Source of the DNA: Oceanispirochaeta sp.
GTDB lineage: Bacteria > Spirochaetota > Spirochaetia > DSM-2461
Assembly: GCA_963666275.2 (NCBI GenBank)
Contig: CAXXOA010000001.1
Coordinates: 480,001 to 544,000 of the forward strand
DNA: 64,000 nucleotides
Direction of reading: 5' to 3'
Positions 1-64,000 of the stretch are shown piece after piece. The notes below the pieces were generated by a model. The model had not been told where the DNA came from. It was given only the letters and a program-made list of their open reading frames with translations, and ran no database searches. The number at the start of each line of letters is the position of its first letter. Positions within the stretch are counted from its first letter, which is position 1. The translations under genes and the position numbers were made by a program.

Positions 1-666
1 TCCCACATCGGCAAATCCCCGGGCTTCCATGTATTTCATGAAGCGGGCCTGATAGATGGCCTGTATCGGGCCAAGCCCCATGGATACAGTGGGGAACTGC
101 CAGAAGTCGGGCATCAGCCAGGGATGGGGATAGGAGGACAGCCCTTTCCCCTCGGTTTCCTCTCTGAAATGATTCAGCTGTTCTTCCGTCAGCCGCCCTT
201 CCAGAAAGGCTCTTGAATACATTCCCGGTGAGGAGTGCCCCTGAAAAAAGATCAGGTCGCTGCCGTTTTCCGCTTTGGGGCCTTTGAAAAAATAGTCAAA
301 TCCCACTTCGTAAAGGGCCGCGCTGGAAGCGAAACTGGCGATGTGCCCTCCCAGGCCTGTTCCTTTTCTGTTGGCTTTGACAACCATGGCCATGGCATTC
401 CATCTCACATAGGAGGCCAGGTCCCGGGCAAGCAGCGTATCACCGGGCATCTTTTCAGACTGATCCGGTGGAATCGTATTTATATAGGGGGTTGTGGCCT
501 TGTAGGGAATCTTAATACCCATTTTTCTGGCCTGATCTATAAGATTCTGAATAAGGTAATGGGCTTTCTCATTTCCTTCTTCTGCAATAACCGCTTCGAG
601 AGCTTCCAGCCATTCTCTGGTTTCTTCAGGATCGATATCCTCAAATAGTTCGTTGTAATCCGACAT
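1..666 (-). CDS. aceE: Pyruvate dehydrogenase E1 component (homodimeric AceE type), 5' part; runs off the window start
   Basis: Manual minus-strand translation from ATG at 666 gives MSDYNELFEDIDPEETREWLEAL...TPYINTIP...RWNAMAMVVKAN...GGHIASFASSA...FFQGHSSPG...GLSSYPHPWLMPDFWQFPTVSMGLGP, the AceE signatures. Confidence 0.95.
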   Translation of the reverse strand, partial: MSDYNELFEDIDPEETREWLEALEAVIAEEGNEKAHYLIQNLIDQARKMGIKIPYKATTPYINTIPPDQSEKMPGDTLLARDLASYVRWNAMAMVVKANRKGTGLGGHIASFASSAALYEVGFDYFFKGPKAENGSDLIFFQGHSSPGMYSRAFLEGRLTEEQLNHFREETEGKGLSSYPHPWLMPDFWQFPTVSMGLGPIQAIYQARFMKYMEARGFADVG

Positions 667-942
667 TTTTTCCTCTCGTTGTTGTGGATTTAAGGATTGG
701 AGATTAATTACTATCATCCTTATAGTCATAAAGGATGAGATATAAATATCTGTAATTCAAATTTTTATCCGGAAAAAAGGGGGATTTCCTCGCTTCGAAA
801 GCAATATATTACGAAAATACTACTATTTTGTGTCTTTTCTGCAGAAACCGGACTCCTGAAGGGATTTCCCGAAAGGGCGTGTCTAAAAGGAAGAGGTCCT
901 GTATAATTAATAGGAATGCCCAGTCCAAGGAGAATATTTTTT

Positions 943-2787
943 ATGAGACATTCCAGAGTCCAGAGAAAGAATCCGGTTCTTTCCGGTATCTTTTTATTAC
1001 TGCTTTCGGTTTTATTTTTCACATCCTGTGCCAGTTCTGAAGCCAGAGCCGCCAGAAGGGGAGACCTGGATGCGGTAAAGGAATTTATCGATGACGGAGG
1101 AGATGTCAATGAACGGCAGAGAGGAGGGATGACCCTTCTTATGTACGCCTCCGCCGGCGGACAGGTCCCTACCATCGATTACCTTGTCAGTGTGGGAGCT
1201 GATGTCCACATGAAAGATGACAACGGACTGACGGCTCTGATACACGGTGCCTCCTCCGGTCAGAACGGTTCGGTCAACTCCCTTCTTTCCCATGGTTCCG
1301 ATGTGAATGCCGTAACCAATTCCGGGCAGAGTGCCCTGCTGATTGCCGCATCCAGTGATTACTCCGCTCTGGTTCAGACTCTGCTGGCCGCCGGGGGGGA
1401 TTTCCGGAAAATGGATAATGCCGGATGGAACCCCCTGCTGAAGGGACTGCAGAAAAGTGCCGGCGATCCATCGGGTATCAATCAGTCTTCCATGCTGCTT
1501 TTTCAGGCCGGCGCGGATTTCCGGGTCGACGAGAAACCTGTGAGCACCGTAGCCTTCACAGCGGCCGGTTCGGGCAACCGGGATGTTTTTCAGCTCCTTC
1601 TGGACCGGGGGCTTAATCCCGGCATGACTGACAGCAAGGGAAACACTCTTCTCCATGCGGCGGCAGCCCGTCCGGAAATGCTTTCCTTCCTTATGGATCT
1701 GGGGCTGAATCCGAATATGCAGAATTCCCAGGGAGAAACCCCTCTGGTCACGGCAGTGCAGAAGGGAAATCAGAAATCCATTGAGACACTTCTGTTCAGG
1801 GGTGCCAATACGGAAATTCCCGATAAAAACAGAAAAACACCCCTCCTTCACGGAGCGCAGAGTTCTAATGTGGAAATCGTGCGGCTCCTCCTGATGAGCG
1901 GTGCCAATCCCTATATTGCAGACAATCAGGGCAACAGCGCTCTTCACCTGGCGGCCGCCGGGGGCAATACCGAAACCGTAAGACTCCTGCTGACAGCGGG
2001 AATCTTTGTGGATGCCAGGAATCTGGCAGGCCAGACCGCCTATGATCTTTCCTTTGAAAATCAGCAGTATGGTGAACAGATCCGGCAGCTCCTGATTTCA
2101 GCCGGTGCCACTGTTCCTGTTGATCCGGCTCAGGCTACCCAGGCGGCACCCGCGACCTCCGGTCCGGCGGGTTTCTCCTCCTCCGCAGCAGCGTCATCGG
2201 CAGGTCCTGCAGGGAGTGCCTCTGCTCCTTCAGCACCATCCTCAGCGGCATCTCAGCCCCAGGCTCCCACTGCGTCTTCTCAGGCTCCTGCAGCATCTAC
2301 ACAGGCTCCTGCGGCAACTACACAGGCCCCGGCAGCAACTACACAGGCTCCGACAGCAACTCAGGCCCCTGCAGCAACTACACAGGCCCCTGCAGCAACT
2401 ACACCGGCACCGACAGCAACTACACCGGCACCTGCGGCTCCTGTCGCCTTAACTTATTCCGTCCGATTCAGCTGGCCCCGGATCAATCCCTCCAGAGCCA
2501 GAGGATGGAACAACAGCGATAAAATCACAGATCAGGCTGTCCTGTCTCTTGTTTATACCGATGGAGGGAACCTTCTCTCTGAAACAGTGACAATCCCCCT
2601 GAAAGGTGTCAATGCCGATGCCTTCTATCTGGACCGGAGAGTTACCATAGAGTCGGGAAGGAGCGTGACAGGGACAGTTTCCATCAGAACCAGAATGGGC
2701 GGGACTTTAACAGGCCGGGTCAGCTCCAGTGCCGGAGAAGGCGGCAGCCTGAATCTCTCTTTCGAATCTTTTCAATACTCCCGATAA
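943..2787 (+). CDS. Ankyrin-repeat lipoprotein with Ala/Pro/Thr/Gln-rich linker and an unassigned C-terminal domain
   Basis: AAGGAG upstream of ATG 943; hydrophobic signal ending FTSC (lipobox); many G-x-T/S-x-L-x-x-A ankyrin repeats; QAPAATT repeats. Confidence 0.88.
   Translation: MRHSRVQRKNPVLSGIFLLLLSVLFFTSCASSEARAARRGDLDAVKEFIDDGGDVNERQRGGMTLLMYASAGGQVPTIDYLVSVGADVHMKDDNGLTALIHGASSGQNGSVNSLLSHGSDVNAVTNSGQSALLIAASSDYSALVQTLLAAGGDFRKMDNAGWNPLLKGLQKSAGDPSGINQSSMLLFQAGADFRVDEKPVSTVAFTAAGSGNRDVFQLLLDRGLNPGMTDSKGNTLLHAAAARPEMLSFLMDLGLNPNMQNSQGETPLVTAVQKGNQKSIETLLFRGANTEIPDKNRKTPLLHGAQSSNVEIVRLLLMSGANPYIADNQGNSALHLAAAGGNTETVRLLLTAGIFVDARNLAGQTAYDLSFENQQYGEQIRQLLISAGATVPVDPAQATQAAPATSGPAGFSSSAAASSAGPAGSASAPSAPSSAASQPQAPTASSQAPAASTQAPAATTQAPAATTQAPTATQAPAATTQAPAATTPAPTATTPAPAAPVALTYSVRFSWPRINPSRARGWNNSDKITDQAVLSLVYTDGGNLLSETVTIPLKGVNADAFYLDRRVTIESGRSVTGTVSIRTRMGGTLTGRVSSSAGEGGSLNLSFESFQYSR
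2260..2436 (+). repeat. Coding tandem repeat of about 8 x 21 bp (CAGGC(T/C)CC(T/G)GCAGCAACTACA), encoding QAPAATT
   Basis: Imperfect 21-nt units visible directly; one unit shortened to 18 nt. Confidence 0.9.
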
Positions 2788-2796
2788 ATCCATCTT

Positions 2797-2834
2797 GCAT
2801 GTGTATTTGCCCGAAATCGGGTAAATACACATGC
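2797..2834. terminator. 18-bp stem hairpin after the ankyrin gene
   Basis: GCATGTGTATTTGCCCGA-AA-TCGGGTAAATACACATGC, one G-T pair. Confidence 0.65.
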
Positions 2835-2901
2835 GAAAAAGCCCTTTTTCTGCCAGATGAATGGAAAATGACCGATATCTGATGTATACAGGGTATTGTA
2901 T

Positions 2902-3174
2902 ATGGCTGAAATTGATCTGGATGAACAGTTTAAAAACTACCTTCTCACAACCTATCCTCTTTCAGAGTCTCTCCTTATGAACATTCTTGATGATCTGGGG
3001 GAGTATTTCGGAACCTCTTTGGAGGAGTATATCCCCGCAAGGCAGCGGGAACTCCATCAGCAGGGAAAGAAGAATGATGAGATTTACAGGATTATTCAGG
3101 AAGAAGTGAAGGGGAAACTGTTTCCCGGTCCAGATCTTTCCATAAGACAGATACGAAGAGCCATTTACGGTTGA
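2902..3174 (+). CDS. Small hypothetical protein immediately upstream of glmS
   Basis: About 90-aa ORF ending ...PDLSIRQIRRAIYG, 27 nt before the glmS ATG. Confidence 0.75.
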   Translation: MAEIDLDEQFKNYLLTTYPLSESLLMNILDDLGEYFGTSLEEYIPARQRELHQQGKKNDEIYRIIQEEVKGKLFPGPDLSIRQIRRAIYG

Positions 3175-3201
3175 ATTTGCCTATAAAAACAGGAGAAAAG
3201 T

Positions 3202-5034
3202 ATGTGCGGTATTGTTGGATATCTGGGTAACAGGGACGCTGTTCCCGTTCTGATGCAGGGGCTGAAACAGCTGGAGTACAGAGGGTATGATTCATCGGGA
3301 ATCGGAGTGCTCCATAGAAAGAAAATCCGTGTTGTCAAAGAGAAAGGCAAACTGGATATGCTGGAGAAGAAACTGACCGAAGGCCTGGGATCCAATATCG
3401 GAATCGCCCATACAAGATGGGCAACCCATGGCGGGGTTACCACGGAAAATGCCCATCCCCATAGCGGACCGAAAGGCCTGGTTGCCGTGGTTCATAACGG
3501 TATCATTGATAACTTCGCTGTTCTGAAACAGGAACTGGAAGAGATGGGAAACACCTTCATCAGCGAAACAGACTCGGAAGTGGTGGCCCACCTTGTGGAA
3601 GCTTATATGGAACTGGGGCCTGAGCAGGCTGTCTCCAAAGCCCTCTCCCGTCTGGACGGAACCTATGGAATGCTCTTTCTTTTCCGGGATCATCCCGATC
3701 TGATTATAGGCGCCCGTAACGGAAGTCCTCTTGTTATCGGAATCGGCAAGGACGAAATGTTTTTCGCTTCCGATGCCCTGGCATTTGCCGGATACACCCA
3801 TCATGCCGTTTTTGTGGATGACGGAGAGATGGTCATCATGAACAGCAAAACCTACCGCGTTGTGAACCGGAACAATATCGTCATTGACAAGAGCGTGGAG
3901 GAACTGGTTCATCTGAAATCCAATGTGAAAGACAAGGGGAAGTACGACAGCTTCCTTGAAAAAGAGATCTTCGAGCAGCCCGACTCTGTTTTCCGTGCCA
4001 TGGGGCAGGGGGGACGGCTCCTTCCGGATTTCGGTACCGCCCTGTTAGGGGGCCTCAATATGGAGAAGCGGGAGTTTTATGACATCCGGAAAATCCATAT
4101 ACTGGCTATGGGAACTGCCATGCATGCGGGGGACCTGGCTAAATATATTATAGAAGATCTTGCACGCATTCCCGTGGAGGTCTCCGATGCTTCGGAGCTC
4201 TGCGGCGTCAATCCCATAGTCGATAAGGACACCCTTTTTATCGCCATCAGCCAGTCCGGTGAAACCCGGGATACCATCGCGGCTGTTCAGGAGATCAAAC
4301 AGAAAGGGGGCCGGGTCCTGGGAGTGATCAATGCGGTGGGTTCCACCCTGGCAAGACTGACCGACGGGGGAGCCTATATCCATGCGGGTGCCGAATACTC
4401 GGTGGCCAGTACCAAGGCTTTTACAAGTCAGGTTACAGTCCTGACCCTGCTGGCTTTGATGATCGGCCGGACAAGGGATATCTCCCTGAACAGAGGGAAG
4501 GAACTTGTCAGCGAGCTGATGCAGATTCCCGATAAAATCCGACAGATCCTGAGCCGGACCGATGAGATTAAAAAGATGGGTGAGTTCCTCAAGGATTACC
4601 AGAGTATCCTTTATATGGGACGGGGACTGAACTATCCCATTGCCAAAGAAGCGGCCCTGAAACTGAAGGAAGTTACCTATATCCATGCGGAGGCCTACAG
4701 TGCGGGCTCTCTGAAGCACGGTCCTCTGGCTCTGATCAGCGAAGAGATGCCTTCGGTCTTTATCTGTACCCGGGGAGAGTATCAGGAAAAAACCATAAGC
4801 AATATCCAGGAGGTCCGGGCCCGGAATGGCAAAGTCCTTGTGATTTCCAACTATGAGGATGAAAACCTGAGAAGTGTAGCGGATCAGCTCTTTGTGGTTC
4901 CCGAATCGGATCCTCTGCTGTCCCCGCTGCTTACCATGATCCCCTGCCAGCTGCTGGGGCTGTATGCGGCCGAAGCCCTGGGCCGGGATGTGGACCAGCC
5001 CAGAAACCTGGCCAAGTCGGTTACCACGGACTGA
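3202..5034 (+). CDS. glmS: Glutamine--fructose-6-phosphate aminotransferase
   Basis: MCGIVGY N-terminal Cys, LEYRGYDS, HTRWATHG, SQSGET, ASTKAFT, PRNLAKSVT. Confidence 0.97.
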   Translation: MCGIVGYLGNRDAVPVLMQGLKQLEYRGYDSSGIGVLHRKKIRVVKEKGKLDMLEKKLTEGLGSNIGIAHTRWATHGGVTTENAHPHSGPKGLVAVVHNGIIDNFAVLKQELEEMGNTFISETDSEVVAHLVEAYMELGPEQAVSKALSRLDGTYGMLFLFRDHPDLIIGARNGSPLVIGIGKDEMFFASDALAFAGYTHHAVFVDDGEMVIMNSKTYRVVNRNNIVIDKSVEELVHLKSNVKDKGKYDSFLEKEIFEQPDSVFRAMGQGGRLLPDFGTALLGGLNMEKREFYDIRKIHILAMGTAMHAGDLAKYIIEDLARIPVEVSDASELCGVNPIVDKDTLFIAISQSGETRDTIAAVQEIKQKGGRVLGVINAVGSTLARLTDGGAYIHAGAEYSVASTKAFTSQVTVLTLLALMIGRTRDISLNRGKELVSELMQIPDKIRQILSRTDEIKKMGEFLKDYQSILYMGRGLNYPIAKEAALKLKEVTYIHAEAYSAGSLKHGPLALISEEMPSVFICTRGEYQEKTISNIQEVRARNGKVLVISNYEDENLRSVADQLFVVPESDPLLSPLLTMIPCQLLGLYAAEALGRDVDQPRNLAKSVTTD

Positions 5035-5122
5035 TCTATTAGAGTTCCACTTCTGCTTCCATGGATATCTTTCCAGCGGAAGGGGATATCCTGATATTCA
5101 TTCAGAACCAAATAATTAGATA

Positions 5123-5154
5123 GGGGAATCTGCCGGTGCAGGTTCCCTTTTTTT
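5123..5154 (+). terminator. Intrinsic terminator after glmS
   Basis: GGGAATCTGC-CGGT-GCAGGTTCCC followed by a T tract. Confidence 0.75.
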
Positions 5155-5241
5155 CTTTCTTTTTTGAATCCCCCAATAATATCTATTACAATGAATTTAT
5201 ATATTACAAATATAATAATATATTTAAAGGTGAGGTACTAT

Positions 5242-5754
5242 ATGAAAAAAATACTGACACTGATTCATAACGATTTTGAAGATCTGGAATACTGGTACCC
5301 TGTTCTGCGGCTCAGGGAAGCCGGCTATACCGTTGACGTTGCCGGAGAAGAGAAGGATTTCAAATACATAGGCAAGTACGGAGTACCCGCATTTTCCAAT
5401 TTTGCCTACACAGATGTGAATGCATCCGAATATGATGGGCTCCTTATTCCCGGGGGATGGGCGCCTGATAAAATCCGGAGATTTCCGGAAGTTCTGGAAC
5501 TGGTGAGGCAGATGGATGAAGAGGGAAAGGTTATCGGCCAGATCTGCCATGCCGGATGGGTGACCATTTCGGCGGGAATCCTGCAAGGACGGGTTGTTAC
5601 AAGTACACCGGGAATCCGGGATGATATGGAAAATGCCGGAGCCCACTGGCAGGATGAACCGGTCGTTGTGGATAAAAATCTGGTCTCCAGCCGACGGCCC
5701 CCGGATATCCCGGCTTATATGAAGGCGTATCTGGAGGTTTTGGAAGCTTTATAG
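5242..5754 (+). CDS. PfpI/DJ-1 family protein (type 1 glutamine amidotransferase-like domain)
   Basis: FEDLE, IPGGWAPD, ICHAGW nucleophile elbow, SSRRPPD; start moved to MKKIL behind GAGG. Confidence 0.92.
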   Translation: MKKILTLIHNDFEDLEYWYPVLRLREAGYTVDVAGEEKDFKYIGKYGVPAFSNFAYTDVNASEYDGLLIPGGWAPDKIRRFPEVLELVRQMDEEGKVIGQICHAGWVTISAGILQGRVVTSTPGIRDDMENAGAHWQDEPVVVDKNLVSSRRPPDIPAYMKAYLEVLEAL

Positions 5755-6140
5755 ACAGATCCTCTATCTCCTTAAGGCGATCTCTTCCAAAACAGACTAC
5801 CATGGCCTCTCTTTCTTTTTCTGCCGGCAAAGCCTTTTCAGGACGGATCCTCCGGACAGGATAACTTTTGCAGCAAACTGAGTGTAAAGAGGTGATTCTC
5901 CTTCTTCCTTTGAACAACCATCCCATTGGACAGAAAAACTGTATCCCCCCTAAAATGGTACTTAAATGTATATTTTACGAATACGATAAACGAATATAAA
6001 TACGATGGTATCTATAGAATACGTTTAATATACTTTAAAATATCCGAAAAACATATTTTCCTATTGATTAAAACAGAGGAAATCAGTATTCTGGCAAAAT
6101 ATTTTTTGAATTATGAGTGTATAAATATTCATAATTCCTT

Positions 6141-6167
6141 CCGGGTAAGTGTCTTTCCCGGTTTTTT
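6141..6167 (+). promoter_or_regulatory. Terminator-like hairpin plus U tract in the leader of the DUF1445 operon
   Basis: CCGGGTAAG-TGT-CTTTCCCGG-TTTTTT ending 22 nt before ATG 6189. Confidence 0.4.
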
Positions 6168-6188
6168 ATTCTAAGTTACGAGGGTTTT

Positions 6189-6968
6189 ATGTATAAAACA
6201 GCCAAAGATGTTCGACAGGCCTGCAGAGTTCAGGAATGGACAGGCCCTACAGCCGGTCTGGCCAGGGGGCATGTTCAGGCCAACCTGGCTATTCTTCCGG
6301 CCGACTGGGCACAGGATTTTCTCCTGTTCGCCCAGAGAAATCCTAAACCCTGTCCTGTCCTTGAAGTAGGAGAGGCCGGTTCTCCCCTTACAAGTATCAT
6401 TGCGGAAAACGCCAATATCTGCACGGATCTTCCCAAATACCGTGTGTACAGGGACGGAGAACTCACCGAGGAGTGCTCTGACATTTCAGATCTGTGGCAG
6501 GATGACTTTGTTTTTTTCCTTATCGGATGCAGTTTTTCCTTTGAACAGGCACTCCTGGCGGATGGCCTGGAAGTCCGTCATATTACGGAAAATGTGAATG
6601 TACCCATGTACAGAACCAATCTGATGTGCCGGGATGCGGGACGTTTCAAAGAGGTTCCCATGGTTGTGAGCATGCGGCCCTATGAACCGAAAGATGCTAT
6701 CCGCTCCATAGAAATTACCCGGGATTTTCCTGCGGTACATGGAAGCCCCGTACACATTGCCAAACCGGAAATGATAGGCATTTCGGATATTAACACTCCC
6801 GATTACGGAGACGCTGTGACAATTAAAGAGAATGAAATACCCGTTTTCTGGGCCTGCGGTGTTACCCCCCAGTCTGCTGCGGTTGTGGCAAAGCCCCCCC
6901 TTATGATTACCCACGCACCGGGACATATGTTTATAGGAGATCTTTATGACAACGACTTTAAAATCTGA
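6189..6968 (+). CDS. DUF1445 / D-glutamate cyclase-family putative hydro-lyase (YcsI-like)
   Basis: QANLAILP, RNPKPCP, TDLPKY, GCSFSFE, MVVSMRP, FWACGVTPQ, ITHAPGHM. Confidence 0.92.
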   Translation: MYKTAKDVRQACRVQEWTGPTAGLARGHVQANLAILPADWAQDFLLFAQRNPKPCPVLEVGEAGSPLTSIIAENANICTDLPKYRVYRDGELTEECSDISDLWQDDFVFFLIGCSFSFEQALLADGLEVRHITENVNVPMYRTNLMCRDAGRFKEVPMVVSMRPYEPKDAIRSIEITRDFPAVHGSPVHIAKPEMIGISDINTPDYGDAVTIKENEIPVFWACGVTPQSAAVVAKPPLMITHAPGHMFIGDLYDNDFKI

Positions 6969-7851
6969 GTCTGTGAAGAGTCATGCCGATCAGGCCCGAT
7001 TCATAGAAAATCTGATTCAGCAGGACCCCGGAAAAAGGGGACTGGCAAACTGGGCTGTCCGGAATCATATCCTCCCGGCGACCGAGTCCCTGATGGGGGG
7101 AGAACACATCCTTCTGACTACAGGCTTTTTCATTAAAAATGCGGGGGTTATCGAGACTGACGGACCTCCCGGGGCCATTATCCTGGCGGATGCCCTCATC
7201 AAACTGGGTAAGTCTGTCACCATCATAGTGGATTCCCACTCTGTGGATATCATGAAAGCGGGATTTTCTTCCATCAACAGGGATATTGAGATCATCGGTT
7301 ATGACAGGGATGACAATCTTCTGGAGAAAAATCCTGTCCGCCCCGACACGACCCATTTTATTGCCATAGAGCGTCCCGGTCAGGCTGCGGACGGGAAATA
7401 CTACAATTTCAGAGGAGACGACATCTCTGCGGCTGTGTCTCCGGTGGATCAGCTTTTCCGCTACTGTTCCGGGAAGGGAATCGTGACCATCGGTATCGGC
7501 GACGGCGGGAATGAACTGGGTATGGGAATTGTTTCGGGCAATGTGGATCTCCATGTGGCTCCCGGCAGGGCTTTCAGCTGTAAAACCGATGCCCTCCACT
7601 GTGTGTGCGCCGGAGTCAGCAACTGGGCCGGTTACGGCAAAGCGGCTCTTCTCTCTCTGATGGCGGAAGAGAACCTTCTTCCCAGTCCCGAAGTCTTCGC
7701 CCGTATCCTGAATGCGGTGGTCGATGCAGGGGCGGTGGATGGCGTCAGCGGACGGCGGGAAGCCACTGTGGATGGCCTTGACGCCTCCTGGGAGTTCAAT
7801 CTGTTCGGACAGATGTACGATCTGGCATCCACCGCAGGAAAGGCCTGCTGA
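6946..7851 (+). CDS. DUF4392 / glutamate cyclase domain protein
   Basis: TTGF, ETDGPPGA, IERPG..DG.YYN.RG, IGIGDGGNELGMG, GVSNW, GAVDG. Confidence 0.88.
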   Translation: MTTTLKSESVKSHADQARFIENLIQQDPGKRGLANWAVRNHILPATESLMGGEHILLTTGFFIKNAGVIETDGPPGAIILADALIKLGKSVTIIVDSHSVDIMKAGFSSINRDIEIIGYDRDDNLLEKNPVRPDTTHFIAIERPGQAADGKYYNFRGDDISAAVSPVDQLFRYCSGKGIVTIGIGDGGNELGMGIVSGNVDLHVAPGRAFSCKTDALHCVCAGVSNWAGYGKAALLSLMAEENLLPSPEVFARILNAVVDAGAVDGVSGRREATVDGLDASWEFNLFGQMYDLASTAGKAC

Positions 7852-7852
7852 T

Positions 7853-8473
7853 ATGAAGATCTATCCGCTGGGAGACTCCTGCCTGTGCTGGTCCCTGTCC
7901 GATGGGATAGACCAGAAGATTTCAGCCAGAATCCTCGCTGTCTACCGCTTCCTCAAAGAGAGCGGCAGGGAAGAGAAGGGGATCCTCGATCTGGTCCCCT
8001 CCTATAATGCCCTGGCTGTGCATTTTGATCCTCTGACAACAGACAGCCAGGCACTGGAAGCCTATGTCTCCTCTGTGTTTGAAAGGGATTTTTCCGATGG
8101 AGCATTGGCCGGGAAAACCGTTGAAATTCCGGTCCGTTATGACGGAGAGGATCTTCAGCGGGTGGCGGATCTGCACAATATGACAGTGAGAGAGGTGATC
8201 GATCGACACAAGGGGAGTACCTTTACTGTTGCCATGGTGGGATTCCTTCCCAACTTTCCCTATCTGATAGGGCTGGATCCGGAACTGGAAACTCCCCGTC
8301 TCGACAGTCCCCGGGTCAAAGTGCCTGCCGGAGCTGTTGCCATCGGAGGCGCCCAGACAGGGATTTATCCGGCAGAATCCCCGGGAGGATGGAATCTCAT
8401 AGGATCCACCGATCCGGCTCATCTCTTATCCATCCAGCCGGGAGATACAGTCATTATGAAGGAGATAGATTGA
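7853..8473 (+). CDS. pxpB: 5-oxoprolinase subunit B (allophanate hydrolase subunit 1 / KipI-like)
   Basis: PLGD, DLVPSY, IPVRYDGEDL, GFLPNFPYL, PRLDSPR, GAVAIGG, YPAESPGGWNLIG; start at ATG 7853. Confidence 0.9.
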   Translation: MKIYPLGDSCLCWSLSDGIDQKISARILAVYRFLKESGREEKGILDLVPSYNALAVHFDPLTTDSQALEAYVSSVFERDFSDGALAGKTVEIPVRYDGEDLQRVADLHNMTVREVIDRHKGSTFTVAMVGFLPNFPYLIGLDPELETPRLDSPRVKVPAGAVAIGGAQTGIYPAESPGGWNLIGSTDPAHLLSIQPGDTVIMKEID

Positions 8474-9201
8474 TGCATATCAATTGCGATATAGGAGAAA
8501 GGGGTGCTGACCATCCCGTCGATAGAGAGCTGATGAATCACATCAGCCTGGCCAATATTGCCTGCGGAGGCCATGCGGGAGACAGGGAGAGCATTGAGGC
8601 TTTCCTCGCTCTGGCAAAGAAAAACAAGGTTTCTGTGTCTGCTCATTTATCCTATCCCGACAGGGAGAATTTCGGAAGATTTTCCATGGACATTTCAACC
8701 CGGGATCTTCTGAAGAGCCTGGACGATCAGTTTGCCCTGATGGGCGGGGCGGAAATGGTGAAATTCCATGGGGCTCTCTATAACGACTGCTGGGTAAACC
8801 GGGATCTCTCCAGAGATCTGGCCTCCTGGCTGAACAGTCAGGGTGTAAAGACAGTGGTCACTCCCTATCAGTCCTGTCTGGCCGAAGAGAGCCTGAATCT
8901 GGGAATGGATGTTTTATACGAAGCCTTTGCTGAGAGACGCTATGCCTATGATCCTGAAAAGGGGCAGCTGACCCTTGTCAGCCGGAATCTGGATTATGCG
9001 TCCATTCATGATCTGGATGAGGCCGTTTCCCACGCTATGCATATTCTGACCAATAAGGAAGTGGAGGGGCACATCTCTCTGGCGGATGGTTCGGTCAGAA
9101 AAGAACCCGTTGAGATCAAGGCCGATACGATCTGTATTCATTCGGATTCTCCTATTTCACTCGAACTGGCACAGCGGCTTTCGGGGCAGAACGCAGGCTG
9201 A
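8473..9201 (+). CDS. pxpA: 5-oxoprolinase subunit A (LamB/YcsF family)
   Basis: INCDIGE, ANIACGGHAGD, AHLSYPDRENFGR, KFHGALYN, TICIHSD; TGATG overlap with pxpB. Confidence 0.9.
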   Translation: MHINCDIGERGADHPVDRELMNHISLANIACGGHAGDRESIEAFLALAKKNKVSVSAHLSYPDRENFGRFSMDISTRDLLKSLDDQFALMGGAEMVKFHGALYNDCWVNRDLSRDLASWLNSQGVKTVVTPYQSCLAEESLNLGMDVLYEAFAERRYAYDPEKGQLTLVSRNLDYASIHDLDEAVSHAMHILTNKEVEGHISLADGSVRKEPVEIKADTICIHSDSPISLELAQRLSGQNAG

Positions 9202-9202
9202 T

Positions 9203-10060
9203 ATGTTCAAGATCAGAAAACAGGGTTTATACAAAACAGTCTCTCTTCCGGCTTTCGGAAATCAGGACGTGGGGATTACTCCGGGCGGAGCCATGGATCT
9301 TTTCGCCTATCAGACGGGAAATGTACTGCTGGATAACAGGCGGGATGCCCCGGCTCTGGAAATGCTTTTTCCCCCCACCCTGGAATTTGAACAGGACACT
9401 TTTTTTGTCCTGACCGGCTCCTCCTGTTTGGGAGTCCGGCTTTCTGGTCCCGGGGGAGAGCAGACTATCCATCACGGAGAGGTTTCTCTGGCCCGGGCCG
9501 GGAGCGTCCTCTCTTTCGGAAAGAGGAATTACGGATTCCGAACCTACCTCTGCTACCGCTCAGCCCGGGAGCTTTCCGGCTCGGAAAATCCCGTGGGAAG
9601 GAAGAGAGGCTCCATAGGAGAGATTGCCCGCTGGATGGATCCGAAAGGCTATATCCGAGTGGTTGAAGGGCCTGAATATGATTCTTTGAATGATAAAGAA
9701 CTCTTTTTCAGAGAATCCTGGAGAATCTCACCCGAGACAAGCGATATGGGAATGCGGCTGGAAAATCCCTGTCTCCCCCTGAGTGTCTCCATGGGGAATA
9801 TGGTTTCAGAGGCCGTCGCTTCCGGTACGGTTCAGCTGACTCCCAAAGGTCCGATCATTCTTATGAAACACAGACAGACTGTGGGAGGCTATCCCCGTAT
9901 TTTCAATGTCATATCAGCGGATCTGGATCTGCTGGGGCAGGTGATGCCGGGGCAGAAACTCAGTTTCAGAAAAGTCACTCACGAAGAAGCGGTAGATATT
10001 CTGCGTAGGCAGAAAGAAGATATTGAAACATTGCAAAAAAGGTTCCTTGTGGAGGTCTAG
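9203..10060 (+). CDS. pxpC: 5-oxoprolinase subunit C (allophanate hydrolase subunit 2 / KipA-like)
   Basis: GGAMD, GFRTYL, SDMGMRL, SEAV..GTVQL, QTVGGYPRI. Confidence 0.88.
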   Translation: MFKIRKQGLYKTVSLPAFGNQDVGITPGGAMDLFAYQTGNVLLDNRRDAPALEMLFPPTLEFEQDTFFVLTGSSCLGVRLSGPGGEQTIHHGEVSLARAGSVLSFGKRNYGFRTYLCYRSARELSGSENPVGRKRGSIGEIARWMDPKGYIRVVEGPEYDSLNDKELFFRESWRISPETSDMGMRLENPCLPLSVSMGNMVSEAVASGTVQLTPKGPIILMKHRQTVGGYPRIFNVISADLDLLGQVMPGQKLSFRKVTHEEAVDILRRQKEDIETLQKRFLVEV

Positions 10061-10062
10061 TT

Positions 10063-10923
10063 ATGGGAATTTATTATATCGACGGGAAATTTGTTCCTGA
10101 AAATGAAACGACAGTATTGGCGAAGGATATAGCTGTTTTGCGCGGTTATGGTGTTTTTGATTTTATGCGGACATACAACAGGCGTCCCTTTCATCTGGAA
10201 GATCATATCGCCAGACTCCGGAATTCCGCCGATCTGATCGGTCTGGAGCTGAGATGGTCCGATGAGGAAATCGCTCAGGCTGTTTACGATACCATGGATA
10301 AAAATCCCGGGTATGAAGAAGCGAATATCCGTATTGTTGTGACCGGAGGAGAGAGTTCCAACGGTGTTCTTCCCGAAGGAAAGGGAAAGCTCATTGTCAT
10401 GGTTACGGAAAAGCACTCCCTCCCTGACTGGTGGTACACAGACGGCGCTCCCGTTATTACCGTGGATATTGAACGGTATATTCCCGAAGCCAAAAGTATC
10501 AACTATATGAATGCGGTTATGGCTCAGCAGAAAGCTGTCAAAGCCAAGAGCATTGAAGCGATTTATGTCGATAAGGACAACCGGGTTCTGGAAGGAACCA
10601 CAACCAATATTTTCTGCTTCAAAGGCAATAAAATCATCACTCCCGGAAAGGATATTCTCAACGGGATCACAAGAAAAGTCGTCCTGGAAATGGTAGGGGA
10701 TATGTACGATCTTGAAATCCGGGATATCCTGAAGGATGAACTGAAAGATTTTGATGAAATTTTCATTACCGCATCCAACAAGGAGATCGTTCCTGTAAAC
10801 AGAATTGATGATCTTGTGATCGGAAATGGAAAACCCGGTCCCAAAACCCTGGCTGTTATGGATGCCTTCAGAGAGCTGACCGGAGCTTATGGAAAAGCTG
10901 AGCTCGAAGCCGCCGCGGTTTAA
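10063..10923 (+). CDS. Class IV PLP aminotransferase, probably a D-amino acid aminotransferase
   Basis: RGYGVFD, HIARL, KSINY (PLP Lys), EGTTTNIF, ILNGITR; adjacent to alr. Confidence 0.85.
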   Translation: MGIYYIDGKFVPENETTVLAKDIAVLRGYGVFDFMRTYNRRPFHLEDHIARLRNSADLIGLELRWSDEEIAQAVYDTMDKNPGYEEANIRIVVTGGESSNGVLPEGKGKLIVMVTEKHSLPDWWYTDGAPVITVDIERYIPEAKSINYMNAVMAQQKAVKAKSIEAIYVDKDNRVLEGTTTNIFCFKGNKIITPGKDILNGITRKVVLEMVGDMYDLEIRDILKDELKDFDEIFITASNKEIVPVNRIDDLVIGNGKPGPKTLAVMDAFRELTGAYGKAELEAAAV

Positions 10924-10926
10924 GCT

Positions 10927-12060
10927 ATGCTTCCTGAGCATGTGATACAGGCGGATATTGATCTGTCTGCTGTTCAGCACAATGTCACTGTTTTAAAGGG
11001 GCACATTGGTCCTGCTGTTAAACTGGCGGCTGTGGTGAAGGCCAATGCCTACGGGCACGGGGCTGTGGAAGTGGCGGAAGCCGCTGTCCTGGGCGGTGCT
11101 GAATACCTTGCGGTTGCAAGGTATTCGGAGGCACTGGAACTGCGGGAAGGGGGCATAAAGGCTCCTGTCCTGATCTTCGGCCATACCCCTCCCGTTCTGG
11201 CAGAGACTATTGCCCGGTACGGCCTGACGCCGGTGGTCAATTCCCTCCAGGAGGCCCGGACGCTCTGTGAAGCGGCGGCTGCCCTGGAGGAAATCATCAC
11301 AGTTCATGTCAAAATCGATACGGGTATGGGCCGTGTGGGCCTGCCCGGCGCTTCTGTTGAAGAGACTGTTGCGGATGTGCTGAGGATCCATGATCTTCCC
11401 GCTCTCCACCTGGAGGGTATCTTTACCCATTTTGCCAATGCTGATTCAGCGGATAAAACTCATGTAAAAGAACAGTTCTCCCTGTTCTCCCGGATTCTGG
11501 ACTCTCTGGAGGAGAGGGGATTGAGGATTCCCATCCGTCATGCCGCCAACAGTGCGGCAACCCTAGAGTTCCCCGAGTCTCATCTGGATATGGTCCGTCC
11601 CGGGATTGTCCTCTACGGGCTGGCCCCTTCGAAAGATGTGGACATGACGCGTCTGCCTTTAAAACCTGTGATGTCTCTGAAGACAAAGATCATTCATCTG
11701 AAAAAAGTCCCGTCGGACTTTAAAATCAGTTACGGCAGTACCCATGTCACTGAGCGATCAACAAGGATCGCCACAGTCCCTATCGGCTATGCAGACGGGT
11801 TCAGCCGGCTTCTCTCTTCAAAGGGATTCATGCTTGTCAAAGGCAAAAGAGTTCCTATTGTCGGAAGGGTCTGTATGGATCTTACCATGATCGATGTCGG
11901 GGATGTTGAAAATGTCAGGGTGGGGGATGAAGTCGTCGTATTCGGTCCCCAGGAGGATCAGTATCTTGCTGCTGATGAACAGGCGGATCTGGAAGGAACC
12001 ATCAATTATGAAGTGGTCTCCACTCTGACATCCAGGGTTCCCCGGGTGTATCTCCGCTAG
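10927..12060 (+). CDS. alr: Alanine racemase
   Basis: AVVKANAYGHG, HVKIDTGMGR, HAANSAA, GYADG, GRVCMD, TINYE. Confidence 0.97.
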   Translation: MLPEHVIQADIDLSAVQHNVTVLKGHIGPAVKLAAVVKANAYGHGAVEVAEAAVLGGAEYLAVARYSEALELREGGIKAPVLIFGHTPPVLAETIARYGLTPVVNSLQEARTLCEAAAALEEIITVHVKIDTGMGRVGLPGASVEETVADVLRIHDLPALHLEGIFTHFANADSADKTHVKEQFSLFSRILDSLEERGLRIPIRHAANSAATLEFPESHLDMVRPGIVLYGLAPSKDVDMTRLPLKPVMSLKTKIIHLKKVPSDFKISYGSTHVTERSTRIATVPIGYADGFSRLLSSKGFMLVKGKRVPIVGRVCMDLTMIDVGDVENVRVGDEVVVFGPQEDQYLAADEQADLEGTINYEVVSTLTSRVPRVYLR

Positions 12061-12099
12061 TCCCGGTTCAAACCGTCCGAGGGGCCCCCGGATAGGGGG

Positions 12100-12984
12100 T
12101 CACTCCAGAATCAGCTCTTTCAGAAATTTCAGACAGCTGTGAACCGCCGGCTGGTCGGAGAGTTCAAAAGCCTCTTTCAGTGATACCACCTTCCGGAGTC
12201 TCTCCTCTCTTTCATCCCACTGCTTTCTCAGCTTGCTCACCTCGATGGGAAAGGCAAGCATATTGATATAGTCGCTTCCTCTTTTGTAGGGAATCCTGAT
12301 GGGACGATGGGTCACGGTCCCTTCCACTCCGGCCTCTTCGTAGGCTTCCAGCAGGGCCACTTCTTCAAAGGTTTTCCGGCTCTCCTGATGGCCTTTGGGA
12401 AAAATCCAGTGATGGTTGTTCCGTTTCGTTACCAGAATGACCCGGAGTTTTCCTTTCTTCCAGAAGTAGGGAATCGTACCCACAACTCCCTTGTTCATTC
12501 CCGAGGGGAGGAGCTGATGGAGCTGATGAGCATCGATCCTGGCGAGGGAGCGGTTCATATACCTTTTGTCAAAGGTTACCTCTTCGCCGAAATAGGGCGG
12601 CGGCTGGAATAGGGCTGCTTCTTTTTTATCAACGAATTCCACTTCCGCAGTGTACAGCCCCTGCAGGGAGCCCTGGTAGGCATCAATTTCCACTTCCATT
12701 TCCTGCCATAGGGTTGTATAGCGGATTTTCTCAAGACGAAGCCCTTCCGTTGCTTCCCAGAAAAGGTCAAACTGGGACTGGCTTATTTCCGTTTCCAGCT
12801 CCTTCCGGCGGAGACCCGATCCGATTTTCACAGTCTGGTAACAGGTCTTCTCTTTCTGACGGAGCCGGACTTCTCTGTCCTTTTCCAAAGCCAGATATCC
12901 CTGTTTTATCCGGGCTTTCTGTATATATTTCAAATCCTCCGGGAGCGTCTCCAGTAGAAATTTTCTTTCAATTTCATGATTCAT
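12100..12984 (-). CDS. CYTH domain - NUDIX hydrolase fusion
   Basis: EIERKFL (CYTH ExExK), KQGYL, EKIRY, AEVEF; C-terminal WIFPKG...EAYEEAGV Nudix box; AGGAG before ATG 12984. Confidence 0.88.
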   Translation of the reverse strand: MNHEIERKFLLETLPEDLKYIQKARIKQGYLALEKDREVRLRQKEKTCYQTVKIGSGLRRKELETEISQSQFDLFWEATEGLRLEKIRYTTLWQEMEVEIDAYQGSLQGLYTAEVEFVDKKEAALFQPPPYFGEEVTFDKRYMNRSLARIDAHQLHQLLPSGMNKGVVGTIPYFWKKGKLRVILVTKRNNHHWIFPKGHQESRKTFEEVALLEAYEEAGVEGTVTHRPIRIPYKRGSDYINMLAFPIEVSKLRKQWDEREERLRKVVSLKEAFELSDQPAVHSCLKFLKELILE

Positions 12985-13377
12985 ACTCCTACTATATAAA
13001 AAATAAATCACTTGGTCTTTACTTGTCTGCCTGGAAATCTTCCAACATTTCATCTCTTCCTCTCATCAGAGAGGAAATAAGAATCCTTTTCCGGATGGAA
13101 TGTGAATATTTACATAATAATTGGTCTATATATAACTATAAAAATATAATGATAAAAAAATATTGACAACTCCTGAATGGTGCTGTTTAAATAGTAATTA
13201 CACAATATATATTTCCTTTAATATTTATAAACACCAGGATTGAATCTTAAAATCTGCTTTTAAAAAAAAAGGAGTTTTTCTTTCGCAACAGATTTTAAAG
13301 GATTACGATTAAAGGAATAGCCTACCCCGATTTACTTATAACTGGAAACTTTACTACTAAAAAAATGGAGGAATTCT

Positions 13378-13869
13378 GTGAAGTTTAAAACCGCCGTTAT
13401 TTCGCTTGTGTTGGGCCTGCTGTTCTGGCTCGGTCTGAACGGCAGTTCTGATCCGGGAGTACTTATTGCAGGGGCTGCCGTTGCGTTCATCGCGGCGTCA
13501 TTCCATGTGAAATCTCCTGTCCTGGGAGATCTAAGGCTCACACCCAAAGCGCTCTTCGCCTTCCTGGCCTGGATGTTTGTTTTTGCTTTTGAACTGATCA
13601 AATCCAATATCGACGTGATGTTCCGGGTTATCTCTCCCCGGGTAAGGATCAATCCGGCCATTGTGGAAGTCAAAACCAGGCTGAAGTCTCCTCTGGGACG
13701 ACTGGCCCTGGCAAATTCCATCACTCTCACACCGGGAACACTCACGGCGGATATCAGGGATGACAGCCTTTTTATCCACTGGATCGATGCCTCCACCACC
13801 AATGTGGAAGAGGCCACTGATGCTATCGTGGCAAAGTTCGAAAAACATCTGGAGGTGATCTTTGGCTGA
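13378..13869 (+). CDS. mnhE: Na+/H+ antiporter subunit E (MnhE/MbxA-like)
   Basis: LANSITLTPGTLT, IHW; GTG start. Confidence 0.9.
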   Translation: MKFKTAVISLVLGLLFWLGLNGSSDPGVLIAGAAVAFIAASFHVKSPVLGDLRLTPKALFAFLAWMFVFAFELIKSNIDVMFRVISPRVRINPAIVEVKTRLKSPLGRLALANSITLTPGTLTADIRDDSLFIHWIDASTTNVEEATDAIVAKFEKHLEVIFG

Positions 13870-14122
13870 CCAGATTCTTATGATTGCGGTCCTGATCTCC
13901 CTGGGGAGCATCGGGATCATTCTTATCCGGTTTATACTGGGACCTTCTGTTCTGGACAGGGTCGTGGCCTTTGATGCAGCCGGTATCATCGGGATTTCCC
14001 TGATTGTTCTGCTCTCCCATTTTCTGGAAAGGGTCATCTATGTGGATGTGGCTCTTGTTTATGGCCTGCTCAGTTTTATCGGTGTCCTGGTTGTGGCCAG
14101 GTATCACGAAAGGGGGCTTTGA
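13862..14122 (+). CDS. mnhF: Na+/H+ antiporter subunit F (MnhF-like)
   Basis: GPSVLDRVVAFD, DVALVY..LSF.G. Confidence 0.9.
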   Translation: MADQILMIAVLISLGSIGIILIRFILGPSVLDRVVAFDAAGIIGISLIVLLSHFLERVIYVDVALVYGLLSFIGVLVVARYHERGL

Positions 14123-14458
14123 ATGGAAATGTTAGGCGCAATCCTTGCCCTGATGGGATCAATAATCTTTCTGATCAGTGCTTTGGGATTAATCCGTATG
14201 CCCGACCTGTACAACAGGATTCAGACGGGAACCAAAGCCACCACCCTGGGAACCATACTCCTTGCGGTGGGGCTCTGTCTTGTTCACCCCGCATGGACGG
14301 GAAAGCTAGTAATCCTGATGCTTTTTATACTGCTGACCAACCCGATCTCCTCTCATGTGGTGGCCAGGGGAGCCCATTACAGCGGTCAGGAAATGACAGA
14401 GAAAACCATTAATGACGCTCTGGCGGAGGAAGATCCTCAGAAGGAGGTGACAGCATGA
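14123..14458 (+). CDS. mnhG: Na+/H+ antiporter subunit G (MnhG-like)
   Basis: GLIRMPDLYNR...TKATTLG, TNPISSH. Confidence 0.9.
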   Translation: MEMLGAILALMGSIIFLISALGLIRMPDLYNRIQTGTKATTLGTILLAVGLCLVHPAWTGKLVILMLFILLTNPISSHVVARGAHYSGQEMTEKTINDALAEEDPQKEVTA

Positions 14459-14700
14459 CTGTGATTTTTCTTATCGTGGCACTCTTTACGCTTGTTCTGG
14501 CTCTTTATGCGGTTCTGACAAAAGACAGAACCGTGGCCGTCCTGTCGGCGGGAGCTGCCGGGCTGTTCGCTTCGATCCTGTTTATCATGATGGCTGCTCC
14601 GGATGTGGCCATGACCGAAGCGGCCATCGGAAGCGGTTTGACCACATTTATCTTTTTCTTTGCTCTGAAAAAAGTGAAAAGGGGGCAGGGGAATGGTTAG
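14455..14700 (+). CDS. DUF4040 / MbhD-like membrane subunit
   Basis: APDVAMTEAAIG motif, three hydrophobic helices. Confidence 0.85.
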   Translation: MTVIFLIVALFTLVLALYAVLTKDRTVAVLSAGAAGLFASILFIMMAAPDVAMTEAAIGSGLTTFIFFFALKKVKRGQGNG

Positions 14701-15394
14701 GAAAGGTTTTATTCTTCTTATGATCCTGGCCCTGGGAGCTCTTTTCTGGGATTTTGCAGGGGAATACGCAAGCCGTCAGGTTCTGCCTGAAGTCTCCGCC
14801 CACTATGTGGAACAGGGACCGGAAGAGCTGGGAGCACCCAATGTGGTTACCTCCGTGGTTGTAACCTACCGGGGGCTGGATACCCTGGGAGAAGTGACGA
14901 TCCTTTTTGCCGCCGCAGCGGTAGTGGGTCTTCTGCTCCATCTCAAGGGAAATGAAAACGAAAAAAGGCGGGAGGGGAGTGAGCTGCTGCAGACCGGAGC
15001 AGCCCTTCTGTTTCCTCTGATCCTGCTGTTCGGCGTGTATGTCTTTATGAACGGGCATCTTACACCGGGGGGTGGTTTTCAGGGCGGCGCCATCATCGCA
15101 TCGGCTGTGGTCCTGTCAGCTCTTGCCCATCCCGACAGAAAGGGGAATCACACTGTCCTTTCTCTGATCGAATCCCTCTCCGGGCTGAGTTATGTCATCC
15201 TGGGGGCGGCGGGAGTCTTCCTGACAGTCAATGGGTTTCTGGATAATCGGATCCTCCCTCTGGGCAGGTATGGTTCCCTCTTCAGCGCCGGGCTGATCCC
15301 TGTGATCTACTCTGTGGTGGGGCTCAAAGTCGGTGCGGAGCTCAGCTCCGTGGTGGTTTCTCTGAAAGGAGAACCCGGGGAGGAGAGGGTATGA
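14693..15394 (+). CDS. mnhB: MnhB-family subunit (MbhE+MbhF-like fusion)
   Basis: NVVTSVVVTYRGLDTLGE and GHLTPGGGFQGG. Confidence 0.88.
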   Translation: MVRKGFILLMILALGALFWDFAGEYASRQVLPEVSAHYVEQGPEELGAPNVVTSVVVTYRGLDTLGEVTILFAAAAVVGLLLHLKGNENEKRREGSELLQTGAALLFPLILLFGVYVFMNGHLTPGGGFQGGAIIASAVVLSALAHPDRKGNHTVLSLIESLSGLSYVILGAAGVFLTVNGFLDNRILPLGRYGSLFSAGLIPVIYSVVGLKVGAELSSVVVSLKGEPGEERV

Positions 15395-15741
15395 TAGGTA
15401 ATATTGCCCTTGTAACCGGGGTTCTGCTGATCCTTATCGGACTGTGGGGACTCCTGACCAACAAAGATATGATCCGCATGATTGTGGGATGCTCTCTTTT
15501 TGACCTGGGTGTGCATATTGTGATGCTCAGTGTGGGATACATAAGCGGCGGCACGGCCCCGATTGTCGAAAAGCTTGCAGATCCAGGTAAAACCTATGTG
15601 GACCCGGTTCCCCAGGCTCTTGTGCTGACTGCTATTGTGATCGGCCTGGGAATCACCGCTTTCATGCTGACCTATGCGGTGAGTCTCTATGAAAAAAAAG
15701 GGACCCTGGACATTGACAGGTTTGAGGAGCTGAAATGGTAA
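15391..15741 (+). CDS. mnhC: MnhC / NuoK-like subunit
   Basis: DPVPQALVLTAIVIG. Confidence 0.9.
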   Translation: MIGNIALVTGVLLILIGLWGLLTNKDMIRMIVGCSLFDLGVHIVMLSVGYISGGTAPIVEKLADPGKTYVDPVPQALVLTAIVIGLGITAFMLTYAVSLYEKKGTLDIDRFEELKW

Positions 15742-18700
15742 ATCCGATTTTTCTCATAGTAATTGCCCTGGGTACCGCGTTTCTCCTCGGCCTGTTTCGA
15801 AAAGCCTCTGTATCCCTCCGGTCGGGACTGACCCTGCTGGCCCTGGCTGCCATGACAGCGGTTTCGGCCTTGTGGGTGTATGGTATCTTCTCCGGGAGCA
15901 CCCCGGGAATGGATGTTTTCACAGCGGGCTTCAAACCGCCCCTTTCCATTAGCCTCTCCCTGGGAAAGACAGAGGCTGTTCTTCTTCTGCTTGTCAATCT
16001 GACAGCTTTTATGAGCATGCTGTTCCTCAGAAAAGAGGTTCAATCCACATCGGTCTATATGCTGATGCTGCTGATGGTCTTTGTGACCGGTCTGAACGCT
16101 GTGGTTATGACAAGGGATCTGTTCAATCTTTTCGTGTTTATTGAAATTGTCAGCATCGCCTCTGCAGGTCTCATTGCCCTTAAAAGTGATCTCAGGCAGC
16201 TGAGCGCGGGATTCAAGTTTGTCATTGCCGGGGCCCTGGCCAGCGGATTCATGCTGCTGGGGATTATATTCGTCTACTACAGCACGGGATCCCTCAATCT
16301 GGATGTGATTGCCTCCACCCTGCCTGCGGCTCTGGCCTCCGCCGGGTTTGCGGGAATCTTTCTGGTTTTTATCGGAATGATCATGGAGCTGAAACCTTTT
16401 CCCGTGAACGGATGGGGACTGGATGTCTATGAAGCGGCCCAGCCTCCTGTGGCGGCTCTTGTGGCGGCCGGAACCGGCAGCGTTATGTTCTACGCCTTCA
16501 TTAAAGTTATGGCAGTCCTGGGCGGTCATTTTACAGGTGCCGCCATTGTGATCGGCGGGGCCACCTTCGTGGGCATGAATATTCTGGCCCTGAAACAGGA
16601 AAAGGCCCGCCGGCTCCTGGGATACTCCTCCATCAGCCAGATGGGCCTCCTTGTCATGGCCTACGGTCTTCTGAGGCAGACCGGAGCCCCCCGGCCGGAT
16701 GTTATCCTCTTCGGTCTCCTCATAACCCATGCCCTGGCCAAGGCCGGGCTCTTCTGGATCGCCGGTCTTGTGGAAAAGGAGAATATCCGGGACTGGGCAC
16801 TTATCCGGAGAAATCCGGCGGCTCTACTGGCTATGATCCTGGCTGTCTTCGGCCTCACCGCCTTTCCTCCTTTCCCTTCGTTTTTTGCCAAATGGGAACT
16901 GGTTATGGCCCTGGCGGGAAAAGGAGGATTCGGTTTCATCGCTGTGATTCTGGTGGGATCTTTCCTGGAAGCGGTCTATCTCTTCCGCTGGCTGGGATAT
17001 GCTCTGAAACTGGATTTCAGCAGGGATGAGCCCTTTAATACCTCGTCTCTTTCTGCTGTGCCCTCTCTTCTGTTCGGCCTGATTCTGGTGGGGCTCGGTT
17101 ACTTTATGGGCACCCCCTACGGAATCTCCTGGATCCCCCTTGGGGCGGTACTGGGTTTTCTGGTTCTGGACAGGCTGGATTCCCGGATCAAGAATACCTT
17201 TGCCCTGATCGTGATCGGTGCGTTCGGGTACCTGAACTACACCCACTATATGGGTGACCTTTTCAAGGTGATTTTTGCCGGTGTTTTTATTGGCGGCGCC
17301 TTTCTGACCACCCTGTCGGGATACTACTACAAAGGCCGAAGAGCCGGCTTCCATGCCTCTACCATGTCCATGTTTTTCGGGCTGTTCATGCTCCTTTCGG
17401 CGCAAACGATGCTGCAGTTCTTCTATGCCTGGGAGTTTATGGCCATCGGTTCCTACTTTCTGCTGATCCGGGGAAAGAAATCCATGCCCCACGGCTACAG
17501 CTATCTGATGTTCAGCATCGGCGGTTCCTTTGCCATGCTTATGGGCTTTGCCATGGCCTATCTTTCCAGCGGATCGGCGGGGATGGATGCGCTGCATCAT
17601 ATATCCGTGTATCCCGCCGTGGCCTACTCTCTGCTGCTTATCGGTTTTATGACCAAAACCGCCACCATGGGGTTCCATACCTGGCTTCCCGGAGCTCACG
17701 GTGAAGCTGTCGCGGACATTCACTTTATGGCTTCGGCGATCCTGCTGAAAGCGGGAGTCCTGGGAATCATCTACGTGCTTCTGGGAATGGACCTTAATAC
17801 GGCCTACAGTCACTGGATCCTGCTGACCCTGGGATGGCTGGGAATCCTCAGCTCCCTTATAGGCAATGTGAATGCCGCTTTTCAGGAGAGTGCCAAGAGG
17901 CTCCTGGCCTGGTCCAGTATCGGACAGCTGGGATACATTGTGTTCGGTCTGTCCACCATGAGTCATATGGGCTGGCTCATCGCCCTCTCCCTTTCGATCA
18001 CCCACTTCCTGTACAAGGGAATCCTCTTCCTTATAATCGGGGGGATCTCTCTGAAACTCGGTACACCCATGATGTATAAGATGGGCGGTATGATCCGGAA
18101 AATGCCCTTCAGCTTTCTGGCTGTTCTGATCGCCATTATCACCCTGTCGGGCATTCCTCCCCTGGTGGGATTCACAGCCAAGTGGATTCTCTACAATGTC
18201 ACCGTAGGCAACGGCCTCTATTTTCAGGGCGTTATTGCCTCCTTTGCCGGGCTCGTGGCGTTCCTCTATCTGTTCCGTCTGATCTTCTCCATCTTTCTGG
18301 GACAGCTGAAGGACGAACACCGGAAGGTGGGGGAGATCAATATCTGGTTTCTCATTCCCGTCTATCTTCTGATTACCTATATCATTGTGGTCTCCTTTCT
18401 GCCGGGAACCCTCCTGGGACCCATCGGAGACAAACTGATGGCCTTCTTTCCGGAAAACCCGATTATCTGGGAAGGCTATCTGGCTAAATCGGAACTGGGC
18501 TACTTCAACGGAACCATGATTATGAATGTCTTCATGACCCTCTTTGTGGTGAACTTCCTGATCCTCTTCCTTATGAACAGAAAAAGAGCCCAGAAGGTGG
18601 AACAGTTCAATATCGTCTATGCGGCGGAACGGCCGGCCAGGCCCGAAACCACTCATTTCGCCTACAACTTCTTCGCTCCCTACAGAAGGGCCGTGGGGGT

Positions 18701-18866
18701 ACTGGAATATCCTTTTGTCACCCGGTTCTGGAGCGGCCTCAGTGATATCCTTCACGCCCTGAGCGGTTTCTTCCGGAGGGTTTATACGGGAAACGGACAG
18801 ACCTATCTGCTGCAGATGGTCGTATTTGTGGTCGTCACCTATATGCTGACCAGAGGAGGAGTGTGA
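15735..18866 (+). CDS. Double antiporter-like subunit (two fused MrpD/NuoL-M-N-type proton-translocating modules)
   Basis: 1043 aa; two sets of motifs: DLFNLFVFIE..WGLDVYEAA..RLLGYSSISQ and FFYAWE..HTWLPGAH..KRLLAWSSIGQ. Confidence 0.88.
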   Translation: MVNPIFLIVIALGTAFLLGLFRKASVSLRSGLTLLALAAMTAVSALWVYGIFSGSTPGMDVFTAGFKPPLSISLSLGKTEAVLLLLVNLTAFMSMLFLRKEVQSTSVYMLMLLMVFVTGLNAVVMTRDLFNLFVFIEIVSIASAGLIALKSDLRQLSAGFKFVIAGALASGFMLLGIIFVYYSTGSLNLDVIASTLPAALASAGFAGIFLVFIGMIMELKPFPVNGWGLDVYEAAQPPVAALVAAGTGSVMFYAFIKVMAVLGGHFTGAAIVIGGATFVGMNILALKQEKARRLLGYSSISQMGLLVMAYGLLRQTGAPRPDVILFGLLITHALAKAGLFWIAGLVEKENIRDWALIRRNPAALLAMILAVFGLTAFPPFPSFFAKWELVMALAGKGGFGFIAVILVGSFLEAVYLFRWLGYALKLDFSRDEPFNTSSLSAVPSLLFGLILVGLGYFMGTPYGISWIPLGAVLGFLVLDRLDSRIKNTFALIVIGAFGYLNYTHYMGDLFKVIFAGVFIGGAFLTTLSGYYYKGRRAGFHASTMSMFFGLFMLLSAQTMLQFFYAWEFMAIGSYFLLIRGKKSMPHGYSYLMFSIGGSFAMLMGFAMAYLSSGSAGMDALHHISVYPAVAYSLLLIGFMTKTATMGFHTWLPGAHGEAVADIHFMASAILLKAGVLGIIYVLLGMDLNTAYSHWILLTLGWLGILSSLIGNVNAAFQESAKRLLAWSSIGQLGYIVFGLSTMSHMGWLIALSLSITHFLYKGILFLIIGGISLKLGTPMMYKMGGMIRKMPFSFLAVLIAIITLSGIPPLVGFTAKWILYNVTVGNGLYFQGVIASFAGLVAFLYLFRLIFSIFLGQLKDEHRKVGEINIWFLIPVYLLITYIIVVSFLPGTLLGPIGDKLMAFFPENPIIWEGYLAKSELGYFNGTMIMNVFMTLFVVNFLILFLMNRKRAQKVEQFNIVYAAERPARPETTHFAYNFFAPYRRAVGVLEYPFVTRFWSGLSDILHALSGFFRRVYTGNGQTYLLQMVVFVVVTYMLTRGGV

Positions 18867-18867
18867 G

Positions 18868-19806
18868 ATGGAATTCAAATACATCCATATCCTGTATGCA
18901 GCCATTACCATCTTTCTGACCATAAACTACGGTCTTCTGCTGCAGGGTATCATAGGAAAAATCTATGCCCGGGTGGGCAAAAGAATCGGCATCAGGATCT
19001 ATCAGCCCTGGATCAATATTATCCGTCAGTGGGTGACCCGGTCATCCATTCATCACGGGGTCATGTACTATCTGGGGCCGGTCTTCCGTTTTACAGGGGG
19101 CGGCGGAATCCTCATCTTTCTGCCTCTGGTGTACGGCGTGCCCCTGTTCTCCTCCTTTGTGGGAACAGGAGATCTGCTGCTGATCCTCTACTTTATGTTT
19201 ATAGGAACCCTGGGGATGGCCCTGGGAGGCGGAGAAGCGGGGCATCCCTATTCGGCCATCGCGGTTACCCGGGGACTCAGCCAGGTGACTGCCGCGGAGG
19301 TTCCTCTGGTTCTGGCTATCTTCTCCATTTCCATCCAGTACGGAACCATGGATATTATGAAGATTGTGGGTGCTCAGCAGGGGAGCGTTCTCAACTGGAC
19401 CCTCTTTACCAACCCCCTGGCCACGGCTGCGGCTATGATCGCCTTTCTGGGATCCATGATGCGGAGCCCCTTTGATGTGGTCATAGCTCCCCAGGAGATC
19501 CCCATCGGACCTCCCACGGAGTATCAGTCCCAGTTTCTGGCTATGCTTATGACCAACAGGACCATCTTTCCGGTAGCAAAGACTGTCTTTTATGTGAACC
19601 TCTTTTTCGGAGGAGTGGCTCTTTATGACAGCTACCTTCTGACGTTTCTTGTTTTCTTCCTCAAGACCTTCTTCGTTTACATGTGGTCTGTGTTCGTCGG
19701 TGTCTCCTTCCCCCGGTTCCGGGTGGAACAGAGTATCCGGTTCTTCCTGAAATGGCCTCTCCTGATCGGAGCGGCAGCCGTTATTGCGGCTCAGATAAGG
19801 TATTGA
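18868..19806 (+). CDS. NuoH-like membrane subunit (MbxM-like)
   Basis: ARVGKRIG..QP, PFDV..A.QEI..GP.TEY, PRFRVEQ. Confidence 0.9.
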   Translation: MEFKYIHILYAAITIFLTINYGLLLQGIIGKIYARVGKRIGIRIYQPWINIIRQWVTRSSIHHGVMYYLGPVFRFTGGGGILIFLPLVYGVPLFSSFVGTGDLLLILYFMFIGTLGMALGGGEAGHPYSAIAVTRGLSQVTAAEVPLVLAIFSISIQYGTMDIMKIVGAQQGSVLNWTLFTNPLATAAAMIAFLGSMMRSPFDVVIAPQEIPIGPPTEYQSQFLAMLMTNRTIFPVAKTVFYVNLFFGGVALYDSYLLTFLVFFLKTFFVYMWSVFVGVSFPRFRVEQSIRFFLKWPLLIGAAAVIAAQIRY

Positions 19807-19808
19807 TT

Positions 19809-20474
19809 ATGGCAAAGATGAATTATGGAAAACGCAAAGCCGATCTGGAAAGACGGACTGTGACGGGACCCGACGGGGAAACCTTTGAAGTGGATCCCAT
19901 GAAAGACTACTTTTCCCAGGAGCCCCCGAAGGTCTACGAACCTTCCAGGCTGACTCCCATGGAAAAATTCTACAACTGGTGCCGGGCCGAATCCATCTAT
20001 ATCCTGGGGTTCGGAACCGGATGCGGCGCCATCGAGATGCGGCCCCTTATGAGCCCCATGTACGATGCCTACCGCTACGGTATCCACTGGCGTCCCACGC
20101 CCCGGCAGTCCACGGTTTTTGTGATCGGCGGTTATGCCTCGGTCAAAACCATCAAAAGGATTGTCCGCAGCTATGAACAGATGCCCGGACCCAAATACGT
20201 TCTGGCTGTCTGCAGCTGCACCATCAACGGCGGCATGTACTGGGACTCCTACAACACAATCAACCGGCTGGATCACTACATACCAGTGGATGTTTATGTC
20301 ACAGGCTGTATGCCCCGGCCCGAAGCGATTCTGGATTCTGTAGAGACTCTGAAAAAAAGGATCAAAGAGGGACGGGCCGAAGGGCAGAATAAATATGCGG
20401 AAAATTTCGACTGGTACAAGGCGAATCAGAAGAAAATCATAAAAGACTGGGATATGCCCGACTACAACTGGTAA
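19809..20474 (+). CDS. NuoB-like Fe-S small subunit (MbxJ-like)
   Basis: GCGAIEM, TPRQS, YEQMPGPKYV, SCTINGG, PVDVYVTGCMPRPEA. Confidence 0.9.
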   Translation: MAKMNYGKRKADLERRTVTGPDGETFEVDPMKDYFSQEPPKVYEPSRLTPMEKFYNWCRAESIYILGFGTGCGAIEMRPLMSPMYDAYRYGIHWRPTPRQSTVFVIGGYASVKTIKRIVRSYEQMPGPKYVLAVCSCTINGGMYWDSYNTINRLDHYIPVDVYVTGCMPRPEAILDSVETLKKRIKEGRAEGQNKYAENFDWYKANQKKIIKDWDMPDYNW

Positions 20475-20486
20475 GGAGGTTCACCG

Positions 20487-21035
20487 ATGGAAACAGTCAT
20501 TAAAAATGTACGGAAACAGTTTGAATTGTCCGATGTCACCTCCGCCCACGGGTACTTTGTTACCTGTGAAAAGAAGGATGCCGTCAGTGTCCTGTCCTAT
20601 CTGAAGAGCAGTGAGGGCTTTACCCATCTGGTCCTGATCACTGCGGTGGACTGGATCGAGGAGGGCAGGTTTCAGCTGACCTATCTTCTCAACAATCCGG
20701 TAATGAAAAAGGAGCTGGGAGTCAGGACTTTTATTGAAAGGAGCGTCTGGCCGGCAGAGTCGGAAATGTTTACGGCCCATCATCTCTGGCCGGCGGCAAA
20801 AACCTATCAGAGGGAACTCCACGAAATGTTCGGCATCGACTTTCCCGGGAGCCCCGAGATCGACGAACCCCTGATACTGGAATACTGGGATGATATTCCC
20901 CCCTACAGAAGGGACTTCGACACGAAAAAGTACTCCGAAGAGACCTACTTTCCCCGTGAGGGACGGAGCACCAGTGATCCGGCTGAGTATATGAAAGAGA
21001 AGCTCTACCCCCGGGAAGGAGAGAAGAATGCTTGA
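20487..21035 (+). CDS. NuoC-like subunit (MbxK-like)
   Basis: ITAVDW, RELHEMFGIDFPGSP, PPYRRDF. Confidence 0.9.
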   Translation: METVIKNVRKQFELSDVTSAHGYFVTCEKKDAVSVLSYLKSSEGFTHLVLITAVDWIEEGRFQLTYLLNNPVMKKELGVRTFIERSVWPAESEMFTAHHLWPAAKTYQRELHEMFGIDFPGSPEIDEPLILEYWDDIPPYRRDFDTKKYSEETYFPREGRSTSDPAEYMKEKLYPREGEKNA

Positions 21036-22209
21036 TTACGGAGAAAAGAACAGAGAGCTGTTTCCTGAGACAAAGAGTGACGGTACCGTGGACATCGATC
21101 TCTCCAGCGGGAAGTTCACCAAGCTCTGGCACGGCCCCAACCATCCTGGAATCACAGGGAACATGTCCCTGGAACTGACCCTTCTGGGGGACGAAATCAT
21201 GGAGTCCAAAACCCACGTGGGATACCTTCACCGGGGGTTTGAGAAACTTATGGAGCGGCGCCGGTTTATCAACAACTTCCCCCTGGTCTGCCGGGTCTGC
21301 GTTCCAGAGCCTGACTTCAACGAGTACTGCTACGCCGCGGCCCTGGAGGAACTGGCAGGGGTGGAAATCCCTGAAAATGCCCAGTGGATCCGGACCCTTA
21401 TCCTGGAGATGGCCCGGCTCCAGTCCTATCTGATGTGGATCGGCGGTCAGGCCGGTGCTTTCGGTATGGGAATGATTGGCCAGTGGACCCTCTGGGCCCG
21501 CGACCGGGTTCTGCAGATGTTCGAAGAGCTCTCGGGGGGGAGGATCTATCATATCTTCATCATTCCCGGGGGAGTCAGGAATAATCTGACCGACGGTTTC
21601 AAGGGACGGATGCTGGAATGCCTGGCCGATGTGACATCCATTCTGGATGATGTGGAACGGGTACTCTTCAACAATGCGGTCTTCAAAAAACGGACTGTCG
21701 GACTGGCCGTGATCGATCCCGACTGGGTGGATGAGTACGGCATCACCGGCCCCAATGCCCGGGCGGCGGGTGTTCCCAAAGACGTTAGGAAGGACAATCC
21801 CTATCTGAAATACCCTGAACTGGATTTTGAAGCTGTCACCGGCACCGATTCGGATGTCTACACCCGGGCGAGAGTCCGCTTTGACGACTGCCGGCAGACT
21901 GTGGATCTGATCCGCCAGATTCTGGAGAGAACTCCCGAGTCGGGAGAGTTCAAGGCGAAGATGCCCAGTATGCTCCACTGGAAAATCCCTGCGGGAGAGA
22001 CCTATAAAAAGGCCGAGTGTACCCGGGGGGAATACGGCTATTACATTGTCACAGACGGCTCGGGCTATCCCCGGAGGGTGAATGTCCGTGGTCCATCCTA
22101 TACCCATGCGGTCACTCTGGCCGAAAAAATGCTGGTTAATGCCAACCTTGCGGACGTGGCGGGGACCCTGGTCTCCCTCCATACCTATCCGCCCGAAGTG
22201 GAGAGATAA
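21028..22209 (+). CDS. NuoD-like large subunit (MbxL-like), not a NiFe hydrogenase
   Basis: GPNHPG, GYLHRGFEK, RVCVPE, ECTRGEYG, RGPSY; C-terminus HTYPPEVER has no Cys. Confidence 0.9.
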   Translation: MLDYGEKNRELFPETKSDGTVDIDLSSGKFTKLWHGPNHPGITGNMSLELTLLGDEIMESKTHVGYLHRGFEKLMERRRFINNFPLVCRVCVPEPDFNEYCYAAALEELAGVEIPENAQWIRTLILEMARLQSYLMWIGGQAGAFGMGMIGQWTLWARDRVLQMFEELSGGRIYHIFIIPGGVRNNLTDGFKGRMLECLADVTSILDDVERVLFNNAVFKKRTVGLAVIDPDWVDEYGITGPNARAAGVPKDVRKDNPYLKYPELDFEAVTGTDSDVYTRARVRFDDCRQTVDLIRQILERTPESGEFKAKMPSMLHWKIPAGETYKKAECTRGEYGYYIVTDGSGYPRRVNVRGPSYTHAVTLAEKMLVNANLADVAGTLVSLHTYPPEVER

Positions 22210-22210
22210 G

Positions 22211-24067
22211 ATGGGAAAATCGAGTAAAACAAGCTTTAAGGACGTTCTGTATCCGTTTACCACATGGAAAAATATCCTGAAGGAGCCGGTGACCATCCGG
22301 CATCCTGAAAAAAGGGAGGGCTCCGACCGGTACAGGGGATTCCATACCAACGATATTGATAAATGCATAGGCTGCGGCACCTGTGAAGAGATCTGCCAGA
22401 ATGCGGCGATCGACCTGGTTCCTTGCGAGGGAGTTGAAACCAAACCGGGAGATTCGGGCCTCCGGCCCCGGGTGGACTACGGCCGCTGCTGCTGGTGCGC
22501 CCTCTGTGTGGATGTATGCACAACCAACTCTCTGGGAATGTCCAACAACTTCCGCTGGTCCGTGGAGGGGGAGAACAAAGAGGACGTTCTCACAGGTTCT
22601 TCAGGGTCTCCCGACGACTACCGATTTATCATCGGTGCGGAGGGGAAGTACTGGGACAAGGCGGAAAAAGGGTATAAAAAGCCCGAAGATTACGATCTGA
22701 CACCCCCCGAGCGGGTGGGGATGGATCATCTCTCTGTAGAGGAGAGGGGCGAATCCTTTGTGGAAATGATGAAGGGCTATTCGAAGGAGCAGGCCCTGAA
22801 AGAAGCGGACCGCTGTGTGGAGTGCGGTATCTGCACCGCCACCTGCCCGGCCCATATGGGAATTCCCGCCTATATAAAAGCCATCCGGGAGGATGATCTG
22901 GAAGAGGGGCTGAGGATCCTTTACGAAACGAACCCTCTGCCCGAAGTGTGCGGACGGATCTGTACCCACAAGTGCGAAACAGTCTGTTCCATCGGACATA
23001 AGGGGGATCCCCTCTCTATCCGCTGGCTCAAGCGCTATATCGCTGACAATGTGCCGGCTGAAAAATATAAGGAGATCCTGGGGACTTCGGACATCGCAAA
23101 AAACGGCTGGAAAGTGGCAGTGGTGGGATCCGGGCCTTCCGGGCTGTCAGCGGCTCACTACCTGTCTCTTATGGGCTATCAGGTGACAATCTTTGAAGCC
23201 CTGCCCCGGGCGGGAGGGATGATGAGATACGGAATCCCCGAATACCGTATGCCCTACGATCAGATCGACAAGGATATCAGCTATATTACCTCTCTGGGCG
23301 TGGAGATCCGGACAAACTGCAAAGTGGGGAAGGAGATAACTCTGGATGAGCTGAAGGAGCAGTACGATGCAGTCTTCGCCGGAACGGGCCTCCATCTGGG
23401 CCGGTCTACCCGGATCGAAAATTCCGACCATAAGAAGGTCTATCAGTCCATCGATCTGCTGCGGCAGATTACCCTGGGAGAAGATATTTATGTTCCCGAA
23501 AAAATTGTGATCATCGGAGGAGGGAATGTGGCTATGGATATAACCCGCTCCCTGGCCCGGAAGCAGAGACAGAAGTACGGTAAGGTGGACATCGTTACCA
23601 CCTGTCTGGAACCGGCCGACGGCATGCTGGCAGATGATGAAGAGGTGGAGGAAGCCCGGGAAGAAGGAGCTGTTATTACTCCCTCCTACGGCCCCCAGAG
23701 TATCGAGATCATCGATGAGGAATGGGTAAAAGGCCTTCATGTGGCGAAATGTCTGCATATTTTTGACGAAGAAGGACGGTTCAATCCTGCCTTTGACAGG
23801 GAGAACTCCCGGTTTTATGAGGCTGATATGATCATAGAATCGATCGGTCAGGCTTCGGATATTTCCTACATTCCCGAGAGCCTGCAGAACAGCCTGGAAT
23901 TCAATCCCCGCCGGCAGATCCTGGCCGATCCGGATTTTCAGGTGAAGGGGCAGCCCTGGCTCTTTGTGGGCGGGGATATCGCCAGAGGGCCGGATGTCAT
24001 AAACGGGATCGCTACCGGTCATCTGGCGGCCGTGGGAATCGACAGATACCTGAAGGAGGAGTCTTGA
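22211..24067 (+). CDS. NuoI-like 2x[4Fe-4S] ferredoxin fused to a GltD/SudA-like FAD-NAD(P) oxidoreductase
   Basis: RYRGFH..CIGCGTCEEIC, CCWCALCVDVC; then EADRCVEC..CPAH, CGRICTHKCE..C, GSGPSG, GGGNVAMD, GGD. Confidence 0.9.
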   Translation: MGKSSKTSFKDVLYPFTTWKNILKEPVTIRHPEKREGSDRYRGFHTNDIDKCIGCGTCEEICQNAAIDLVPCEGVETKPGDSGLRPRVDYGRCCWCALCVDVCTTNSLGMSNNFRWSVEGENKEDVLTGSSGSPDDYRFIIGAEGKYWDKAEKGYKKPEDYDLTPPERVGMDHLSVEERGESFVEMMKGYSKEQALKEADRCVECGICTATCPAHMGIPAYIKAIREDDLEEGLRILYETNPLPEVCGRICTHKCETVCSIGHKGDPLSIRWLKRYIADNVPAEKYKEILGTSDIAKNGWKVAVVGSGPSGLSAAHYLSLMGYQVTIFEALPRAGGMMRYGIPEYRMPYDQIDKDISYITSLGVEIRTNCKVGKEITLDELKEQYDAVFAGTGLHLGRSTRIENSDHKKVYQSIDLLRQITLGEDIYVPEKIVIIGGGNVAMDITRSLARKQRQKYGKVDIVTTCLEPADGMLADDEEVEEAREEGAVITPSYGPQSIEIIDEEWVKGLHVAKCLHIFDEEGRFNPAFDRENSRFYEADMIIESIGQASDISYIPESLQNSLEFNPRRQILADPDFQVKGQPWLFVGGDIARGPDVINGIATGHLAAVGIDRYLKEES

Positions 24068-24068
24068 A

Positions 24069-24506
24069 ATGGGTGAAATGCGGATCTCTGATATTCTGAA
24101 ATATTCCATAAAAATCGAGCATGAGAGCATGCTGTTTTATGACAGTGCGGAACCCCGGGCCTCTTCCGAGGAAACCAGAACCCTTTTAAAAGATCTGGCG
24201 GCGGAAGAGGTAAAGCATGAAAACCGGCTGTCCGAACTTCTCAATGGTATAGAAGACGGTGCGGCCCGGGGTTTTGACCATACCAGTCTGGAGAACCTGA
24301 TACGGAACCGGGAGATACCAGAAGGGGCTGATCAGGAGACTATTCTGAAAATAGCTCTGGAGAGGGAGGAACACACCAGGGATTTCTACAGTCAGGTTCT
24401 GACCCTGACGAATCTGGAAGCCAATGTGGTCGATGTTTTTGATATGCTCCATAAGCAGGAGTCGGGGCATGTGACACGTATTATAGGTCTTCTGGGTAAT
24501 CTCTGA
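24069..24506 (+). CDS. Ferritin-like (rubrerythrin-family) di-iron protein without a rubredoxin domain
   Basis: E..S..FY, EEVKH, E....DFY, QESGH pattern of a four-helix di-iron bundle. Confidence 0.8.
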   Translation: MGEMRISDILKYSIKIEHESMLFYDSAEPRASSEETRTLLKDLAAEEVKHENRLSELLNGIEDGAARGFDHTSLENLIRNREIPEGADQETILKIALEREEHTRDFYSQVLTLTNLEANVVDVFDMLHKQESGHVTRIIGLLGNL

Positions 24507-24528
24507 GACAGTCTCACTTCACAGCAGG

Positions 24529-24556
24529 GGCTTCCGCCGGACGGAAGCCTTTTTTT
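24529..24556 (+). terminator. Intrinsic terminator closing the Mrp/Mbx-like operon
   Basis: GGCTTCCG-CCGGA-CGGAAGCC followed by a T tract. Confidence 0.85.
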
Positions 24557-24622
24557 ATAAAAAATTGTGTTCTCAAATATAGAAAATAATCTATACTCAG
24601 GTTAAGGGGATGTAGTTTTAAA

Positions 24623-26164
24623 ATGGCTTTACTTTCAATGAAGATAACCCTCGTTCTAACCCTTCTGGCAGTCATCTCTCTCTATCTGTCTGCCTGGTCA
24701 TTTACACGGCGGAATCAGGTTTCGGGAGCTCTTGAATTTTCCCTCTTTCTGCTGACTGTCGCCCTTTATGATTTCGGCTATGCCATTGAAATCAATTGCG
24801 ATACCCTGGAGGAAATCTACTGGGCTCTGAGAATCCAGTACCTTGGTCTGCCTTTCATGACAGTATTCTATTTTCTCTTTTCCATGCGTTTTGTATTTGA
24901 AAAGGATTTTCCCCGTCCCTTGAAGGACCTGCTGTTTCTGATTCCCTTTGTGACAGTCCTTCTTGTGTTTACTCTGGGACATCACAATCTGTTTTATAAA
25001 GAGGCCACTGTTATCTCTGCTTCGGGGATACGTCTTCTCTACTATAAACCGGGAATCTGGTACATTATCCATTTTATTTCCCTGATAGGTCTCTCTCTGG
25101 CTGGAGAAGTTGTTCTGTTTATGGGATTTCTCCGCTTTCAGGGGATTAAACGAAAGCAGGTCCTTCTTATTTTTATTTCCGGCCTGATCCCTCTCATTAC
25201 CGGTATATTCACTCCCGGCAGATTCTATTATTTTGATATTCAGCCCTTTTCCCTGGCAACCATGGGGATCTTTCTGAGCATTGCCATTTACAAGCACAGG
25301 CTCCTGGAGCTGGTCCCCCAGGCACGGGAGCTGGCATTTGACTCTATCAATGAGTATCTGATTGTTCTGGACCATTCGGGAAAGATCCGGGACATGAATG
25401 TTTCCGCCAGAACTTCCGAACTTTTTAAGGATATGAAAAATGATGACCACCTGATGGAACGGTCTCCATTCTGCGATTTCCTGCCTGATCTTCTGAAAAT
25501 GACAGAGGAGCAGGAATTTCAACAGGAATACCGGTTCCGCTTTCTGGAATATCATTTTTATATGAAGGTTTATGCGGTTAAAGCTCCTCAGCTTGATAGT
25601 CTGGGGTTTATCCTGATTATCCGGGAAACCACTGAGACTGTTAAACTGATGAATGAACTGAAAGAGCAGGCTATTTACGATGAGCTTACAGGGCTGTTCA
25701 ACCGCAGACAGATTTTCAGCCTGGCGGAACGGGAAGTCCTCCTTGCGAAAAGGACAGGTTCCCATACGGGGATTATCCTTATGGATCTGGACCGGTTCAA
25801 GATCATAAATGACAACTACGGGCACCTGGCGGGAGATCGAGTCCTTTCCTCTGTTTCACAGGCCCTGCAGAAGGCAATGCGGTCTACTGATCTTATTGGC
25901 CGGTACGGCGGAGAAGAGTTCGTGGTGATCTGCCCCTGCACGGACTCTGAGACTTCCCGGCAGATTGCCGAAAGGCTCCGAAGGAGTATCGAGTCTCTGG
26001 ATATTGAATATGAAGGGAACAGAATCTCGGTTTCTGCCAGTTTCGGAGTCAAATCCGGAGTCTTCGGAGCGGATGCCACTCTCTGTGATTTTCTTGAATC
26101 CGCGGATAGAGCTCTGTATACAGCTAAAAGGGAAGGCCGGAACAGAGTCGTTCTTTCGGACTGA
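24623..26164 (+). CDS. Diguanylate cyclase with N-terminal HisKA_7TM-type membrane sensor
   Basis: Seven hydrophobic segments; DELTGLFNRR, DLDRFK.IND.YGH, RSTD I-site, RYGGEEF. Confidence 0.9.
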   Translation: MALLSMKITLVLTLLAVISLYLSAWSFTRRNQVSGALEFSLFLLTVALYDFGYAIEINCDTLEEIYWALRIQYLGLPFMTVFYFLFSMRFVFEKDFPRPLKDLLFLIPFVTVLLVFTLGHHNLFYKEATVISASGIRLLYYKPGIWYIIHFISLIGLSLAGEVVLFMGFLRFQGIKRKQVLLIFISGLIPLITGIFTPGRFYYFDIQPFSLATMGIFLSIAIYKHRLLELVPQARELAFDSINEYLIVLDHSGKIRDMNVSARTSELFKDMKNDDHLMERSPFCDFLPDLLKMTEEQEFQQEYRFRFLEYHFYMKVYAVKAPQLDSLGFILIIRETTETVKLMNELKEQAIYDELTGLFNRRQIFSLAEREVLLAKRTGSHTGIILMDLDRFKIINDNYGHLAGDRVLSSVSQALQKAMRSTDLIGRYGGEEFVVICPCTDSETSRQIAERLRRSIESLDIEYEGNRISVSASFGVKSGVFGADATLCDFLESADRALYTAKREGRNRVVLSD

Positions 26165-26179
26165 CAGTTTGATTTTCTT

Positions 26180-27913
26180 TTATAGAAGGATTACAGACTG
26201 TTTTCGGCGGACCGAGTTTATCAGATAGATCTCTTCGGCCTCCTTCAGATCCTCCTTGTAGAGGATCTTTTCTTCCAGTTCTCCTTTCTGCAGAAGTTCG
26301 TTCCGATAGGTGCCCGCAAGCAGGCCCGACGCCACCGGAGGCGTATAGGCGACCCCGCCCATTACAATGACAAGATTTCCGATACAAGACTCGGTCAGTT
26401 CGCCCCTCTGGTTCCATAACAGAACATCATCTGCCCGGGGGGAAAGAGATTTCAGATGCCTGTAGATCTCGCGATGGGTTGTTTTATGATAGAGAAACCT
26501 ATTCTCTGAAGACACCGGTTTTTCTGCCAGAGCCAGTGTCCAGGAGCTGTAAGGGCCCGGAGTTGACTCTTCAAAGGAGAAGACCCCCGATCTGTTCATA
26601 ACAAGGCGGATCCTCAGGGATGACCCATTGAAGTGAGACTCTTTTGCCGCCATCAGATCCCTGAGAGTCTCTTCATCAAAGGGGAAGCCGAAATAGGCTG
26701 CTGAAGTTTTCATACGGTCAATATGTCTTTCCAGCAGAAAATACCCTGTAGGCTCCTCCCATAGAAGGGTCTCCAGTAGGCTGAAAGAGGGAACTCTCTC
26801 TGTCAGAACCCTGGCTTTGGCAAGGGTTTCGCTGTACTCCTCATCTGTTTTCGAGTCCCAGGTAATCCCGCCTCCGGTGCCGTACTGAGCCTCCCGGGAG
26901 CTGTTGTTGATAACAGCCGTCCTGATGGCCACATTGAACTGAGCCCTCCGGGAAGGCCCCATATAGCCGATCGTCCCGGTATAGAGCCCTCTCGGAGTCG
27001 ATTCAAGATTCTCTATGATCTCCATGGTTTTACACTTGGGGGCCCCCGTTATGGAGGCGCAGGGGAAAAGGGCTCTGAACACAGAGGGAATATCTGCTTC
27101 CGTTCCGGCTTCCACCAGGCTCGTCATCTGCCAGACAGTAGGGTATCTCTCCAGAGTAAACAGTTCCGGAACTTTCACAGATCCCGGCCGGGCTATACGG
27201 CCCAGGTCGTTTCTTATCATATCCACAATCATCAGATTTTCCGCCCTGTTTTTCTCTGAATTCCCGAGCCATTCGGCCCGCAGCTGATCTTCCGCCGCTT
27301 CCGGAGCCCGGGGAACCGTTCCCTTCATGGGGCGGGAAATAATTTTATCTCCCTGCAGTGAAAAAAACAGTTCCGGCGAGGCGCTGCAGACTGTCCATTC
27401 CCCAGTCTGGATATAGGCGCCGTAGCGGGCCTTCTGGGCTGCCTGAATCTGAAGGAAAAAGGGCCAGAAGTCTCCGGTCATTTGGGTATGGAGTCTGTAG
27501 GTAAAGTTCACCTGATAGCTGTTGCCGGCGGCAATCTGCGCTTTAACTGCTTCGATCTGCCGGTAAAACTCCTCCTCTGTAACAGAGGGAACCCAGTCCG
27601 GAGTGATTGATTCCCCGGGAGGAGAGGGCAGATCAATCGACTCAGGAGCATCATAAAGACCGAACCAGAGAAGGGGGAAATCGCCTGAAGGATGCACAGA
27701 TAAAGAGGCATCAAATGCCGGAGATGCATCGTAGCTGACAAATCCGGCGGCATAAAGTCTGGTATTGTCAATTTTCTTTTGTATCTCTTCCATCAGGGGA
27801 AGGACCTCTTCCATTCTGCCTGCCTGATAGATCTGTCTGGGGTTGCTGAAATTCAGCCATCTGCCGGCAGCCGCATCATGGAGGATGACGCTGCCGGTTC
27901 CGGGTGCATTCAA
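26180..27913 (-). CDS. pabB: Aminodeoxychorismate synthase component I fused to a class IV (PabC-like) lyase domain
   Basis: YQVNFT, SPELFF, RPMKGT, KNRAENLMIVDMIRNDLGR, SITGAPK; C-terminal LLETL, HKTT.R, GLLAGT.R; TTG start behind AAGGAG. Confidence 0.9.
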   Translation of the reverse strand: MNAPGTGSVILHDAAAGRWLNFSNPRQIYQAGRMEEVLPLMEEIQKKIDNTRLYAAGFVSYDASPAFDASLSVHPSGDFPLLWFGLYDAPESIDLPSPPGESITPDWVPSVTEEEFYRQIEAVKAQIAAGNSYQVNFTYRLHTQMTGDFWPFFLQIQAAQKARYGAYIQTGEWTVCSASPELFFSLQGDKIISRPMKGTVPRAPEAAEDQLRAEWLGNSEKNRAENLMIVDMIRNDLGRIARPGSVKVPELFTLERYPTVWQMTSLVEAGTEADIPSVFRALFPCASITGAPKCKTMEIIENLESTPRGLYTGTIGYMGPSRRAQFNVAIRTAVINNSSREAQYGTGGGITWDSKTDEEYSETLAKARVLTERVPSFSLLETLLWEEPTGYFLLERHIDRMKTSAAYFGFPFDEETLRDLMAAKESHFNGSSLRIRLVMNRSGVFSFEESTPGPYSSWTLALAEKPVSSENRFLYHKTTHREIYRHLKSLSPRADDVLLWNQRGELTESCIGNLVIVMGGVAYTPPVASGLLAGTYRNELLQKGELEEKILYKEDLKEAEEIYLINSVRRKQSVILL

Positions 27914-27993
27914 AAGGGTCTCCTTGAGGAATAATACAAGCACTCTAACATTTTTTAATGAATTTTATACAGAGCTCCGGCGATAATCGAGGC

Positions 27994-28293
27994 ATGAAGG
28001 AGCCGCCCGGATACTATGTTCCGGATCTGACAGACTATGCCCTATCCGACAGTGGAGGAGGAAGCGGCTATTTCTTCTCAACAACCAGAACTCTTCCGGA
28101 AGACTCGCCCCTGCGGTATTACTTCAACAGAGCCTGCCTTTTTTTACAGAAAGGGATAGCCCCCGAGAAAACAGCCGCTCATCTGGGTTTTACCGATTAT
28201 GAGAATTTTGCCCTCCAATTCAGGGATTACACGGGAGTTTCTCCCGGGGAATACAGGAATTGGATAATTCGAAAAAAATATCCCCCCGATTAG
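27994..28293 (+). CDS. Small AraC-type HTH protein lacking a ligand-binding domain
   Basis: RA..FL...A..LGFTDYENF..QFRDYTGVSPGEYR. Confidence 0.6.
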   Translation: MKEPPGYYVPDLTDYALSDSGGGSGYFFSTTRTLPEDSPLRYYFNRACLFLQKGIAPEKTAAHLGFTDYENFALQFRDYTGVSPGEYRNWIIRKKYPPD

Positions 28294-28441
28294 GAATATG
28301 TCTGGTAAAATAGCAGTTTTCATGATTTTTTTTCCTTTTTCCTGCCTATCCCTCCACCTAGACAGCTTGTCATAAAATACACATATCAATATACTGTCAA
28401 GCAAATTAGATAATTTAGTATTTATTCCACGGAGGATACAA

Positions 28442-29470
28442 ATGGGTAAAGTTAGAGTTGGATTTAACGGAATGGGAAGAATCGGTAAAAACGTAATGCG
28501 TGTTATCACTTCTCAGTTCAATGACCAAATTGAAATCGTAGCAGGTAACGACCTGGTTTCTGCCGCAGAAATTGCAGCAGGTCTTCCTAAAGATTCAATC
28601 CACGGAAAATTCCCTGTAGATGTAAAACTGATCAGTGACAATGTCATCCAGATCGGTGAACACAAAGTTACAGTATACGCAGAAAAAGATGCAAACAACA
28701 TTCCCTGGGGAAAACACGATGTTGATGTAGTACTGGAATGTACCGGTTTCTACCTGTCAACTGATAAAGCTCAGGCTCACATCAACGCAGGAGCAAAAAA
28801 AGTTATCATTTCCGCTCCCTGTAAAGATGACACCAAAACTGTTGTAATCGGTGTTAACAGCGACACACTGACCGCTGCCGACAAAATCGTTTCCAACGCT
28901 TCCTGTACAACCAACTGTCTGGCTCCCCTGACAAAAGCTGTTGATGATTCTTTCAAAGTAATCACCGGTCTGATGTGTACCACTCACGCCGCAACTGCTA
29001 CTCAGAGAGTACAGGACTTCTTCGGTGGCGGTAAAAACAGAGCTACCGGAAACAACATCATCCCCGCTTCCACCGGTGCTGCTATCGCCGTTGGTAAAGT
29101 ACTTCCCCACCTGAACGGTAAACTGAACGGAACTGCTCTTCGTGTTCCCACCGATACCGGTTCTGTAGTTGAAGTTGTTTACCTGCTCGAAGGAAAACAC
29201 AGCAAAGACGAAATCAACGCTGCCGTTGCTGAGAACGCCAAAAAAATCAACGCCATGTCTGTAACCGGTAAGGTTCTGGATGTAAGCGACTACTACGAAT
29301 GTTCAAGAGACTGTGTAGGCGAAGGCTGGACCTCTATGATGATCCCCGGTAACACTCAGGTAACTGAAGCCGGAGAAAACACACTGGTTAAAATGACTTC
29401 TTTCTACGACAACGAAATGGGTTACTCAACCAAAATGGCTGAGCTGGCTCAGATCTTCTCTGCCCTGTAA
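28442..29470 (+). CDS. gap: Glyceraldehyde-3-phosphate dehydrogenase (type I)
   Basis: NGMGRIG, ECTG, NASCTTNCLAP, IIPASTGAA, RVPT, YDNE; strongly biased codon usage typical of high expression. Confidence 0.95.
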   Translation: MGKVRVGFNGMGRIGKNVMRVITSQFNDQIEIVAGNDLVSAAEIAAGLPKDSIHGKFPVDVKLISDNVIQIGEHKVTVYAEKDANNIPWGKHDVDVVLECTGFYLSTDKAQAHINAGAKKVIISAPCKDDTKTVVIGVNSDTLTAADKIVSNASCTTNCLAPLTKAVDDSFKVITGLMCTTHAATATQRVQDFFGGGKNRATGNNIIPASTGAAIAVGKVLPHLNGKLNGTALRVPTDTGSVVEVVYLLEGKHSKDEINAAVAENAKKINAMSVTGKVLDVSDYYECSRDCVGEGWTSMMIPGNTQVTEAGENTLVKMTSFYDNEMGYSTKMAELAQIFSAL

Positions 29471-29500
29471 GATTTACTTTCAGGCAAACTGAAGAAATAG

Positions 29501-29533
29501 AAAAAAGGATCGCTTCGGCGATCCTTTTTTTTT
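29501..29533 (+). terminator. Terminator after gap (cUUCGg loop), potentially bidirectional
   Basis: AAAAAAGGATCGC-TTCG-GCGATCC-TTTTTTTTT. Confidence 0.9.
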
Positions 29534-29981
29534 GTCCTATCATACTTCATCTTTTTATGGGGACGGAGGAAGGTATTTTTTATGGGGACGGAGGAAGTAA
29601 TGATGAAGCAATAAGGAAGAAATTGTTGTATCAGACAGGGACGGTGTATTAGACAGGGACGGAGGAAGGAAAAAGAGGAAGGAAAAAGAAATAAAATGAA
29701 AGAAACAGGCTGTCAGCTAGGGGGAAATACCGCGAAAGGGCCGTTTTCTCTGCAATATATAATTGATGAGGCCATTTTATTCCATTCTTTTAGGAGACTG
29801 CTCTTGCCGTACAGAAAATTCAGTTTCCGATAGGATAAGTATTGTTTATTTATATAAAAACTGGGTGGTTTTAATAGAAAATTATAATATCCGAAAGGAT
29901 ATTGGAGCATAGCTCAATTATCAAAAATATATTTGGGAGTTTCCGGAATTAGAAAAGATGCAGAAGAAAACTGATTTCCCT

Positions 29982-30473
29982 TTATATAATCAGTTTTACC
30001 CATTCATCCGGCGGATCCATAAGTCGATACCGGCCTTTTTTGAGTTCATATAGTCCTCCCCAGTAATAATCAGCCGCATTTTTGCACATCCCGGCTTTGA
30101 CAGGATTCTCTGATATGTAGTTGAAGGTATTCACAAGCTGGCGGAAGCTTGTAATTATTTTGCTTTTAAACCGGTCATACCATACATGGCCGTTCCGGCC
30201 GAATCTTTTGTTCAGACGTAAAGCAAAAACACCCAGGATCCACTGCATCATCACAGAGAGGTTTGTGTCTTTTCCCGGCTGAACTAATAAGTGTATATGA
30301 TTAGTCATTACACTGTATTGTTTTAGATGACATTTGTGTTTTTTCTTCGCTTCATTTACAACAGAAACAAACAGTTCTTTTACTTCATCCGAATACAGGA
30401 TGAACTCTCCTCTGTTTGACTTGGCAGTCACATGGTAGGTCGCTCCTTCCTGGAGTTGTCTTCTTTTTCTCAT
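29982..30473 (-). CDS. HUH Y1 tyrosine transposase (IS200/RAYT-like)
   Basis: YHVT, MTNHIHLL (HUH), GHVWYDRFKS, YISENPVKAG (catalytic Tyr). Confidence 0.92.
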   Translation of the reverse strand: MRKRRQLQEGATYHVTAKSNRGEFILYSDEVKELFVSVVNEAKKKHKCHLKQYSVMTNHIHLLVQPGKDTNLSVMMQWILGVFALRLNKRFGRNGHVWYDRFKSKIITSFRQLVNTFNYISENPVKAGMCKNAADYYWGGLYELKKGRYRLMDPPDEWVKLII

Positions 30474-30620
30474 ACATGCTTATACAGAAGTTTTGCCGGC
30501 AGTGCTTCAATTACACGGACTATTTTTTATCAAAGTTTTTTCCTGAAGCTTTTTCCTCCGTCCCCAATAATAAATAATATTTTCAATAATGAATAAAGCC
30601 AGATTCCATGTTTTCTACCT

Positions 30621-30692
30621 CTATTTTCTTCCTCCGTCCTATTTTCTTCCTCCGTCCTATTTTCTTCCTCCGTCCTATTTTCTTCCTCCGTC
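30621..30692 (+). repeat. 4 x 18-bp perfect tandem repeat CTATTTTCTTCCTCCGTC
   Basis: Directly visible. Confidence 0.95.
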
Positions 30693-30821
30693 CCCGTGCC
30701 GGGGATAAATCTTTTCAGTACAAGCGTTGACTGAGCGGATGGTTGCTAGCGAAGTCGAAGTAGCCGAAGCTCAAGGGAATAAAGCCTGTTGTCTGCAGCT
30801 GTCTTTCGGTATAATTACCCT

Positions 30822-31985
30822 ATGACAGCAAAGGCATACCAACTGGAAAAAATCATCACATTCCGCCGGGAACTACACAGGCATCCGGAACTATCCGGAC
30901 AGGAGCAGGAGACGGCCCGCCGGGTCGAGGATATGCTCAAGGAATCCGAGCCTGATCAGATACTATCCGGTCTGGGTGGGCATGGTGTGGCGGCTGTTTA
31001 CAGGGGCATCCATCCCGGTCCGGATCTGATGTTCCGCTGCGAGCTGGATGCTCTTCCTGTAAGAGAAGCTTCCGGGTTCGATTATGACTCTCTCGCTCCC
31101 GGTATTTCCCATAAATGCGGCCACGACGGTCATATGGCTATACTCGCCGGGATTGCTGGAGCCATGAAGGGCTATCGGGACTTTTCAGGCCGACTGATCC
31201 TGCTTTTCCAGCCCGCCGAAGAGACCGGTGCCGGAGCCGCCGCTGTCGTAAAGGATCCCCTGTATGATTTGATCCGCCCGGATTTTATTTTTGCTCTCCA
31301 CAACTGGCCGGGGTATCCTCAGGGGCATCTGGTTCTCCGGGAAGGGACTATGTTTTCCGCTTCGCTGGGGCTTCAGCTGGAGTTTACCGGTGAGTCGGCC
31401 CATGCTATGGCCCCTGAAGAGGGCAGGAGCCCTATTGAGGCCATCAAAACCCTGCACGCACAGCTGGGGCATCTGCATAATCCTGATAAAGACTCCGACG
31501 AGTTCAGCCTGATTACCACCGTGGGGTTGAATATCGGAGGAGATGATCATGGGGTGTCTCCGGGTCGGGGTAAGCTCTCACTGACTTTACGGGCTTACTG
31601 TCAGGATATACTGGACACCCTGACAGCCCGGGTACTGGCGGAAGCAGAAAAAACAGCTGCTTCCCACTCGCTGAGGTTGGATATCTCTACAGAAGATGTT
31701 TTTCCCGAAACCCGCAACCATCCTGCCTGTGTGGCAGTTCTGAAAAAGGCGGCTTCCATGGAGGGAATCCCTATGATTGAAAAGAAAAAGGGGCTGGCCA
31801 GCTCTGAAGATGCGGGAGTTCTCTTCCGGACTGCCCGGACAGGAGGAGCCATCTTCCTCCTGGGGAACGGGGAGGATTCCGCTCCTCTCCACTCCTTTGA
31901 TTATGATTTTAATGATTCTCTTTTAGAGTCTGGAATTGCCATTTTCTCCCGGATTTTTGCAGATATCCTGAAGATGAAGATGTAA
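30822..31985 (+). CDS. M20 family amidohydrolase
   Basis: RRELHRHPELS, ELDALP, HKCGHDGH, FQPAEE, LHNWPG, SEDA. Confidence 0.92.
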   Translation: MTAKAYQLEKIITFRRELHRHPELSGQEQETARRVEDMLKESEPDQILSGLGGHGVAAVYRGIHPGPDLMFRCELDALPVREASGFDYDSLAPGISHKCGHDGHMAILAGIAGAMKGYRDFSGRLILLFQPAEETGAGAAAVVKDPLYDLIRPDFIFALHNWPGYPQGHLVLREGTMFSASLGLQLEFTGESAHAMAPEEGRSPIEAIKTLHAQLGHLHNPDKDSDEFSLITTVGLNIGGDDHGVSPGRGKLSLTLRAYCQDILDTLTARVLAEAEKTAASHSLRLDISTEDVFPETRNHPACVAVLKKAASMEGIPMIEKKKGLASSEDAGVLFRTARTGGAIFLLGNGEDSAPLHSFDYDFNDSLLESGIAIFSRIFADILKMKM

Positions 31986-32137
31986 AAGGGGGACTTAGAA
32001 AAGCCATTCGCTTTCCTCCCTCTCCCTCTGGGCTGGTCGGAAGCAGGCCGCCTACTCGCCTAGGCTGCTTAGGAGGGAGGGGGAAAGTGGACTACTTTTC
32101 ATTCTGATTAGATAAAATATTCTATGTTGATCTATTC

Positions 32138-32162
32138 AAAAAAGGATCGCCGAAGCGATCCT
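32138..32162 (-). terminator. Intrinsic terminator of the minus-strand lipoprotein gene, identical to the gap terminator
   Basis: Reverse complement reads AGGATCGCTTCGGCGATCCTTTTTT. Confidence 0.85.
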
Positions 32163-32184
32163 GATAATTGTCAAAAACATACTG

Positions 32185-32754
32185 TTACTGTTGTATTACT
32201 CCCAGCTCATTTGCTGTTGAAATATCTACCATCTCAATACTCTGTTTTGTAATTCCAGAACTTACTCCGGATGAACTTTCTGTTACAGTGATTGTATATT
32301 CTCCATCATCATAATAACCATCATCTGAATTATCCCAAACAGCTATGAAGAAGCTACCAGAATAATCGAGGGTATTAAAAGTTAATATTTCATTCCCCTG
32401 GTAACCATTTGCATTCTGAATTATATTATTTCCATTTGTATATTGCAAAATATAATCAGAAGAATTCGTTAAAGCTACAACTAGATTTAAATTTGATCCA
32501 GACACCCAATTAACAGTAATTGTATATTCAGTATAACTTTCATAATCAAAATAGAAATAATCAGCATCATACCCATTGTTGAATAATATCTCTGCATCAT
32601 ATGATCTGCCCAGTGAAATTTTATTAGCTTGTGAAGGAGATCCATTCGGTTCCTCTTCCTCATAGGATTTACTGCCTCCATCATCATCCATAAAAAACAC
32701 GGTACAGCCGGACATCAGCAGTACTGTCAAAAGCAAAAATAATATTTTTTTCAT
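32185..32754 (-). CDS. AT-rich lipoprotein with a PPC-like beta domain
   Basis: MKK + hydrophobic stretch + LMSGC lipobox; EEEPN.S..QAN, D.DYFYF, GEYTITV pattern. Confidence 0.75.
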   Translation of the reverse strand: MKKILFLLLTVLLMSGCTVFFMDDDGGSKSYEEEEPNGSPSQANKISLGRSYDAEILFNNGYDADYFYFDYESYTEYTITVNWVSGSNLNLVVALTNSSDYILQYTNGNNIIQNANGYQGNEILTFNTLDYSGSFFIAVWDNSDDGYYDDGEYTITVTESSSGVSSGITKQSIEMVDISTANELGVIQQ

Positions 32755-32876
32755 TGTTCCAATTCTCCAATTAAGAGCGTTTCTAAAGACATTATAAAGC
32801 TAGGGATTTTTTTTTACAATAATTTTACAAAAATCTTGGTTTGACAGATGAATTTCGGCCGTTTAATTTTGTATTT

Positions 32877-34439
32877 ATGAAGATTTACCATGGCATTATC
32901 ATTACCTGCGATAAAGAGGACAGGGTTTGCTCCTATCTTGTGGAGGATCAGGGGCGTATTGTTTTTACAGGGGACCGGCTTCCCGAAATGTATACTCATC
33001 TTTCTGTGACGGAACTGCTCGACAAGGCTATGGTTCCCGCTTTTGCGGATACTCATACCCATTTTTCCTCTTTTGCCCTTTTCCATTCGGGAATTCATCT
33101 ATCTGCCTTCCGCTCCAATCGCGAGATACTGGAACACCTGGCCAGGATCCATGAGGACGCTCCGGATGAAATCCTTATAGGTTTCGGTCTCTCTCCCCAT
33201 TCGGTAGAGGAGGGACGTCTGATTTCACGGGAGGAGCTGGACCTGGCTGTGCCCCGTTATCCCGCTTTTCTTGTGAATTATGACGGACACTCCTGTGTTC
33301 TCAATTCTGTTCTGCTGAACAGGCTGCCCGATTCCCTGAAGGAGCTCAGGGGATTCAATGCAGACAGCGGCCTGATGGGGCAGGAAGCTTTTTTCCGGAT
33401 TGTGGATTATGTCACCGGTTCGGTCTCACCTGTCAGGATCATTCACAATATGTACCATGCCTATGAATACATGGCTGATCACGGCTTCGGTCTTTTCCAC
33501 TCTGTCAGCGGGGTGGGGTATCCCCGGGATCTGGATGTGGATCTGGAGCGCTGGATCGGACGGGGGATCCGGTCGGGCATACAGAGCCGTATCTTTTTCC
33601 AGACCATGGATATCCGAAAGGTCAGGAGGAGGGGGCTTCCCCGGATCGGGGGATGTTTTGCCACGGCTCTTGACGGCTGTTTCGGTTCCCGGGATGCGGC
33701 TCTCATTGATCCATACGAGAATAGCGAGAACAGGGGGATCCTTTTCTACAGTGACGAGGAGGTGCGGGATTTCTGCCTCCGGGCCAACAGGAAGGGATTG
33801 CAGATCCAGATGCATGCCATAGGAGATGCCGCGTTTGACCAGGCGGCCCTGGCTCTGGAAGAGGCCCTGAAGGACTACCCCAGAGAGGATCACCGCCACG
33901 GGATTATCCATGCGTCCCTGCCGACCGAAAGGGGAATGGATATCTGCGCTGCCAGGGGGATTCAGATCCCTGTCCAGCCGGCGTTTCTTAACTGGCCTCA
34001 GGAACCGGGATCCTATTTAAGGGAGATTCTGGGAGCCCGGGAGGAGAGGCTCAATCCTCTGAGAACGCTTTGGGACAGGGGGATCCTTCTTTCGGGAGGA
34101 TCGGATGCTCCCGTTACCTATCCCGACCCTGTTCTGGGAATCCATAATGCCTGTAACCATCCCTATCCCTCCCAGTCCCTCTCGGTCAGGGAAGCGTTGA
34201 AGCTTTTTACAATCAACGGATATAAAGCCTCTTTCGATGAGCAGATGGGAGGATCCCTGGAACCGGGCAAACGGGCGGATATGACTATCCTTTCGGCTAA
34301 TCCTCTGGCAATCCCCAGGGAGAAACTGAAAACCCTTTCCGTGGAATCCCTGCTGTTGAAAGGAAAAGAGACCCACTCCGTCAGGGAACTGCCTTTTCTG
34401 ACTATTTCCAGAGGGCTGTTCAGCAGAAAAAAGGTATGA
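32877..34439 (+). CDS. Amidohydrolase_3 (YtcJ-like) metal-dependent hydrolase
   Basis: PAFADTHTH, DGHS, LDG, MHAIGD, HGIIHA, GSDAP, GSLEPGKRAD. Confidence 0.9.
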   Translation: MKIYHGIIITCDKEDRVCSYLVEDQGRIVFTGDRLPEMYTHLSVTELLDKAMVPAFADTHTHFSSFALFHSGIHLSAFRSNREILEHLARIHEDAPDEILIGFGLSPHSVEEGRLISREELDLAVPRYPAFLVNYDGHSCVLNSVLLNRLPDSLKELRGFNADSGLMGQEAFFRIVDYVTGSVSPVRIIHNMYHAYEYMADHGFGLFHSVSGVGYPRDLDVDLERWIGRGIRSGIQSRIFFQTMDIRKVRRRGLPRIGGCFATALDGCFGSRDAALIDPYENSENRGILFYSDEEVRDFCLRANRKGLQIQMHAIGDAAFDQAALALEEALKDYPREDHRHGIIHASLPTERGMDICAARGIQIPVQPAFLNWPQEPGSYLREILGAREERLNPLRTLWDRGILLSGGSDAPVTYPDPVLGIHNACNHPYPSQSLSVREALKLFTINGYKASFDEQMGGSLEPGKRADMTILSANPLAIPREKLKTLSVESLLLKGKETHSVRELPFLTISRGLFSRKKV

Positions 34440-34549
34440 ACCTGCTGGAAAATAAAGTTAGCTAAAACTAATTATTGATTCCCGCCGGTAATCCTATTAA
34501 GTTTGTTGTATAAGAGGAAAATTTAAGAATAGCTGCAGGAGGCTGAATT

Positions 34550-34717
34550 TTGGCTAAGGTGAAAAAAAAGATGTGCAAACTGGCAAAAGACGGTTTGAAG
34601 GAGAATGAAGAGGGAATCCTCTCGGAAGTTCTCCAGCCGAAGTATATCTGTAAGAAATGTCTGAGAGTGGCAACAAATAACAAGCTGCTCTGCGACCCGA
34701 AAAAACTGGAGAAATAG
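34550..34717 (+). CDS. Unannotated 55-aa Lys/Cys-rich small protein (C-x24-CKKC-x10-C), probable metal binder
   Basis: AGGAGG RBS at 34537-34542, TTG start; MAKVKKKMCKLAKDGLKENEEGILSEVLQPKYICKKCLRVATNNKLLCDPKKLEK; below the ORF-track size cutoff. Confidence 0.75.
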   Translation: MAKVKKKMCKLAKDGLKENEEGILSEVLQPKYICKKCLRVATNNKLLCDPKKLEK

Positions 34718-34760
34718 AGGCTGAACAGGTCTGTATTGGGCTTATTTCAAGGAGGATCAA

Positions 34761-35897
34761 ATGGTTATCGGTATTCCGAAAGAAACAGGACCGGGGGAGA
34801 CAAGAGTGGCTCTGACACCCGAAGGGATAATGAAGCTGATGTCCGGAGACAGGTTTTCCTTTCTTGTTCAGAAAGGCGCCGGAGAACAATCCGGTTATCC
34901 TGATCAGGAATATGAAAAGGAAGGTGTTTCTTTTGCAGCCGCATACGAAGACATCCTGTCTCAGGCTGATATTCTGATTATGGTAAACCGCCCTTCAAAA
35001 GAGGATGTCGCCAACATGAAGGAGGGGGCGGTCCTGATCTGTCAGCTGGATCCTTTCAATGAGACCTCCCTGGTGGATGAACTGGCCCGGAGGGGTATCC
35101 TCAGTATCAGCCTGGAGATGATTCCCAGAAGTACCATTGCCCAGAAAATGGATGTTCTCAGTTCCCAGGCTTCTCTGGCGGGGTATATGGCGGTTGTCCG
35201 CTCTGCGGCAGAGCTGGGAAAGGCATTTCCCATGATGATGACTCCTGCCGGGACAATCTCACCCTCCCGGGTTTTTGTCATAGGTGCAGGAGTGGCCGGG
35301 CTCCAGGCTATTGCTACAGCAAAAAGGATGGGGGCTAATGTTTCCGCCTTCGATACCCGCCCTGTGGTGGAAGAGCAGGTTCAGTCCCTGGGAGCCCGGT
35401 TTGTAAAACTGGACCTGGGAGAGACGGGGCAGACCAAAGACGGTTATGCCAGAGAGCTGACTCCCGAACAGCTGGAAAAGCAGAGGGAACTGATGGGGAA
35501 AGTCTGCAGTCAGTCGGATATTGTGATTACCACGGCCCGTGTCTTCGGCAGGAAAGCTCCTGTCATCATTACATCCGATATGGTTGGGAAGATGAAAAAA
35601 GGCAGTCTGATCATTGATATGGCAGTGGATTCAGGCGGAAATGTGGAAGGTTCCGATCCCTCAGGGATACGGGAGATCGACGGCGTCAGAATCCTGGGAT
35701 ACAGCAAACCCGAAAGGGATGTTCCCTATCATGCCAGCCAGATGTATTCGGGCAATGTCCGGGCTTTTCTTGAAACTTTTATAAACAGTGAAACAGGCGC
35801 ACTGGATCTGGAACAGGACCACGAGATCCTGAAGGGCTGCACCATTACCCGGGGCGGCAGGATCGTTCACGAACGCTTTATCAAGGAGGCAGAGTGA
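34761..35897 (+). CDS. pntA: NAD(P) transhydrogenase alpha subunit part 1 (domain I)
   Basis: IGIPKE..GETRVA.TP, IPR..AQKMDVLSSQ, GAGVAGLQAI, DTRP. Confidence 0.95.
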   Translation: MVIGIPKETGPGETRVALTPEGIMKLMSGDRFSFLVQKGAGEQSGYPDQEYEKEGVSFAAAYEDILSQADILIMVNRPSKEDVANMKEGAVLICQLDPFNETSLVDELARRGILSISLEMIPRSTIAQKMDVLSSQASLAGYMAVVRSAAELGKAFPMMMTPAGTISPSRVFVIGAGVAGLQAIATAKRMGANVSAFDTRPVVEEQVQSLGARFVKLDLGETGQTKDGYARELTPEQLEKQRELMGKVCSQSDIVITTARVFGRKAPVIITSDMVGKMKKGSLIIDMAVDSGGNVEGSDPSGIREIDGVRILGYSKPERDVPYHASQMYSGNVRAFLETFINSETGALDLEQDHEILKGCTITRGGRIVHERFIKEAE

Positions 35898-36187
35898 TGG
35901 AAGCAGTCTATCTGTTATTTATTCTTATACTGGCGATCTTTCTGGGACTGGAACTGATCCGGAAGGTTCCCGCCACTCTCCATACTCCCCTGATGTCGGG
36001 AAGCAATGCTATTTCAGGGATCACCCTTGTGGGCGCCCTGATTTCCGCAGGCTCGGCAGACTCCTGGGTCACCATTGTCCTGGGAACCTGTGCGGTCGCC
36101 TTTGCCACCATCAATGTTGTCGGAGGGTATCTGGTTACGGACCGGATGCTGGGCATGTTCAAAAAGAAAAAGGATGAAACCCCATGA
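35897..36187 (+). CDS. pntA: NAD(P) transhydrogenase alpha subunit part 2 (membrane)
   Basis: LHTPLMSGSNAISG, NVVGGYLVTDRML. Confidence 0.95.
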   Translation: MEAVYLLFILILAIFLGLELIRKVPATLHTPLMSGSNAISGITLVGALISAGSADSWVTIVLGTCAVAFATINVVGGYLVTDRMLGMFKKKKDETP

Positions 36188-37569
36188 CAATGATTATCAA
36201 TATGTTCTATATCCTTTCGTCGGTTCTATTTATTCTGGGACTGAAGCTTTTAAGTTCTCCCGCTACAGCCCGGAAAGGTAACTTCCTTTCCGCTCTGGGT
36301 ATGCTGATTGCCGTGGTGGTAACCCTCTTCAGCCGGGAGATCCTCTCCTTCCAGTGGATCCTTATAGGGATTGCCGCTGGAACGCTGATCGGTCTGCTGG
36401 CCGCCAGGCTGGTCGCCATGACAGCAATGCCCCAGATGGTTGCCCTGTTCAACGGTTTCGGCGGAATAGCCAGTCTTCTGGTCGCCTGGGGTGTATTCAT
36501 GAGCAATCCCCGGACCGATAACTTTACACTTCTGACCCTGTTCCTTTCGGTCCTTATCGGAGGCGTTACCTTTACGGGCAGTATGGTTGCCTGGGGAAAA
36601 CTGGACGGCAAACTACCCACCCGGCCGATCCTCTACAGGGGGCAGCAGTTTGTAAACTCCCTTGTCCTGGCTGTTCTGGCCGCTCTGGCCGTGTTCTTTC
36701 TACTCCCCGGAATTCTCCCCGTTACATCGGGTCAGATTATCCTGGGAGCCGTGGGATTTTCTCTTCTCCTGGGGATTCTGGTTGTCATCCCCATCGGCGG
36801 AGCGGATATGCCTGTGGTTATCTCTCTTCTGAACTCCTACTCCGGCCTGGCCGCCTGTGCGGCGGGATTTGCGATCCGGAACAACCTCCTGATTGTATCG
36901 GGAGCTCTTGTGGGGGCCAGCGGTATCATTCTGACAAATATCATGTGCAAGGCTATGAACCGGTCTCTGGCGAATGTGCTCTTCAGCGGATTCGGTTCCG
37001 CCGGAGGTTCCGAGACCGCAGCGGAAGGTGAGGAGGGCGAGATCCGTCCCATCAATATCGATGATGCCTATCTGATCCTGGAAGCGGCTTCCAATGTGGT
37101 GATCATTCCCGGATACGGTATGGCTGTGGCTCAGGCCCAGCATGCTGTCAAGGAGCTGACAGATCTTCTGGAGGCCAATGGTACGGAGGTCAATTTTGCC
37201 ATCCACCCCGTAGCCGGCAGGATGCCGGGGCATATGAATGTGCTTCTGGCCGAGGCGAATGTTCCCTATGACAAGCTCCGGGAAATGGATGATATCAATC
37301 CCCAGATGGACAATGCCGATGTGGCCATTGTGATCGGTGCCAATGATGTTGTGAATCCAGCCGCCCGGGAGGTGGAGAGCAGCCCGATTTACGGTATGCC
37401 CATTATCAATGCCGACAGAGCCAGGACAGTCTTTGTTCTGAAACGGTCGATGCGGACCGGGTTTGCCGGTATAGCCAATCCTCTGTTTTACAAAGAGAAC
37501 ACCCGGATGCTCTTCGGCGATGCCAAATCCTCCATTCAGGGCATTGTTGCGGAGTTCAAAAGCGACTGA
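36184..37569 (+). CDS. pntB: NAD(P) transhydrogenase beta subunit
   Basis: MPQMVALFNG, IGGADMPVVISLLNSYSG, PGYGMAVAQAQH, HPVAGRMPGHMNVLLAEA. Confidence 0.97.
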   Translation: MTMIINMFYILSSVLFILGLKLLSSPATARKGNFLSALGMLIAVVVTLFSREILSFQWILIGIAAGTLIGLLAARLVAMTAMPQMVALFNGFGGIASLLVAWGVFMSNPRTDNFTLLTLFLSVLIGGVTFTGSMVAWGKLDGKLPTRPILYRGQQFVNSLVLAVLAALAVFFLLPGILPVTSGQIILGAVGFSLLLGILVVIPIGGADMPVVISLLNSYSGLAACAAGFAIRNNLLIVSGALVGASGIILTNIMCKAMNRSLANVLFSGFGSAGGSETAAEGEEGEIRPINIDDAYLILEAASNVVIIPGYGMAVAQAQHAVKELTDLLEANGTEVNFAIHPVAGRMPGHMNVLLAEANVPYDKLREMDDINPQMDNADVAIVIGANDVVNPAAREVESSPIYGMPIINADRARTVFVLKRSMRTGFAGIANPLFYKENTRMLFGDAKSSIQGIVAEFKSD

Positions 37570-37599
37570 TACTATACTGTTTTACAATAGGAGATTGGA

Positions 37600-38769
37600 A
37601 TGGATAATTTTATTTTTCAGAATCCCACAAGGATCATTTTCGGGAAGGACAGTGAAAACCGGACAGGTGAAGCGGTCCTGCCTTTCAGTAAAAATATACT
37701 GCTCCACTACGGAGGAGGGTCAATAAAGAAAACAGGTCTCTACGACAGGATTACAGCGTCCCTGGACGCGGCGGGAATCGGGTATACCGAACTGCCGGGT
37801 GTAAAGCCTAATCCCCGGCTTTCTCTTGTGCAGGAAGGGATCAGAATCTGCCGGGAGAAGGATATCGATTTTGTCCTGGCCGTCGGCGGCGGGAGTGTGA
37901 TCGATTCGGCAAAAGCCATTGCCATCGGCGTTCCCTATGAGGGGGATGTCTGGGACTTCTATTCAGGCAAAGGAGTACCTGCAAAGGCCATCTCTGTGGG
38001 AACTGTTCTTACCATACCCGCAGCGGGAAGCGAGTCCAGTGACGGATCGGTCATTACAAAAGAGGAGGGCGAGCTGAAGAGGCCCTGCGGTTCGGATCTT
38101 ATGTATCCCAGAGTTTCCATTCTGAATCCCGAACTGGCCATGACACTGCCTCCCCATCAGATTGCCAACGGCATCACTGATATTATGGCCCATCTTATGG
38201 AACGGTATTTTACAAACTCACCCAATGTGGAACTGACAGACAGGATGATCGAAAGCGTTCTGAAAACAGTTATCCATAACGGCCCTCTGGTTCTGAAGAA
38301 CCCCAAAGATTACGATGCCTGGGCGGAGATCATGTGGGCCGGGACAATCGCCCATAATAATCTTCTCAACACAGGACGGATGGGAGACTGGGGATCCCAT
38401 GATATCGAACATGAACTGAGCGGGATCTACGATGTGGCCCATGGCGCCGGTCTTGCCGTGGTTTTCCCTGCCTGGATGAAGTATGTGTATACCCATGATA
38501 TCACCCGTTTTGTTCAGTTTGCCGTGAGGGTCTGGAATGTGGAAAGCGATTACAGGGATCCTGAATCCACCGCTCAGGCGGGGATCGCCGCTCTTGAGAA
38601 CTTCTTTCAGTCCATCGGTCAGGCTGTCCGGCTCAGAGGATTATCCATAGACAGCAGCCGCCTGAGCGAAATGGCACGGAAAGCGACCGATTCGGATGCC
38701 AGGCATCTGGGGCAGTTTGTTCCTCTCTGGGAGGACGATGTCTTTGAAATTCTGAAGCTGGCGCTGTAA
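37600..38769 (+). CDS. Iron-containing alcohol dehydrogenase (butanol dehydrogenase Bdh/YqhD-like)
   Basis: NPTRIIFG, GGGSIKK, AVGGGSVID, AHLMERY, HDIEHELS, HGAGL. Confidence 0.92.
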   Translation: MDNFIFQNPTRIIFGKDSENRTGEAVLPFSKNILLHYGGGSIKKTGLYDRITASLDAAGIGYTELPGVKPNPRLSLVQEGIRICREKDIDFVLAVGGGSVIDSAKAIAIGVPYEGDVWDFYSGKGVPAKAISVGTVLTIPAAGSESSDGSVITKEEGELKRPCGSDLMYPRVSILNPELAMTLPPHQIANGITDIMAHLMERYFTNSPNVELTDRMIESVLKTVIHNGPLVLKNPKDYDAWAEIMWAGTIAHNNLLNTGRMGDWGSHDIEHELSGIYDVAHGAGLAVVFPAWMKYVYTHDITRFVQFAVRVWNVESDYRDPESTAQAGIAALENFFQSIGQAVRLRGLSIDSSRLSEMARKATDSDARHLGQFVPLWEDDVFEILKLAL

Positions 38770-38779
38770 AGGGGCGTCC

Positions 38780-39787
38780 CTATTCCAGAATAATAAACTC
38801 AACCCGTCTGTTCAGAGCTCTTCCCGACTCATCAGAGTTCTGAGCAACAGGTTTTGTTCCTCCGTATCCTTTTACAGAGAGGCGTTTCTCATCTATTCCC
38901 TTATCTATCAGATAGCTTTTCACAGCTTCGGCTCTCAACAGGGACAGTCTGTACTGGGCCCCTGAGGTCCCCACATCCGCCGTGTGGCCTACAATTTCAA
39001 GATTGTACTTTGTTCTGTTTATCTGTTCATAAAGGCGCATCATCTCCGCCTCCGATTCGGGAAGAATCGTATCTGTATTCGCCTCAAAATGAATGGCCCT
39101 GGTGACAAGAAAAACTTTTTCGCTATGGATGGCATTGAGGATCTCCTGAAATCTTCTGAACTTTTCGGGAGATATCTCCTGAGGCTGAGAGGGGGGAGTC
39201 TCGGCTTTCACAACTGTTTTTTTCTGAAATGCCAGAAGGAGGCTGCTTCCCGGAATGGCCGGATTCCTGACTTCGGTAATCCCGGAAAGTGCATAGACAA
39301 CAGTCTGCCCCTGATCCGCTTCAAAAACCAGGTCCGTACCCCGTATTCCCGCAGTCATATCCTGGGTTGCGATTTCCAGATACTGGGACGAAAAGAGCTT
39401 ATGGAAGCGTCCGAACAGCCGCCCCTTTTCTACATGGACCAACAGGTTCTGCAGAGTGGATTTGTCAAGAATGACTCTGGTATTGCGGTCCAGCCGCATC
39501 AGGGTATCTGCTGTGATCCTCAGATCCATTTCGCCGTCCAGACCTGTTTTCAGTCCTGATCCGGCTGGAATCTTCTGCCCCACCTGGGGAATCTCCCATT
39601 CCCCGGCCCCGACTTCCCTGTAGTAGCACTCCCCGCTGATATATGTTAAGTATGGAGTTTCGTGAATCAGAACCGGAGTCCGGATCATAAGCAGTTCTTT
39701 GGAGCTGAACACAATTACAGCAATAATTATGGCTGTCATCACAGATAATCCTGTTATTATCAGTACTCCTGTTTTACGATTAACCAT
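38780..39787 (-). CDS. Membrane-anchored FecR-domain plus OmpA-like peptidoglycan-binding protein
   Basis: N-terminal TM; AGIRGT (FecR); GHTAD, LSLLRAEAV, GYGGTKP, NRRVEF (OmpA_C). Confidence 0.85.
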   Translation of the reverse strand: MVNRKTGVLIITGLSVMTAIIIAVIVFSSKELLMIRTPVLIHETPYLTYISGECYYREVGAGEWEIPQVGQKIPAGSGLKTGLDGEMDLRITADTLMRLDRNTRVILDKSTLQNLLVHVEKGRLFGRFHKLFSSQYLEIATQDMTAGIRGTDLVFEADQGQTVVYALSGITEVRNPAIPGSSLLLAFQKKTVVKAETPPSQPQEISPEKFRRFQEILNAIHSEKVFLVTRAIHFEANTDTILPESEAEMMRLYEQINRTKYNLEIVGHTADVGTSGAQYRLSLLRAEAVKSYLIDKGIDEKRLSVKGYGGTKPVAQNSDESGRALNRRVEFIILE

Positions 39788-39865
39788 AGGGACTCCTGTT
39801 TTTTACGGGAAAATCTGGGTTTTTGAAACCTGTTTACAATATAGACCAACCTAAGGAGAAAAACT

Positions 39866-41752
39866 ATGACTATACCATCACTATTTCAGGACATAGCAGA
39901 TCAGAACGGTGATGTCATAAGCCAGCTGTCCAGAGAGGGAGCGAAAAAAAAGTTCCACCCTGTGACCTATGGCGAGCTCTATACAATCGTGGAGGCTCTT
40001 GCCTGGAGTCTGGATAAACATGGTGTTGCAAGAGGTCTCCATGTGGGGCTGATCAGTGATAACAGGAAAGAGTGGCTGGCTCTGGATCTGGCGATCCTTT
40101 CGCTGGGAGCGGCGGATGTTCCCAGAGGCTGCGATACCATGGCAGGAGAGCTGGAGTATATTCTCAGTTTTTCAGAATGCCCCATTACCATCCTGGAAAA
40201 CACAAAACAGCTGGAAAAGATTCTGACCTGTGCGGATAATCTTAAAGATCTGAAAAAAGTCATTCTTATTGACGGCGGTCAGGTTCCGGCGGACTGCCCC
40301 TGGGAGGTTCTGGAGTATCAGGCTCTCCTGGAAGAGGGGATGAAAGGAAAAACAGAGGATTTTCTGAGAACCCGTATTGCCGAAGGAAAAGAGGACGACC
40401 TGGCAACCCTGATATACACATCCGGAACCACGGGCGAGCCGAAAGGGGTTATGCTCAGCCATGGGAATTTCCTCTGTCAGATTGAAAATATCCATGATGT
40501 GGCCCGTCTGGACCATGGGGACATCTGGCTCAGCATCCTGCCTGTATGGCACTCTCTGGAGAGGGTGGCCCAGTACATTGCCATGGGTGCGGTCAATACT
40601 ATCGCCTATTCCAAGCCCATAGGAAAGGTCATGCTCATGGATCTGCAGGAGCTGAATCCCCAGTGGATGGCCTCGGTTCCCAGGATCTGGCTGGCCATCG
40701 AAGCGGGTGTTATCAGAAATATCAGGGCCAAAGGACCGGTCGCCTGGGGGCTGTTCCGTTTTTTCCTGGCAGTGGCTAAGGCCCGGCAGGCCATGCAGAA
40801 CAGACTCACAGGCTGTGTGGCAGACTTTCACAGGAAAATTACCTTTCCCTTTTATATTCTGTACCCCATACCCTGGCTTGTCCTTACGCCTCTGAAAAAA
40901 CTGGGGGATCTGCTGATTTTCAATAAAATTCAGGAAAAAGTGGGAACCCGGTTCAAAGCGGGGATCTCCGGCGGCGGGGCTCTGCCTCCAAGAATTTACA
41001 AGTTCTTCCAGGCCATCGGTATACAGATCCTGGAGGGCTACGGTTTAACCGAAACCGCTCCGGTCGTGGCGTTCAGTCCCCAGCACCATCCTGTCATGGG
41101 TGTTGTGGGGCGCCCCTATCCCCAGCTGACCCAGATCAAAGTTGTGGATGAAACAGGTAAAACCCTGCCTCCCGGTGAGAAGGGTGTGGTAATGCTCAAA
41201 GGCCGTCAGGTCATGAAAGGGTACTACAAAAAGCCCGAGGCCACGGCACAAATGATTGATTCCGATGGGTGGCTCAACTCGGGAGATCTGGGAATCATGA
41301 CTGTAAAAGGGGAACTGAAAATCATTGGCCGCCAGAAGGATACCATAGTTCTCCTGGGGGGTGAGAATATCGAGCCTGTTCCCATGGAACAGAAGCTCTC
41401 TGAGTCTCCCTACATCGAACAGGCCGTTGTGGTCGGGCAGGATCAGAAATATCTGGCTGCCCTGATTGTTCCGGACTTTGACGCCCTGGAAGCCTATGCT
41501 CAGGAAAATAATCTGGCCTATGAGAACAGGATCCATCTGAAGGATGTTCATGCCATTCTGGAGCTTCTGACGGATGAAATCAATCAGCTCATAAGCAGCA
41601 GAAACGGCTTCCGTCCCTTTGAGAGGATATTCAAGTTTGAAGTGCTCAGACACTCATTTGAAGTAGGGAAGGAACTGTCGGGCAAGCAGGATCTGAAACG
41701 TCATGCCATTGCGGAAATCTACAAAAAAGAGATTGCCGGGCTGTTTGACTAA
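39866..41752 (+). CDS. Long-chain fatty acid--CoA ligase
   Basis: YTSGTTGEPKG, GYGLTE, SGDLG, GRQKDTIVL.GGEN. Confidence 0.92.
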   Translation: MTIPSLFQDIADQNGDVISQLSREGAKKKFHPVTYGELYTIVEALAWSLDKHGVARGLHVGLISDNRKEWLALDLAILSLGAADVPRGCDTMAGELEYILSFSECPITILENTKQLEKILTCADNLKDLKKVILIDGGQVPADCPWEVLEYQALLEEGMKGKTEDFLRTRIAEGKEDDLATLIYTSGTTGEPKGVMLSHGNFLCQIENIHDVARLDHGDIWLSILPVWHSLERVAQYIAMGAVNTIAYSKPIGKVMLMDLQELNPQWMASVPRIWLAIEAGVIRNIRAKGPVAWGLFRFFLAVAKARQAMQNRLTGCVADFHRKITFPFYILYPIPWLVLTPLKKLGDLLIFNKIQEKVGTRFKAGISGGGALPPRIYKFFQAIGIQILEGYGLTETAPVVAFSPQHHPVMGVVGRPYPQLTQIKVVDETGKTLPPGEKGVVMLKGRQVMKGYYKKPEATAQMIDSDGWLNSGDLGIMTVKGELKIIGRQKDTIVLLGGENIEPVPMEQKLSESPYIEQAVVVGQDQKYLAALIVPDFDALEAYAQENNLAYENRIHLKDVHAILELLTDEINQLISSRNGFRPFERIFKFEVLRHSFEVGKELSGKQDLKRHAIAEIYKKEIAGLFD

Positions 41753-41821
41753 GGAGAGCCCTCACATCTGTCCTCTCGCCTTTAGGGATAGAGTACTAAA
41801 GGGTGAGGGGCTGAAAGACAT

Positions 41822-41858
41822 AAAAAAAGCTCCGGTCCGGAGTGAAGGGACCAGAGCA
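41822..41858 (-). terminator. Probable terminator of the efflux operon, within a cluster of hairpins at 41755-41936
   Basis: A tract followed by GCTCCGGTCC...GGACCAGAGC; further inverted repeats at 41889-41900/41925-41936. Confidence 0.55.
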
Positions 41859-41940
41859 GATCTTTATTTAAAATGATGAAAATAGCCGGTTGGGTTGTTG
41901 TTGGGTTGTATAGCAATAAAACCCCAACAACCCAACTGTC

Positions 41941-43281
41941 TCAGAAGGGAAGCTGGTCCCCTTCGCCGATGGCCTGCTGCCACTGGAAGTAGCCGTTCAG
42001 GTAATCGAAGATGGCTGAATAGTAGTTCAGTCTGGCGCCGGAGAGGCTCAGACGGGCGTCTTTCAAATCCAGCTGGGTGGCCATACCGTTCCTGGAGGAT
42101 ATTTCCATAATGTTGTAGGCTTTTTCCGCTGTTTTCAGGGTTGTCTCGGCTGATACAATGCGGGAGGATGCTTCATCCAGCTGAAGCTGGATATTTCGGA
42201 TTTCCGTACGGATATCATCTTGAGATTTCAGCAGATCCACCCGGGAGTTTTCCAGCTCCAGCCGGGCCTGCTCCATCTGGGCAAAACGGCTGCCTCCATA
42301 GTAAATGGGAATGGTCAGGCTCAGTCCGGCCATCATGGCATCGGTTCCATCGTTAAAATCAAAATCATCACTGGATTTCTGCCAGCCATAGGAGAAAGAG
42401 GCCGAAAGGGTGGGGAAGAACTGGGCTCTTACAGCACTCACATTGATCTCTCTAAGTTTTATCTCTCCCTGCTGGGCCTGATAGTCCGGGCGGGAGGAGA
42501 AAATCTCACCCAGCGCGATGTTCGTATCCGCATCGGGTATTTCCGTCAGGGATTCTGTGAGTTCAATTGGCTCTTCCGGGGCAAGGCCTGCCAGATGTTT
42601 CAGATTAGATAGGGCCATATCTCTGTTTCGGGCGGCCTGTGTGGTTTCGGGGATATTCATCTGCCAGTTCACCTGGGCCTGAAGGACTTCCAGTTCCGAA
42701 GCCAGATCGTTGTCGAACTTTTTCTGGATATCCTCATAGGTTTCCCGGGCATTCTGTTCGGTTTCTGAAGTGACCTGATACACCTCTTCCATCAGTTTCG
42801 TCTGATAGTACACCTGCTTGGCCGCTGTCAGGATGCCCTGCCGGGTGGCTTCGTAGATGGTGCCTGTCATATTTTTATACTGACGGCTCGCCTCCAGGGC
42901 TTTGAAAACCTGCATGTCGAAGAGGAGCTGCTGAACACCTACGCCATAGGAGAATTCATTGTCATAGTTATATGGTATATCTGCATAGATAAGATCCTGA
43001 TAACCATAGTCATTTGTATATGGATAGGCTCCCACAGGATAGGGCTGGGTGATTTCAATGAAATTTCTCGTATACCCCACGCTTCCCGCGATCATGGGCC
43101 TGGTCTGGGACCGGGCCAGCTTATCCTGAACATCCGCCAGTTTCTGACTGATATCCGCCTGATACAGGTCTTTGCTGTTCTCCTCAACCAGGGCCATATA
43201 GTCGGCCAGACTGAGCTCCAGTGCCGGAAGAGTCCATAATGCCGCCAGGGACAGGAGTAGGGTCAGTAACAGTTTTTTCAT
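41941..43281 (-). CDS. TolC-family outer membrane efflux protein
   Basis: Signal peptide, duplicated helical repeats, FFPTLS, G.ATQLDL; last gene of the RND operon. Confidence 0.88.
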   Translation of the reverse strand: MKKLLLTLLLSLAALWTLPALELSLADYMALVEENSKDLYQADISQKLADVQDKLARSQTRPMIAGSVGYTRNFIEITQPYPVGAYPYTNDYGYQDLIYADIPYNYDNEFSYGVGVQQLLFDMQVFKALEASRQYKNMTGTIYEATRQGILTAAKQVYYQTKLMEEVYQVTSETEQNARETYEDIQKKFDNDLASELEVLQAQVNWQMNIPETTQAARNRDMALSNLKHLAGLAPEEPIELTESLTEIPDADTNIALGEIFSSRPDYQAQQGEIKLREINVSAVRAQFFPTLSASFSYGWQKSSDDFDFNDGTDAMMAGLSLTIPIYYGGSRFAQMEQARLELENSRVDLLKSQDDIRTEIRNIQLQLDEASSRIVSAETTLKTAEKAYNIMEISSRNGMATQLDLKDARLSLSGARLNYYSAIFDYLNGYFQWQQAIGEGDQLPF

Positions 43282-46200
43282 GCCTGGGCCTCCGCTTTTT
43301 TCATTTTTTTCAGTCGTTTTTTCTCTTTCTTGGCTTCCTTTCCCGATTCCAGGGTATTCTCAACAGCCGGAATGACAAAGAGGGTCAGGAAGGTTGCGGC
43401 AATGAGTCCTCCGATACTGACAAGACCCATGGGCTGCCGCATTTCCGCACCGGAGGATCCTATACCCATAGCCATGGGGAGCATACCCAGAATGGTAGCG
43501 ATATTGGCCATCAGAATAGGCTGGAGTTTGGTGGGACAGGCTTCCAGAAGGGCCGTCCGCACATCCTTGCCGGCGGCTCTGAGCTGGTTTGTGTATTCCA
43601 GAATCAGGATCGCATTGTTAACAACCATACCGACGAGCATGATGATAGCCATCATGGAGACCATGTTCATGGTAAACCCTCCGATCAGGAAGAGTATGAC
43701 CACTCCGATAAGGGAGAGAGGGACTGTCGACAGGATCAGCAGGGGCTGGGCAATCTTTTCCAGTATCGCCGCCAGGAGCATATAGGTCAGGATGATGGCG
43801 ATGATGAAGGCAAATCCCATCTTGGCCATGGTGTCGGCCATCATTTCCGCATCTCCGCCCCATCTCAGTTCCACTTCCCGGGGAAGCAGATCATCTGCGA
43901 TCTCTTCTATGGCCGCTGAGGCTGTACCCAGAACAGCACCGGGAAGGAGGTTGGAGCTTATGGATACAGAGGTCTTCTTGTCGATCCTTGTGAGCTGGCT
44001 GACCCCTTCCTCTATGGCTATTTCCGCAAAGAACGAGAGAGGATAGACACCGCTGCGGGTTGTCACAGGGATATTCCGGATACTTTCATAACTGGAAACT
44101 TCCGTATCCGCCAGGGTGACTCTTATATCATACTCTCTGGAATCGGACTTCATCTGAGTCATCACAAGCCCCTCGATGGAACTTCTCATACTCATGGCCA
44201 GCTCCTGGACGGTTACGCCCATTTCCGAGAGATTCTGCCTGTTAGGGTAGAGGGTAATTTCGGGTTTTCCCGCTTTGACACTGGAATTGATTCCCGTCAG
44301 GCCCGGAACGTTCCGCATCTCCTCTTTCATCAGATTGGTATACTCTTTGAGCAGATCCATATCATCGCTCTGAAGATAGAAGGCGACGGGGGCCGTTTCT
44401 CCTCCCATTCCGCCCGAGGCGGTTCCCACCCGGATAACAGCTCCGGGTATGTCGCTGAGGGCGGCACCGATCCGGCTGGCCACAATGGCATTGCTCTCCC
44501 TCAGATCCTTATGGATAAGAGTCAGGCTCAGACGGGCCATATTGGTTCCCTGATCCATGCTGGAGAGGGATCCCAGGTTGGTTACGATCTGATCCACTTC
44601 GCTGAATCCGGCAATCCTGTCTTCTATGATTTTTATGAGCTCGGCGGTCTGCGCCAGCGAGGCGTCTTCGGAAAGCTCTACTTCCACAGAGACATTACCG
44701 CTGTCCATGGCAGGCTGGAACTCAAAGGGGATCAGGGAAAACGCCGCCATGGAAAGGACAAAAAGTATCACAGTGGCCAGAATCAGCAGGCCGCTGCGGA
44801 GTCTGTTATGAAGGATCTTTTCCAGAAGGAAGGCGTAGCCTCTTTCAAGGGATTTGAAGAAATCCTCTATGCTCCGGGAAATCCTGTTTTTCTTTTTGGG
44901 CTGTTCCGGAAGGAGCAGCGATGCCAGCATGGGGGTCAGGGTAAAGGAGACCACAAGAGAAAACAGGGTGGCAATAACAACTGTCAGGGCAAAATCCCCT
45001 ATGAATTCTCCTACGATTCCGCCCATGGTTCCCAGAGGCAGGAATACACAGACATTGGTCATGGTTGAGGCGATCACCGCAATGGTTACCTCTGCCGTAC
45101 CAGATGCGGCCGCAGTTTTCCTGTCGTGTCCCATCCCTTTATGGCGGAATATATTCTCCAGAACAACCACCGAGTTCATTACAAGAACACCTACTGAAGT
45201 GGAAAGTCCCATCAGGGACATCAGGTTCAGGGTAATTCCCATCTGATTCAGGATGATGAATGTGGGTATGATCGAAAGGGGCATGGACAGGGCAACAATC
45301 AGGGTGGAACGGAAGTCATGCAGGAAGAAGAGCAGGATAGCCGCCGTAAAGATAATACCAAGGAGGATATTGCTCAGAGTATCGTTGACTGTGTCCTGAA
45401 TAAAAACCGAGTCATCCATGGTGATGCTTATATTCACACTTTCAGGAAGGGTCTTTTCCAGTTCGGGAATCAGTTCCTTTACCTCTTCGGCCACATTTAC
45501 AGGATTTCCTTCGGGAGATTTGATAATACTAAGGAGGACTGTATTATCCTGACGGATATTGTCGCCTGTGTTGAAGTAGGTTACTCTCTGGCGGACATCT
45601 TCGGAGGCAGGCTCTATCCGGGCAATCTGCCCCAGCTGACGCATTCCGGACGCCGTGGGCACTTCCACTTTTTCCAGTTCTTCCGTAGAGCTAATACGTC
45701 CGCTCAGGTTGACCGAATAGTCTTCTGTTCTGTTCTGAAAGTTACCGCCGGGCATATCCATATTGGCATAGGCCAGGATTCCGGCAACCTGAGACAGATC
45801 AATGGAGTTTTCATATATCGTCCTGTTCTGGAACTCCACCCGGATTTCCCGCTGAAAACCACCGGTTACATTCACGCTTCCTACACCATTAATCTGGGAA
45901 ATTCTGTCTTTGACTGTTCCGTCGGCCAGATAGAACAGTTCGGTGGGATCAATCTCGCCGCTCAGAAGGATCTCCATAACCGGAGAGGCGGAGATATCGA
46001 TTTTGGATGCCACAGGTGCCTCTGCCGATTCGGGCAGATCATTGACAATGGCATCGATCTTCTCTTTCACATCCTGCAGGGCTATGTCGGAGCCTTTGTC
46101 CAGTTCGAATTCCAGAATAATTATGGAAGCACTGTTCAAACTGTAGGAGGTAATTGAGTTCAGCAGGCTTATCTGGCTGACCTCATCTTCAATCTTTTTG

Positions 46201-46391
46201 GTTATAAGGTCCTCTATCTGCTGGGGGGCCGCCCCGGGATAGATTGTCTGTATGGTAATGTAGGGAATTTCCGCATCGGGCATCAGGTTGAGAGGCAGAT
46301 TGGAAAATCCTATTATCCCGAAGAGGAGCAGTCCGATCATGAGCATAGAGATCAGAACCGGTCGTTTTATGGATATATCTGATAGAAACAC
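43278..46391 (-). CDS. RND efflux permease (AcrB/AcrD/AcrF family)
   Basis: SIKRPV, YPGAAP, NSVVVLENI, TLTPML, VNNAIL, PILM; GTG start behind AGGAG. Confidence 0.95.
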   Translation of the reverse strand: MFLSDISIKRPVLISMLMIGLLLFGIIGFSNLPLNLMPDAEIPYITIQTIYPGAAPQQIEDLITKKIEDEVSQISLLNSITSYSLNSASIIILEFELDKGSDIALQDVKEKIDAIVNDLPESAEAPVASKIDISASPVMEILLSGEIDPTELFYLADGTVKDRISQINGVGSVNVTGGFQREIRVEFQNRTIYENSIDLSQVAGILAYANMDMPGGNFQNRTEDYSVNLSGRISSTEELEKVEVPTASGMRQLGQIARIEPASEDVRQRVTYFNTGDNIRQDNTVLLSIIKSPEGNPVNVAEEVKELIPELEKTLPESVNISITMDDSVFIQDTVNDTLSNILLGIIFTAAILLFFLHDFRSTLIVALSMPLSIIPTFIILNQMGITLNLMSLMGLSTSVGVLVMNSVVVLENIFRHKGMGHDRKTAAASGTAEVTIAVIASTMTNVCVFLPLGTMGGIVGEFIGDFALTVVIATLFSLVVSFTLTPMLASLLLPEQPKKKNRISRSIEDFFKSLERGYAFLLEKILHNRLRSGLLILATVILFVLSMAAFSLIPFEFQPAMDSGNVSVEVELSEDASLAQTAELIKIIEDRIAGFSEVDQIVTNLGSLSSMDQGTNMARLSLTLIHKDLRESNAIVASRIGAALSDIPGAVIRVGTASGGMGGETAPVAFYLQSDDMDLLKEYTNLMKEEMRNVPGLTGINSSVKAGKPEITLYPNRQNLSEMGVTVQELAMSMRSSIEGLVMTQMKSDSREYDIRVTLADTEVSSYESIRNIPVTTRSGVYPLSFFAEIAIEEGVSQLTRIDKKTSVSISSNLLPGAVLGTASAAIEEIADDLLPREVELRWGGDAEMMADTMAKMGFAFIIAIILTYMLLAAILEKIAQPLLILSTVPLSLIGVVILFLIGGFTMNMVSMMAIIMLVGMVVNNAILILEYTNQLRAAGKDVRTALLEACPTKLQPILMANIATILGMLPMAMGIGSSGAEMRQPMGLVSIGGLIAATFLTLFVIPAVENTLESGKEAKKEKKRLKKMKKAEAQA

Positions 46392-46526
46392 AAATTTTCT
46401 CCTGTAATCTAAATTCCACACCCCCGCTCTTCAGCTTCGCCCGGAGACCGGGGGAAATAGGAATTGAATTGTTTCACTCTTTGTTCATAGATTCTCTGGC
46501 TATGAACAAAGAAAGTTCAGTCGTAT

Positions 46527-46662
46527 CGGTCCCTGAGCGGAGCCGAATGCGGTCCCTGAGCGGAGCCGAATGCGGTCCCTGAGCGGAGCCGAATGCGGTC
46601 CCTGAGCGGAGCCGAATGCGGTCCCTGAGCGGAGCCGAATGCGGTCCCTGAGCGGAGCCGAA
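46527..46662. repeat. 6 x 23-bp tandem array CGGTCCCTGAGCGGAGCCGAATG (last unit ends GAA, followed by a G8 run)
   Basis: Directly visible, identical units with no spacers, intergenic between the MFP and RND genes. Confidence 0.97.
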
Positions 46663-46670
46663 GGGGGGGG

Positions 46671-47735
46671 CTATTCGTTCAGTACAAGCTGGCTGTCTGA
46701 TTCTTCCACAACCAGAACCGGAGACTGATCTCGCACAAGGGTTGATCCCTGGGTGATCAGTTTGTCATCCGGCTGGAGTCCGGCTACCACCTGGTAGAAC
46801 ATTCCCTGCCTTTCTCCGGTTTTGATAATCCTTCTGACAGCATAGCCGTCTTTATCGACGAAGACATACCAGTCATCCTGGGATTTCAGGATTTCATTCC
46901 TGTGTACCACGATGGTATCTTCTATCAGTTTGGTTTCAATATCAATTTCCGCTGTGATACCGCTGGGAATCGCATGGGCGGTATTGTCAAACCGCACCTG
47001 TACGGCAAAAGCTTTTCTCTGGTTGTCCATGGCAAGGTCTACCCGGGTCACTTCACCCTGGAGTTCAATGCCCTCCCATTCGGCTGTGGCTCTCTGGCCG
47101 GTCTGAATCTGCCGGATCTCATGATCCGCCACCCAGACTGTTGTTGTCAGGGCATCGTAATTGGATACTGTAAAGAGGCTGTCGCCGGGATGAACATTGT
47201 CCGACTCCTGAACTCCCAGCCGGATGATATAACCGGAAAGGGGCGATTTCACTTCCACCATATCCTGAACGGCAATCCAGTTGGCTCTCTGCACATCGTA
47301 CTGGGTTTTGGCATCGTCGTAAGACTGGCGGGAGATACCGTTGTTTTCATACAGGCTTGCAACCCTTTTGAAGGCCTGTTCGGCCGCTTCAAAACCGGCT
47401 TTTGCCTGGTAGTAGTTGGCGGCAGGATTACTTTTGGGAAACCGGATCACAGGCTGATCTTTTTCCACATAGTCTCCGATATTAACAAGGATCTCTTCTA
47501 CCGTATCGGAGACAAGAGATGATCCTGTTGACTCCTTCATTCCTTTCAGGGATGAGGTATAGGTCAGATAGGTGGAAAAATCCTGTTTGCCTATATTCCT
47601 CACCTTCACAGGGATGCCCTGTTCCTGGTAGATCTCCTCCATGTTCTTCATGGCGGTGGGGTCTTCTTTCTGGCAGGATACTACCAGTACAATCATCAAT
47701 AGCAGTACTATCGGTTGGATCATCTCTTTTAACAT
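46671..47735 (-). CDS. RND periplasmic adaptor (membrane fusion) lipoprotein
   Basis: VVSC lipobox, GDYVEKDQP, GISRQ.YD, KSPLSG, GLQPDDKLI. Confidence 0.9.
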   Translation of the reverse strand: MLKEMIQPIVLLLMIVLVVSCQKEDPTAMKNMEEIYQEQGIPVKVRNIGKQDFSTYLTYTSSLKGMKESTGSSLVSDTVEEILVNIGDYVEKDQPVIRFPKSNPAANYYQAKAGFEAAEQAFKRVASLYENNGISRQSYDDAKTQYDVQRANWIAVQDMVEVKSPLSGYIIRLGVQESDNVHPGDSLFTVSNYDALTTTVWVADHEIRQIQTGQRATAEWEGIELQGEVTRVDLAMDNQRKAFAVQVRFDNTAHAIPSGITAEIDIETKLIEDTIVVHRNEILKSQDDWYVFVDKDGYAVRRIIKTGERQGMFYQVVAGLQPDDKLITQGSTLVRDQSPVLVVEESDSQLVLNE

Positions 47736-47885
47736 TTCATTCTCTCCTGAATATTCTTTTAAGCCGATCCCGATCTGCACAGGGGGCCGGCTTCTTTTTC
47801 CTTCTGCATCTCCGGGAAATTCCTCTTCCCGGCGGTTTTACTATAATCTACTGTTTTTTATCCTTTGCGACTATTAACAGAATGG

Positions 47886-47918
47886 GAACAAATCTGAACA
47901 AAAAGTTCATATTTGTTC
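47886..47918. promoter_or_regulatory. Candidate OmpR-family operator: GAACAAA repeats with 10-bp period on both strands
   Basis: GAACAAA at 47886 and 47896; AAAGTTC at 47902 and TTTGTTC at 47912; lies in the divergent promoter region. Confidence 0.5.
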
Positions 47919-47994
47919 GGTCTCCTTTCATTGCTTTAACAGGTAAGCTGTGTAAAACTGTTCTTTATAAATCAAAACTCTTTGGAGACCCTGT

Positions 47995-48681
47995 ATGCAT
48001 GCCAGGCTTCTGATTGTGGAAGATGAGAAAGACATTGCAGATATAATGATTTTATACCTCAAAAAAGATGGAGTGGAAACCGTCTGGGAAGAGACGGGAG
48101 AGGGGGCATTGAAAGCCCTTGAAGAGACCTCCTTCGATCTTGTTGTTCTTGATATCAATCTTCCGGGGATGGACGGATTCGAAACTCTCCGGAAACTGCG
48201 GCAGAAAACGCAGATCCCTGTGATCATTGTTTCCGCCCGCCAGGAAGACGTGGATATGATCCTCGGCTTCGGCACCGGAGCGGATGATTATGTGACCAAG
48301 CCATTCAGCCCCAGTGTGCTTGTTGCCAGGATACGGGCTCATCTGCGGAGGGTGGAAGATTCCTCTCCGGACGAACCGGATCTGGTTTTCGGAAATTTTC
48401 ACCTGGATATCCATCGCCGCATACTCACGGAAAACGGGAAAATCATCAATCTTTCCCCCCGGGAGATGGAGCTTCTGCTGTTTTTGGCAGCCGAACCGGG
48501 GAAAGCCTTTTCCCAGGAGGAGCTTTATAAACAGATATGGGGGAATGAATTCGGTGATATGAGTACCGTTTCGGTGCATGTCAGGCGTCTCAGGCGTAAG
48601 CTGGGGGAGGATGCCAATCCCCGGCATATCCGGACCCGATACGGATATGGATACTATTTTCAGGGAGATGATATAAATTGA
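47995..48681 (+). CDS. OmpR/PhoB-family response regulator
   Basis: IVEDE, LDINLPG.DG, SAR, ADDYVTKPF, VSVHVRRLR.KL, GYGY. Confidence 0.95.
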   Translation: MHARLLIVEDEKDIADIMILYLKKDGVETVWEETGEGALKALEETSFDLVVLDINLPGMDGFETLRKLRQKTQIPVIIVSARQEDVDMILGFGTGADDYVTKPFSPSVLVARIRAHLRRVEDSSPDEPDLVFGNFHLDIHRRILTENGKIINLSPREMELLLFLAAEPGKAFSQEELYKQIWGNEFGDMSTVSVHVRRLRRKLGEDANPRHIRTRYGYGYYFQGDDIN

Positions 48682-50075
48682 AACATCACAGACCCCGGTT
48701 CAGCTGGCGGATGATCATTCTCAATCTCATCCTGCCTCTGAATCTCATGATTCTGATGTTCGTACTTTTTATCCAGGTATGGTATCTTCAGTTTGAAGTC
48801 GATACAGGAGATATACAGGCTAAAAGGTATCTGGTAGATCCTCTGAAAGAGATATTCAGTAACAAACCGGAACAGGAAAAGGAAATCCCCGACTGGATTG
48901 TCCTGGTGACCCTGGAAGACGGACAGATCTATTACCCCTTTGAGGATATAGAGTCCCTTATTGTTGAGTGGGGACTTCCGCCTGAAAACAAGCTCGAATC
49001 TTTCCTGTCCCTGATGGCCCGGCATGTTCTGACGGAAATGAGCCAGGTGAGTTTTTTCTATAAAGGGCAGCGGGGACTTTGCTTCTATCTGGATGATCAG
49101 CTTCCCAGCGCTTTCAAGGTTCTCCAGAAGCCCAGATACCTTATCAACCTTTTTATGGTGAGTACACTCTTCTTTCTGCTTGGCGCGGGGATCATGCACA
49201 ATCTCAAAAAGAATATGTTAGAACTGATCCTGGCAGCACAGCGGTTCAGTGAATTTGATTTTACCACCCCCATCGTCTCCCGCAAGGATAATGAGCTCAG
49301 TGATGTGTTCACTGCCTTTGAAAATATGAGGAAAGAGCTGAAACGCTCCCGGGAACAGGCCATCCTTTTCATGATGTCCCTCTCGCATGATCTGAAAACG
49401 CCCCTCACGTCCATACGGGGATATCTTGAGGCTTTCCGGGATGGTGTGATAGAGAGTCCCGAAGAACAGGCTCAGGCGATTGATGTGCTTCTGAAAAAAT
49501 CAGGTCTTCTGGATGAACGCATCAATGAATTATTGGGATTCGCCCAGGATGCATCGGCCCAGGCTTACTGTATGAAAGAGGACATCCCAGTCAAATCCTG
49601 GGTGTCCGAACTGCATCAGTACTGCCGGGAGGAATCGGATCTGTTCAGTAAAAAATTCACTTTTACCGATTCCTGTCCTGAGAACCTTCTCCTGCCGGGA
49701 ACTGAAAAAAGACTGACCAGAGCAATTCATAATCTCTATGACAATGCCAACCGGTATACTGCCGGAGGTGAGCAGATCCGTCTCTCCTGTGCCTATGACG
49801 GGGCAGCCTCTCAGATCATCATCCGCATGGACGACAGCGGTCCCGGCGTCAGAGAGGAGGACAGGGAGAAGGTATTTGAACTCTTTTTCAGAAAGGACAG
49901 GGGCCGTAACACCCGGGGAATGGGGATCGGACTTGCTTCGGTCAAGTTTGTCACTGAGATTCACGGGGGAACGGTTGTATGCAGAGAGTCAGACCTGGGA
50001 GGCGCCTGTTTTGAGGTTCGTCTCCCGGTCTATTTGTCTGAGCAATCAGGTTCCCAGGACCTGATCGACAGTTGA
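48678..50075 (+). CDS. HAMP-domain sensor histidine kinase
   Basis: Two TM segments, HAMP, SHDLKTPL, NLYDNA, DSGPG, GMGIGL. Confidence 0.93.
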   Translation: MKHHRPRFSWRMIILNLILPLNLMILMFVLFIQVWYLQFEVDTGDIQAKRYLVDPLKEIFSNKPEQEKEIPDWIVLVTLEDGQIYYPFEDIESLIVEWGLPPENKLESFLSLMARHVLTEMSQVSFFYKGQRGLCFYLDDQLPSAFKVLQKPRYLINLFMVSTLFFLLGAGIMHNLKKNMLELILAAQRFSEFDFTTPIVSRKDNELSDVFTAFENMRKELKRSREQAILFMMSLSHDLKTPLTSIRGYLEAFRDGVIESPEEQAQAIDVLLKKSGLLDERINELLGFAQDASAQAYCMKEDIPVKSWVSELHQYCREESDLFSKKFTFTDSCPENLLLPGTEKRLTRAIHNLYDNANRYTAGGEQIRLSCAYDGAASQIIIRMDDSGPGVREEDREKVFELFFRKDRGRNTRGMGIGLASVKFVTEIHGGTVVCRESDLGGACFEVRLPVYLSEQSGSQDLIDS

Positions 50076-50690
50076 AAGAAGGATGGGATCCACTTCAAGG
50101 TTCCTGAGGAACTTATGTCCCTCCAGGTCCAGATCCTTGTGAATCCTGGCTGTATCCACAATCATTCTGACAGAGCTCTCAATAGGTGTTTTTGCTGTAT
50201 TCATAACCAGATCAAAAGCATTGTTCCTGTCCGGGTGGCTGTGAAACCATTTTTCCACGAAGGTTTTCCGTATCTTATCCTGTTTCATTATCTCTTCCAT
50301 GGCAGCTATACGGGTTGGATATTCCCCATTCTGCATCAATCTGTTCACCCTCTCATCCAGAGGGGCCCATAAACGGACATTCAGAACATCTGAATAATCA
50401 GGAAAAACTGCAAAACTTCCTCTGCCGAGAATGACCACATTGCCGTGGACCGCCAGGGCCTGCATAATCCTTCTCAGAAAATCAATAACCTCTTCCTGGA
50501 AAGAGTCCATCCTGTCAAGAAATCCCGGAGCAGATTCATAGACCTGGGAAAATTCAACCATTCCATACTGGTCCATGATTTTTTCAATGGTCTCTTTGGT
50601 AACGAAATGATATCCCAGTTCATCCGCTACCTGCCGACCGATCGTCCTGCCCCCGCTATTAATCAGACGGGATATGGTAATAACTTTCAT
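50046..50690 (-). CDS. Cytidylate kinase-like family protein
   Basis: ITISRLINSGG..IG, VILGRG, APLDERV, FDLVMNT. Confidence 0.85.
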   Translation of the reverse strand: MKVITISRLINSGGRTIGRQVADELGYHFVTKETIEKIMDQYGMVEFSQVYESAPGFLDRMDSFQEEVIDFLRRIMQALAVHGNVVILGRGSFAVFPDYSDVLNVRLWAPLDERVNRLMQNGEYPTRIAAMEEIMKQDKIRKTFVEKWFHSHPDRNNAFDLVMNTAKTPIESSVRMIVDTARIHKDLDLEGHKFLRNLEVDPILLSTVDQVLGT

Positions 50691-50818
50691 TACGTTACCT
50701 CCTGACTCTAATTATAAGATTAATTTTCAGGGAATGTATTGACCTGACCGGATTTCCTGAATATTTTAAAGATATAAATATATCGATATAAAACTATCTA
50801 AATTGTGAGGTAATCAGA

Positions 50819-51973
50819 ATGGCTGTTATGAATTTTTCAGTTCCCAGAAATATAGTCTACGGAGAAGGAGCCATGGAAAAACTGGCGTCTCTGGAAGGTA
50901 AAAGAGCGGCAATCGTTACAGGCGGCAGTTCTATGAAAAAATACGGATTTCTTGATCAGACAGATTCCCTTCTCAAATCTGCAGGTATGGAAACGATCAC
51001 CATAGACGGAGTAGAACCCAATCCCTCTGTTCAGACAGTAAAGAAAGGGGCGGAGGAAATGCTGAAATTCCAGCCCGACTGGATCGTCGCTGTCGGGGGA
51101 GGTTCCGCCCTGGATGCGGCAAAAGTCATGTGGTGTTTCTATGAGCATCCGCATCTTTCGTTTGAAGATATCATTGAGCCCGGTTCCATGCCCGGTCTCA
51201 GAAATAAAGCCAAATTCATTGCTATTCCCTCTACAAGCGGAACAGCCTCTGAAATTACAGCTTTTTCTGTAATCACAGATACGGAAAAACATATCAAATA
51301 TCCCATCGTTGCGGCCGATATGGTTCCCGATCTGGCTATCCTGGATCCGGCAATCCCGGCAAAAATGCCCGCTCATATTACCGCAAATACAGGTATGGAT
51401 GTATTGGCGCATGCGATGGAAGCAGTTGCTTCTACAGCGGCTACCTGCTTTACCGACCCCTATGCGGTAGAAGCTATAAAACTTGTATTTGAAAACCTTC
51501 CTACCGCTTTTACCGATGGAAATGATTCAGAAGCCCGCTACAATATGCACAATGCCTCTTCTCTGGCAGGAATGGCTTTTACCAATGCCTCTCTGGGGCT
51601 GGTTCACTCTTTGGCGCACAAAATCGGGGGAGAATTCGGCGTGACCCATGGTCTGGCCAATGCGATCCTTCTCCCCTATATCATCGATTTCAATCGGAAG
51701 TTCTCAGACAAATATGCCATGGTGGAAAAATCTCTGGGCATACGTGACCTGGCCCAGGAAGTGCGGGAGCTGAACAGCAGACTGAACATTCCCGCTACTT
51801 TCAGAGAGTGCACCGAAGTGGACTTCAATGAAGAGAAGTTCAAGTCCGTTCTGGATAGGATGAGTCGCAATGCTCATGGTGATCCCTGTACATTGACCAA
51901 TCCCGGTACACCCTCTGTAGAAGATGTCAGAGAAATCTATGAAGCATCTTTCTATGGAAAAAGTATGAAATAG
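50819..51973 (+). CDS. Iron-containing alcohol dehydrogenase (NADPH butanol dehydrogenase-like)
   Basis: GGSSMK, GVEPNP, GGGSALD, STSGTASE, HAMEA, HSLAHK, HGLANA. Confidence 0.92.
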   Translation: MAVMNFSVPRNIVYGEGAMEKLASLEGKRAAIVTGGSSMKKYGFLDQTDSLLKSAGMETITIDGVEPNPSVQTVKKGAEEMLKFQPDWIVAVGGGSALDAAKVMWCFYEHPHLSFEDIIEPGSMPGLRNKAKFIAIPSTSGTASEITAFSVITDTEKHIKYPIVAADMVPDLAILDPAIPAKMPAHITANTGMDVLAHAMEAVASTAATCFTDPYAVEAIKLVFENLPTAFTDGNDSEARYNMHNASSLAGMAFTNASLGLVHSLAHKIGGEFGVTHGLANAILLPYIIDFNRKFSDKYAMVEKSLGIRDLAQEVRELNSRLNIPATFRECTEVDFNEEKFKSVLDRMSRNAHGDPCTLTNPGTPSVEDVREIYEASFYGKSMK

Positions 51974-51994
51974 AAAGCTCGGGGAATCTGCCCG

Positions 51995-52843
51995 TCAGCA
52001 GAGGCGGATTCCCTTGTCTTCCAGGAGGATCTTTTTCTCTCTATAGAGGCCGCCAATCGTTTTTTTGAAGATCTTTTTGCTCAGTTTCAGCACCGAATTT
52101 ATCTCTTCAGGGCTGCTTTTGTCATGAAGGGGAAGATAACCTCCCGCTTCTGAGAGCGCTCTGAGTATGATTTCTCTGGCATCTTCCGTGGATTCCCGGA
52201 ATCCCTGCCGGATAAGGGAGGCGTCGATCAGTCCGTCGGGACGGATTTTTTTGATATACCCGGTCCGTTTATCACCCACTTTAAGTTCTTCAAAGACCTC
52301 ATTTCTGTAGAGCAGGCCCTTGTAGCGGTTCTCCAGGATCACACGTATTCCCAGATCATTAAAGCCGTAGACCAGGCACTCCACACTCTGATTCTCTTTG
52401 AGGGATGTCACATCCTCTTCAAAAAAATCCTCGAATTTGGTGGTTCCGATCACACCGATTCCGTCATAGTCGGGTATCAGGTGCACCACGGCGGTGTCGC
52501 CCTGTTCCAGTTCCTTTCTCATAAGCTTTGTGGGTACAAAGAGATCTTTTTTGATCCCCCAGTCCAGAAAAGCGCCGAAGTCTGTGGTGGAGATCACTTT
52601 CATGGCGGCAAACTGTCCCAGCTCGGCCAGAGGAGTCTTCAGGGTGGCTTTCAGTCCCTCCCTGCCGTCAAGAAAGAGGAATACCCGGATCTCTGATCCC
52701 GGTGTGAGTTTCTCTTCCGGTTCTGCCGCATGCAGAGGAATGAGGGATTCTCCGCCCTCGAGCAGATAGAATCTGCCAGTGTACCGTTTTACTTTCAGTG
52801 TATAGTATTTCCCTGCTGTCAGGGTTTCTGTTCTGTTTTCCAT
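51995..52843 (-). CDS. cvfB: CvfB/YitL S1-domain RNA-binding protein
   Basis: GAFLDWG.KKDLFVP, GLLYRNE, DKSSPEEI, SKKIFKK.IG.LY. Confidence 0.88.
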   Translation of the reverse strand: MENRTETLTAGKYYTLKVKRYTGRFYLLEGGESLIPLHAAEPEEKLTPGSEIRVFLFLDGREGLKATLKTPLAELGQFAAMKVISTTDFGAFLDWGIKKDLFVPTKLMRKELEQGDTAVVHLIPDYDGIGVIGTTKFEDFFEEDVTSLKENQSVECLVYGFNDLGIRVILENRYKGLLYRNEVFEELKVGDKRTGYIKKIRPDGLIDASLIRQGFRESTEDAREIILRALSEAGGYLPLHDKSSPEEINSVLKLSKKIFKKTIGGLYREKKILLEDKGIRLC

Positions 52844-52988
52844 AAGCTACAAAGTATAGTCGCTCCCGCGGCCTTTGTCACTTGCCGGAGGGGCGAATCC
52901 CTCCATTCCGCCGAAGAGATAATTCTGTCCCTGTTTTTTTTCCTGAAAAGAGGATGCAATCCCCAGCTGATAGGGCTAATATTAGGTT

Positions 52989-55658
52989 ATGACTTCGCCA
53001 TATGCTAACCCGGGATCTTCGGAATTATCAGGAAGAAACTACTCGGCAGAAATACTGGATGCCGTGAAAATGCCTATTTTCATTATTTCCTGCGAGACCA
53101 ACCAGATCAGGTATCTCAACAGTAAAGCGGTCAAACTGATCGGAAGGACCAGAGACAACGTTGTCGGACAGAAGTGCTGGGATGTGATCAGTGAGGACTG
53201 TAATGGAATCTGTACTCTGAACGAAAAGGATTTTCCTCAGGATCAGAGAGAGATATATCTGAAAGTTCCCTGCGGGGAACATCAGGGATTTCTGACATTC
53301 GTCAGTCGGATCGACTATGCCGGAGAACTCTGTTTCCTTTCCACAATGATGGATACAACCGATCATCAGGCATTTGAGGAAAAGCTCTCCATACTGATCG
53401 ATATGGAGTCCAGGCTCCTGGAGCAGATATCACTGGAGGAGAAGCACTCTCTTGTCACCGATTTTCTGATGAGAATACAATCTTCAGTCTACTGCTGCAT
53501 CTGGGGAAAGAGGTTCAATACGGATCCTCTTGTTGAGCTTGATAAAACCGCAGAAGCCGGGGAACTGCCCTATGATACATCCATGAGCGATTTCCTGTCC
53601 CTGGAGGAGGAGGTCCTGAACCAGGTTGTTGAAGGAACCTATGAACAGCTATCGAAGGAGTATCAGCACTACGGCCGGTGGCTATTGGATAATGATAACA
53701 GGAAAATCGGTTTTTTCCTTTTTATCACTACCCGTGTTCTGGAAGATATGGATCTTTTCTTCCTCGAATCCTCTGTGAGCCTCATTGCCCGGGTGCTTAT
53801 GAATGATCAGGTTTCCCGGAAGCTGCAGGATGCTCTGAAAAGGGCTGAAAAAACTGTGGCTCTTATGGAAGGCCAGGAGATAAGACTCCAGCAGGTAAAA
53901 GACAGGGCGGATTTTCTTTCAAAGCGCTATGGACTGGCCAACCCCCTGGAAGATCCCGGAGGGCATGGGATACTTTTCGAGTCCGAAATGGCCAGGAAGA
54001 AAAATCTTGCCATGGCGGAAGAAGCGGAAATCGCCCGCAGGGCTCTTCTGGAATCAAATGAACAGTTGTCTCTCATCAAACAGGCTGTGGATGGTTCCAG
54101 CGATGCAGTGGCTATTTCGACAATCTCGGGAGAGTTCTTCTATATCAATCAGACCTTCTCGGATATTTTCGGGTACAATATCGCCATGCTTGCCTGGCTC
54201 TCTCTGGATTCTCTGATGAGTCAGCCCGAAATTTACAGGGAAGCCCTGTCTACTGCGACCAGGGGAGAGTCCTGGCAGAAAGAACTGAAGATGACCAATC
54301 ATGATGATCAGCAGATTGATATCTTCCTCCGCTGTTCCTCTTTCAAGGACGAGAAAGATGTTGTCCTGGGGCTGATCTGGAATTTTACGGATATTTCACT
54401 GGCAAAAGAGCATGAAAGGCAGATTCATGAGTACACCAGGAAAATAGAAATCGATCTTTCGGACAAAAAGAAAATGCTCGATAAGGCGGCTCTGCTCCAG
54501 GAGAGTCTCATCTATAAAACTCTTCCCCTAACAGAAGAAATTACAGTTCACGGCATGTTCATGCCCTGCGAAACTCTGGGAGGAGATTTTTTCCGGATTC
54601 AGAAGGGAATCTACCAGAACAGGCTTGTGATTATTCTGGGAGACTGTACCGGTCACGGAGTCGAAGCGTCCATGGATGCCTCTCTTCTGACAAGTCTGGT
54701 GGACCGGAACCTTTCACTGATCTATAACAACAGAACCGATCTTTTTCTGGAAAAGATCAGCAGGTCCTTCATGCAGATATCCGATGACGATCAGTTTCCC
54801 ACCATGTTTGCCATGGTTGTGGATCTGGATGAGGGCCAGGCCTATTATTCCAATGCCAACAGTGAGCTTCCGTTCCTGATCCGTCAGGGAAAGATCCATC
54901 AGCTCGAAAGGGCCGAAGGGATGCATATCGGATACTTTGACACTCCCCGGTACGAGCGGAAACAGTTGCGACTGGAGGGGGGGGATAAGATCCTCTTTTT
55001 TTCAGATGCGGTGGTAGAAATAGAGCAGAACCGGGAGCACATGCTGGGATACAGCGGTCTTTTTTCTCTTGTGGAGGATACTCTCTGCCGGGAAAAAGGG
55101 GAATTCGGTGATCTGCTAAACTGCATTTATGCGGAAAACGGAAAATTCCCCCTTTTGGACGACATGACTCTGATCCTTCTGGAGTATACGGGAAAGGAGG
55201 TTTTCTCCTGCCAGTTCTCCACCCTGGAGGAGTGGCGGTCTCACATAGAATCCCTGAAGCAGCGCCTGAACCGATTCCGTTTCAATTTTCAGGAGATTGA
55301 AGAGTTTATTATTGCCCTGGACGAAATGAGTCTGAATGCCATCAATCACGGCAATAAAAACGATCCTGCCAGAAAAGTCCTTATAGAAGGGGAGATCAAT
55401 AATATGGCCGTGTCTGCGATTGTGGAAGACGAAGGGGAGGGGTTTGATCCTGAAAGTGTCCCGGATCCTGTCGCAACGATCGAAGAGATTATGGAGAGGT
55501 GTATCGAAGAGGAATATATCCATGGCAGGGGAATAAAGCTGACAGGGAAACTTGTAGACGAGATCAGCTATAATGATAAGGGTAACTGCGTCTATCTGAA
55601 GAAAGAGAAAAAGCCCCGGTTCCTTCTGGATTACAAGAAATGGCTGGCCGATATATGA
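52989..55658 (+). CDS. PAS-containing SpoIIE/RsbU (PP2C) phosphatase fused to an RsbW-type HATPase kinase domain
   Basis: Two PAS-like segments; GGDFF, GDCTGHG, FFSD, DDMT; EMSLNAINHGN, EDEGEGFD, GRGI. Confidence 0.88.
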   Translation: MTSPYANPGSSELSGRNYSAEILDAVKMPIFIISCETNQIRYLNSKAVKLIGRTRDNVVGQKCWDVISEDCNGICTLNEKDFPQDQREIYLKVPCGEHQGFLTFVSRIDYAGELCFLSTMMDTTDHQAFEEKLSILIDMESRLLEQISLEEKHSLVTDFLMRIQSSVYCCIWGKRFNTDPLVELDKTAEAGELPYDTSMSDFLSLEEEVLNQVVEGTYEQLSKEYQHYGRWLLDNDNRKIGFFLFITTRVLEDMDLFFLESSVSLIARVLMNDQVSRKLQDALKRAEKTVALMEGQEIRLQQVKDRADFLSKRYGLANPLEDPGGHGILFESEMARKKNLAMAEEAEIARRALLESNEQLSLIKQAVDGSSDAVAISTISGEFFYINQTFSDIFGYNIAMLAWLSLDSLMSQPEIYREALSTATRGESWQKELKMTNHDDQQIDIFLRCSSFKDEKDVVLGLIWNFTDISLAKEHERQIHEYTRKIEIDLSDKKKMLDKAALLQESLIYKTLPLTEEITVHGMFMPCETLGGDFFRIQKGIYQNRLVIILGDCTGHGVEASMDASLLTSLVDRNLSLIYNNRTDLFLEKISRSFMQISDDDQFPTMFAMVVDLDEGQAYYSNANSELPFLIRQGKIHQLERAEGMHIGYFDTPRYERKQLRLEGGDKILFFSDAVVEIEQNREHMLGYSGLFSLVEDTLCREKGEFGDLLNCIYAENGKFPLLDDMTLILLEYTGKEVFSCQFSTLEEWRSHIESLKQRLNRFRFNFQEIEEFIIALDEMSLNAINHGNKNDPARKVLIEGEINNMAVSAIVEDEGEGFDPESVPDPVATIEEIMERCIEEEYIHGRGIKLTGKLVDEISYNDKGNCVYLKKEKKPRFLLDYKKWLADI

Positions 55659-55805
55659 AACGCAGTTTTTTTGTAAAAAGTATAAATGAACTTTTATTTT
55701 GACCTGAAAACGTTTAATATTACTCAATGGGCAGACTATTGATGTCTTATAGCTTAGTTTAGGCTGAATACGGGTATTCACACTTGCAATTGGAAAAACA
55801 ATTAA

Positions 55806-57605
55806 ATGGATCATTTACAAAGCACGGCAAATCTATCCTACAAACTGAAGAAATTCGCATCTGAACTGAATGAGTATACAGGCCGCTGCGATAATATCAT
55901 CTCCAGTATCTCCAGTAAACTTCCTGTTCTGGAGGATCAGGTCGACGATAATATCCTGGAAGTCCGGGAGCTACTCAAGTTTCTCTTCACCAGTGATGAC
56001 CAGCAGATTTCCTATGGTGTCAAACATGAACTCAATCAGTTTCAGGATTATATCAATGAATTTCTCATCATTCTGAAAGATACCAATACTATCGACAATG
56101 ATATTTTCGAAAACCTCAAAAAAACAGTGGGTGTTTCCAATTCCACTATCAATAAGATTCATGACATTTTTGAGATTTCCGAAAATCTCCGTGTTTTTGC
56201 CATCAATTCCATCGTCTTTTCCCATAGAGAGGGAGATGCAGGACGGGGATATCAGATCATTGCCAACGAGTTTATCCGCCTTTCAGAAGAGATCTCCAGC
56301 AGTACCTACAGGATCAATGAAAAGGGTCAGCAGATGCAGGTTCAGACCCAGGAATTTCTGCGTCTGATCGAAGAGTACGAAGAGTTTATTTCCAGCCATA
56401 TCAGCCGTGTATCCGGAGAATCCAGAACTCTGCTGCAGAAATCCACGCTCAGCGCTGAGAACTTCTCCAAGCTGATGAACGATCTTCTCAGCCGTCTGGA
56501 CGATATAAAAAAACCCACATCCCGGATTATGGTGGATGTTCAGCTTCAGGATATAATTCAGCAGCAGTTTACCAGTCTGACCAGGACATTGGATGATGCT
56601 CTCACCATAGTGAACAGAAAACAGGATCAGAATGATCCCGAAGGGACTGTAAAGGTCTACTCACTTCTGGATTACATTTTCAGCAATACAAACAGCCAGC
56701 TCCGGAAGGTCAACGATCAGATGCTGGATCTTATTCATCAACTGGAAAACCATTTCAAAACCATACAGAATATCCTCAAGGATTTTCAGAATGACAAAGA
56801 GGAGATCAACTCCCTGGTTATTCCGGAAAACGGGGAATCCAGCAAAGGGTCTATTGTTTTTGAGATCTTCAGCTCTCCCGATAAGACGATTGAGAATATC
56901 CTTCATGATCTTAAACGCGGACAGACTCTGAAGCAGGATGTTATTTTACACTTCTCACGGATTTTCAGTCTTGTGAACGATGAGAAGAATATGGCCATGG
57001 CTTTTTCTCCGATCATCGAATCGGTCAACAATCTTCTTCTTCTGGGCAAGATCGAACAGGCCCGCCACGGACTGGCTCTGTCGGGCAATGACATCGGTGT
57101 TTTCTCCCAGATTAAAACTTCCGAGCTCTCGGGGATTATCGAAGATGTCAATGAATCCCACTCCATGATTGAAGAGAGCCTTGAGAAAATCAATCAGGCT
57201 TTTACCTATCAGAAAGGCAAGTACCGGGGTATTGAAGACCGCCTGAGAGAGTCCCGTCAGATTCTTCAGAAGACAGAAGCCATCTTCAGGGACAATTATT
57301 TCACCGTGATCAATGTTTCGGATATGCTGATGAAGGAGATTCACTCTTTTGTAAAACTTTTTGATGAGCTGAAAAGGCTTCACAGTCAGATGGCAAAAAG
57401 CATTGAGATCAGTGATGAACTGGCCCATGGAGTCAATACCATACTGAATGAACACGGCGGGGCTATTTCTATTGATGAGTGCCGTTTTGACGACTCTTTT
57501 ATTCAGGAAGTCTATGAAAGATATAAAAATGATCTCTCCAGGAACAGTCAGGACGAGAGTTCTTCCGCTTCCGATGAAGATTCTGATGGAATTGTATTGT
57601 TTTAG
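55806..57605 (+). CDS. Soluble, divergent methyl-accepting chemotaxis-like coiled-coil protein
   Basis: No TM; LRVFAINSIVFSHREGDAGRGYQIIANEF resembles the MCP hairpin tip; QLQDIIQQ; acidic tail ending GIVLF. Confidence 0.65.
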   Translation: MDHLQSTANLSYKLKKFASELNEYTGRCDNIISSISSKLPVLEDQVDDNILEVRELLKFLFTSDDQQISYGVKHELNQFQDYINEFLIILKDTNTIDNDIFENLKKTVGVSNSTINKIHDIFEISENLRVFAINSIVFSHREGDAGRGYQIIANEFIRLSEEISSSTYRINEKGQQMQVQTQEFLRLIEEYEEFISSHISRVSGESRTLLQKSTLSAENFSKLMNDLLSRLDDIKKPTSRIMVDVQLQDIIQQQFTSLTRTLDDALTIVNRKQDQNDPEGTVKVYSLLDYIFSNTNSQLRKVNDQMLDLIHQLENHFKTIQNILKDFQNDKEEINSLVIPENGESSKGSIVFEIFSSPDKTIENILHDLKRGQTLKQDVILHFSRIFSLVNDEKNMAMAFSPIIESVNNLLLLGKIEQARHGLALSGNDIGVFSQIKTSELSGIIEDVNESHSMIEESLEKINQAFTYQKGKYRGIEDRLRESRQILQKTEAIFRDNYFTVINVSDMLMKEIHSFVKLFDELKRLHSQMAKSIEISDELAHGVNTILNEHGGAISIDECRFDDSFIQEVYERYKNDLSRNSQDESSSASDEDSDGIVLF

Positions 57606-57656
57606 CAATAATCTGTCACTACTATTTAAGTATAAGATAATAAGACTTAAGGAGAC

Positions 57657-57974
57657 ATGATGAGCAGCATAAATGTCAGAAATGATGGGATGAAAACGAT
57701 TCTGACTGTAGAAGATAAATCTCTTTCGCGAGACACTGCTACGGAACTGAAGGAAAAGGCTCTCAGTGCGATTGAGTCCGGTTCCAGAAATCTTGTCCTT
57801 GATCTCTCTGTGCCCCAGTACATCGACAGTTCCGGCATAGGCAAACTTCTTTTTCTCAATAAAAAACTGCAGACCCTTCAGGGAGAGCTGACAATCCCCA
57901 AGATAAATCAGACTCTATATGAGTTTCTGGATTCTCTGGCCATTTCCAAGGTAATAAAAATTACGGCTCCCTGA
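57657..57974 (+). CDS. STAS-domain anti-sigma factor antagonist
   Basis: LVLDLS...YIDSSGIG with the phosphoacceptor Ser. Confidence 0.9.
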   Translation: MMSSINVRNDGMKTILTVEDKSLSRDTATELKEKALSAIESGSRNLVLDLSVPQYIDSSGIGKLLFLNKKLQTLQGELTIPKINQTLYEFLDSLAISKVIKITAP

Positions 57975-58338
57975 GGAAAATCCTGTTTCAGTGAACTTCT
58001 CTCCTATTTAAACACTGGTTCTCCGGAAGAAGTTGACAGTGTATTTATACAGAACTTCAAATAAAGCTATGTCATCTCATCTCTATTTTAGGGATATTAA
58101 ATTAATTAACCTCTATGCTGAATCTCCAAATCCTAATATTCTCTTCCACCCTACCTACTGGGGCGCAGTCTAGAAAAGCCTTTCTTTACTAACCGGCTTA
58201 TGTAAAATCTACTGTTCATTATTAAGTTCGGTTTCAATAAAAGGACTGGATTGTAACCCCCTCTGAGCTCAGTCATATCTTCCAGTCCATTTTATTTACT
58301 TAAAGATATGATTTACCACACTCGGGAATTATAATTCA

Positions 58339-59546
58339 TGTTTAATGACAGTATTCACCTGACACTCTCTCCAGAAGAATAATGAAACTTCTTATGCGGG
58401 ATTACCGCTTTTTTGCTCTTCTTGAATACCTTCAAAAAATGCTGTCTTTGGTGTTCTACCTTTCATATTTCTACCCTGATGAGCACGCTCTTCATTATAG
58501 TATTTCAAGTAGATATCCAGATCCTTTTGCATCTCTGAAACTGACTCATAGAACTTCTCTCGCCCTTTGATTCTGAAGTGCTCATCAAGTAATGTTCTAT
58601 GCATCCGTTCAACGAATCCATTACTCTGGGGACGACGAACTTTAGTTGTTCTATGCTCAATTTCTTCCAGCTGCAAAAAGAGCTCGAAAGGATGATGATC
58701 TTCTCTTCCACAGTACTCACGTCCATTGTCGGTAAGTACTGTTTTAATCTTCACTCCATGCTCCTCATAGAATGGTAAAACATCATTATTAAGAACATGA
58801 ACAGCTGTGACGGGCATTTTATTTGTATATAAACGTCCCCATGAATACCGGTTGTGACAATCAATAACTGTCTGCAAATATACTCTACCGACTCCTTTCA
58901 ACGTCCCGACCATAAATGTATCTATAGAAACAAGTTCTCCCGTACATGTGGTTTCAATATGTCTTTCTTTAAACTCTGGATCAAAACGTTCAAGGAGTCT
59001 GATCTGGTCCTCAGTTAGATTGATTTTCTTCTTTCCCTGATGCTCTTCTAGCCGAAGAAGTCTCTGATACTTATTTTCTAGGTTATGCCTTATCCAGACC
59101 CCTCTGACGCCGCCTGAGCTTACAGATATGCTCTTTAAAGCTAATTGCTGAGCAACGCGTACACAGCCATGTGTTGGATACTGAAGGCTATAATCCAGAA
59201 TAGCCCTTTCAACCTCATCAGAGACCCTATTGGGATGTGGATTCCTTGGACCAGGTAATTTATCTACCAGCCCCTGAGACCCATAGGTTTGATAGTTCCT
59301 TCTGATCTCGTAAAACTGCTGTCTCGAATAGCCCATGATCTTACATGCCTTACTGACATTTCCTAGATCCTCTGCAAGTTCAAGCATGCTCATCTTTCTG
59401 CGTGTAGCCTTTTGTGCTACAGTCCTGTTGGTGGCCATTGAATCCTCCTGATATAACAATTTGTGGTAAAATCATTATATCTTCTGGAGATGAGATGGCC
59501 ACCTCTATTTTTTAGCCAACTGTCAGGTGAATACCGTCACTGTACA
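58339..59546 (-). mobile_element. IS481-family insertion sequence, 1208 bp, 26-bp imperfect terminal IRs, 7-bp target duplication TAATTCA
   Basis: Ends TGTTTAATGACAGTATTCACCTGACA and TGTCAGGTGAATACCGTCACTGTACA (22/26 match); TAATTCA at 58332-58338 and 59547-59553. Confidence 0.92.
58392..59438 (-). CDS. IS481-family DDE transposase
   Basis: LAEDLGNVSKAC HTH, SIDT, LTDNGREY, PQSNGFVER, YNEERAHQG. Confidence 0.95.
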   Translation of the reverse strand: MATNRTVAQKATRRKMSMLELAEDLGNVSKACKIMGYSRQQFYEIRRNYQTYGSQGLVDKLPGPRNPHPNRVSDEVERAILDYSLQYPTHGCVRVAQQLALKSISVSSGGVRGVWIRHNLENKYQRLLRLEEHQGKKKINLTEDQIRLLERFDPEFKERHIETTCTGELVSIDTFMVGTLKGVGRVYLQTVIDCHNRYSWGRLYTNKMPVTAVHVLNNDVLPFYEEHGVKIKTVLTDNGREYCGREDHHPFELFLQLEEIEHRTTKVRRPQSNGFVERMHRTLLDEHFRIKGREKFYESVSEMQKDLDIYLKYYNEERAHQGRNMKGRTPKTAFFEGIQEEQKSGNPA

Positions 59547-59797
59547 TAATTCAGATAATCATAAATGGCATTTCAGAATAGATAGGTGAATATTTCTGGT
59601 CTTTTCTCATGTTTTGCTAATTTAATTCTTTAAATCATTTATATTTATAAAATTTTTTAAAAGGATGAAATCCCCGGGTTGTATTGACTAAGTGGTGGAG
59701 TTTATTGTTTAGATTTATAAATGCATATTATATGAGATAGGAAAATAAAAAAATCACTTTCCTATCAAAATATATACTAAATTTTTTAAAATACATT

Positions 59798-60574
59798 TTA
59801 TGCCATAATTTTTCCACCAGCAATAAGGATGGAGTTCCCATCAATATATGAGGATCTATCATCACACAGAAACGCGACAACTTCAGCAATTTCATTTGGA
59901 TGACCAATATAGCCCATCGGGATTGTTGCGTTCATTTCATCATAGTATTCGCTGACATCTTTTCCTTCTTCCTTACCTCGGCGTGTAAAGGAGTCCCTAA
60001 GCATATCTGTTTCAATATTTCCGGGTTGTATTGCAACTGTGGTTATGCCATATGGTGCTAATTCTAAAGCTAAAACTCGTGTCATCATGGAAACTGCTGC
60101 TTTTGACATGCAGTATGGTCCATTGAAAGCTTCTTCCCTAACAGCAGCTATTGAGGACGTATTGATGATTCTACCCTTTTTGTTTGGTATCATTGCTTTA
60201 GCAACTTCAGCGCTGCAGATATAGGACCCTTTTACATTGATATCCATAACAAAATCATATAGCTCATCATCCATTTCAAGAAAACTGCTGATGCGGTCAA
60301 CTCCAGCAGCATTAAACAGACAGTCTATTCGTCCATAGGTTTCTATTGCCTTAACCACTGCATCTTTGACCTGTTGTCTATTTCGGACGTCTACGATAGC
60401 ATAAATAGCATCACCTCCGCTGCCGTTTATTTCCTTCACGGTTTCTTTAAGCTGATCTTCTATGATATCAACCAGTACTAGTTTGGCTCCATAACCTGCA
60501 CATATTTTTGCAGTTGCACCACCAAGTCCTTTTGCTCCTCCAGTGATAAATATAACTTTTTCTTGTAATTTCAT
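59798..60574 (-). CDS. Short-chain dehydrogenase/reductase
   Basis: TGGAKGLG, NAAG, SS, YCMSK, PG.I.T. Confidence 0.93.
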   Translation of the reverse strand: MKLQEKVIFITGGAKGLGGATAKICAGYGAKLVLVDIIEDQLKETVKEINGSGGDAIYAIVDVRNRQQVKDAVVKAIETYGRIDCLFNAAGVDRISSFLEMDDELYDFVMDINVKGSYICSAEVAKAMIPNKKGRIINTSSIAAVREEAFNGPYCMSKAAVSMMTRVLALELAPYGITTVAIQPGNIETDMLRDSFTRRGKEEGKDVSEYYDEMNATIPMGYIGHPNEIAEVVAFLCDDRSSYIDGNSILIAGGKIMA

Positions 60575-60833
60575 TACATTTCTCCTTTTTACCGAAGTTA
60601 TCCTATACCCCGGTTTGTTTTATATCGAGTTATGTCCCGGACATAAGTCAATTCTGTATGAAAAGTTGCCGCCCCATAGAAAAGTCATAACCATTTTATA
60701 TTATTAAATATGATAACGCTAACATAAATTATAAAAAATATATAGTCATATCATCAGATGTAGTTAAGCTTAACAGAAATCAATTTTTTGTCAACTTATT
60801 TTCCAATAAAAATATCTGAAAGTACTTGATACT

Positions 60834-61550
60834 TTATAAGTCTTGGAACAGTGGGTCACTGTTTTTAATATGCTTTCTGTAAAGCTCCATCGCTTTATAA
60901 AAATCCCCTTGAAGAATCACTTCAATTAATTGGTTATGAGTATCTATAATTAACTTTTTATCAAGAATGTCTTCCTGGGCTACAGTTATCTCTTCATAAC
61001 TGAAAGACCTCATTGTTTCATAAAGAGTATTAAAGAGATCATTCTGGCAAGCTTCAATAATATGCTTATGAAAGGCATAATCGGCCTCAATACGCTTTTC
61101 TTCATTTTTAGAATCAAGGGCATTCGCTATATTTAAAACTTCCTGCTTTAAGTTTATGATGGTTTTATCAAGGAGAGGCTGGTCATTATGATATACCATC
61201 AGATACCACAATCCTTGATGTTCCATAATCAGTCTCAATTCAAGAAGATTTTTAAGATCTTTTTTACCCAAAAGCATTGACCATAATAAGGCCTCGGAAG
61301 AAATGTTGGAACTTTCACAAATAAATGTTCCTTTAGGATTTCGTAATTCCACAACACCAAGATATTGGAATATTTTTAAAGCTTCTCTGATTGTTGATCT
61401 GCCAACTCCAAAAAGTTCAGCCAGCTCATATTCATTAGGTACTTTATCATTTGGGCGTAGTGTTCCCGTAGCTATCATATTTTTTAATTGTTCCATTACC
61501 TGAAAAACAACCGTTTTTTGTTTTACTGGTTTCGGCTGAATCTTGTTCAT
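60834..61550 (-). CDS. GntR/FadR-family transcriptional regulator
   Basis: VPNEYELAELFGVGRSTIREAL, ELRLIME, D.AFH..I..A.QN (FCD domain). Confidence 0.93.
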   Translation of the reverse strand: MNKIQPKPVKQKTVVFQVMEQLKNMIATGTLRPNDKVPNEYELAELFGVGRSTIREALKIFQYLGVVELRNPKGTFICESSNISSEALLWSMLLGKKDLKNLLELRLIMEHQGLWYLMVYHNDQPLLDKTIINLKQEVLNIANALDSKNEEKRIEADYAFHKHIIEACQNDLFNTLYETMRSFSYEEITVAQEDILDKKLIIDTHNQLIEVILQGDFYKAMELYRKHIKNSDPLFQDL

Positions 61551-61662
61551 TCTTACTTCCTGCTTTTGACTTGCACTAATCATAACCAATCCTTTCTAAC
61601 TTAGCAATCTTTCTGTTTTTACAGTTTACATTTGATTTGGGTGAAAATCTAACATTTATAGC

Positions 61663-61721
61663 TTGACAAGTTGATATTTCAGTGTATGATCTAATCATAT
61701 ATACGTCGTATGGTCAGATGG
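61663..61721 (+). promoter_or_regulatory. Sigma70-type promoter (TTGACA-16-TATGAT) with candidate FadR operator
   Basis: TTGACA 61663-61668, TATGAT 61685-61690, ATACGTCGTAT palindrome and TGGTCAGATGG downstream. Confidence 0.55.
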
Positions 61722-61757
61722 TACTATGATGTAAAAAACAAGTAAAGAGGTTTATAA

Positions 61758-62870
61758 ATGGAAGCAAAAGAAAAGAAGTGGCTCACCACAGATTATCCTG
61801 AGATCATCTTTGAAGATAATGAAGTCGGGAGATTGAAAAAGAAGATCTTTGATGCCCCTATGAATGAAATTGAGAAAATTCTGGAAGATTATGGTGTGGG
61901 AGCAGAATCGGAACTGGGGAAAGCAGGATGCTATATCCAGAACACACCCCGAAAAGAAGCGATAGAAAAAAGAAAGAAGAATGATGTTGTCCTTGTTCCA
62001 ATTGGTTGTACGGAAAATCATGGCGATCATGCTAATACAGGTTTGGACACCTTTATGGTTACACAGATCTGTGAAGCCGTGAGGAGAAAAACTGCAAAAC
62101 AGGGAAGGGAAGTGAATCTTGCTTTTACTCCTATCAACTATGGTGGACATCCCTATCACCACATGGGAATGCCCGGGACTATGATAATTCCCCCTGAGGT
62201 TGTAAGGGAAATGCTTATCTACACAATGTTGGGGCTTTGGAATGATGGATACCGGAAAATCATTCTTTTCAATAATCACGGACATCTGTGGACTCTGGTA
62301 GATGCTATACAGGAGTTTATGAAACGTTTTCAGCTTCCTGCGGTCGTACAGGTTATTGACTGGCATAGAGCTATACGTGAATTCTTTATGCCCATAGACA
62401 GGGAAGATTCACTGACTACTAACTTCATCCATGCCGATGAGGCCGAAACAGCTGTGGGACTTCTGATGTTCAAGGATATGATTAATATGGAATATGTTCG
62501 TGATGCGGAAGGAGAGAGGTTTCTCCCCGAAGGTCATTTTGATCTTTCGGTGGATCCTTATCGTCGACCCCATAGATGGTCTGAAGGGGAAGGGCATATT
62601 GCAATTGAAAGATTTGCGACTCCCGAAGGCGTCGTAGGCGCTCCGAGTCGTGCTACAGCTGAGAAAGCAAAACGTCCTATTGCGGCTATCTGTGAGTATA
62701 TGACCATGGTAGTCAATGATATTCTGGAAGCTTTCCCTCCTGGAAAAGTGCCTGAGAAAGTATCACTACGTTCAGATGAAGAGTTAGCTCCTTTTCTTAA
62801 AGAACCCTGGACAGAAGGATGGAAGTCTGTTTATGAGCTGCCTCATATGGGACCGTTCCATAAGGGGTGA
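61758..62870 (+). CDS. iolN: Creatininase-family hydrolase, 3-dehydro-scyllo-inosose hydrolase (IolN)-like
   Basis: PIGCTENHG, G.DT, HPYHHMGMPGT, NNHGH, FIHADEAET. Confidence 0.75.
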   Translation: MEAKEKKWLTTDYPEIIFEDNEVGRLKKKIFDAPMNEIEKILEDYGVGAESELGKAGCYIQNTPRKEAIEKRKKNDVVLVPIGCTENHGDHANTGLDTFMVTQICEAVRRKTAKQGREVNLAFTPINYGGHPYHHMGMPGTMIIPPEVVREMLIYTMLGLWNDGYRKIILFNNHGHLWTLVDAIQEFMKRFQLPAVVQVIDWHRAIREFFMPIDREDSLTTNFIHADEAETAVGLLMFKDMINMEYVRDAEGERFLPEGHFDLSVDPYRRPHRWSEGEGHIAIERFATPEGVVGAPSRATAEKAKRPIAAICEYMTMVVNDILEAFPPGKVPEKVSLRSDEELAPFLKEPWTEGWKSVYELPHMGPFHKG

Positions 62871-63004
62871 CATGTATGTTGTGGGAAGTGTTTCGGGGAG
62901 CGCAATCCTTGTCACGCTTCCTTGATAAAATTGCTTTACAAAATGAAATGATAACGTTAACAATTTAAAAGATAAATATCGATTATTTGAAAATGGGGAA
63001 AAGC

Positions 63005-63853
63005 ATGAAATTAGCTTTGAATCAGGCGGTTCTTTTTTCGTCTTCTACAGAAAGGTTTATAGATCTTTGTAGCCAGAATGGCATAAAAAATATTGAGTTC
63101 CGTGTTCCAAAGTTAAAAGAGTATTTGTATTTCAATTCTGGTATACAGTTGAGTAAAAAACTGAAAGACTTGGATCTTAATGTTATTGCTCTTAATTCTC
63201 TTGATGACTTTGGTCTTGTACCCGATGATAACCTTTCTCTTTTGACGCATGAAGTCCATTTTGTCGGACAAATGTGTGAATTTGTAAATTGCCCTCTTGT
63301 AATTGCCCCTGTTGGTAGATGTTATAGAACGCAGTTGGAGAAATCTGAAGTTTTAGAAAAGCATGTGGAACGGCTAAATTTCATAAGCGATATTCTGAAG
63401 GAATATGGAGTTAAAGTTGGTGTCGAACCAATTGCATTTTCAGATTTTTCAGTTCATTCAATCCATGATGCAGATGAAATTTGTCAATGTTCTTCTGCAG
63501 GGGACGCGGGGCTGATCGTCGACTATTACAATTTATTTCAGAAAGGAATGTCTCCAAAAGATTTTGAAAAACTGCGCTCACCTGTTCATTTAATACACAT
63601 CAATGATGCAGATTTCCTACCCGCAGAGGTGCTTGATGTTGTTGATACAAGAGTCTTTCCGGGAGATGGTTCTCTGAATGCTCTAGAATGGACATTGCAG
63701 GCATTAGAGGCTGGATACAAGGGATGTTTTTCTCTAGAAGTATTTTTGAAAAATCTTTGGGAAATGGAACCTGAAACTGCAATGTTTAAGATCATGAAAA
63801 AGTTAGAAATATTTAACTCAACAGTGAATGCAAAATTGGTTAAGGAGGAATAA
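63005..63853 (+). CDS. Sugar phosphate isomerase/epimerase (xylose isomerase-like TIM barrel, IolI/IolE-like)
   Basis: VGVEPI, VDYYN, IHINDA, RVFPGDG, FSLEVF metal-ligand pattern. Confidence 0.85.
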   Translation: MKLALNQAVLFSSSTERFIDLCSQNGIKNIEFRVPKLKEYLYFNSGIQLSKKLKDLDLNVIALNSLDDFGLVPDDNLSLLTHEVHFVGQMCEFVNCPLVIAPVGRCYRTQLEKSEVLEKHVERLNFISDILKEYGVKVGVEPIAFSDFSVHSIHDADEICQCSSAGDAGLIVDYYNLFQKGMSPKDFEKLRSPVHLIHINDADFLPAEVLDVVDTRVFPGDGSLNALEWTLQALEAGYKGCFSLEVFLKNLWEMEPETAMFKIMKKLEIFNSTVNAKLVKEE

Positions 63854-64000
63854 ATGAAAGCAGCAGTATTTGAAGATATTGGAAAATTAGTGATAAAGGA
63901 CGTGGATATTCCAGTGCTGAAAAAATCTACTGACGCTCTGATCAAAGTCTCAGGTGTCGGGATATGCGGTACAGACCTACATATATTGCAGGATCCACCA
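63854..64000 (+). CDS. Zinc-dependent alcohol/polyol dehydrogenase, N-terminus; runs off the window end
   Basis: AAGGAGG RBS; MKAAVFEDIGKLVIKDVDIP...IKVSGVGICGTDLHIL. Confidence 0.88.
   Translation, partial: MKAAVFEDIGKLVIKDVDIPVLKKSTDALIKVSGVGICGTDLHILQDPP

What the first reader, a model, noticed from the sequence alone, without database searches (positions are those of the whole stretch)
6189..12060. Seven-gene operon suggesting a complete D-glutamate / D- and L-pyroglutamate pathway
Seen: DUF1445, DUF4392, pxpB, pxpA, pxpC, a class IV aminotransferase and alr, overlapping or 1-3 nt apart. Established: mammalian D-glutamate cyclase (DGLUCY) carries both DUF1445 and DUF4392; PxpABC is the ATP-dependent 5-oxo-L-prolinase; DUF1445 next to pxp occurs in Bacillus (ycsI). 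Here both DGLUCY halves are adjacent separate genes and are joined by a probable D-amino acid aminotransferase and a racemase. Inference: 5-oxo-D-Pro <-> D-Glu (split cyclase); D-Glu + pyruvate -> 2-oxoglutarate + D-Ala; D-Ala -> L-Ala; Pxp handles the L form or is D-specific. This would salvage peptidoglycan- or polyglutamate-derived D-Glu and would assign roles to two DUFs.
Basis: partly seen in the sequence, partly recalled or inferred. Interest (0 to 1): 0.75.

Follow-up and report, generated by a model that had tools for sequence, protein, structure and literature searches.

The report
D-glutamate balancing operon with split cyclase
A spirochaete keeps seven tightly packed genes that join a D-amino-acid-making pair to the two separately encoded halves of the animal D-glutamate cyclase and an ATP-driven ring-opening enzyme, most likely a way to make D-glutamate and to drain its excess back to L-glutamate, but no step has been measured.

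Summary
The seven genes are real, intact and packed as described. The same order occurs in 7 other genomes from two phyla, and 3 more have it without alr. DUF1445 and DUF4392 tile a vertebrate D-glutamate cyclase at 39% identity each. The aminotransferase has the group II D-amino-acid transaminase arginine pair, not the branched-chain motif.

The operon is two separable modules. The transaminase-alr pair also occurs without the DUF/pxp block, beside capA-like and ddl-like genes. It holds the only alr found in three carriers, two of them with no murI found.

The two DUFs look like separate enzymes. DUF1445 is fused, without DUF4392, to both unrelated oxoprolinase types and keeps two cysteines. 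Best guess: D-Glu -> 5-oxo-D-Pro (DUF4392) -> 5-oxo-L-Pro (DUF1445) -> L-Glu (Pxp, ATP). All chemistry is inferred. My paper searches found no description of the operon, but this scan has reported it before on other DNA (e1-2960080, e1-2955776, e1-5207746).

The parts
5755..6188 (+). A+T-rich upstream gap, presumed promoter region (tentative)
   Evidence: 35% GC, 28% in 5931-6188. Sigma-70-like matches at 5927-5956 and 6106-6135 are consensus matches only and are not conserved in relatives.
6189..6968 (+). DUF1445 / YcsI (PxpI) family protein, homologous to the N-terminal half of animal D-glutamate cyclase; conserved Cys114 and Cys223; proposed 5-oxoproline D/L bridging enzyme (inferred)
   Evidence: PF07286 and NF003969 over cut-off; 39% to snake DGLUCY residues 38-270; both Cys in 240 of 240 nearer homologues; fold of 2PIF/3DB9
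6946..7851 (+). DUF4392 / GLUCM-like C-terminal protein with an intact two-metal acidic site; proposed D-glutamate cyclase catalytic unit (inferred)
   Evidence: PF14336; 39% to snake DGLUCY residues 306-545; E70, D72, E142, D186, E190 and D276 match the six acidic ligands of TON_0340 and are invariant in 36 of 36 aligned (PMC5132392)
7853..8473 (+). PxpB-like 5-oxoprolinase subunit
   Evidence: PF02682; TIGR00370 141.4 bits, cut-off 145.55; fused to DUF4392 in 4 of 120 listed homologues
8473..9201 (+). PxpA-like (LamB/YcsF) subunit of a divergent clade
   Evidence: PF03746; best NCBIfam model 183.5 bits, cut-off 213; separate clade with support 100/100
9203..10060 (+). PxpC-like subunit, short (285 aa)
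   Evidence: PF02626; below TIGR00724 and NF045499 cut-offs; nearest solved chain YbgK 5DUD
10063..10923 (+). PLP fold-IV aminotransferase, probable group II (non-canonical) D-amino-acid transaminase
   Evidence: R27, F32, R90, catalytic K144 and K240 align with R28, F33, R90 and K241 of the Haliscomenobacter enzyme; BCAT Y31, G38 and Y95 absent (PMC10003956, PMC12429042)
10927..12060 (+). Alanine racemase, second copy in this genome
   Evidence: TIGR00492 over cut-off; K38 and Y269 present; another alr at C1:1533374
12080..12105 (+). G+C hairpin between alr and the convergent gene; possible weak terminator (tentative)
   Evidence: No U-tract and not better than shuffles (z -0.78)

Best explanation
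A housekeeping D-glutamate balancing operon built from two modules. Module 2 (transaminase plus Alr): Alr interconverts L- and D-Ala, and the group II D-amino-acid transaminase moves amino groups between D-Ala (or other D-amino acids) and 2-oxoglutarate, giving D-Glu. Module 1 (DUF1445, DUF4392, PxpBAC) removes surplus or spontaneously cyclised D-Glu. The Mn-site protein DUF4392 closes D-Glu to 5-oxo-D-proline. The two-cysteine protein DUF1445 turns 5-oxo-D-proline into 5-oxo-L-proline. PxpABC opens that with ATP to L-Glu. The net result is a one-way, ATP-paid D-Glu to L-Glu drain that also repairs both ring forms. Shown here: genes, order, conservation, modularity, homology, residue conservation and fusions. 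Inferred from characterised relatives: transaminase, Alr and Pxp chemistry. Only hypothesised: which half cyclises, the DUF1445 reaction, and the direction of flux.
For: Transaminase motif R27/F32/R90/K240 is kept in all 9 full-length operon copies examined besides the window's. The equivalents bind D-Glu in AmicoTA and Halhy (PMC10003956 and PMC8401098, passages). A different, canonical-motif D-amino-acid transaminase sits beside DUF4392 and a canonical PxpA in G219, which looks like independent recruitment. The same-clade transaminase-alr pair occurs without the DUFs in G366 and G367, followed by PGA_cap, Asp/Glu-racemase-like and D-Ala-D-Ala-ligase-like genes. The operon alr is the only alr found in G262 and G290, and the only one in G291 follows the transaminase. 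G290 and G291 have murD but no murI match. Of the 120 listed longer DUF1445 proteins (146 found), 23 are fused to OplA/B-type oxoprolinase domains and 7 to PxpC or PxpBC, none of these 30 with DUF4392; 56 are fused to DUF4392, in both orders. So DUF1445 is tied to oxoprolinases independently of DUF4392. L-oxoproline use does not need it: C. difficile lacks pxpI yet grows on oxoproline (10.1101/2024.05.01.592088, passages), and pxpTABC is the cluster reported as essential in C. glutamicum (PMC13274462, abstract and passages). Cys114 and Cys223 each sit between a strand and a helix start in the model. DUF4392-PxpB fusions arose at least twice (p-AU 3e-74). No conserved importer or regulator flanks the operon.
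Against: No reaction was measured. DUF1445 has no structural match to known two-cysteine racemases (only 2PIF/3DB9 and an NrpR domain, Z 9.9), its internal symmetry is not significant (probability 5% or less), and the Cys-Cys distance could not be measured. Among distant single-domain relatives the cysteines are not universal (Cys114 in 100 of 108, Cys223 in 91 of 96 aligned). Fish and snake DGLUCY keep both cysteines, yet the mouse enzyme was reported to make 5-oxo-D-proline and humans excrete it (PMC5339696); this is awkward if that domain racemises it. TON_0340, the only solved DUF4392, was assigned as a weak Mn phosphatase (PMC5132392). DUF4392 had none of the operon's partners nearby in 24 of 37 dereplicated metagenome loci with enough flank. 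This genome has murI, a second alr and a second group II-like transaminase, so it does not need the supply module. The Pxp subunits are divergent and below cut-offs, so L-specificity is assumed. The transaminase's best-scoring solved relatives and NCBIfam model are BCATs, and motif positions 34 and 36 (F, R) depart from the published group II consensus ([TY], [LA]).
Confidence: 0.4

Rival explanations
1. One reading: catabolic salvage. DUF1445 and DUF4392 form one heterodimeric cyclase that opens 5-oxo-D-proline to D-Glu; the transaminase passes the nitrogen to pyruvate; Alr makes L-Ala; Pxp handles the L ring in parallel.
For: The two halves tile DGLUCY in the same order and overlap by 23 nt. 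DUF1445 lies within 400 nt of DUF4392 in 32 of 80 metagenome loci. Group II transaminases run D-Glu plus pyruvate fast (PMC8401098). This genome has murI and a second alr, so its operon copies are free for catabolism. One locus has a D-aminoacyl-deacylase-like gene upstream of the DUF pair (L033, below cut-off).
Against: Ring opening without ATP is uphill (recalled chemistry; knockout mice accumulate D-Glu, PMC5339696). No conserved importer, peptidase or regulator. The halves occur and fuse independently. The operon alr is the only one found in three carriers.
Confidence: 0.2
2. The divergent PxpABC is D-specific: it opens 5-oxo-D-proline to D-Glu with ATP, repairing or feeding the cell-wall D-Glu pool, and the DUFs act on the same D pool or supply it from the L ring.
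For: PxpA forms a separate 100/100 clade, and 11 of its 13 rows come from loci of this operon type. All subunits are below cut-off. A P. putida PxpABC paralogue acts on butyrolactam, so specificity can shift (10.1101/2021.12.09.472016, passages). MurD-like fusions to DUF1445, with or without DUF4392, exist (7 of 120).
Against: A D-specific ring opener beside a D-Glu cyclase would make a futile ATP cycle. It is the only Pxp found in this genome and no OplB was found. The same clade occurs in G017 without either DUF. The DUF pair also sits with canonical PxpA (L048-L054, L066).
Confidence: 0.15
3. Two modules that share a promoter but no metabolite: an ordinary oxoproline-repair block, whose DUFs do something else (for example a Mn phosphatase), next to an ordinary dat-alr pair.
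For: The transaminase stands alone at the syntenic site in G008, G009 and one G007 locus. Dat-alr occurs without the block in G366 and G367. The block occurs without the transaminase in most distant loci: transaminase near DUF4392 in 3 of 80, alr in 2 of 80.
Against: The six-gene core is kept across two phyla, and the transaminase, PxpA and DUF1445 trees group the window with the same neighbours. A second transaminase type was recruited beside DUF4392 and pxpA in G219. DGLUCY is a tested D-Glu enzyme (PMC5339696).
Confidence: 0.15
4. The aminotransferase is an L-branched-chain or other non-D enzyme, so the D theme rests on the DUFs alone.
For: Top PDB hits (E 1.7e-43) and the top NCBIfam model are BCATs, and R36 sits where BCATs have R40.
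Against: All NCBIfam models are far below cut-off. BCAT Y31, G38 and Y95 are replaced by R, F and N. A full BCAT-motif gene is at C1:161425. The gene pairs with alr in several contexts.
Confidence: 0.05

Closest known systems
Vertebrate mitochondrial D-glutamate cyclase DGLUCY / C14orf159 (PMC5339696; title, results and discussion read)
   Same: Both domains, same order, 39% identity each to a snake orthologue; metal ligands and both cysteines shared.
   Different: Two separate genes here, inside an oxoprolinase-transaminase-racemase operon. No activity shown for either bacterial half in the papers I could search. Split gut-bacterial homologues are already listed in one table row of PMC11580864 (6 split, 0 full-length; passage seen).
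Bacillus subtilis pxpA-ycsG-ycsI(pxpI)-pxpB-pxpC operon and PxpABC 5-oxoprolinase (seen through passages of PMC10448178, PMC13274462 and 10.1101/2024.05.01.592088; the original Niehaus 2017 paper was not held)
   Same: PxpABC with a DUF1445 gene (PF07286 and PF03746 both ring in B. subtilis).
   Different: No PF14336 in B. subtilis or any of the 14 control genomes. Here there is no transporter or regulator, the Pxp is divergent, and DUF4392, a transaminase and alr are added.
Group II D-amino-acid transaminases of Haliscomenobacter hydrossis (7P7X) and Aminobacterium colombiense (8AYK)
   Same: First-shell and second-shell arginines and the beta-turn lysine.
   Different: F34 and R36 replace Y/T and L/S; Thr replaces the Arg/His of beta-turn 1; untested.
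Thermococcus onnurineus TON_0340 (DUF4392; 4FC5, 5GL4; PMC5132392, first two of four parts read)
   Same: All six acidic metal ligands.
   Different: Assigned as a low-activity Mn phosphatase before DGLUCY was identified; here it lies in a D-Glu context.
Alr plus Dat route of D-Glu synthesis (stated in the introduction of PMC8401098)
   Same: Adjacent transaminase and alr, in two carriers with no murI found.
   Different: Joined to a cyclase / oxoprolinase block, and redundant with murI in this genome.

Membership tests
D-glutamate cyclase (DGLUCY) | PF07286 and PF14336 domains homologous to the animal enzyme | tested here: met
D-glutamate cyclase (DGLUCY) | Both domains in one polypeptide | tested here: not met
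   Two ORFs in different frames with a 23-nt overlap, and separate ORFs in relatives too
D-glutamate cyclase (DGLUCY) | Six acidic metal ligands in the DUF4392 domain | tested here: met
   PMC5132392
D-glutamate cyclase (DGLUCY) | Converts D-Glu to 5-oxo-D-proline | not testable with these tools
   needs an assay
PxpABC 5-oxoprolinase | PF03746, PF02682 and PF02626 subunits encoded together | tested here: met
PxpABC 5-oxoprolinase | NCBIfam curated cut-offs for PxpA, PxpB and PxpC | tested here: not met
   183.5 against 213, 141.4 against 145.55, and 149.9 against 230.2 (141.3 against 500); filed as a divergent Pxp-like enzyme
PxpABC 5-oxoprolinase | ATP-dependent opening of 5-oxo-L-proline | not testable with these tools
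   needs an assay
Group II D-amino-acid transaminase | First-shell Arg and second-shell Arg/Lys (RxxxxF ... xR) | tested here: met
   R27, F32, R90 (PMC12429042 Table 1)
Group II D-amino-acid transaminase | Beta-turn Lys that binds the gamma-carboxylate in AmicoTA | tested here: met
   K240 (PMC10003956)
Group II D-amino-acid transaminase | Published consensus [TY] and [LA] at the last two positions of motif 1 | tested here: not met
   F34 and R36 (PMC10003956 Table 2). The published members vary here (S, A, L), so this marks a variant.
Branched-chain aminotransferase | YxxxxFxGxR and YxR motifs | tested here: not met
   R27, F34 and N88 at those places; the paralogue at C1:161425 has the full motif
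Alanine racemase | TIGR00492 cut-off; catalytic Lys and Tyr | tested here: met
Cofactor-independent two-cysteine racemases (for DUF1445) | Two conserved cysteines | tested here: met
   240 of 240 nearer homologues; 100 of 108 and 91 of 96 in distant single-domain ones
Cofactor-independent two-cysteine racemases (for DUF1445) | Fold of DAP epimerase / proline racemase or Asp/Glu racemase | tested here: inconclusive
   Not listed among the fold-search rows; no Pfam match to these families
Cofactor-independent two-cysteine racemases (for DUF1445) | Cysteines facing each other across the substrate site; racemisation | not testable with these tools
   No coordinates were returned and there was no assay

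The most novel reading that the evidence does not exclude
DUF1445 / YcsI is a cofactor-free two-cysteine 5-oxoproline racemase of its own fold. With the DUF4392 cyclase and an ATP-dependent oxoprolinase it forms a one-way D-Glu to L-Glu ratchet that needs no glutamate racemase. Animal DGLUCY would then be a two-enzyme fusion whose second activity has been overlooked, and the many DUF1445-oxoprolinase fusions would be machines for using both mirror forms of pyroglutamate.
Probability: 0.3. Interest if true: 0.8.

Novelty: new variant of a known kind. Interest (0 to 1): 0.55.

Why it matters
D-glutamate cyclises like L-glutamate, but my searches found no bacterial route for 5-oxo-D-proline, no tested function for the widespread YcsI/DUF1445 family, and no assignment of the cyclase activity to one half of DGLUCY. 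Two small soluble separate halves, next to the enzymes that would make and remove their substrates, make all three questions testable with simple chiral assays. If the loop is right, it is an undescribed metabolite-repair and stereo-inversion route with a bearing on animal D-glutamate handling. For this window alone the gain is modest, because the scan has already reported the same operon elsewhere.

Tried and rejected
Co-folding DUF1445 with DUF4392 and Mn gave no verdict (score 0.00, controls not folded); it is not used either way.

Fold searches listed no racemase or epimerase fold for DUF1445, which does not exclude a racemase. The internal-repeat test put the two cysteine motifs in register but without significance.

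No conserved upstream element in alignments of 6 and 7 upstream regions; no Rfam match in 5000-13400; the downstream hairpin is no better than shuffles.

'No murI, so the transaminase is essential' is rejected for this genome (murI over cut-off at C1:1472692). OplB-type oxoprolinase and pyroglutamyl peptidase were not found in this 97% complete genome. The idea that an Asp/Glu racemase regularly replaces DUF1445 beside DUF4392 found only one case (G173) among 103 of the 229 dereplicated neighbour ORFs that I scanned plus 30 chosen later; not supported. The genome-contig scan used a single query and returned only 4 loci, so cross-phylum sampling is thin.

Paper searches: DUF1445 / DUF4392 / D-glutamate cyclase (40 of 47 listed); pxpA / 5-oxoprolinase / ycsI; oxoproline epimerase or racemase, pxpI, 5-oxo-D-proline (no listed paper had the epimerase or racemase phrases, 40 of 349 listed, noisy); ycsI / kipI / 5-oxoproline; D-glutamate + catabolism + pyroglutamate + bacteria + oxoprolinase (0 papers); UPF0317 and related terms (30 of 101 listed, noisy). 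None described this operon. Subscription papers are not covered: Niehaus 2017 was not held, and the follow-up enzymology of DGLUCY was not seen. No supplements were read; those of PMC5339696 (assay details) and PMC11580864 (which genomes hold split homologues) may bear on the claims.

Full report
Observation. The window lies at C1:480001-544000 of a 5.27-Mb, 97% complete genome. Seven intact ORFs run from 6189 to 12060 with gaps of -23, +1, -1, +1, +2 and +3 nt. Pfam names them DUF1445, DUF4392, PxpB, PxpA, PxpC, class IV aminotransferase and alanine racemase. Only DUF1445 and Alr pass NCBIfam cut-offs; the three Pxp subunits and all aminotransferase models do not. None has a membrane segment. 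Co-transcription is inferred from spacing alone.

Conservation. Of 40 relatives, 8 have a DUF4392 match. Four carry all seven genes (G004, G007, G014, G019), three carry the first six (G001, G002, G006), and one has a lone distant copy (G008). DUF1445 is found in the same 7 relatives and not in the other 33. In an even sample of the phylum, 4 of 251 genomes, this one included, had PF14336; one of them, G262, has the full operon. Two genomes of another phylum, G290 and G291, have it too, the latter across two contigs. Further out the link loosens. Of the best 80 of 441 confirmed metagenome loci, DUF1445 was adjacent to DUF4392 in 32, a pxpA gene near in 14, the transaminase in 3 and alr in 2. 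After dereplication, and keeping loci with at least 1.2 kb on both sides, 24 of 37 had none of these partners. The seven-gene form therefore belongs to one mobile clade.

The two DUFs. They align to residues 38-270 and 306-545 of a snake D-glutamate cyclase at 39% identity each. DUF4392 keeps all six acidic ligands of the Mn site of TON_0340 (PMC5132392), which makes it the natural cyclase site (inference). DUF1445 has the fold of 2PIF/3DB9 and otherwise only an NrpR domain as a clear match. Cys114 and Cys223 are present in 240 of 240 nearer homologues, whereas two other cysteines vary. In more distant single-domain representatives they are present in 100 of 108 and 91 of 96 aligned. Of 28 two-domain proteins, 25 show both and 3 do not cover one site; these include fish, snake, cnidarian, sponge and echinoderm proteins, and no mammal was among the 10 that I named. 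Among the 120 listed longer DUF1445 proteins, sorted by me from their Pfam columns, 56 are fused to DUF4392, in either order, all with both cysteines and all six acids. Another 23 are fused to OplA/B-type oxoprolinase domains and 7 to PxpC or PxpBC, without DUF4392. PF07286 rings in B. subtilis and C. glutamicum, while PF14336 rings in none of the 14 controls. DUF4392 has fused to PxpB at least twice (4 of 120 listed; p-AU 3e-74 on a quick tree). The simplest reading is two autonomous enzymes for neighbouring steps, with DUF1445 tied to whichever oxoprolinase is at hand. Since C. difficile uses oxoproline without pxpI (10.1101/2024.05.01.592088, passages), DUF1445 is not an essential oxoprolinase subunit. 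A step that feeds the oxoprolinase from the D ring fits. I recall that the B. subtilis genome annotation calls pxpI a putative D-5-oxoproline epimerase; no call confirmed that label, only the name pxpI.

The aminotransferase. By score its nearest solved relatives are BCATs (E 1.7e-43), followed by the group II D-amino-acid transaminases 7P8O/7P7X and 8AHR/8AYK (E about 1e-37). The specificity residues decide. It has R27, F32, R90 and K240, matching the arginine pair and beta-turn lysine that bind D-Glu in those enzymes (PMC10003956, PMC8401098, PMC12429042; passages and tables), and it lacks BCAT Y31, G38 and Y95. F34 and R36 depart from the published group II consensus. The pattern holds in all 9 full-length operon copies examined besides the window's, and a full BCAT-motif gene and a second group II-like gene lie elsewhere in this genome. 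In G219 a canonical-motif transaminase sits beside DUF4392 and a canonical PxpA, a separate recruitment.

Modules and direction. The same-clade transaminase stands alone at the syntenic site in G008, G009 and one G007 locus. With alr but without either DUF it occurs in G366 and G367, followed by PGA_cap, Asp/Glu-racemase-like and D-Ala-D-Ala-ligase-like genes. The operon alr is the only one found in G262, G290 and G291, and the last two have murD but no murI match, with completeness not given. There the pair most plausibly supplies D-Ala and D-Glu. This genome has murI and a second alr, so here the pair is redundant and could run either way. Flanking genes differ between carriers and include no conserved importer or regulator, unlike the TRAP-plus-GntR pxp loci of G020 and G024. 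That points to internal housekeeping and away from feeding. In mice, loss of the cyclase raises D-Glu (PMC5339696), and oxoprolinases need ATP (PMC13274462), so ring closure is the downhill direction; the size of that equilibrium is recalled, not looked up.

Mechanism. Best model (0.4): Alr and the transaminase set the D-Ala/D-Glu pool. DUF4392 cyclises surplus D-Glu, DUF1445 inverts the ring, and PxpABC opens it with ATP to L-Glu. That the operon handles D-Glu or its ring at all I put near 0.75; the uncertainty is in the wiring. Against the model: there is no assay and no racemase-like fold, the cysteines are not universal, and vertebrate enzymes keep both cysteines although 5-oxo-D-proline is the reported product and is excreted (PMC5339696). 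TON_0340 was assigned as a phosphatase, and the Pxp here is a divergent clade (100/100) whose stereospecificity is unknown.

Comparison and novelty. Every part belongs to or resembles a known family. It works like DGLUCY plus a Bacillus-type ycsI-pxp locus plus a dat-alr pair. It is not a member of the fused DGLUCY architecture and fails the curated Pxp cut-offs. Split bacterial homologues of DGLUCY appear as one table row in PMC11580864 (passage). My paper searches found no description of this operon or of a bacterial 5-oxo-D-proline route, within a library that lacks most subscription papers. PMC8142540 and PMC11673721 were seen as passages only and added nothing decisive. This scan has reported the same seven-gene operon (e1-2960080, e1-2955776) and a six-gene form (e1-5207746) on other DNA. 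These notes are unchecked and are not counted as support; my supply reading was noted, before I saw e1-2960080.

Verdict: real and conserved; a new variant of a known kind; interest 0.55.

Noticed in passing
L020:9065-10612 (G007); proteins P0075, P0084, P0107, P0112: DUF4392 fused to PxpB, with at least two separate origins.
   Followed up: yes
proteins, e.g. P0283, P0314, P0250, P0309, P0264, P0268, P0352: DUF1445 fused to OplA/B-type oxoprolinase (23 of 120 listed), PxpC or PxpBC (7), MurD-like domains (7), an O6-methylguanine methyltransferase DNA-binding domain (12, unexplained), LysR (2) and DctP (1).
   Followed up: partly
L164:7375-13416 (G366) and L165 (G367): Operon of group II-like transaminase, alr, PGA_cap (CapA/MslH-like), Asp/Glu-racemase-like, D-Ala-D-Ala-ligase-like ATP-grasp and N-formylglutamate-amidohydrolase-like genes; it may build a D-amino-acid polymer or small peptide.
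   Followed up: partly
G290-G315 (same class as the Bacteriovoracaceae genome G291): A block of 26 genome handles with no murI over cut-off, most with no close relative of this transaminase; their D-Glu source is unexplained. Completeness is not given.
   Followed up: no
L112, L113, L114 against L017, L018, L019: One chromosomal site carries the transaminase with or without the five-gene DUF/pxp block; G007 has the empty site and a full operon elsewhere.
   Followed up: yes
window 6189-12060: The window's operon proteins are closer to copies in another genus (DUF1445 85%) and about as close to copies in another phylum (71%) as to four of the five same-genus copies (67-71%), which suggests lateral spread.
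   Followed up: partly
P0367, P0368, P0372, P0379, P0389, P0396: Choanoflagellate, sponge, cnidarian and echinoderm proteins carry both domains with both cysteines, contrary to the statement in PMC5339696 that DUF1445 is kept only in vertebrates.
   Followed up: partly
L106:6275-9421 (G173): A DeoC-like / Asp-Glu-racemase fusion gene precedes DUF4392 and a branched-chain-type ABC transporter, with no DUF1445 in the 18 kb read.
   Followed up: partly
L109:7392-9578 (G017): The divergent Pxp clade without either DUF, behind an unannotated 242-aa ORF.
   Followed up: partly
L003:5440-6813 (G019): murD lies directly upstream of the operon on the same strand in one relative.
   Followed up: no
window 12100-13053 (-): Convergent 317-aa ORF with a C-terminal NUDIX domain; its N-terminal part looks CYTH-like (recalled resemblance, no Pfam hit).
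   Followed up: no
window 2896-3174 and 13378-20474: A 92-aa ORF with no Pfam match before glmS; downstream a run of membrane-protein ORFs that look like an Mrp/Mbh-type cluster (by eye, not scanned).
   Followed up: no

Follow-up and report, generated by a model that had tools for sequence, protein, structure and literature searches.

An Mrp-Mbx-GltD operon of Oceanispirochaeta sp. as a candidate for an ion-coupled NADH:sulfane-sulfur oxidoreductase

Which redox reaction would drive the ion-translocating complex encoded by 13 densely packed genes on the + strand (positions 13378–24506) of the window, the whole 64,000-nt stretch of Oceanispirochaeta sp. DNA analysed here? Two incompatible readings of the bacterial Mbx-GltD family have been published, electron transfer from ferredoxin to NAD(P)+ and from ferredoxin to sulfur, and no enzyme work on this family was found in a literature search. 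At stake are the way in which complex I-like pumps switch substrates and the energy conservation of many anaerobes and sulfur oxidisers, in which these genes are annotated simply as Nuo. A first-pass annotation of the window had proposed an ion-pumping ferredoxin:NAD(P) oxidoreductase. The reading preferred here, held tentatively and at somewhat less than an even chance, is that the product is an MBS-type NADH:sulfane-sulfur oxidoreductase coupled to H+/Na+ movement.

The unit is compact, with intergenic gaps of −8 to +12 nt after correction of the starts of the NuoB-like gene (to 19809) and the NuoI-GltD gene (to 22211). All 13 ORFs were found on the + strand where a single terminator-closed unit had been claimed, and the gene assignments, from MnhE to a ferritin-like protein, were confirmed by Pfam/NCBIfam: MNHE, MrpF, MnhG, MbhD (DUF4040), MbhE+MnhB, MnhC, a double Proton_antipo_M protein of 1043 aa, NADHdh, Oxidored_q6, Complex1_30kDa, Complex1_49kDa, Fer4+Fer4_20+Pyr_redox_2 and Rubrerythrin. 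The TTGACA box of the putative promoter stands upstream of the first gene in seven of ten relatives examined, with TTGACT in two more. A 16-nt palindrome at 13100–13115 was dropped as an operon element, not being kept in ten relatives. The hairpin with its T run behind the last gene, placed by the terminator scan at 24526–24552, was the top match of that scan; such sites often arise by chance (30 matches, compared with 17.3 in shuffled sequence). Of 80 related loci, 69 have the complete NuoI-GltD fusion, nine are cut by a contig end and two lack flank; the antiporter gene is reached in 64 loci, of which 58 have the fused double form and six are cut. Neither fusion is thus due to chance. The NuoI-GltD fusion may reportedly have been classified already by Schut et al. 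in 2013 and 2016.

Table 1. Position and assignment of the features of the operon.
Feature	Position	Strand	Length	Marked residues or elements	Basis
Likely sigma-70-type promoter (predicted function)	13163..13192	+		TTGACA, 18 nt, TTAAAT with preceding TG	
MbsA/MrpE-like	13378..13869	+	163 aa		MNHE 7e-38
MbsB/MrpF-like	13862..14122	+	86 aa	Na+-path D32, R33, D38, D62	Pfam, PDB comparison
MbsC/MrpG-like	14123..14458	+	111 aa	D28, R32, P74	Top match 6u8y_C
MbsD/MbhD-like (DUF4040)	14455..14700	+	81 aa	E55; without Trp-rich tail	Pfam
MbsE-like (MbhE+MnhB)	14693..15394	+	233 aa		Pfam
MbsG/MrpC-like	15391..15741	+	116 aa	D38 replaces MbsG E37	Top match 6u8y_G
Fused MbsH + MbsH' double antiporter	15735..18866	+	1043 aa		Pfam, PDB comparison
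MbsM/NuoH-like anchor	18868..19806	+	312 aa	D203, E210, E218	Top match 6u8y_M 1e-43
MbsJ/NuoB-like	19809..20474	+	221 aa	Cluster cysteines C72, C137, C167	6u8y_J 6e-61
MbsK/NuoC-like	20487..21035	+	182 aa		Pfam
MbsL/NuoD-like	21028..22209	+	393 aa	Vestigial Ni Cys C91; C-terminal-site H385, Y387	6u8y_L 5e-98
MbsN (2x[4Fe-4S], ~residues 1–120) fused to GltD/NfnL-fold flavoprotein (2x[4Fe-4S], FAD)	22211..24067	+	618 aa	K274, R346, E467	Pfam/NCBIfam, PDB comparison
Rubrerythrin-family ferritin-like protein without rubredoxin domain	24069..24506	+	145 aa		Pfam
Intrinsic-terminator-like hairpin (11 pairs), then T run	24526..24562	+			Top match of terminator scan

The operon is of the bacterial 'mbx-like' (Mrp-Mbx-GltD) type, a layout that is widespread, catalogued and already in print. 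Such operons were described in 2015 for Thermotoga, Magnetococcus and proteobacteria (Degli Esposti, PMC4758237), and section 5 of that paper gives this layout together with the same ferredoxin-to-NAD(P)+ function; its description at first pass as the strongest candidate for an uncharacterised system was thus overstated. The Mbx/Mbs-type layout itself was recovered. Pyrococcus furiosus MBS (6U8Y) was the top PDB match for L, J, N (residues 1–120), M, G, C and the first antiporter half, while MBH (6CFW) scored slightly above it for B and for the whole double antiporter; subunits A, D, E and K were assigned through Pfam only. In a quick tree built without T. maritima and P. furiosus L, the L subunit formed one clade with the annotated Magnetococcus mbxL (SH-aLRT 99), which is 70% identical and belongs to the same subclade. 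No named L sequence of either T. maritima or P. furiosus appeared in the homologue searches or the representative search. The second L tree left out L100 and 14 near-duplicate rows. An AU test on 19 rows rejected a grouping of L with Nuo (p 0.0008) and with group 4 large subunits (p 0.03, two such rows only).

The membrane arm carries an Mrp-type module. The Na+-path residues of the MbsB/MrpF-like subunit were kept in 52–53 of 53 sequences, H134 of the MbsA/MrpE-like subunit in 54/54, the marked residues of the MbsC/MrpG-like subunit in 55/55 and those of the MbsM/NuoH-like anchor in 68/68. Two sets of charged axis residues were located in the double antiporter, E137, E218, K257, H332 and K386 in one and E567, K641, K672, H757 and K816 in the other. 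The ion-path residues are intact, in agreement with the Na+/H+ translocation proposed at first pass.

The three cluster cysteines of the MbsJ-like protein were invariant (71/71). The position of MbsJ C25 is Gly or Ala in homologues (G69 in the window protein), which also has an additional cysteine, C135. In MBS the catalytic cluster is bound by C28, C93 and C123 only, C25, C85 and C385 being dispensable (PMC7684303). The predicted proximal cluster of the window complex has three Cys ligands only, as in MBS.

The L subunit kept one of four Ni-ligand cysteines, C91 (63/79 homologues), the other positions being E94, Y387 and E390. Its CRVC motif was considered as the L1 pair of a hydrogenase and rejected; the second Cys alone occupies a Ni-ligand position. 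A group 4 [NiFe] hydrogenase (MBH, Ech) evolving H2 shares the Mrp-linked layout with this locus, and weak matches to hydrogenase large subunits were obtained, but the loss of the Ni ligands and the rejected grouping with group 4 leave it practically no probability. Of the maturation genes, HypD was looked for and not found in the 97%-complete host genome, which extends the first-pass observation past the window for this gene. The subclade shows a changed pocket, with Tyr at MbsL C385 (79/79) and His at MbsL D383 (78/79), and may therefore handle another substrate.

Marks of complex I were likewise looked for. The tandem Cys of NuoB and the His38/Tyr87 of NuoD were absent from J and L, so the claim that the complex is neither a hydrogenase nor a canonical complex I held. 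One NuoD-family gene was found in the host, and its three NuoF-family matches are RnfC and two genes next to [FeFe]-hydrogenase genes, in line with the reported lack of NuoEFG.

An NADH:(mena)quinone oxidoreductase, in which H385 and Y387 of L stand in for His38/Tyr87, nevertheless deserves weighing. This pair is nearly invariant (118/120 top homologues) and aligns to the Asp and Val of the NuoD C-terminal motif (Thermus D401, 403), D401 having been assigned to the quinone chamber. Transfer from NADH to menaquinone would release 40 to 47 kJ/mol (−40 to −47; potentials partly from general knowledge), which fits two pumps, and a UbiA-family gene, the family being broad, was present in 23/23 subclade genomes tested and in 14/20 of other subclades. 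Against this, besides the missing complex I marks and the rejected Nuo grouping, MenB, MqnA/D, MenG, NrfD, cytochrome bd and a true Frd were searched for in the host genome and none was found; an SdhA/FrdA match fell below the cut-off and looks like NadB adjoining a NadC-like gene. Neither MenB nor MqnA/D occurred in 13 of the 23 subclade genomes, several of them incomplete and none proteobacterial, and the four proteobacterial carriers tested already have a canonical NuoD as well. Six genomes without a UbiA-family match also carry NAD(H)-type N subunits, which means that quinones are not required by the family. A quinone reductase is hence regarded as improbable, as is the proposal that MBS gave rise, in this subclade, to another NADH:quinone oxidoreductase built independently of complex I, with a GltD-type module for NuoEFG and the C-terminal His/Tyr for His38/Tyr87. 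If it were true, spirochaetes, Bacteroidota and sulfur-oxidising proteobacteria would possess a complex I analogue with two pumps and Na+ coupling.

The electron entry was examined on the fused flavoprotein. With 855.6 bits along the whole profile it stayed under the equivalog cut-off of NCBIfam NF010590 (PRK13984; 946 bits). This cut-off was reached in none of 301 genomes searched from the phylum, and T. maritima scores above it. A structure of the N-flavoprotein predicted without alignment gave a useless model (pLDDT 32.5). E467 is invariant (69/69) at the column where NfnA/NfnL carry YRR, and YRR-bearing family members (L108–L110) align on the same column. Among DsrL enzymes, YRR goes with NADP(H) use and its absence with NAD(H) use (PMC7596348). 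As Glu sits where NADP enzymes have YRR, the flavoprotein likely uses NAD(H) and not NADP(H). K274, also invariant (69/69), takes the position of NfnL E126, and a Lys stands at the equivalent position of the non-bifurcating StnC (PMC10482914), so the flavoprotein is likely non-bifurcating; both assignments rest on motifs from other enzymes. No trait of bifurcating NfnSL (Glu-ligated proximal cluster, YRR, NfnS partner) was found in the operon. Of the NAD(P)(H) coupling claimed at first pass, a pyridine nucleotide at the fused flavoprotein stands, and the motif points away from NADP(H). An NAD(H)-type, non-bifurcating flavoprotein is the likely addition of this analysis to the known family.

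These results also bear on the ion-pumping ferredoxin:NAD+ oxidoreductase, with ferredoxin feeding the cluster wire, the flavin reducing NAD+ and the arm pumping. It is the function put forward in section 5 of PMC4758237 and assumed for the mbx of Mesotoga; its yield of about −42 kJ/mol (potentials partly from general knowledge) would fit two pumps, and a three-cluster chain has been suggested to weigh more in coupling than the substrate site (PMC8165549). Its basis, however, is the older idea that Pyrococcus Mbx reduces NADP, which PMC7684303 has replaced, and ferredoxin and flavin would both sit at the N end, bypassing the J cluster and the coupling loops. RnfC was present in the host and in 39/43 carrier genomes (kin, not independent), and Rnf performs the ferredoxin:NAD+ reaction in T. 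maritima (PMC7414866). Because the flavin is at the entry end, the three-Cys, open-iron motif of J is kept throughout and Rnf is so common, the ferredoxin:NAD(P) proposal fits poorly and is considered unlikely.

The NADH:sulfane-sulfur reading accommodates the full MBS subunit set, three-Cys proximal motif, intact ion-path residues, five [4Fe-4S] motifs and FAD/nucleotide folds of the operon. NADH would reduce the non-bifurcating FAD of the N-fused flavoprotein, and electrons would travel through the two clusters of the flavoprotein and the two of N, and from there to the open iron in the cluster of J. There the S-S bond of polysulfide or an organic polysulfide would be cleaved in the J/L/M pocket, and this cleavage would drive the antiporter arm as in MBS. 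Archaeal Mbx has proved to be a sulfane reductase, with polysulfide reduced at the three-cysteine cluster and MbsN carrying distal clusters on the path from ferredoxin (PMC7684303). T. maritima mbxA was 4.36-fold up with S0 (PMC9431562), data that may concern another subclade, the T. maritima and P. furiosus L being missing from the tree; the weak expression of Mesotoga mbx on thiosulfate counts against the preferred reading. Three CoA-disulfide-reductase/rhodanese fusions, one with TusA and DsrE, were found in the host (3 of 4 matches scanned). A sulfur-carrier gene was not a conserved neighbour of related loci.

Energetically the preferred NADH:sulfane-sulfur reaction is marginal. NADH to inorganic polysulfide yields only −4 to −12 kJ/mol (potentials partly from general knowledge), less than the 14.5 kJ/mol of one ion at 150 mV, against 41 kJ/mol for MBS. 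For this reason the enzyme would have to use an S-S substrate of higher potential, take ferredoxin as a second donor at N or move fewer ions in each turnover than MBS does. With the couple this close to equilibrium, the complex might run in reverse, the ion gradient being used to reduce NAD+ with electrons from sulfide or short polysulfides. The subclade is common in sulfur oxidisers (e.g. Thiohalocapsa, Sedimenticola, Thiobacillus, Magnetococcus), and its cultured carriers include Prolixibacter, Rhodobium orientis, Thiohalocapsa marina and Magnetococcus. In the symbiont of Riftia, the rTCA cycle and a putative Mrp-Mbx are expressed together (PMC11636981). The host, with six [FeFe]-hydrogenase-domain matches, looks fermentative, however, with no obvious need for uphill NADH, and no literature was found with MBS in reverse; for this operon, reverse operation has a low probability.

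The last gene suggests a further possibility, that the main task of the flavoprotein is to supply the ferritin-like protein with electrons for the removal of peroxide or oxygen, the membrane arm being secondary. Among the 69 loci with a complete N gene, 53 have a rubrerythrin-family gene next after N, and the diiron ligands (E17, E47, H50, E100, E131, H134) were invariant in 50 sequences. Yet a DHOD-like gene replaces it in eight Bacteroidota loci and it is absent in others, whereas the whole pump and the J cluster are conserved regardless, which makes this role very unlikely. The ferritin-like protein is likely an accessory, for oxidant or iron handling.

Compared with known systems, the operon shares with the 'mbx-like' operons of PMC4758237 the Mrp genes and NuoH/B/C/D, a GltD-related flavoprotein replacing NuoI, an often present terminal rubrerythrin and the vestigial Ni Cys in the NuoD homologue; NAD versus NADP, bifurcation, the H-H' fusion and the His/Tyr site are not discussed in the excerpted part of that paper. 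Complex I, NDH and Fpo have homologous Q-module and antiporter subunits; here NuoEFG, the tandem Cys and His38/Tyr87 are missing and an Mrp Na+ module is present. All 13 subunit types of P. furiosus MBS (formerly MBX, 6U8Y; A, B, C, D, E, G, H, H', M, J, K, L, N) are present, in 12 genes, and both complexes have the three-cysteine proximal cluster, the proton and Na+ path residues and the vestigial cysteine MbsL C85 (C91 here), and neither has the quinone His/Tyr or a Ni site. Unlike MBS, the complex predicted here has N joined to a flavoprotein, H and H' fused, Gly at MbsJ C25, no Trp-rich tail on MbsD, Tyr at MbsL C385 and an additional ferritin-like gene. The flavoprotein shares two [4Fe-4S] clusters, FAD and the nucleotide fold with StnC (Sporomusa), NfnA of NfnABC (PDB 9N5U), NfnL (PDB 5JCA) and DsrL, a Lys cluster ligand with StnC and NfnA, and the Arg equivalent to NfnL R201. 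It differs from these GltD-fold modules in lacking YRR, being probably NAD(H)-type like DsrL-1, in an operon without an NfnS or HydBC-like partner, and in being joined to a membrane-complex subunit.

The 13-gene unit described in the first-pass annotation was found at its reported location, with genes that abut or overlap, and family assignment bore out the protein families named for it. The unit ends in a hairpin with a T run. Of 10 relatives examined, 7 likewise have the TTGACA box upstream. In the whole host genome (97% complete), one NuoD-family gene was present, no HypD was found and, consistent with the reported absence of NuoEFG, there was no free NuoF; the three NuoF-family matches are RnfC and two genes adjoining [FeFe]-hydrogenase genes. 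Among named relatives the closest is a MAG of Oceanispirochaeta, whose L is 97% identical. The N-terminal portion of the flanking NUDIX-domain protein is presumably CYTH-like, judging by its motif.

Positions of operon features, flanking genes and other gene clusters in the host genome (G000; C1 and C2, contigs)
Feature	Position	Strand	Remark
NUDIX-domain protein	12100-13053	-	flanking; not a conserved neighbour
TTGACA box	13163
13-gene unit	13378-24556
MnhC	15391-15741
Double antiporter (H and H')	15735-18866
NuoB-like gene (J)	19809-20474		corrected start; 221 aa
NuoD-like gene (L)	21028-22209
NuoI-GltD (N-flavoprotein)	22211-24067	+	corrected start; 618 aa
Hairpin with T run	24526-24552		terminator-like
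7TM-PAS-GGDEF diguanylate cyclase	24623-26164	+	flanking; not a conserved neighbour
Mrp-type cluster, separate	G000:C2:2107515-2110921
Full Rnf operon	C2:2009-2014 kb
NqrB/D/F-like cluster	C1:2120-2124 kb
MqnL-type decarboxylase (over cut-off), MqnP-like prenyltransferase	G000:C1:47341-50449 (L088)		amid transporter-like genes

Gene order was identical across the best 80 of 300 GTDB-collection stretches encoding a close L relative, which came from Spirochaetota, Bacteroidota, Alpha-, Beta- and Gammaproteobacteria, Myxococcota, Marinimicrobia and Caldisericota. Among these 80 loci the N-flavoprotein fusion was complete in 69, the remainder being cut (9) or without flank (2), and the double antiporter was fused in 58 of 64 loci, the other six being cut. 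A rubrerythrin-family gene follows N in 53 of the 69 loci, 66 of which have at least 600 nt of flank, and a DHOD-like gene in 8. In Bacteroidota loci L015, L018, L021, L022, L030, L032, L035 and L047 the DHOD-like gene takes the place of the ferritin-like gene, with a Crp/Fnr-type regulator upstream in six of the eight. Of 301 genomes from the phylum, 22 match NF010590 with an E of 1e-150 or better; genomes G007 and G144 each hold two Mbx-GltD-like loci. The operon is real, intact and widespread. Put forward at first as a candidate for an uncharacterised system, it falls in an already known kind, the Mbx-GltD complexes, with a function predicted from sequence. No enzyme study of a bacterial member was found in the main texts of open-access papers.

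Neither a hydrogenase nor a canonical complex I was expected, and on both counts the annotation held. Compared with true large subunits, L keeps only C91 of the four Ni ligands (the others are E94, Y387 and E390), and C91 is present in 63 of 79 L homologues. The positions of complex I His38 and Tyr87 are T43 and V92 in all 79, and the NuoB tandem cysteines are absent from J. Quick trees, built without T. maritima and P. furiosus L, separate L from NuoD and from two group 4 large subunits and place it in an Mbx-type clade (SH-aLRT 99), where it belongs to the same subclade as Magnetococcus 'mbxL'. A grouping of this subclade with Nuo (p 0.0008) or with the hydrogenases (p 0.03) was rejected by AU tests that used 19 rows.

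Precisely the three ligands of the catalytic cluster of MBS, the Pyrococcus furiosus membrane-bound sulfane reductase, were found in J (71/71 homologues), and the column equivalent to MBS C25 is Gly or Ala. In MBS the open-iron cluster itself has been shown to reduce polysulfide, and C25, C85 and C385 are dispensable (PMC7684303). C58 and C135 of J co-occur in 11 of 71 homologues, never singly, the others having Ala and Gly; the pair represents one event, since it is confined to one, mainly spirochaete, lineage nearest the window. C135, two residues ahead of cluster ligand C137, is a possible disulfide partner or fourth cluster ligand.

The cluster cysteines of the N-flavoprotein are invariant in 69 sequences. 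K274 (69/69) aligns with NfnL E126 and with the Lys of NfnA in NfnABC; in StnC a Lys cluster ligand accompanies a non-bifurcating FAD (PMC10482914). R346, equivalent to NfnL R201, is not diagnostic because StnC retains the same Arg. At the YRR site of NfnA and NfnL, E467 is present (69/69). DsrL enzymes with YRR use NADP(H), those without it NAD(H) (PMC7596348). By these analogies the flavoprotein would be a non-bifurcating NAD(H) port; of the NAD(P)(H) originally proposed here, NAD(H) fits the motifs, but the NADP(H)-type YRR is missing. YRR occupies the E467 column in three more distant family members (L108, L109, L110), and the family holds both these NADP-type and NAD-type (xLE; L111-L128) modules, in a distribution that does not simply track the L tree. 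The cofactor type would have switched repeatedly in the family, or the module been swapped.

In MBS, electrons from ferredoxin reach the pocket by way of the distal clusters of MbsN (PMC7684303), which suggests that the fused flavin most simply feeds the N end of the wire, with the pocket substrate at the opposite end. With this arrangement, electron transfer from NADH to an S-S bond is the best reading. In its favour, the MBS catalytic cluster motif is retained, the host encodes persulfide-handling fusions, and T. maritima mbxA is induced by S0, with ferredoxin predicted as donor by those authors (PMC9431562). Against it, Mesotoga mbx is weakly expressed on thiosulfate (10.1101/322537), and related loci have no conserved sulfur-carrier neighbour. 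Energetically, NADH to polysulfide yields just 4-12 kJ/mol, too little for two pumps. Both ferredoxin to NAD+ (42 kJ/mol) and NADH to menaquinone (40-47 kJ/mol) fit better; the polysulfide and menaquinone yields are estimates from customary potentials. The former, an ion-pumping Fd:NAD+ oxidoreductase as initially proposed, is nevertheless unlikely: the coupling site would be bypassed, and the activity would duplicate Rnf, encoded in full by the host and represented by RnfC in 39 of 43 carrier genomes. In T. maritima the role of Fd:NAD+ Na+ pump is proven for Rnf (PMC7414866). The boldest reading, an NADH:quinone oxidoreductase built independently, seems more doubtful still. A UbiA-family gene occurs in 23 of 23 subclade genomes tested versus 14 of 20 others, a comparison of related, non-independent genomes, many of them MAGs; however, the known quinone residues are absent and the host has no match to MenB, MqnA/D, MenG, NrfD, cytochrome bd or Frd. 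The host does have MqnL- and MqnP-like genes, a MenA-like gene (on C3) and the Nqr-like cluster; the MqnL/MqnP/MenA-like set possibly serves naphthoate salvage.

Ion transport by the complex is likely, as the pump residues named for MBS (PMC7684303, PMC8165549) are kept: E137, E218, K257, H332 and K386 in the H-half (57-58/59), E567, K641, K672 and H757 in the H'-half (59/59; K816 is Lys or Arg), D203, E210 and E218 of M (68/68), D32, R33, D38 and D62 of B, D28, R32 and P74 of C, and E55 of D. The counterpart of MbsG E37 is D38, in a variable column (Asp 36, Asn 16 of 58). The window's own proteins depart from nearly invariant columns at V659 (Glu in 57/59) and S719 (Asp in 57/59) of the double antiporter and at C34 of MnhC (Phe in 58/58).

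The resemblance to Mbx/Mbs-type complexes noted at first reading was upheld by the L clade and by PDB searches. MBS (6U8Y) was the best match of L (5e-98; Thermus Nqo4 8e-59, MBH 6e-42) and the top match of J, the N domain, M, G, C and the first antiporter half, while B and the whole double antiporter scored marginally higher against MBH. Strain 3DAC has bacterial MBS genes that are responsive to S0 (PMC10356935), and a putative Mrp-Mbx of direction unknown is described in a Riftia symbiont (PMC11636981). Between them, 12 window genes encode every one of the 13 subunit types that make up P. furiosus MBS, with H and H' joined in one protein. Unlike MBS, the subclade has H385 (78/79) and Y387 (79/79) in L, aligned with Asp and Val of the last NuoD motif, where other bacterial subclades retain Cys or carry Val; in subclade L114-L120, L has neither vestigial cysteine (Asn and Val instead) while J retains the C25 equivalent. 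All 79 L homologues also have a Cys at 88 (75 sequences) or 87 (4), directly before a conserved Arg near the proximal cluster and not at a Ni-ligand position, whereas MbsL lacks it.
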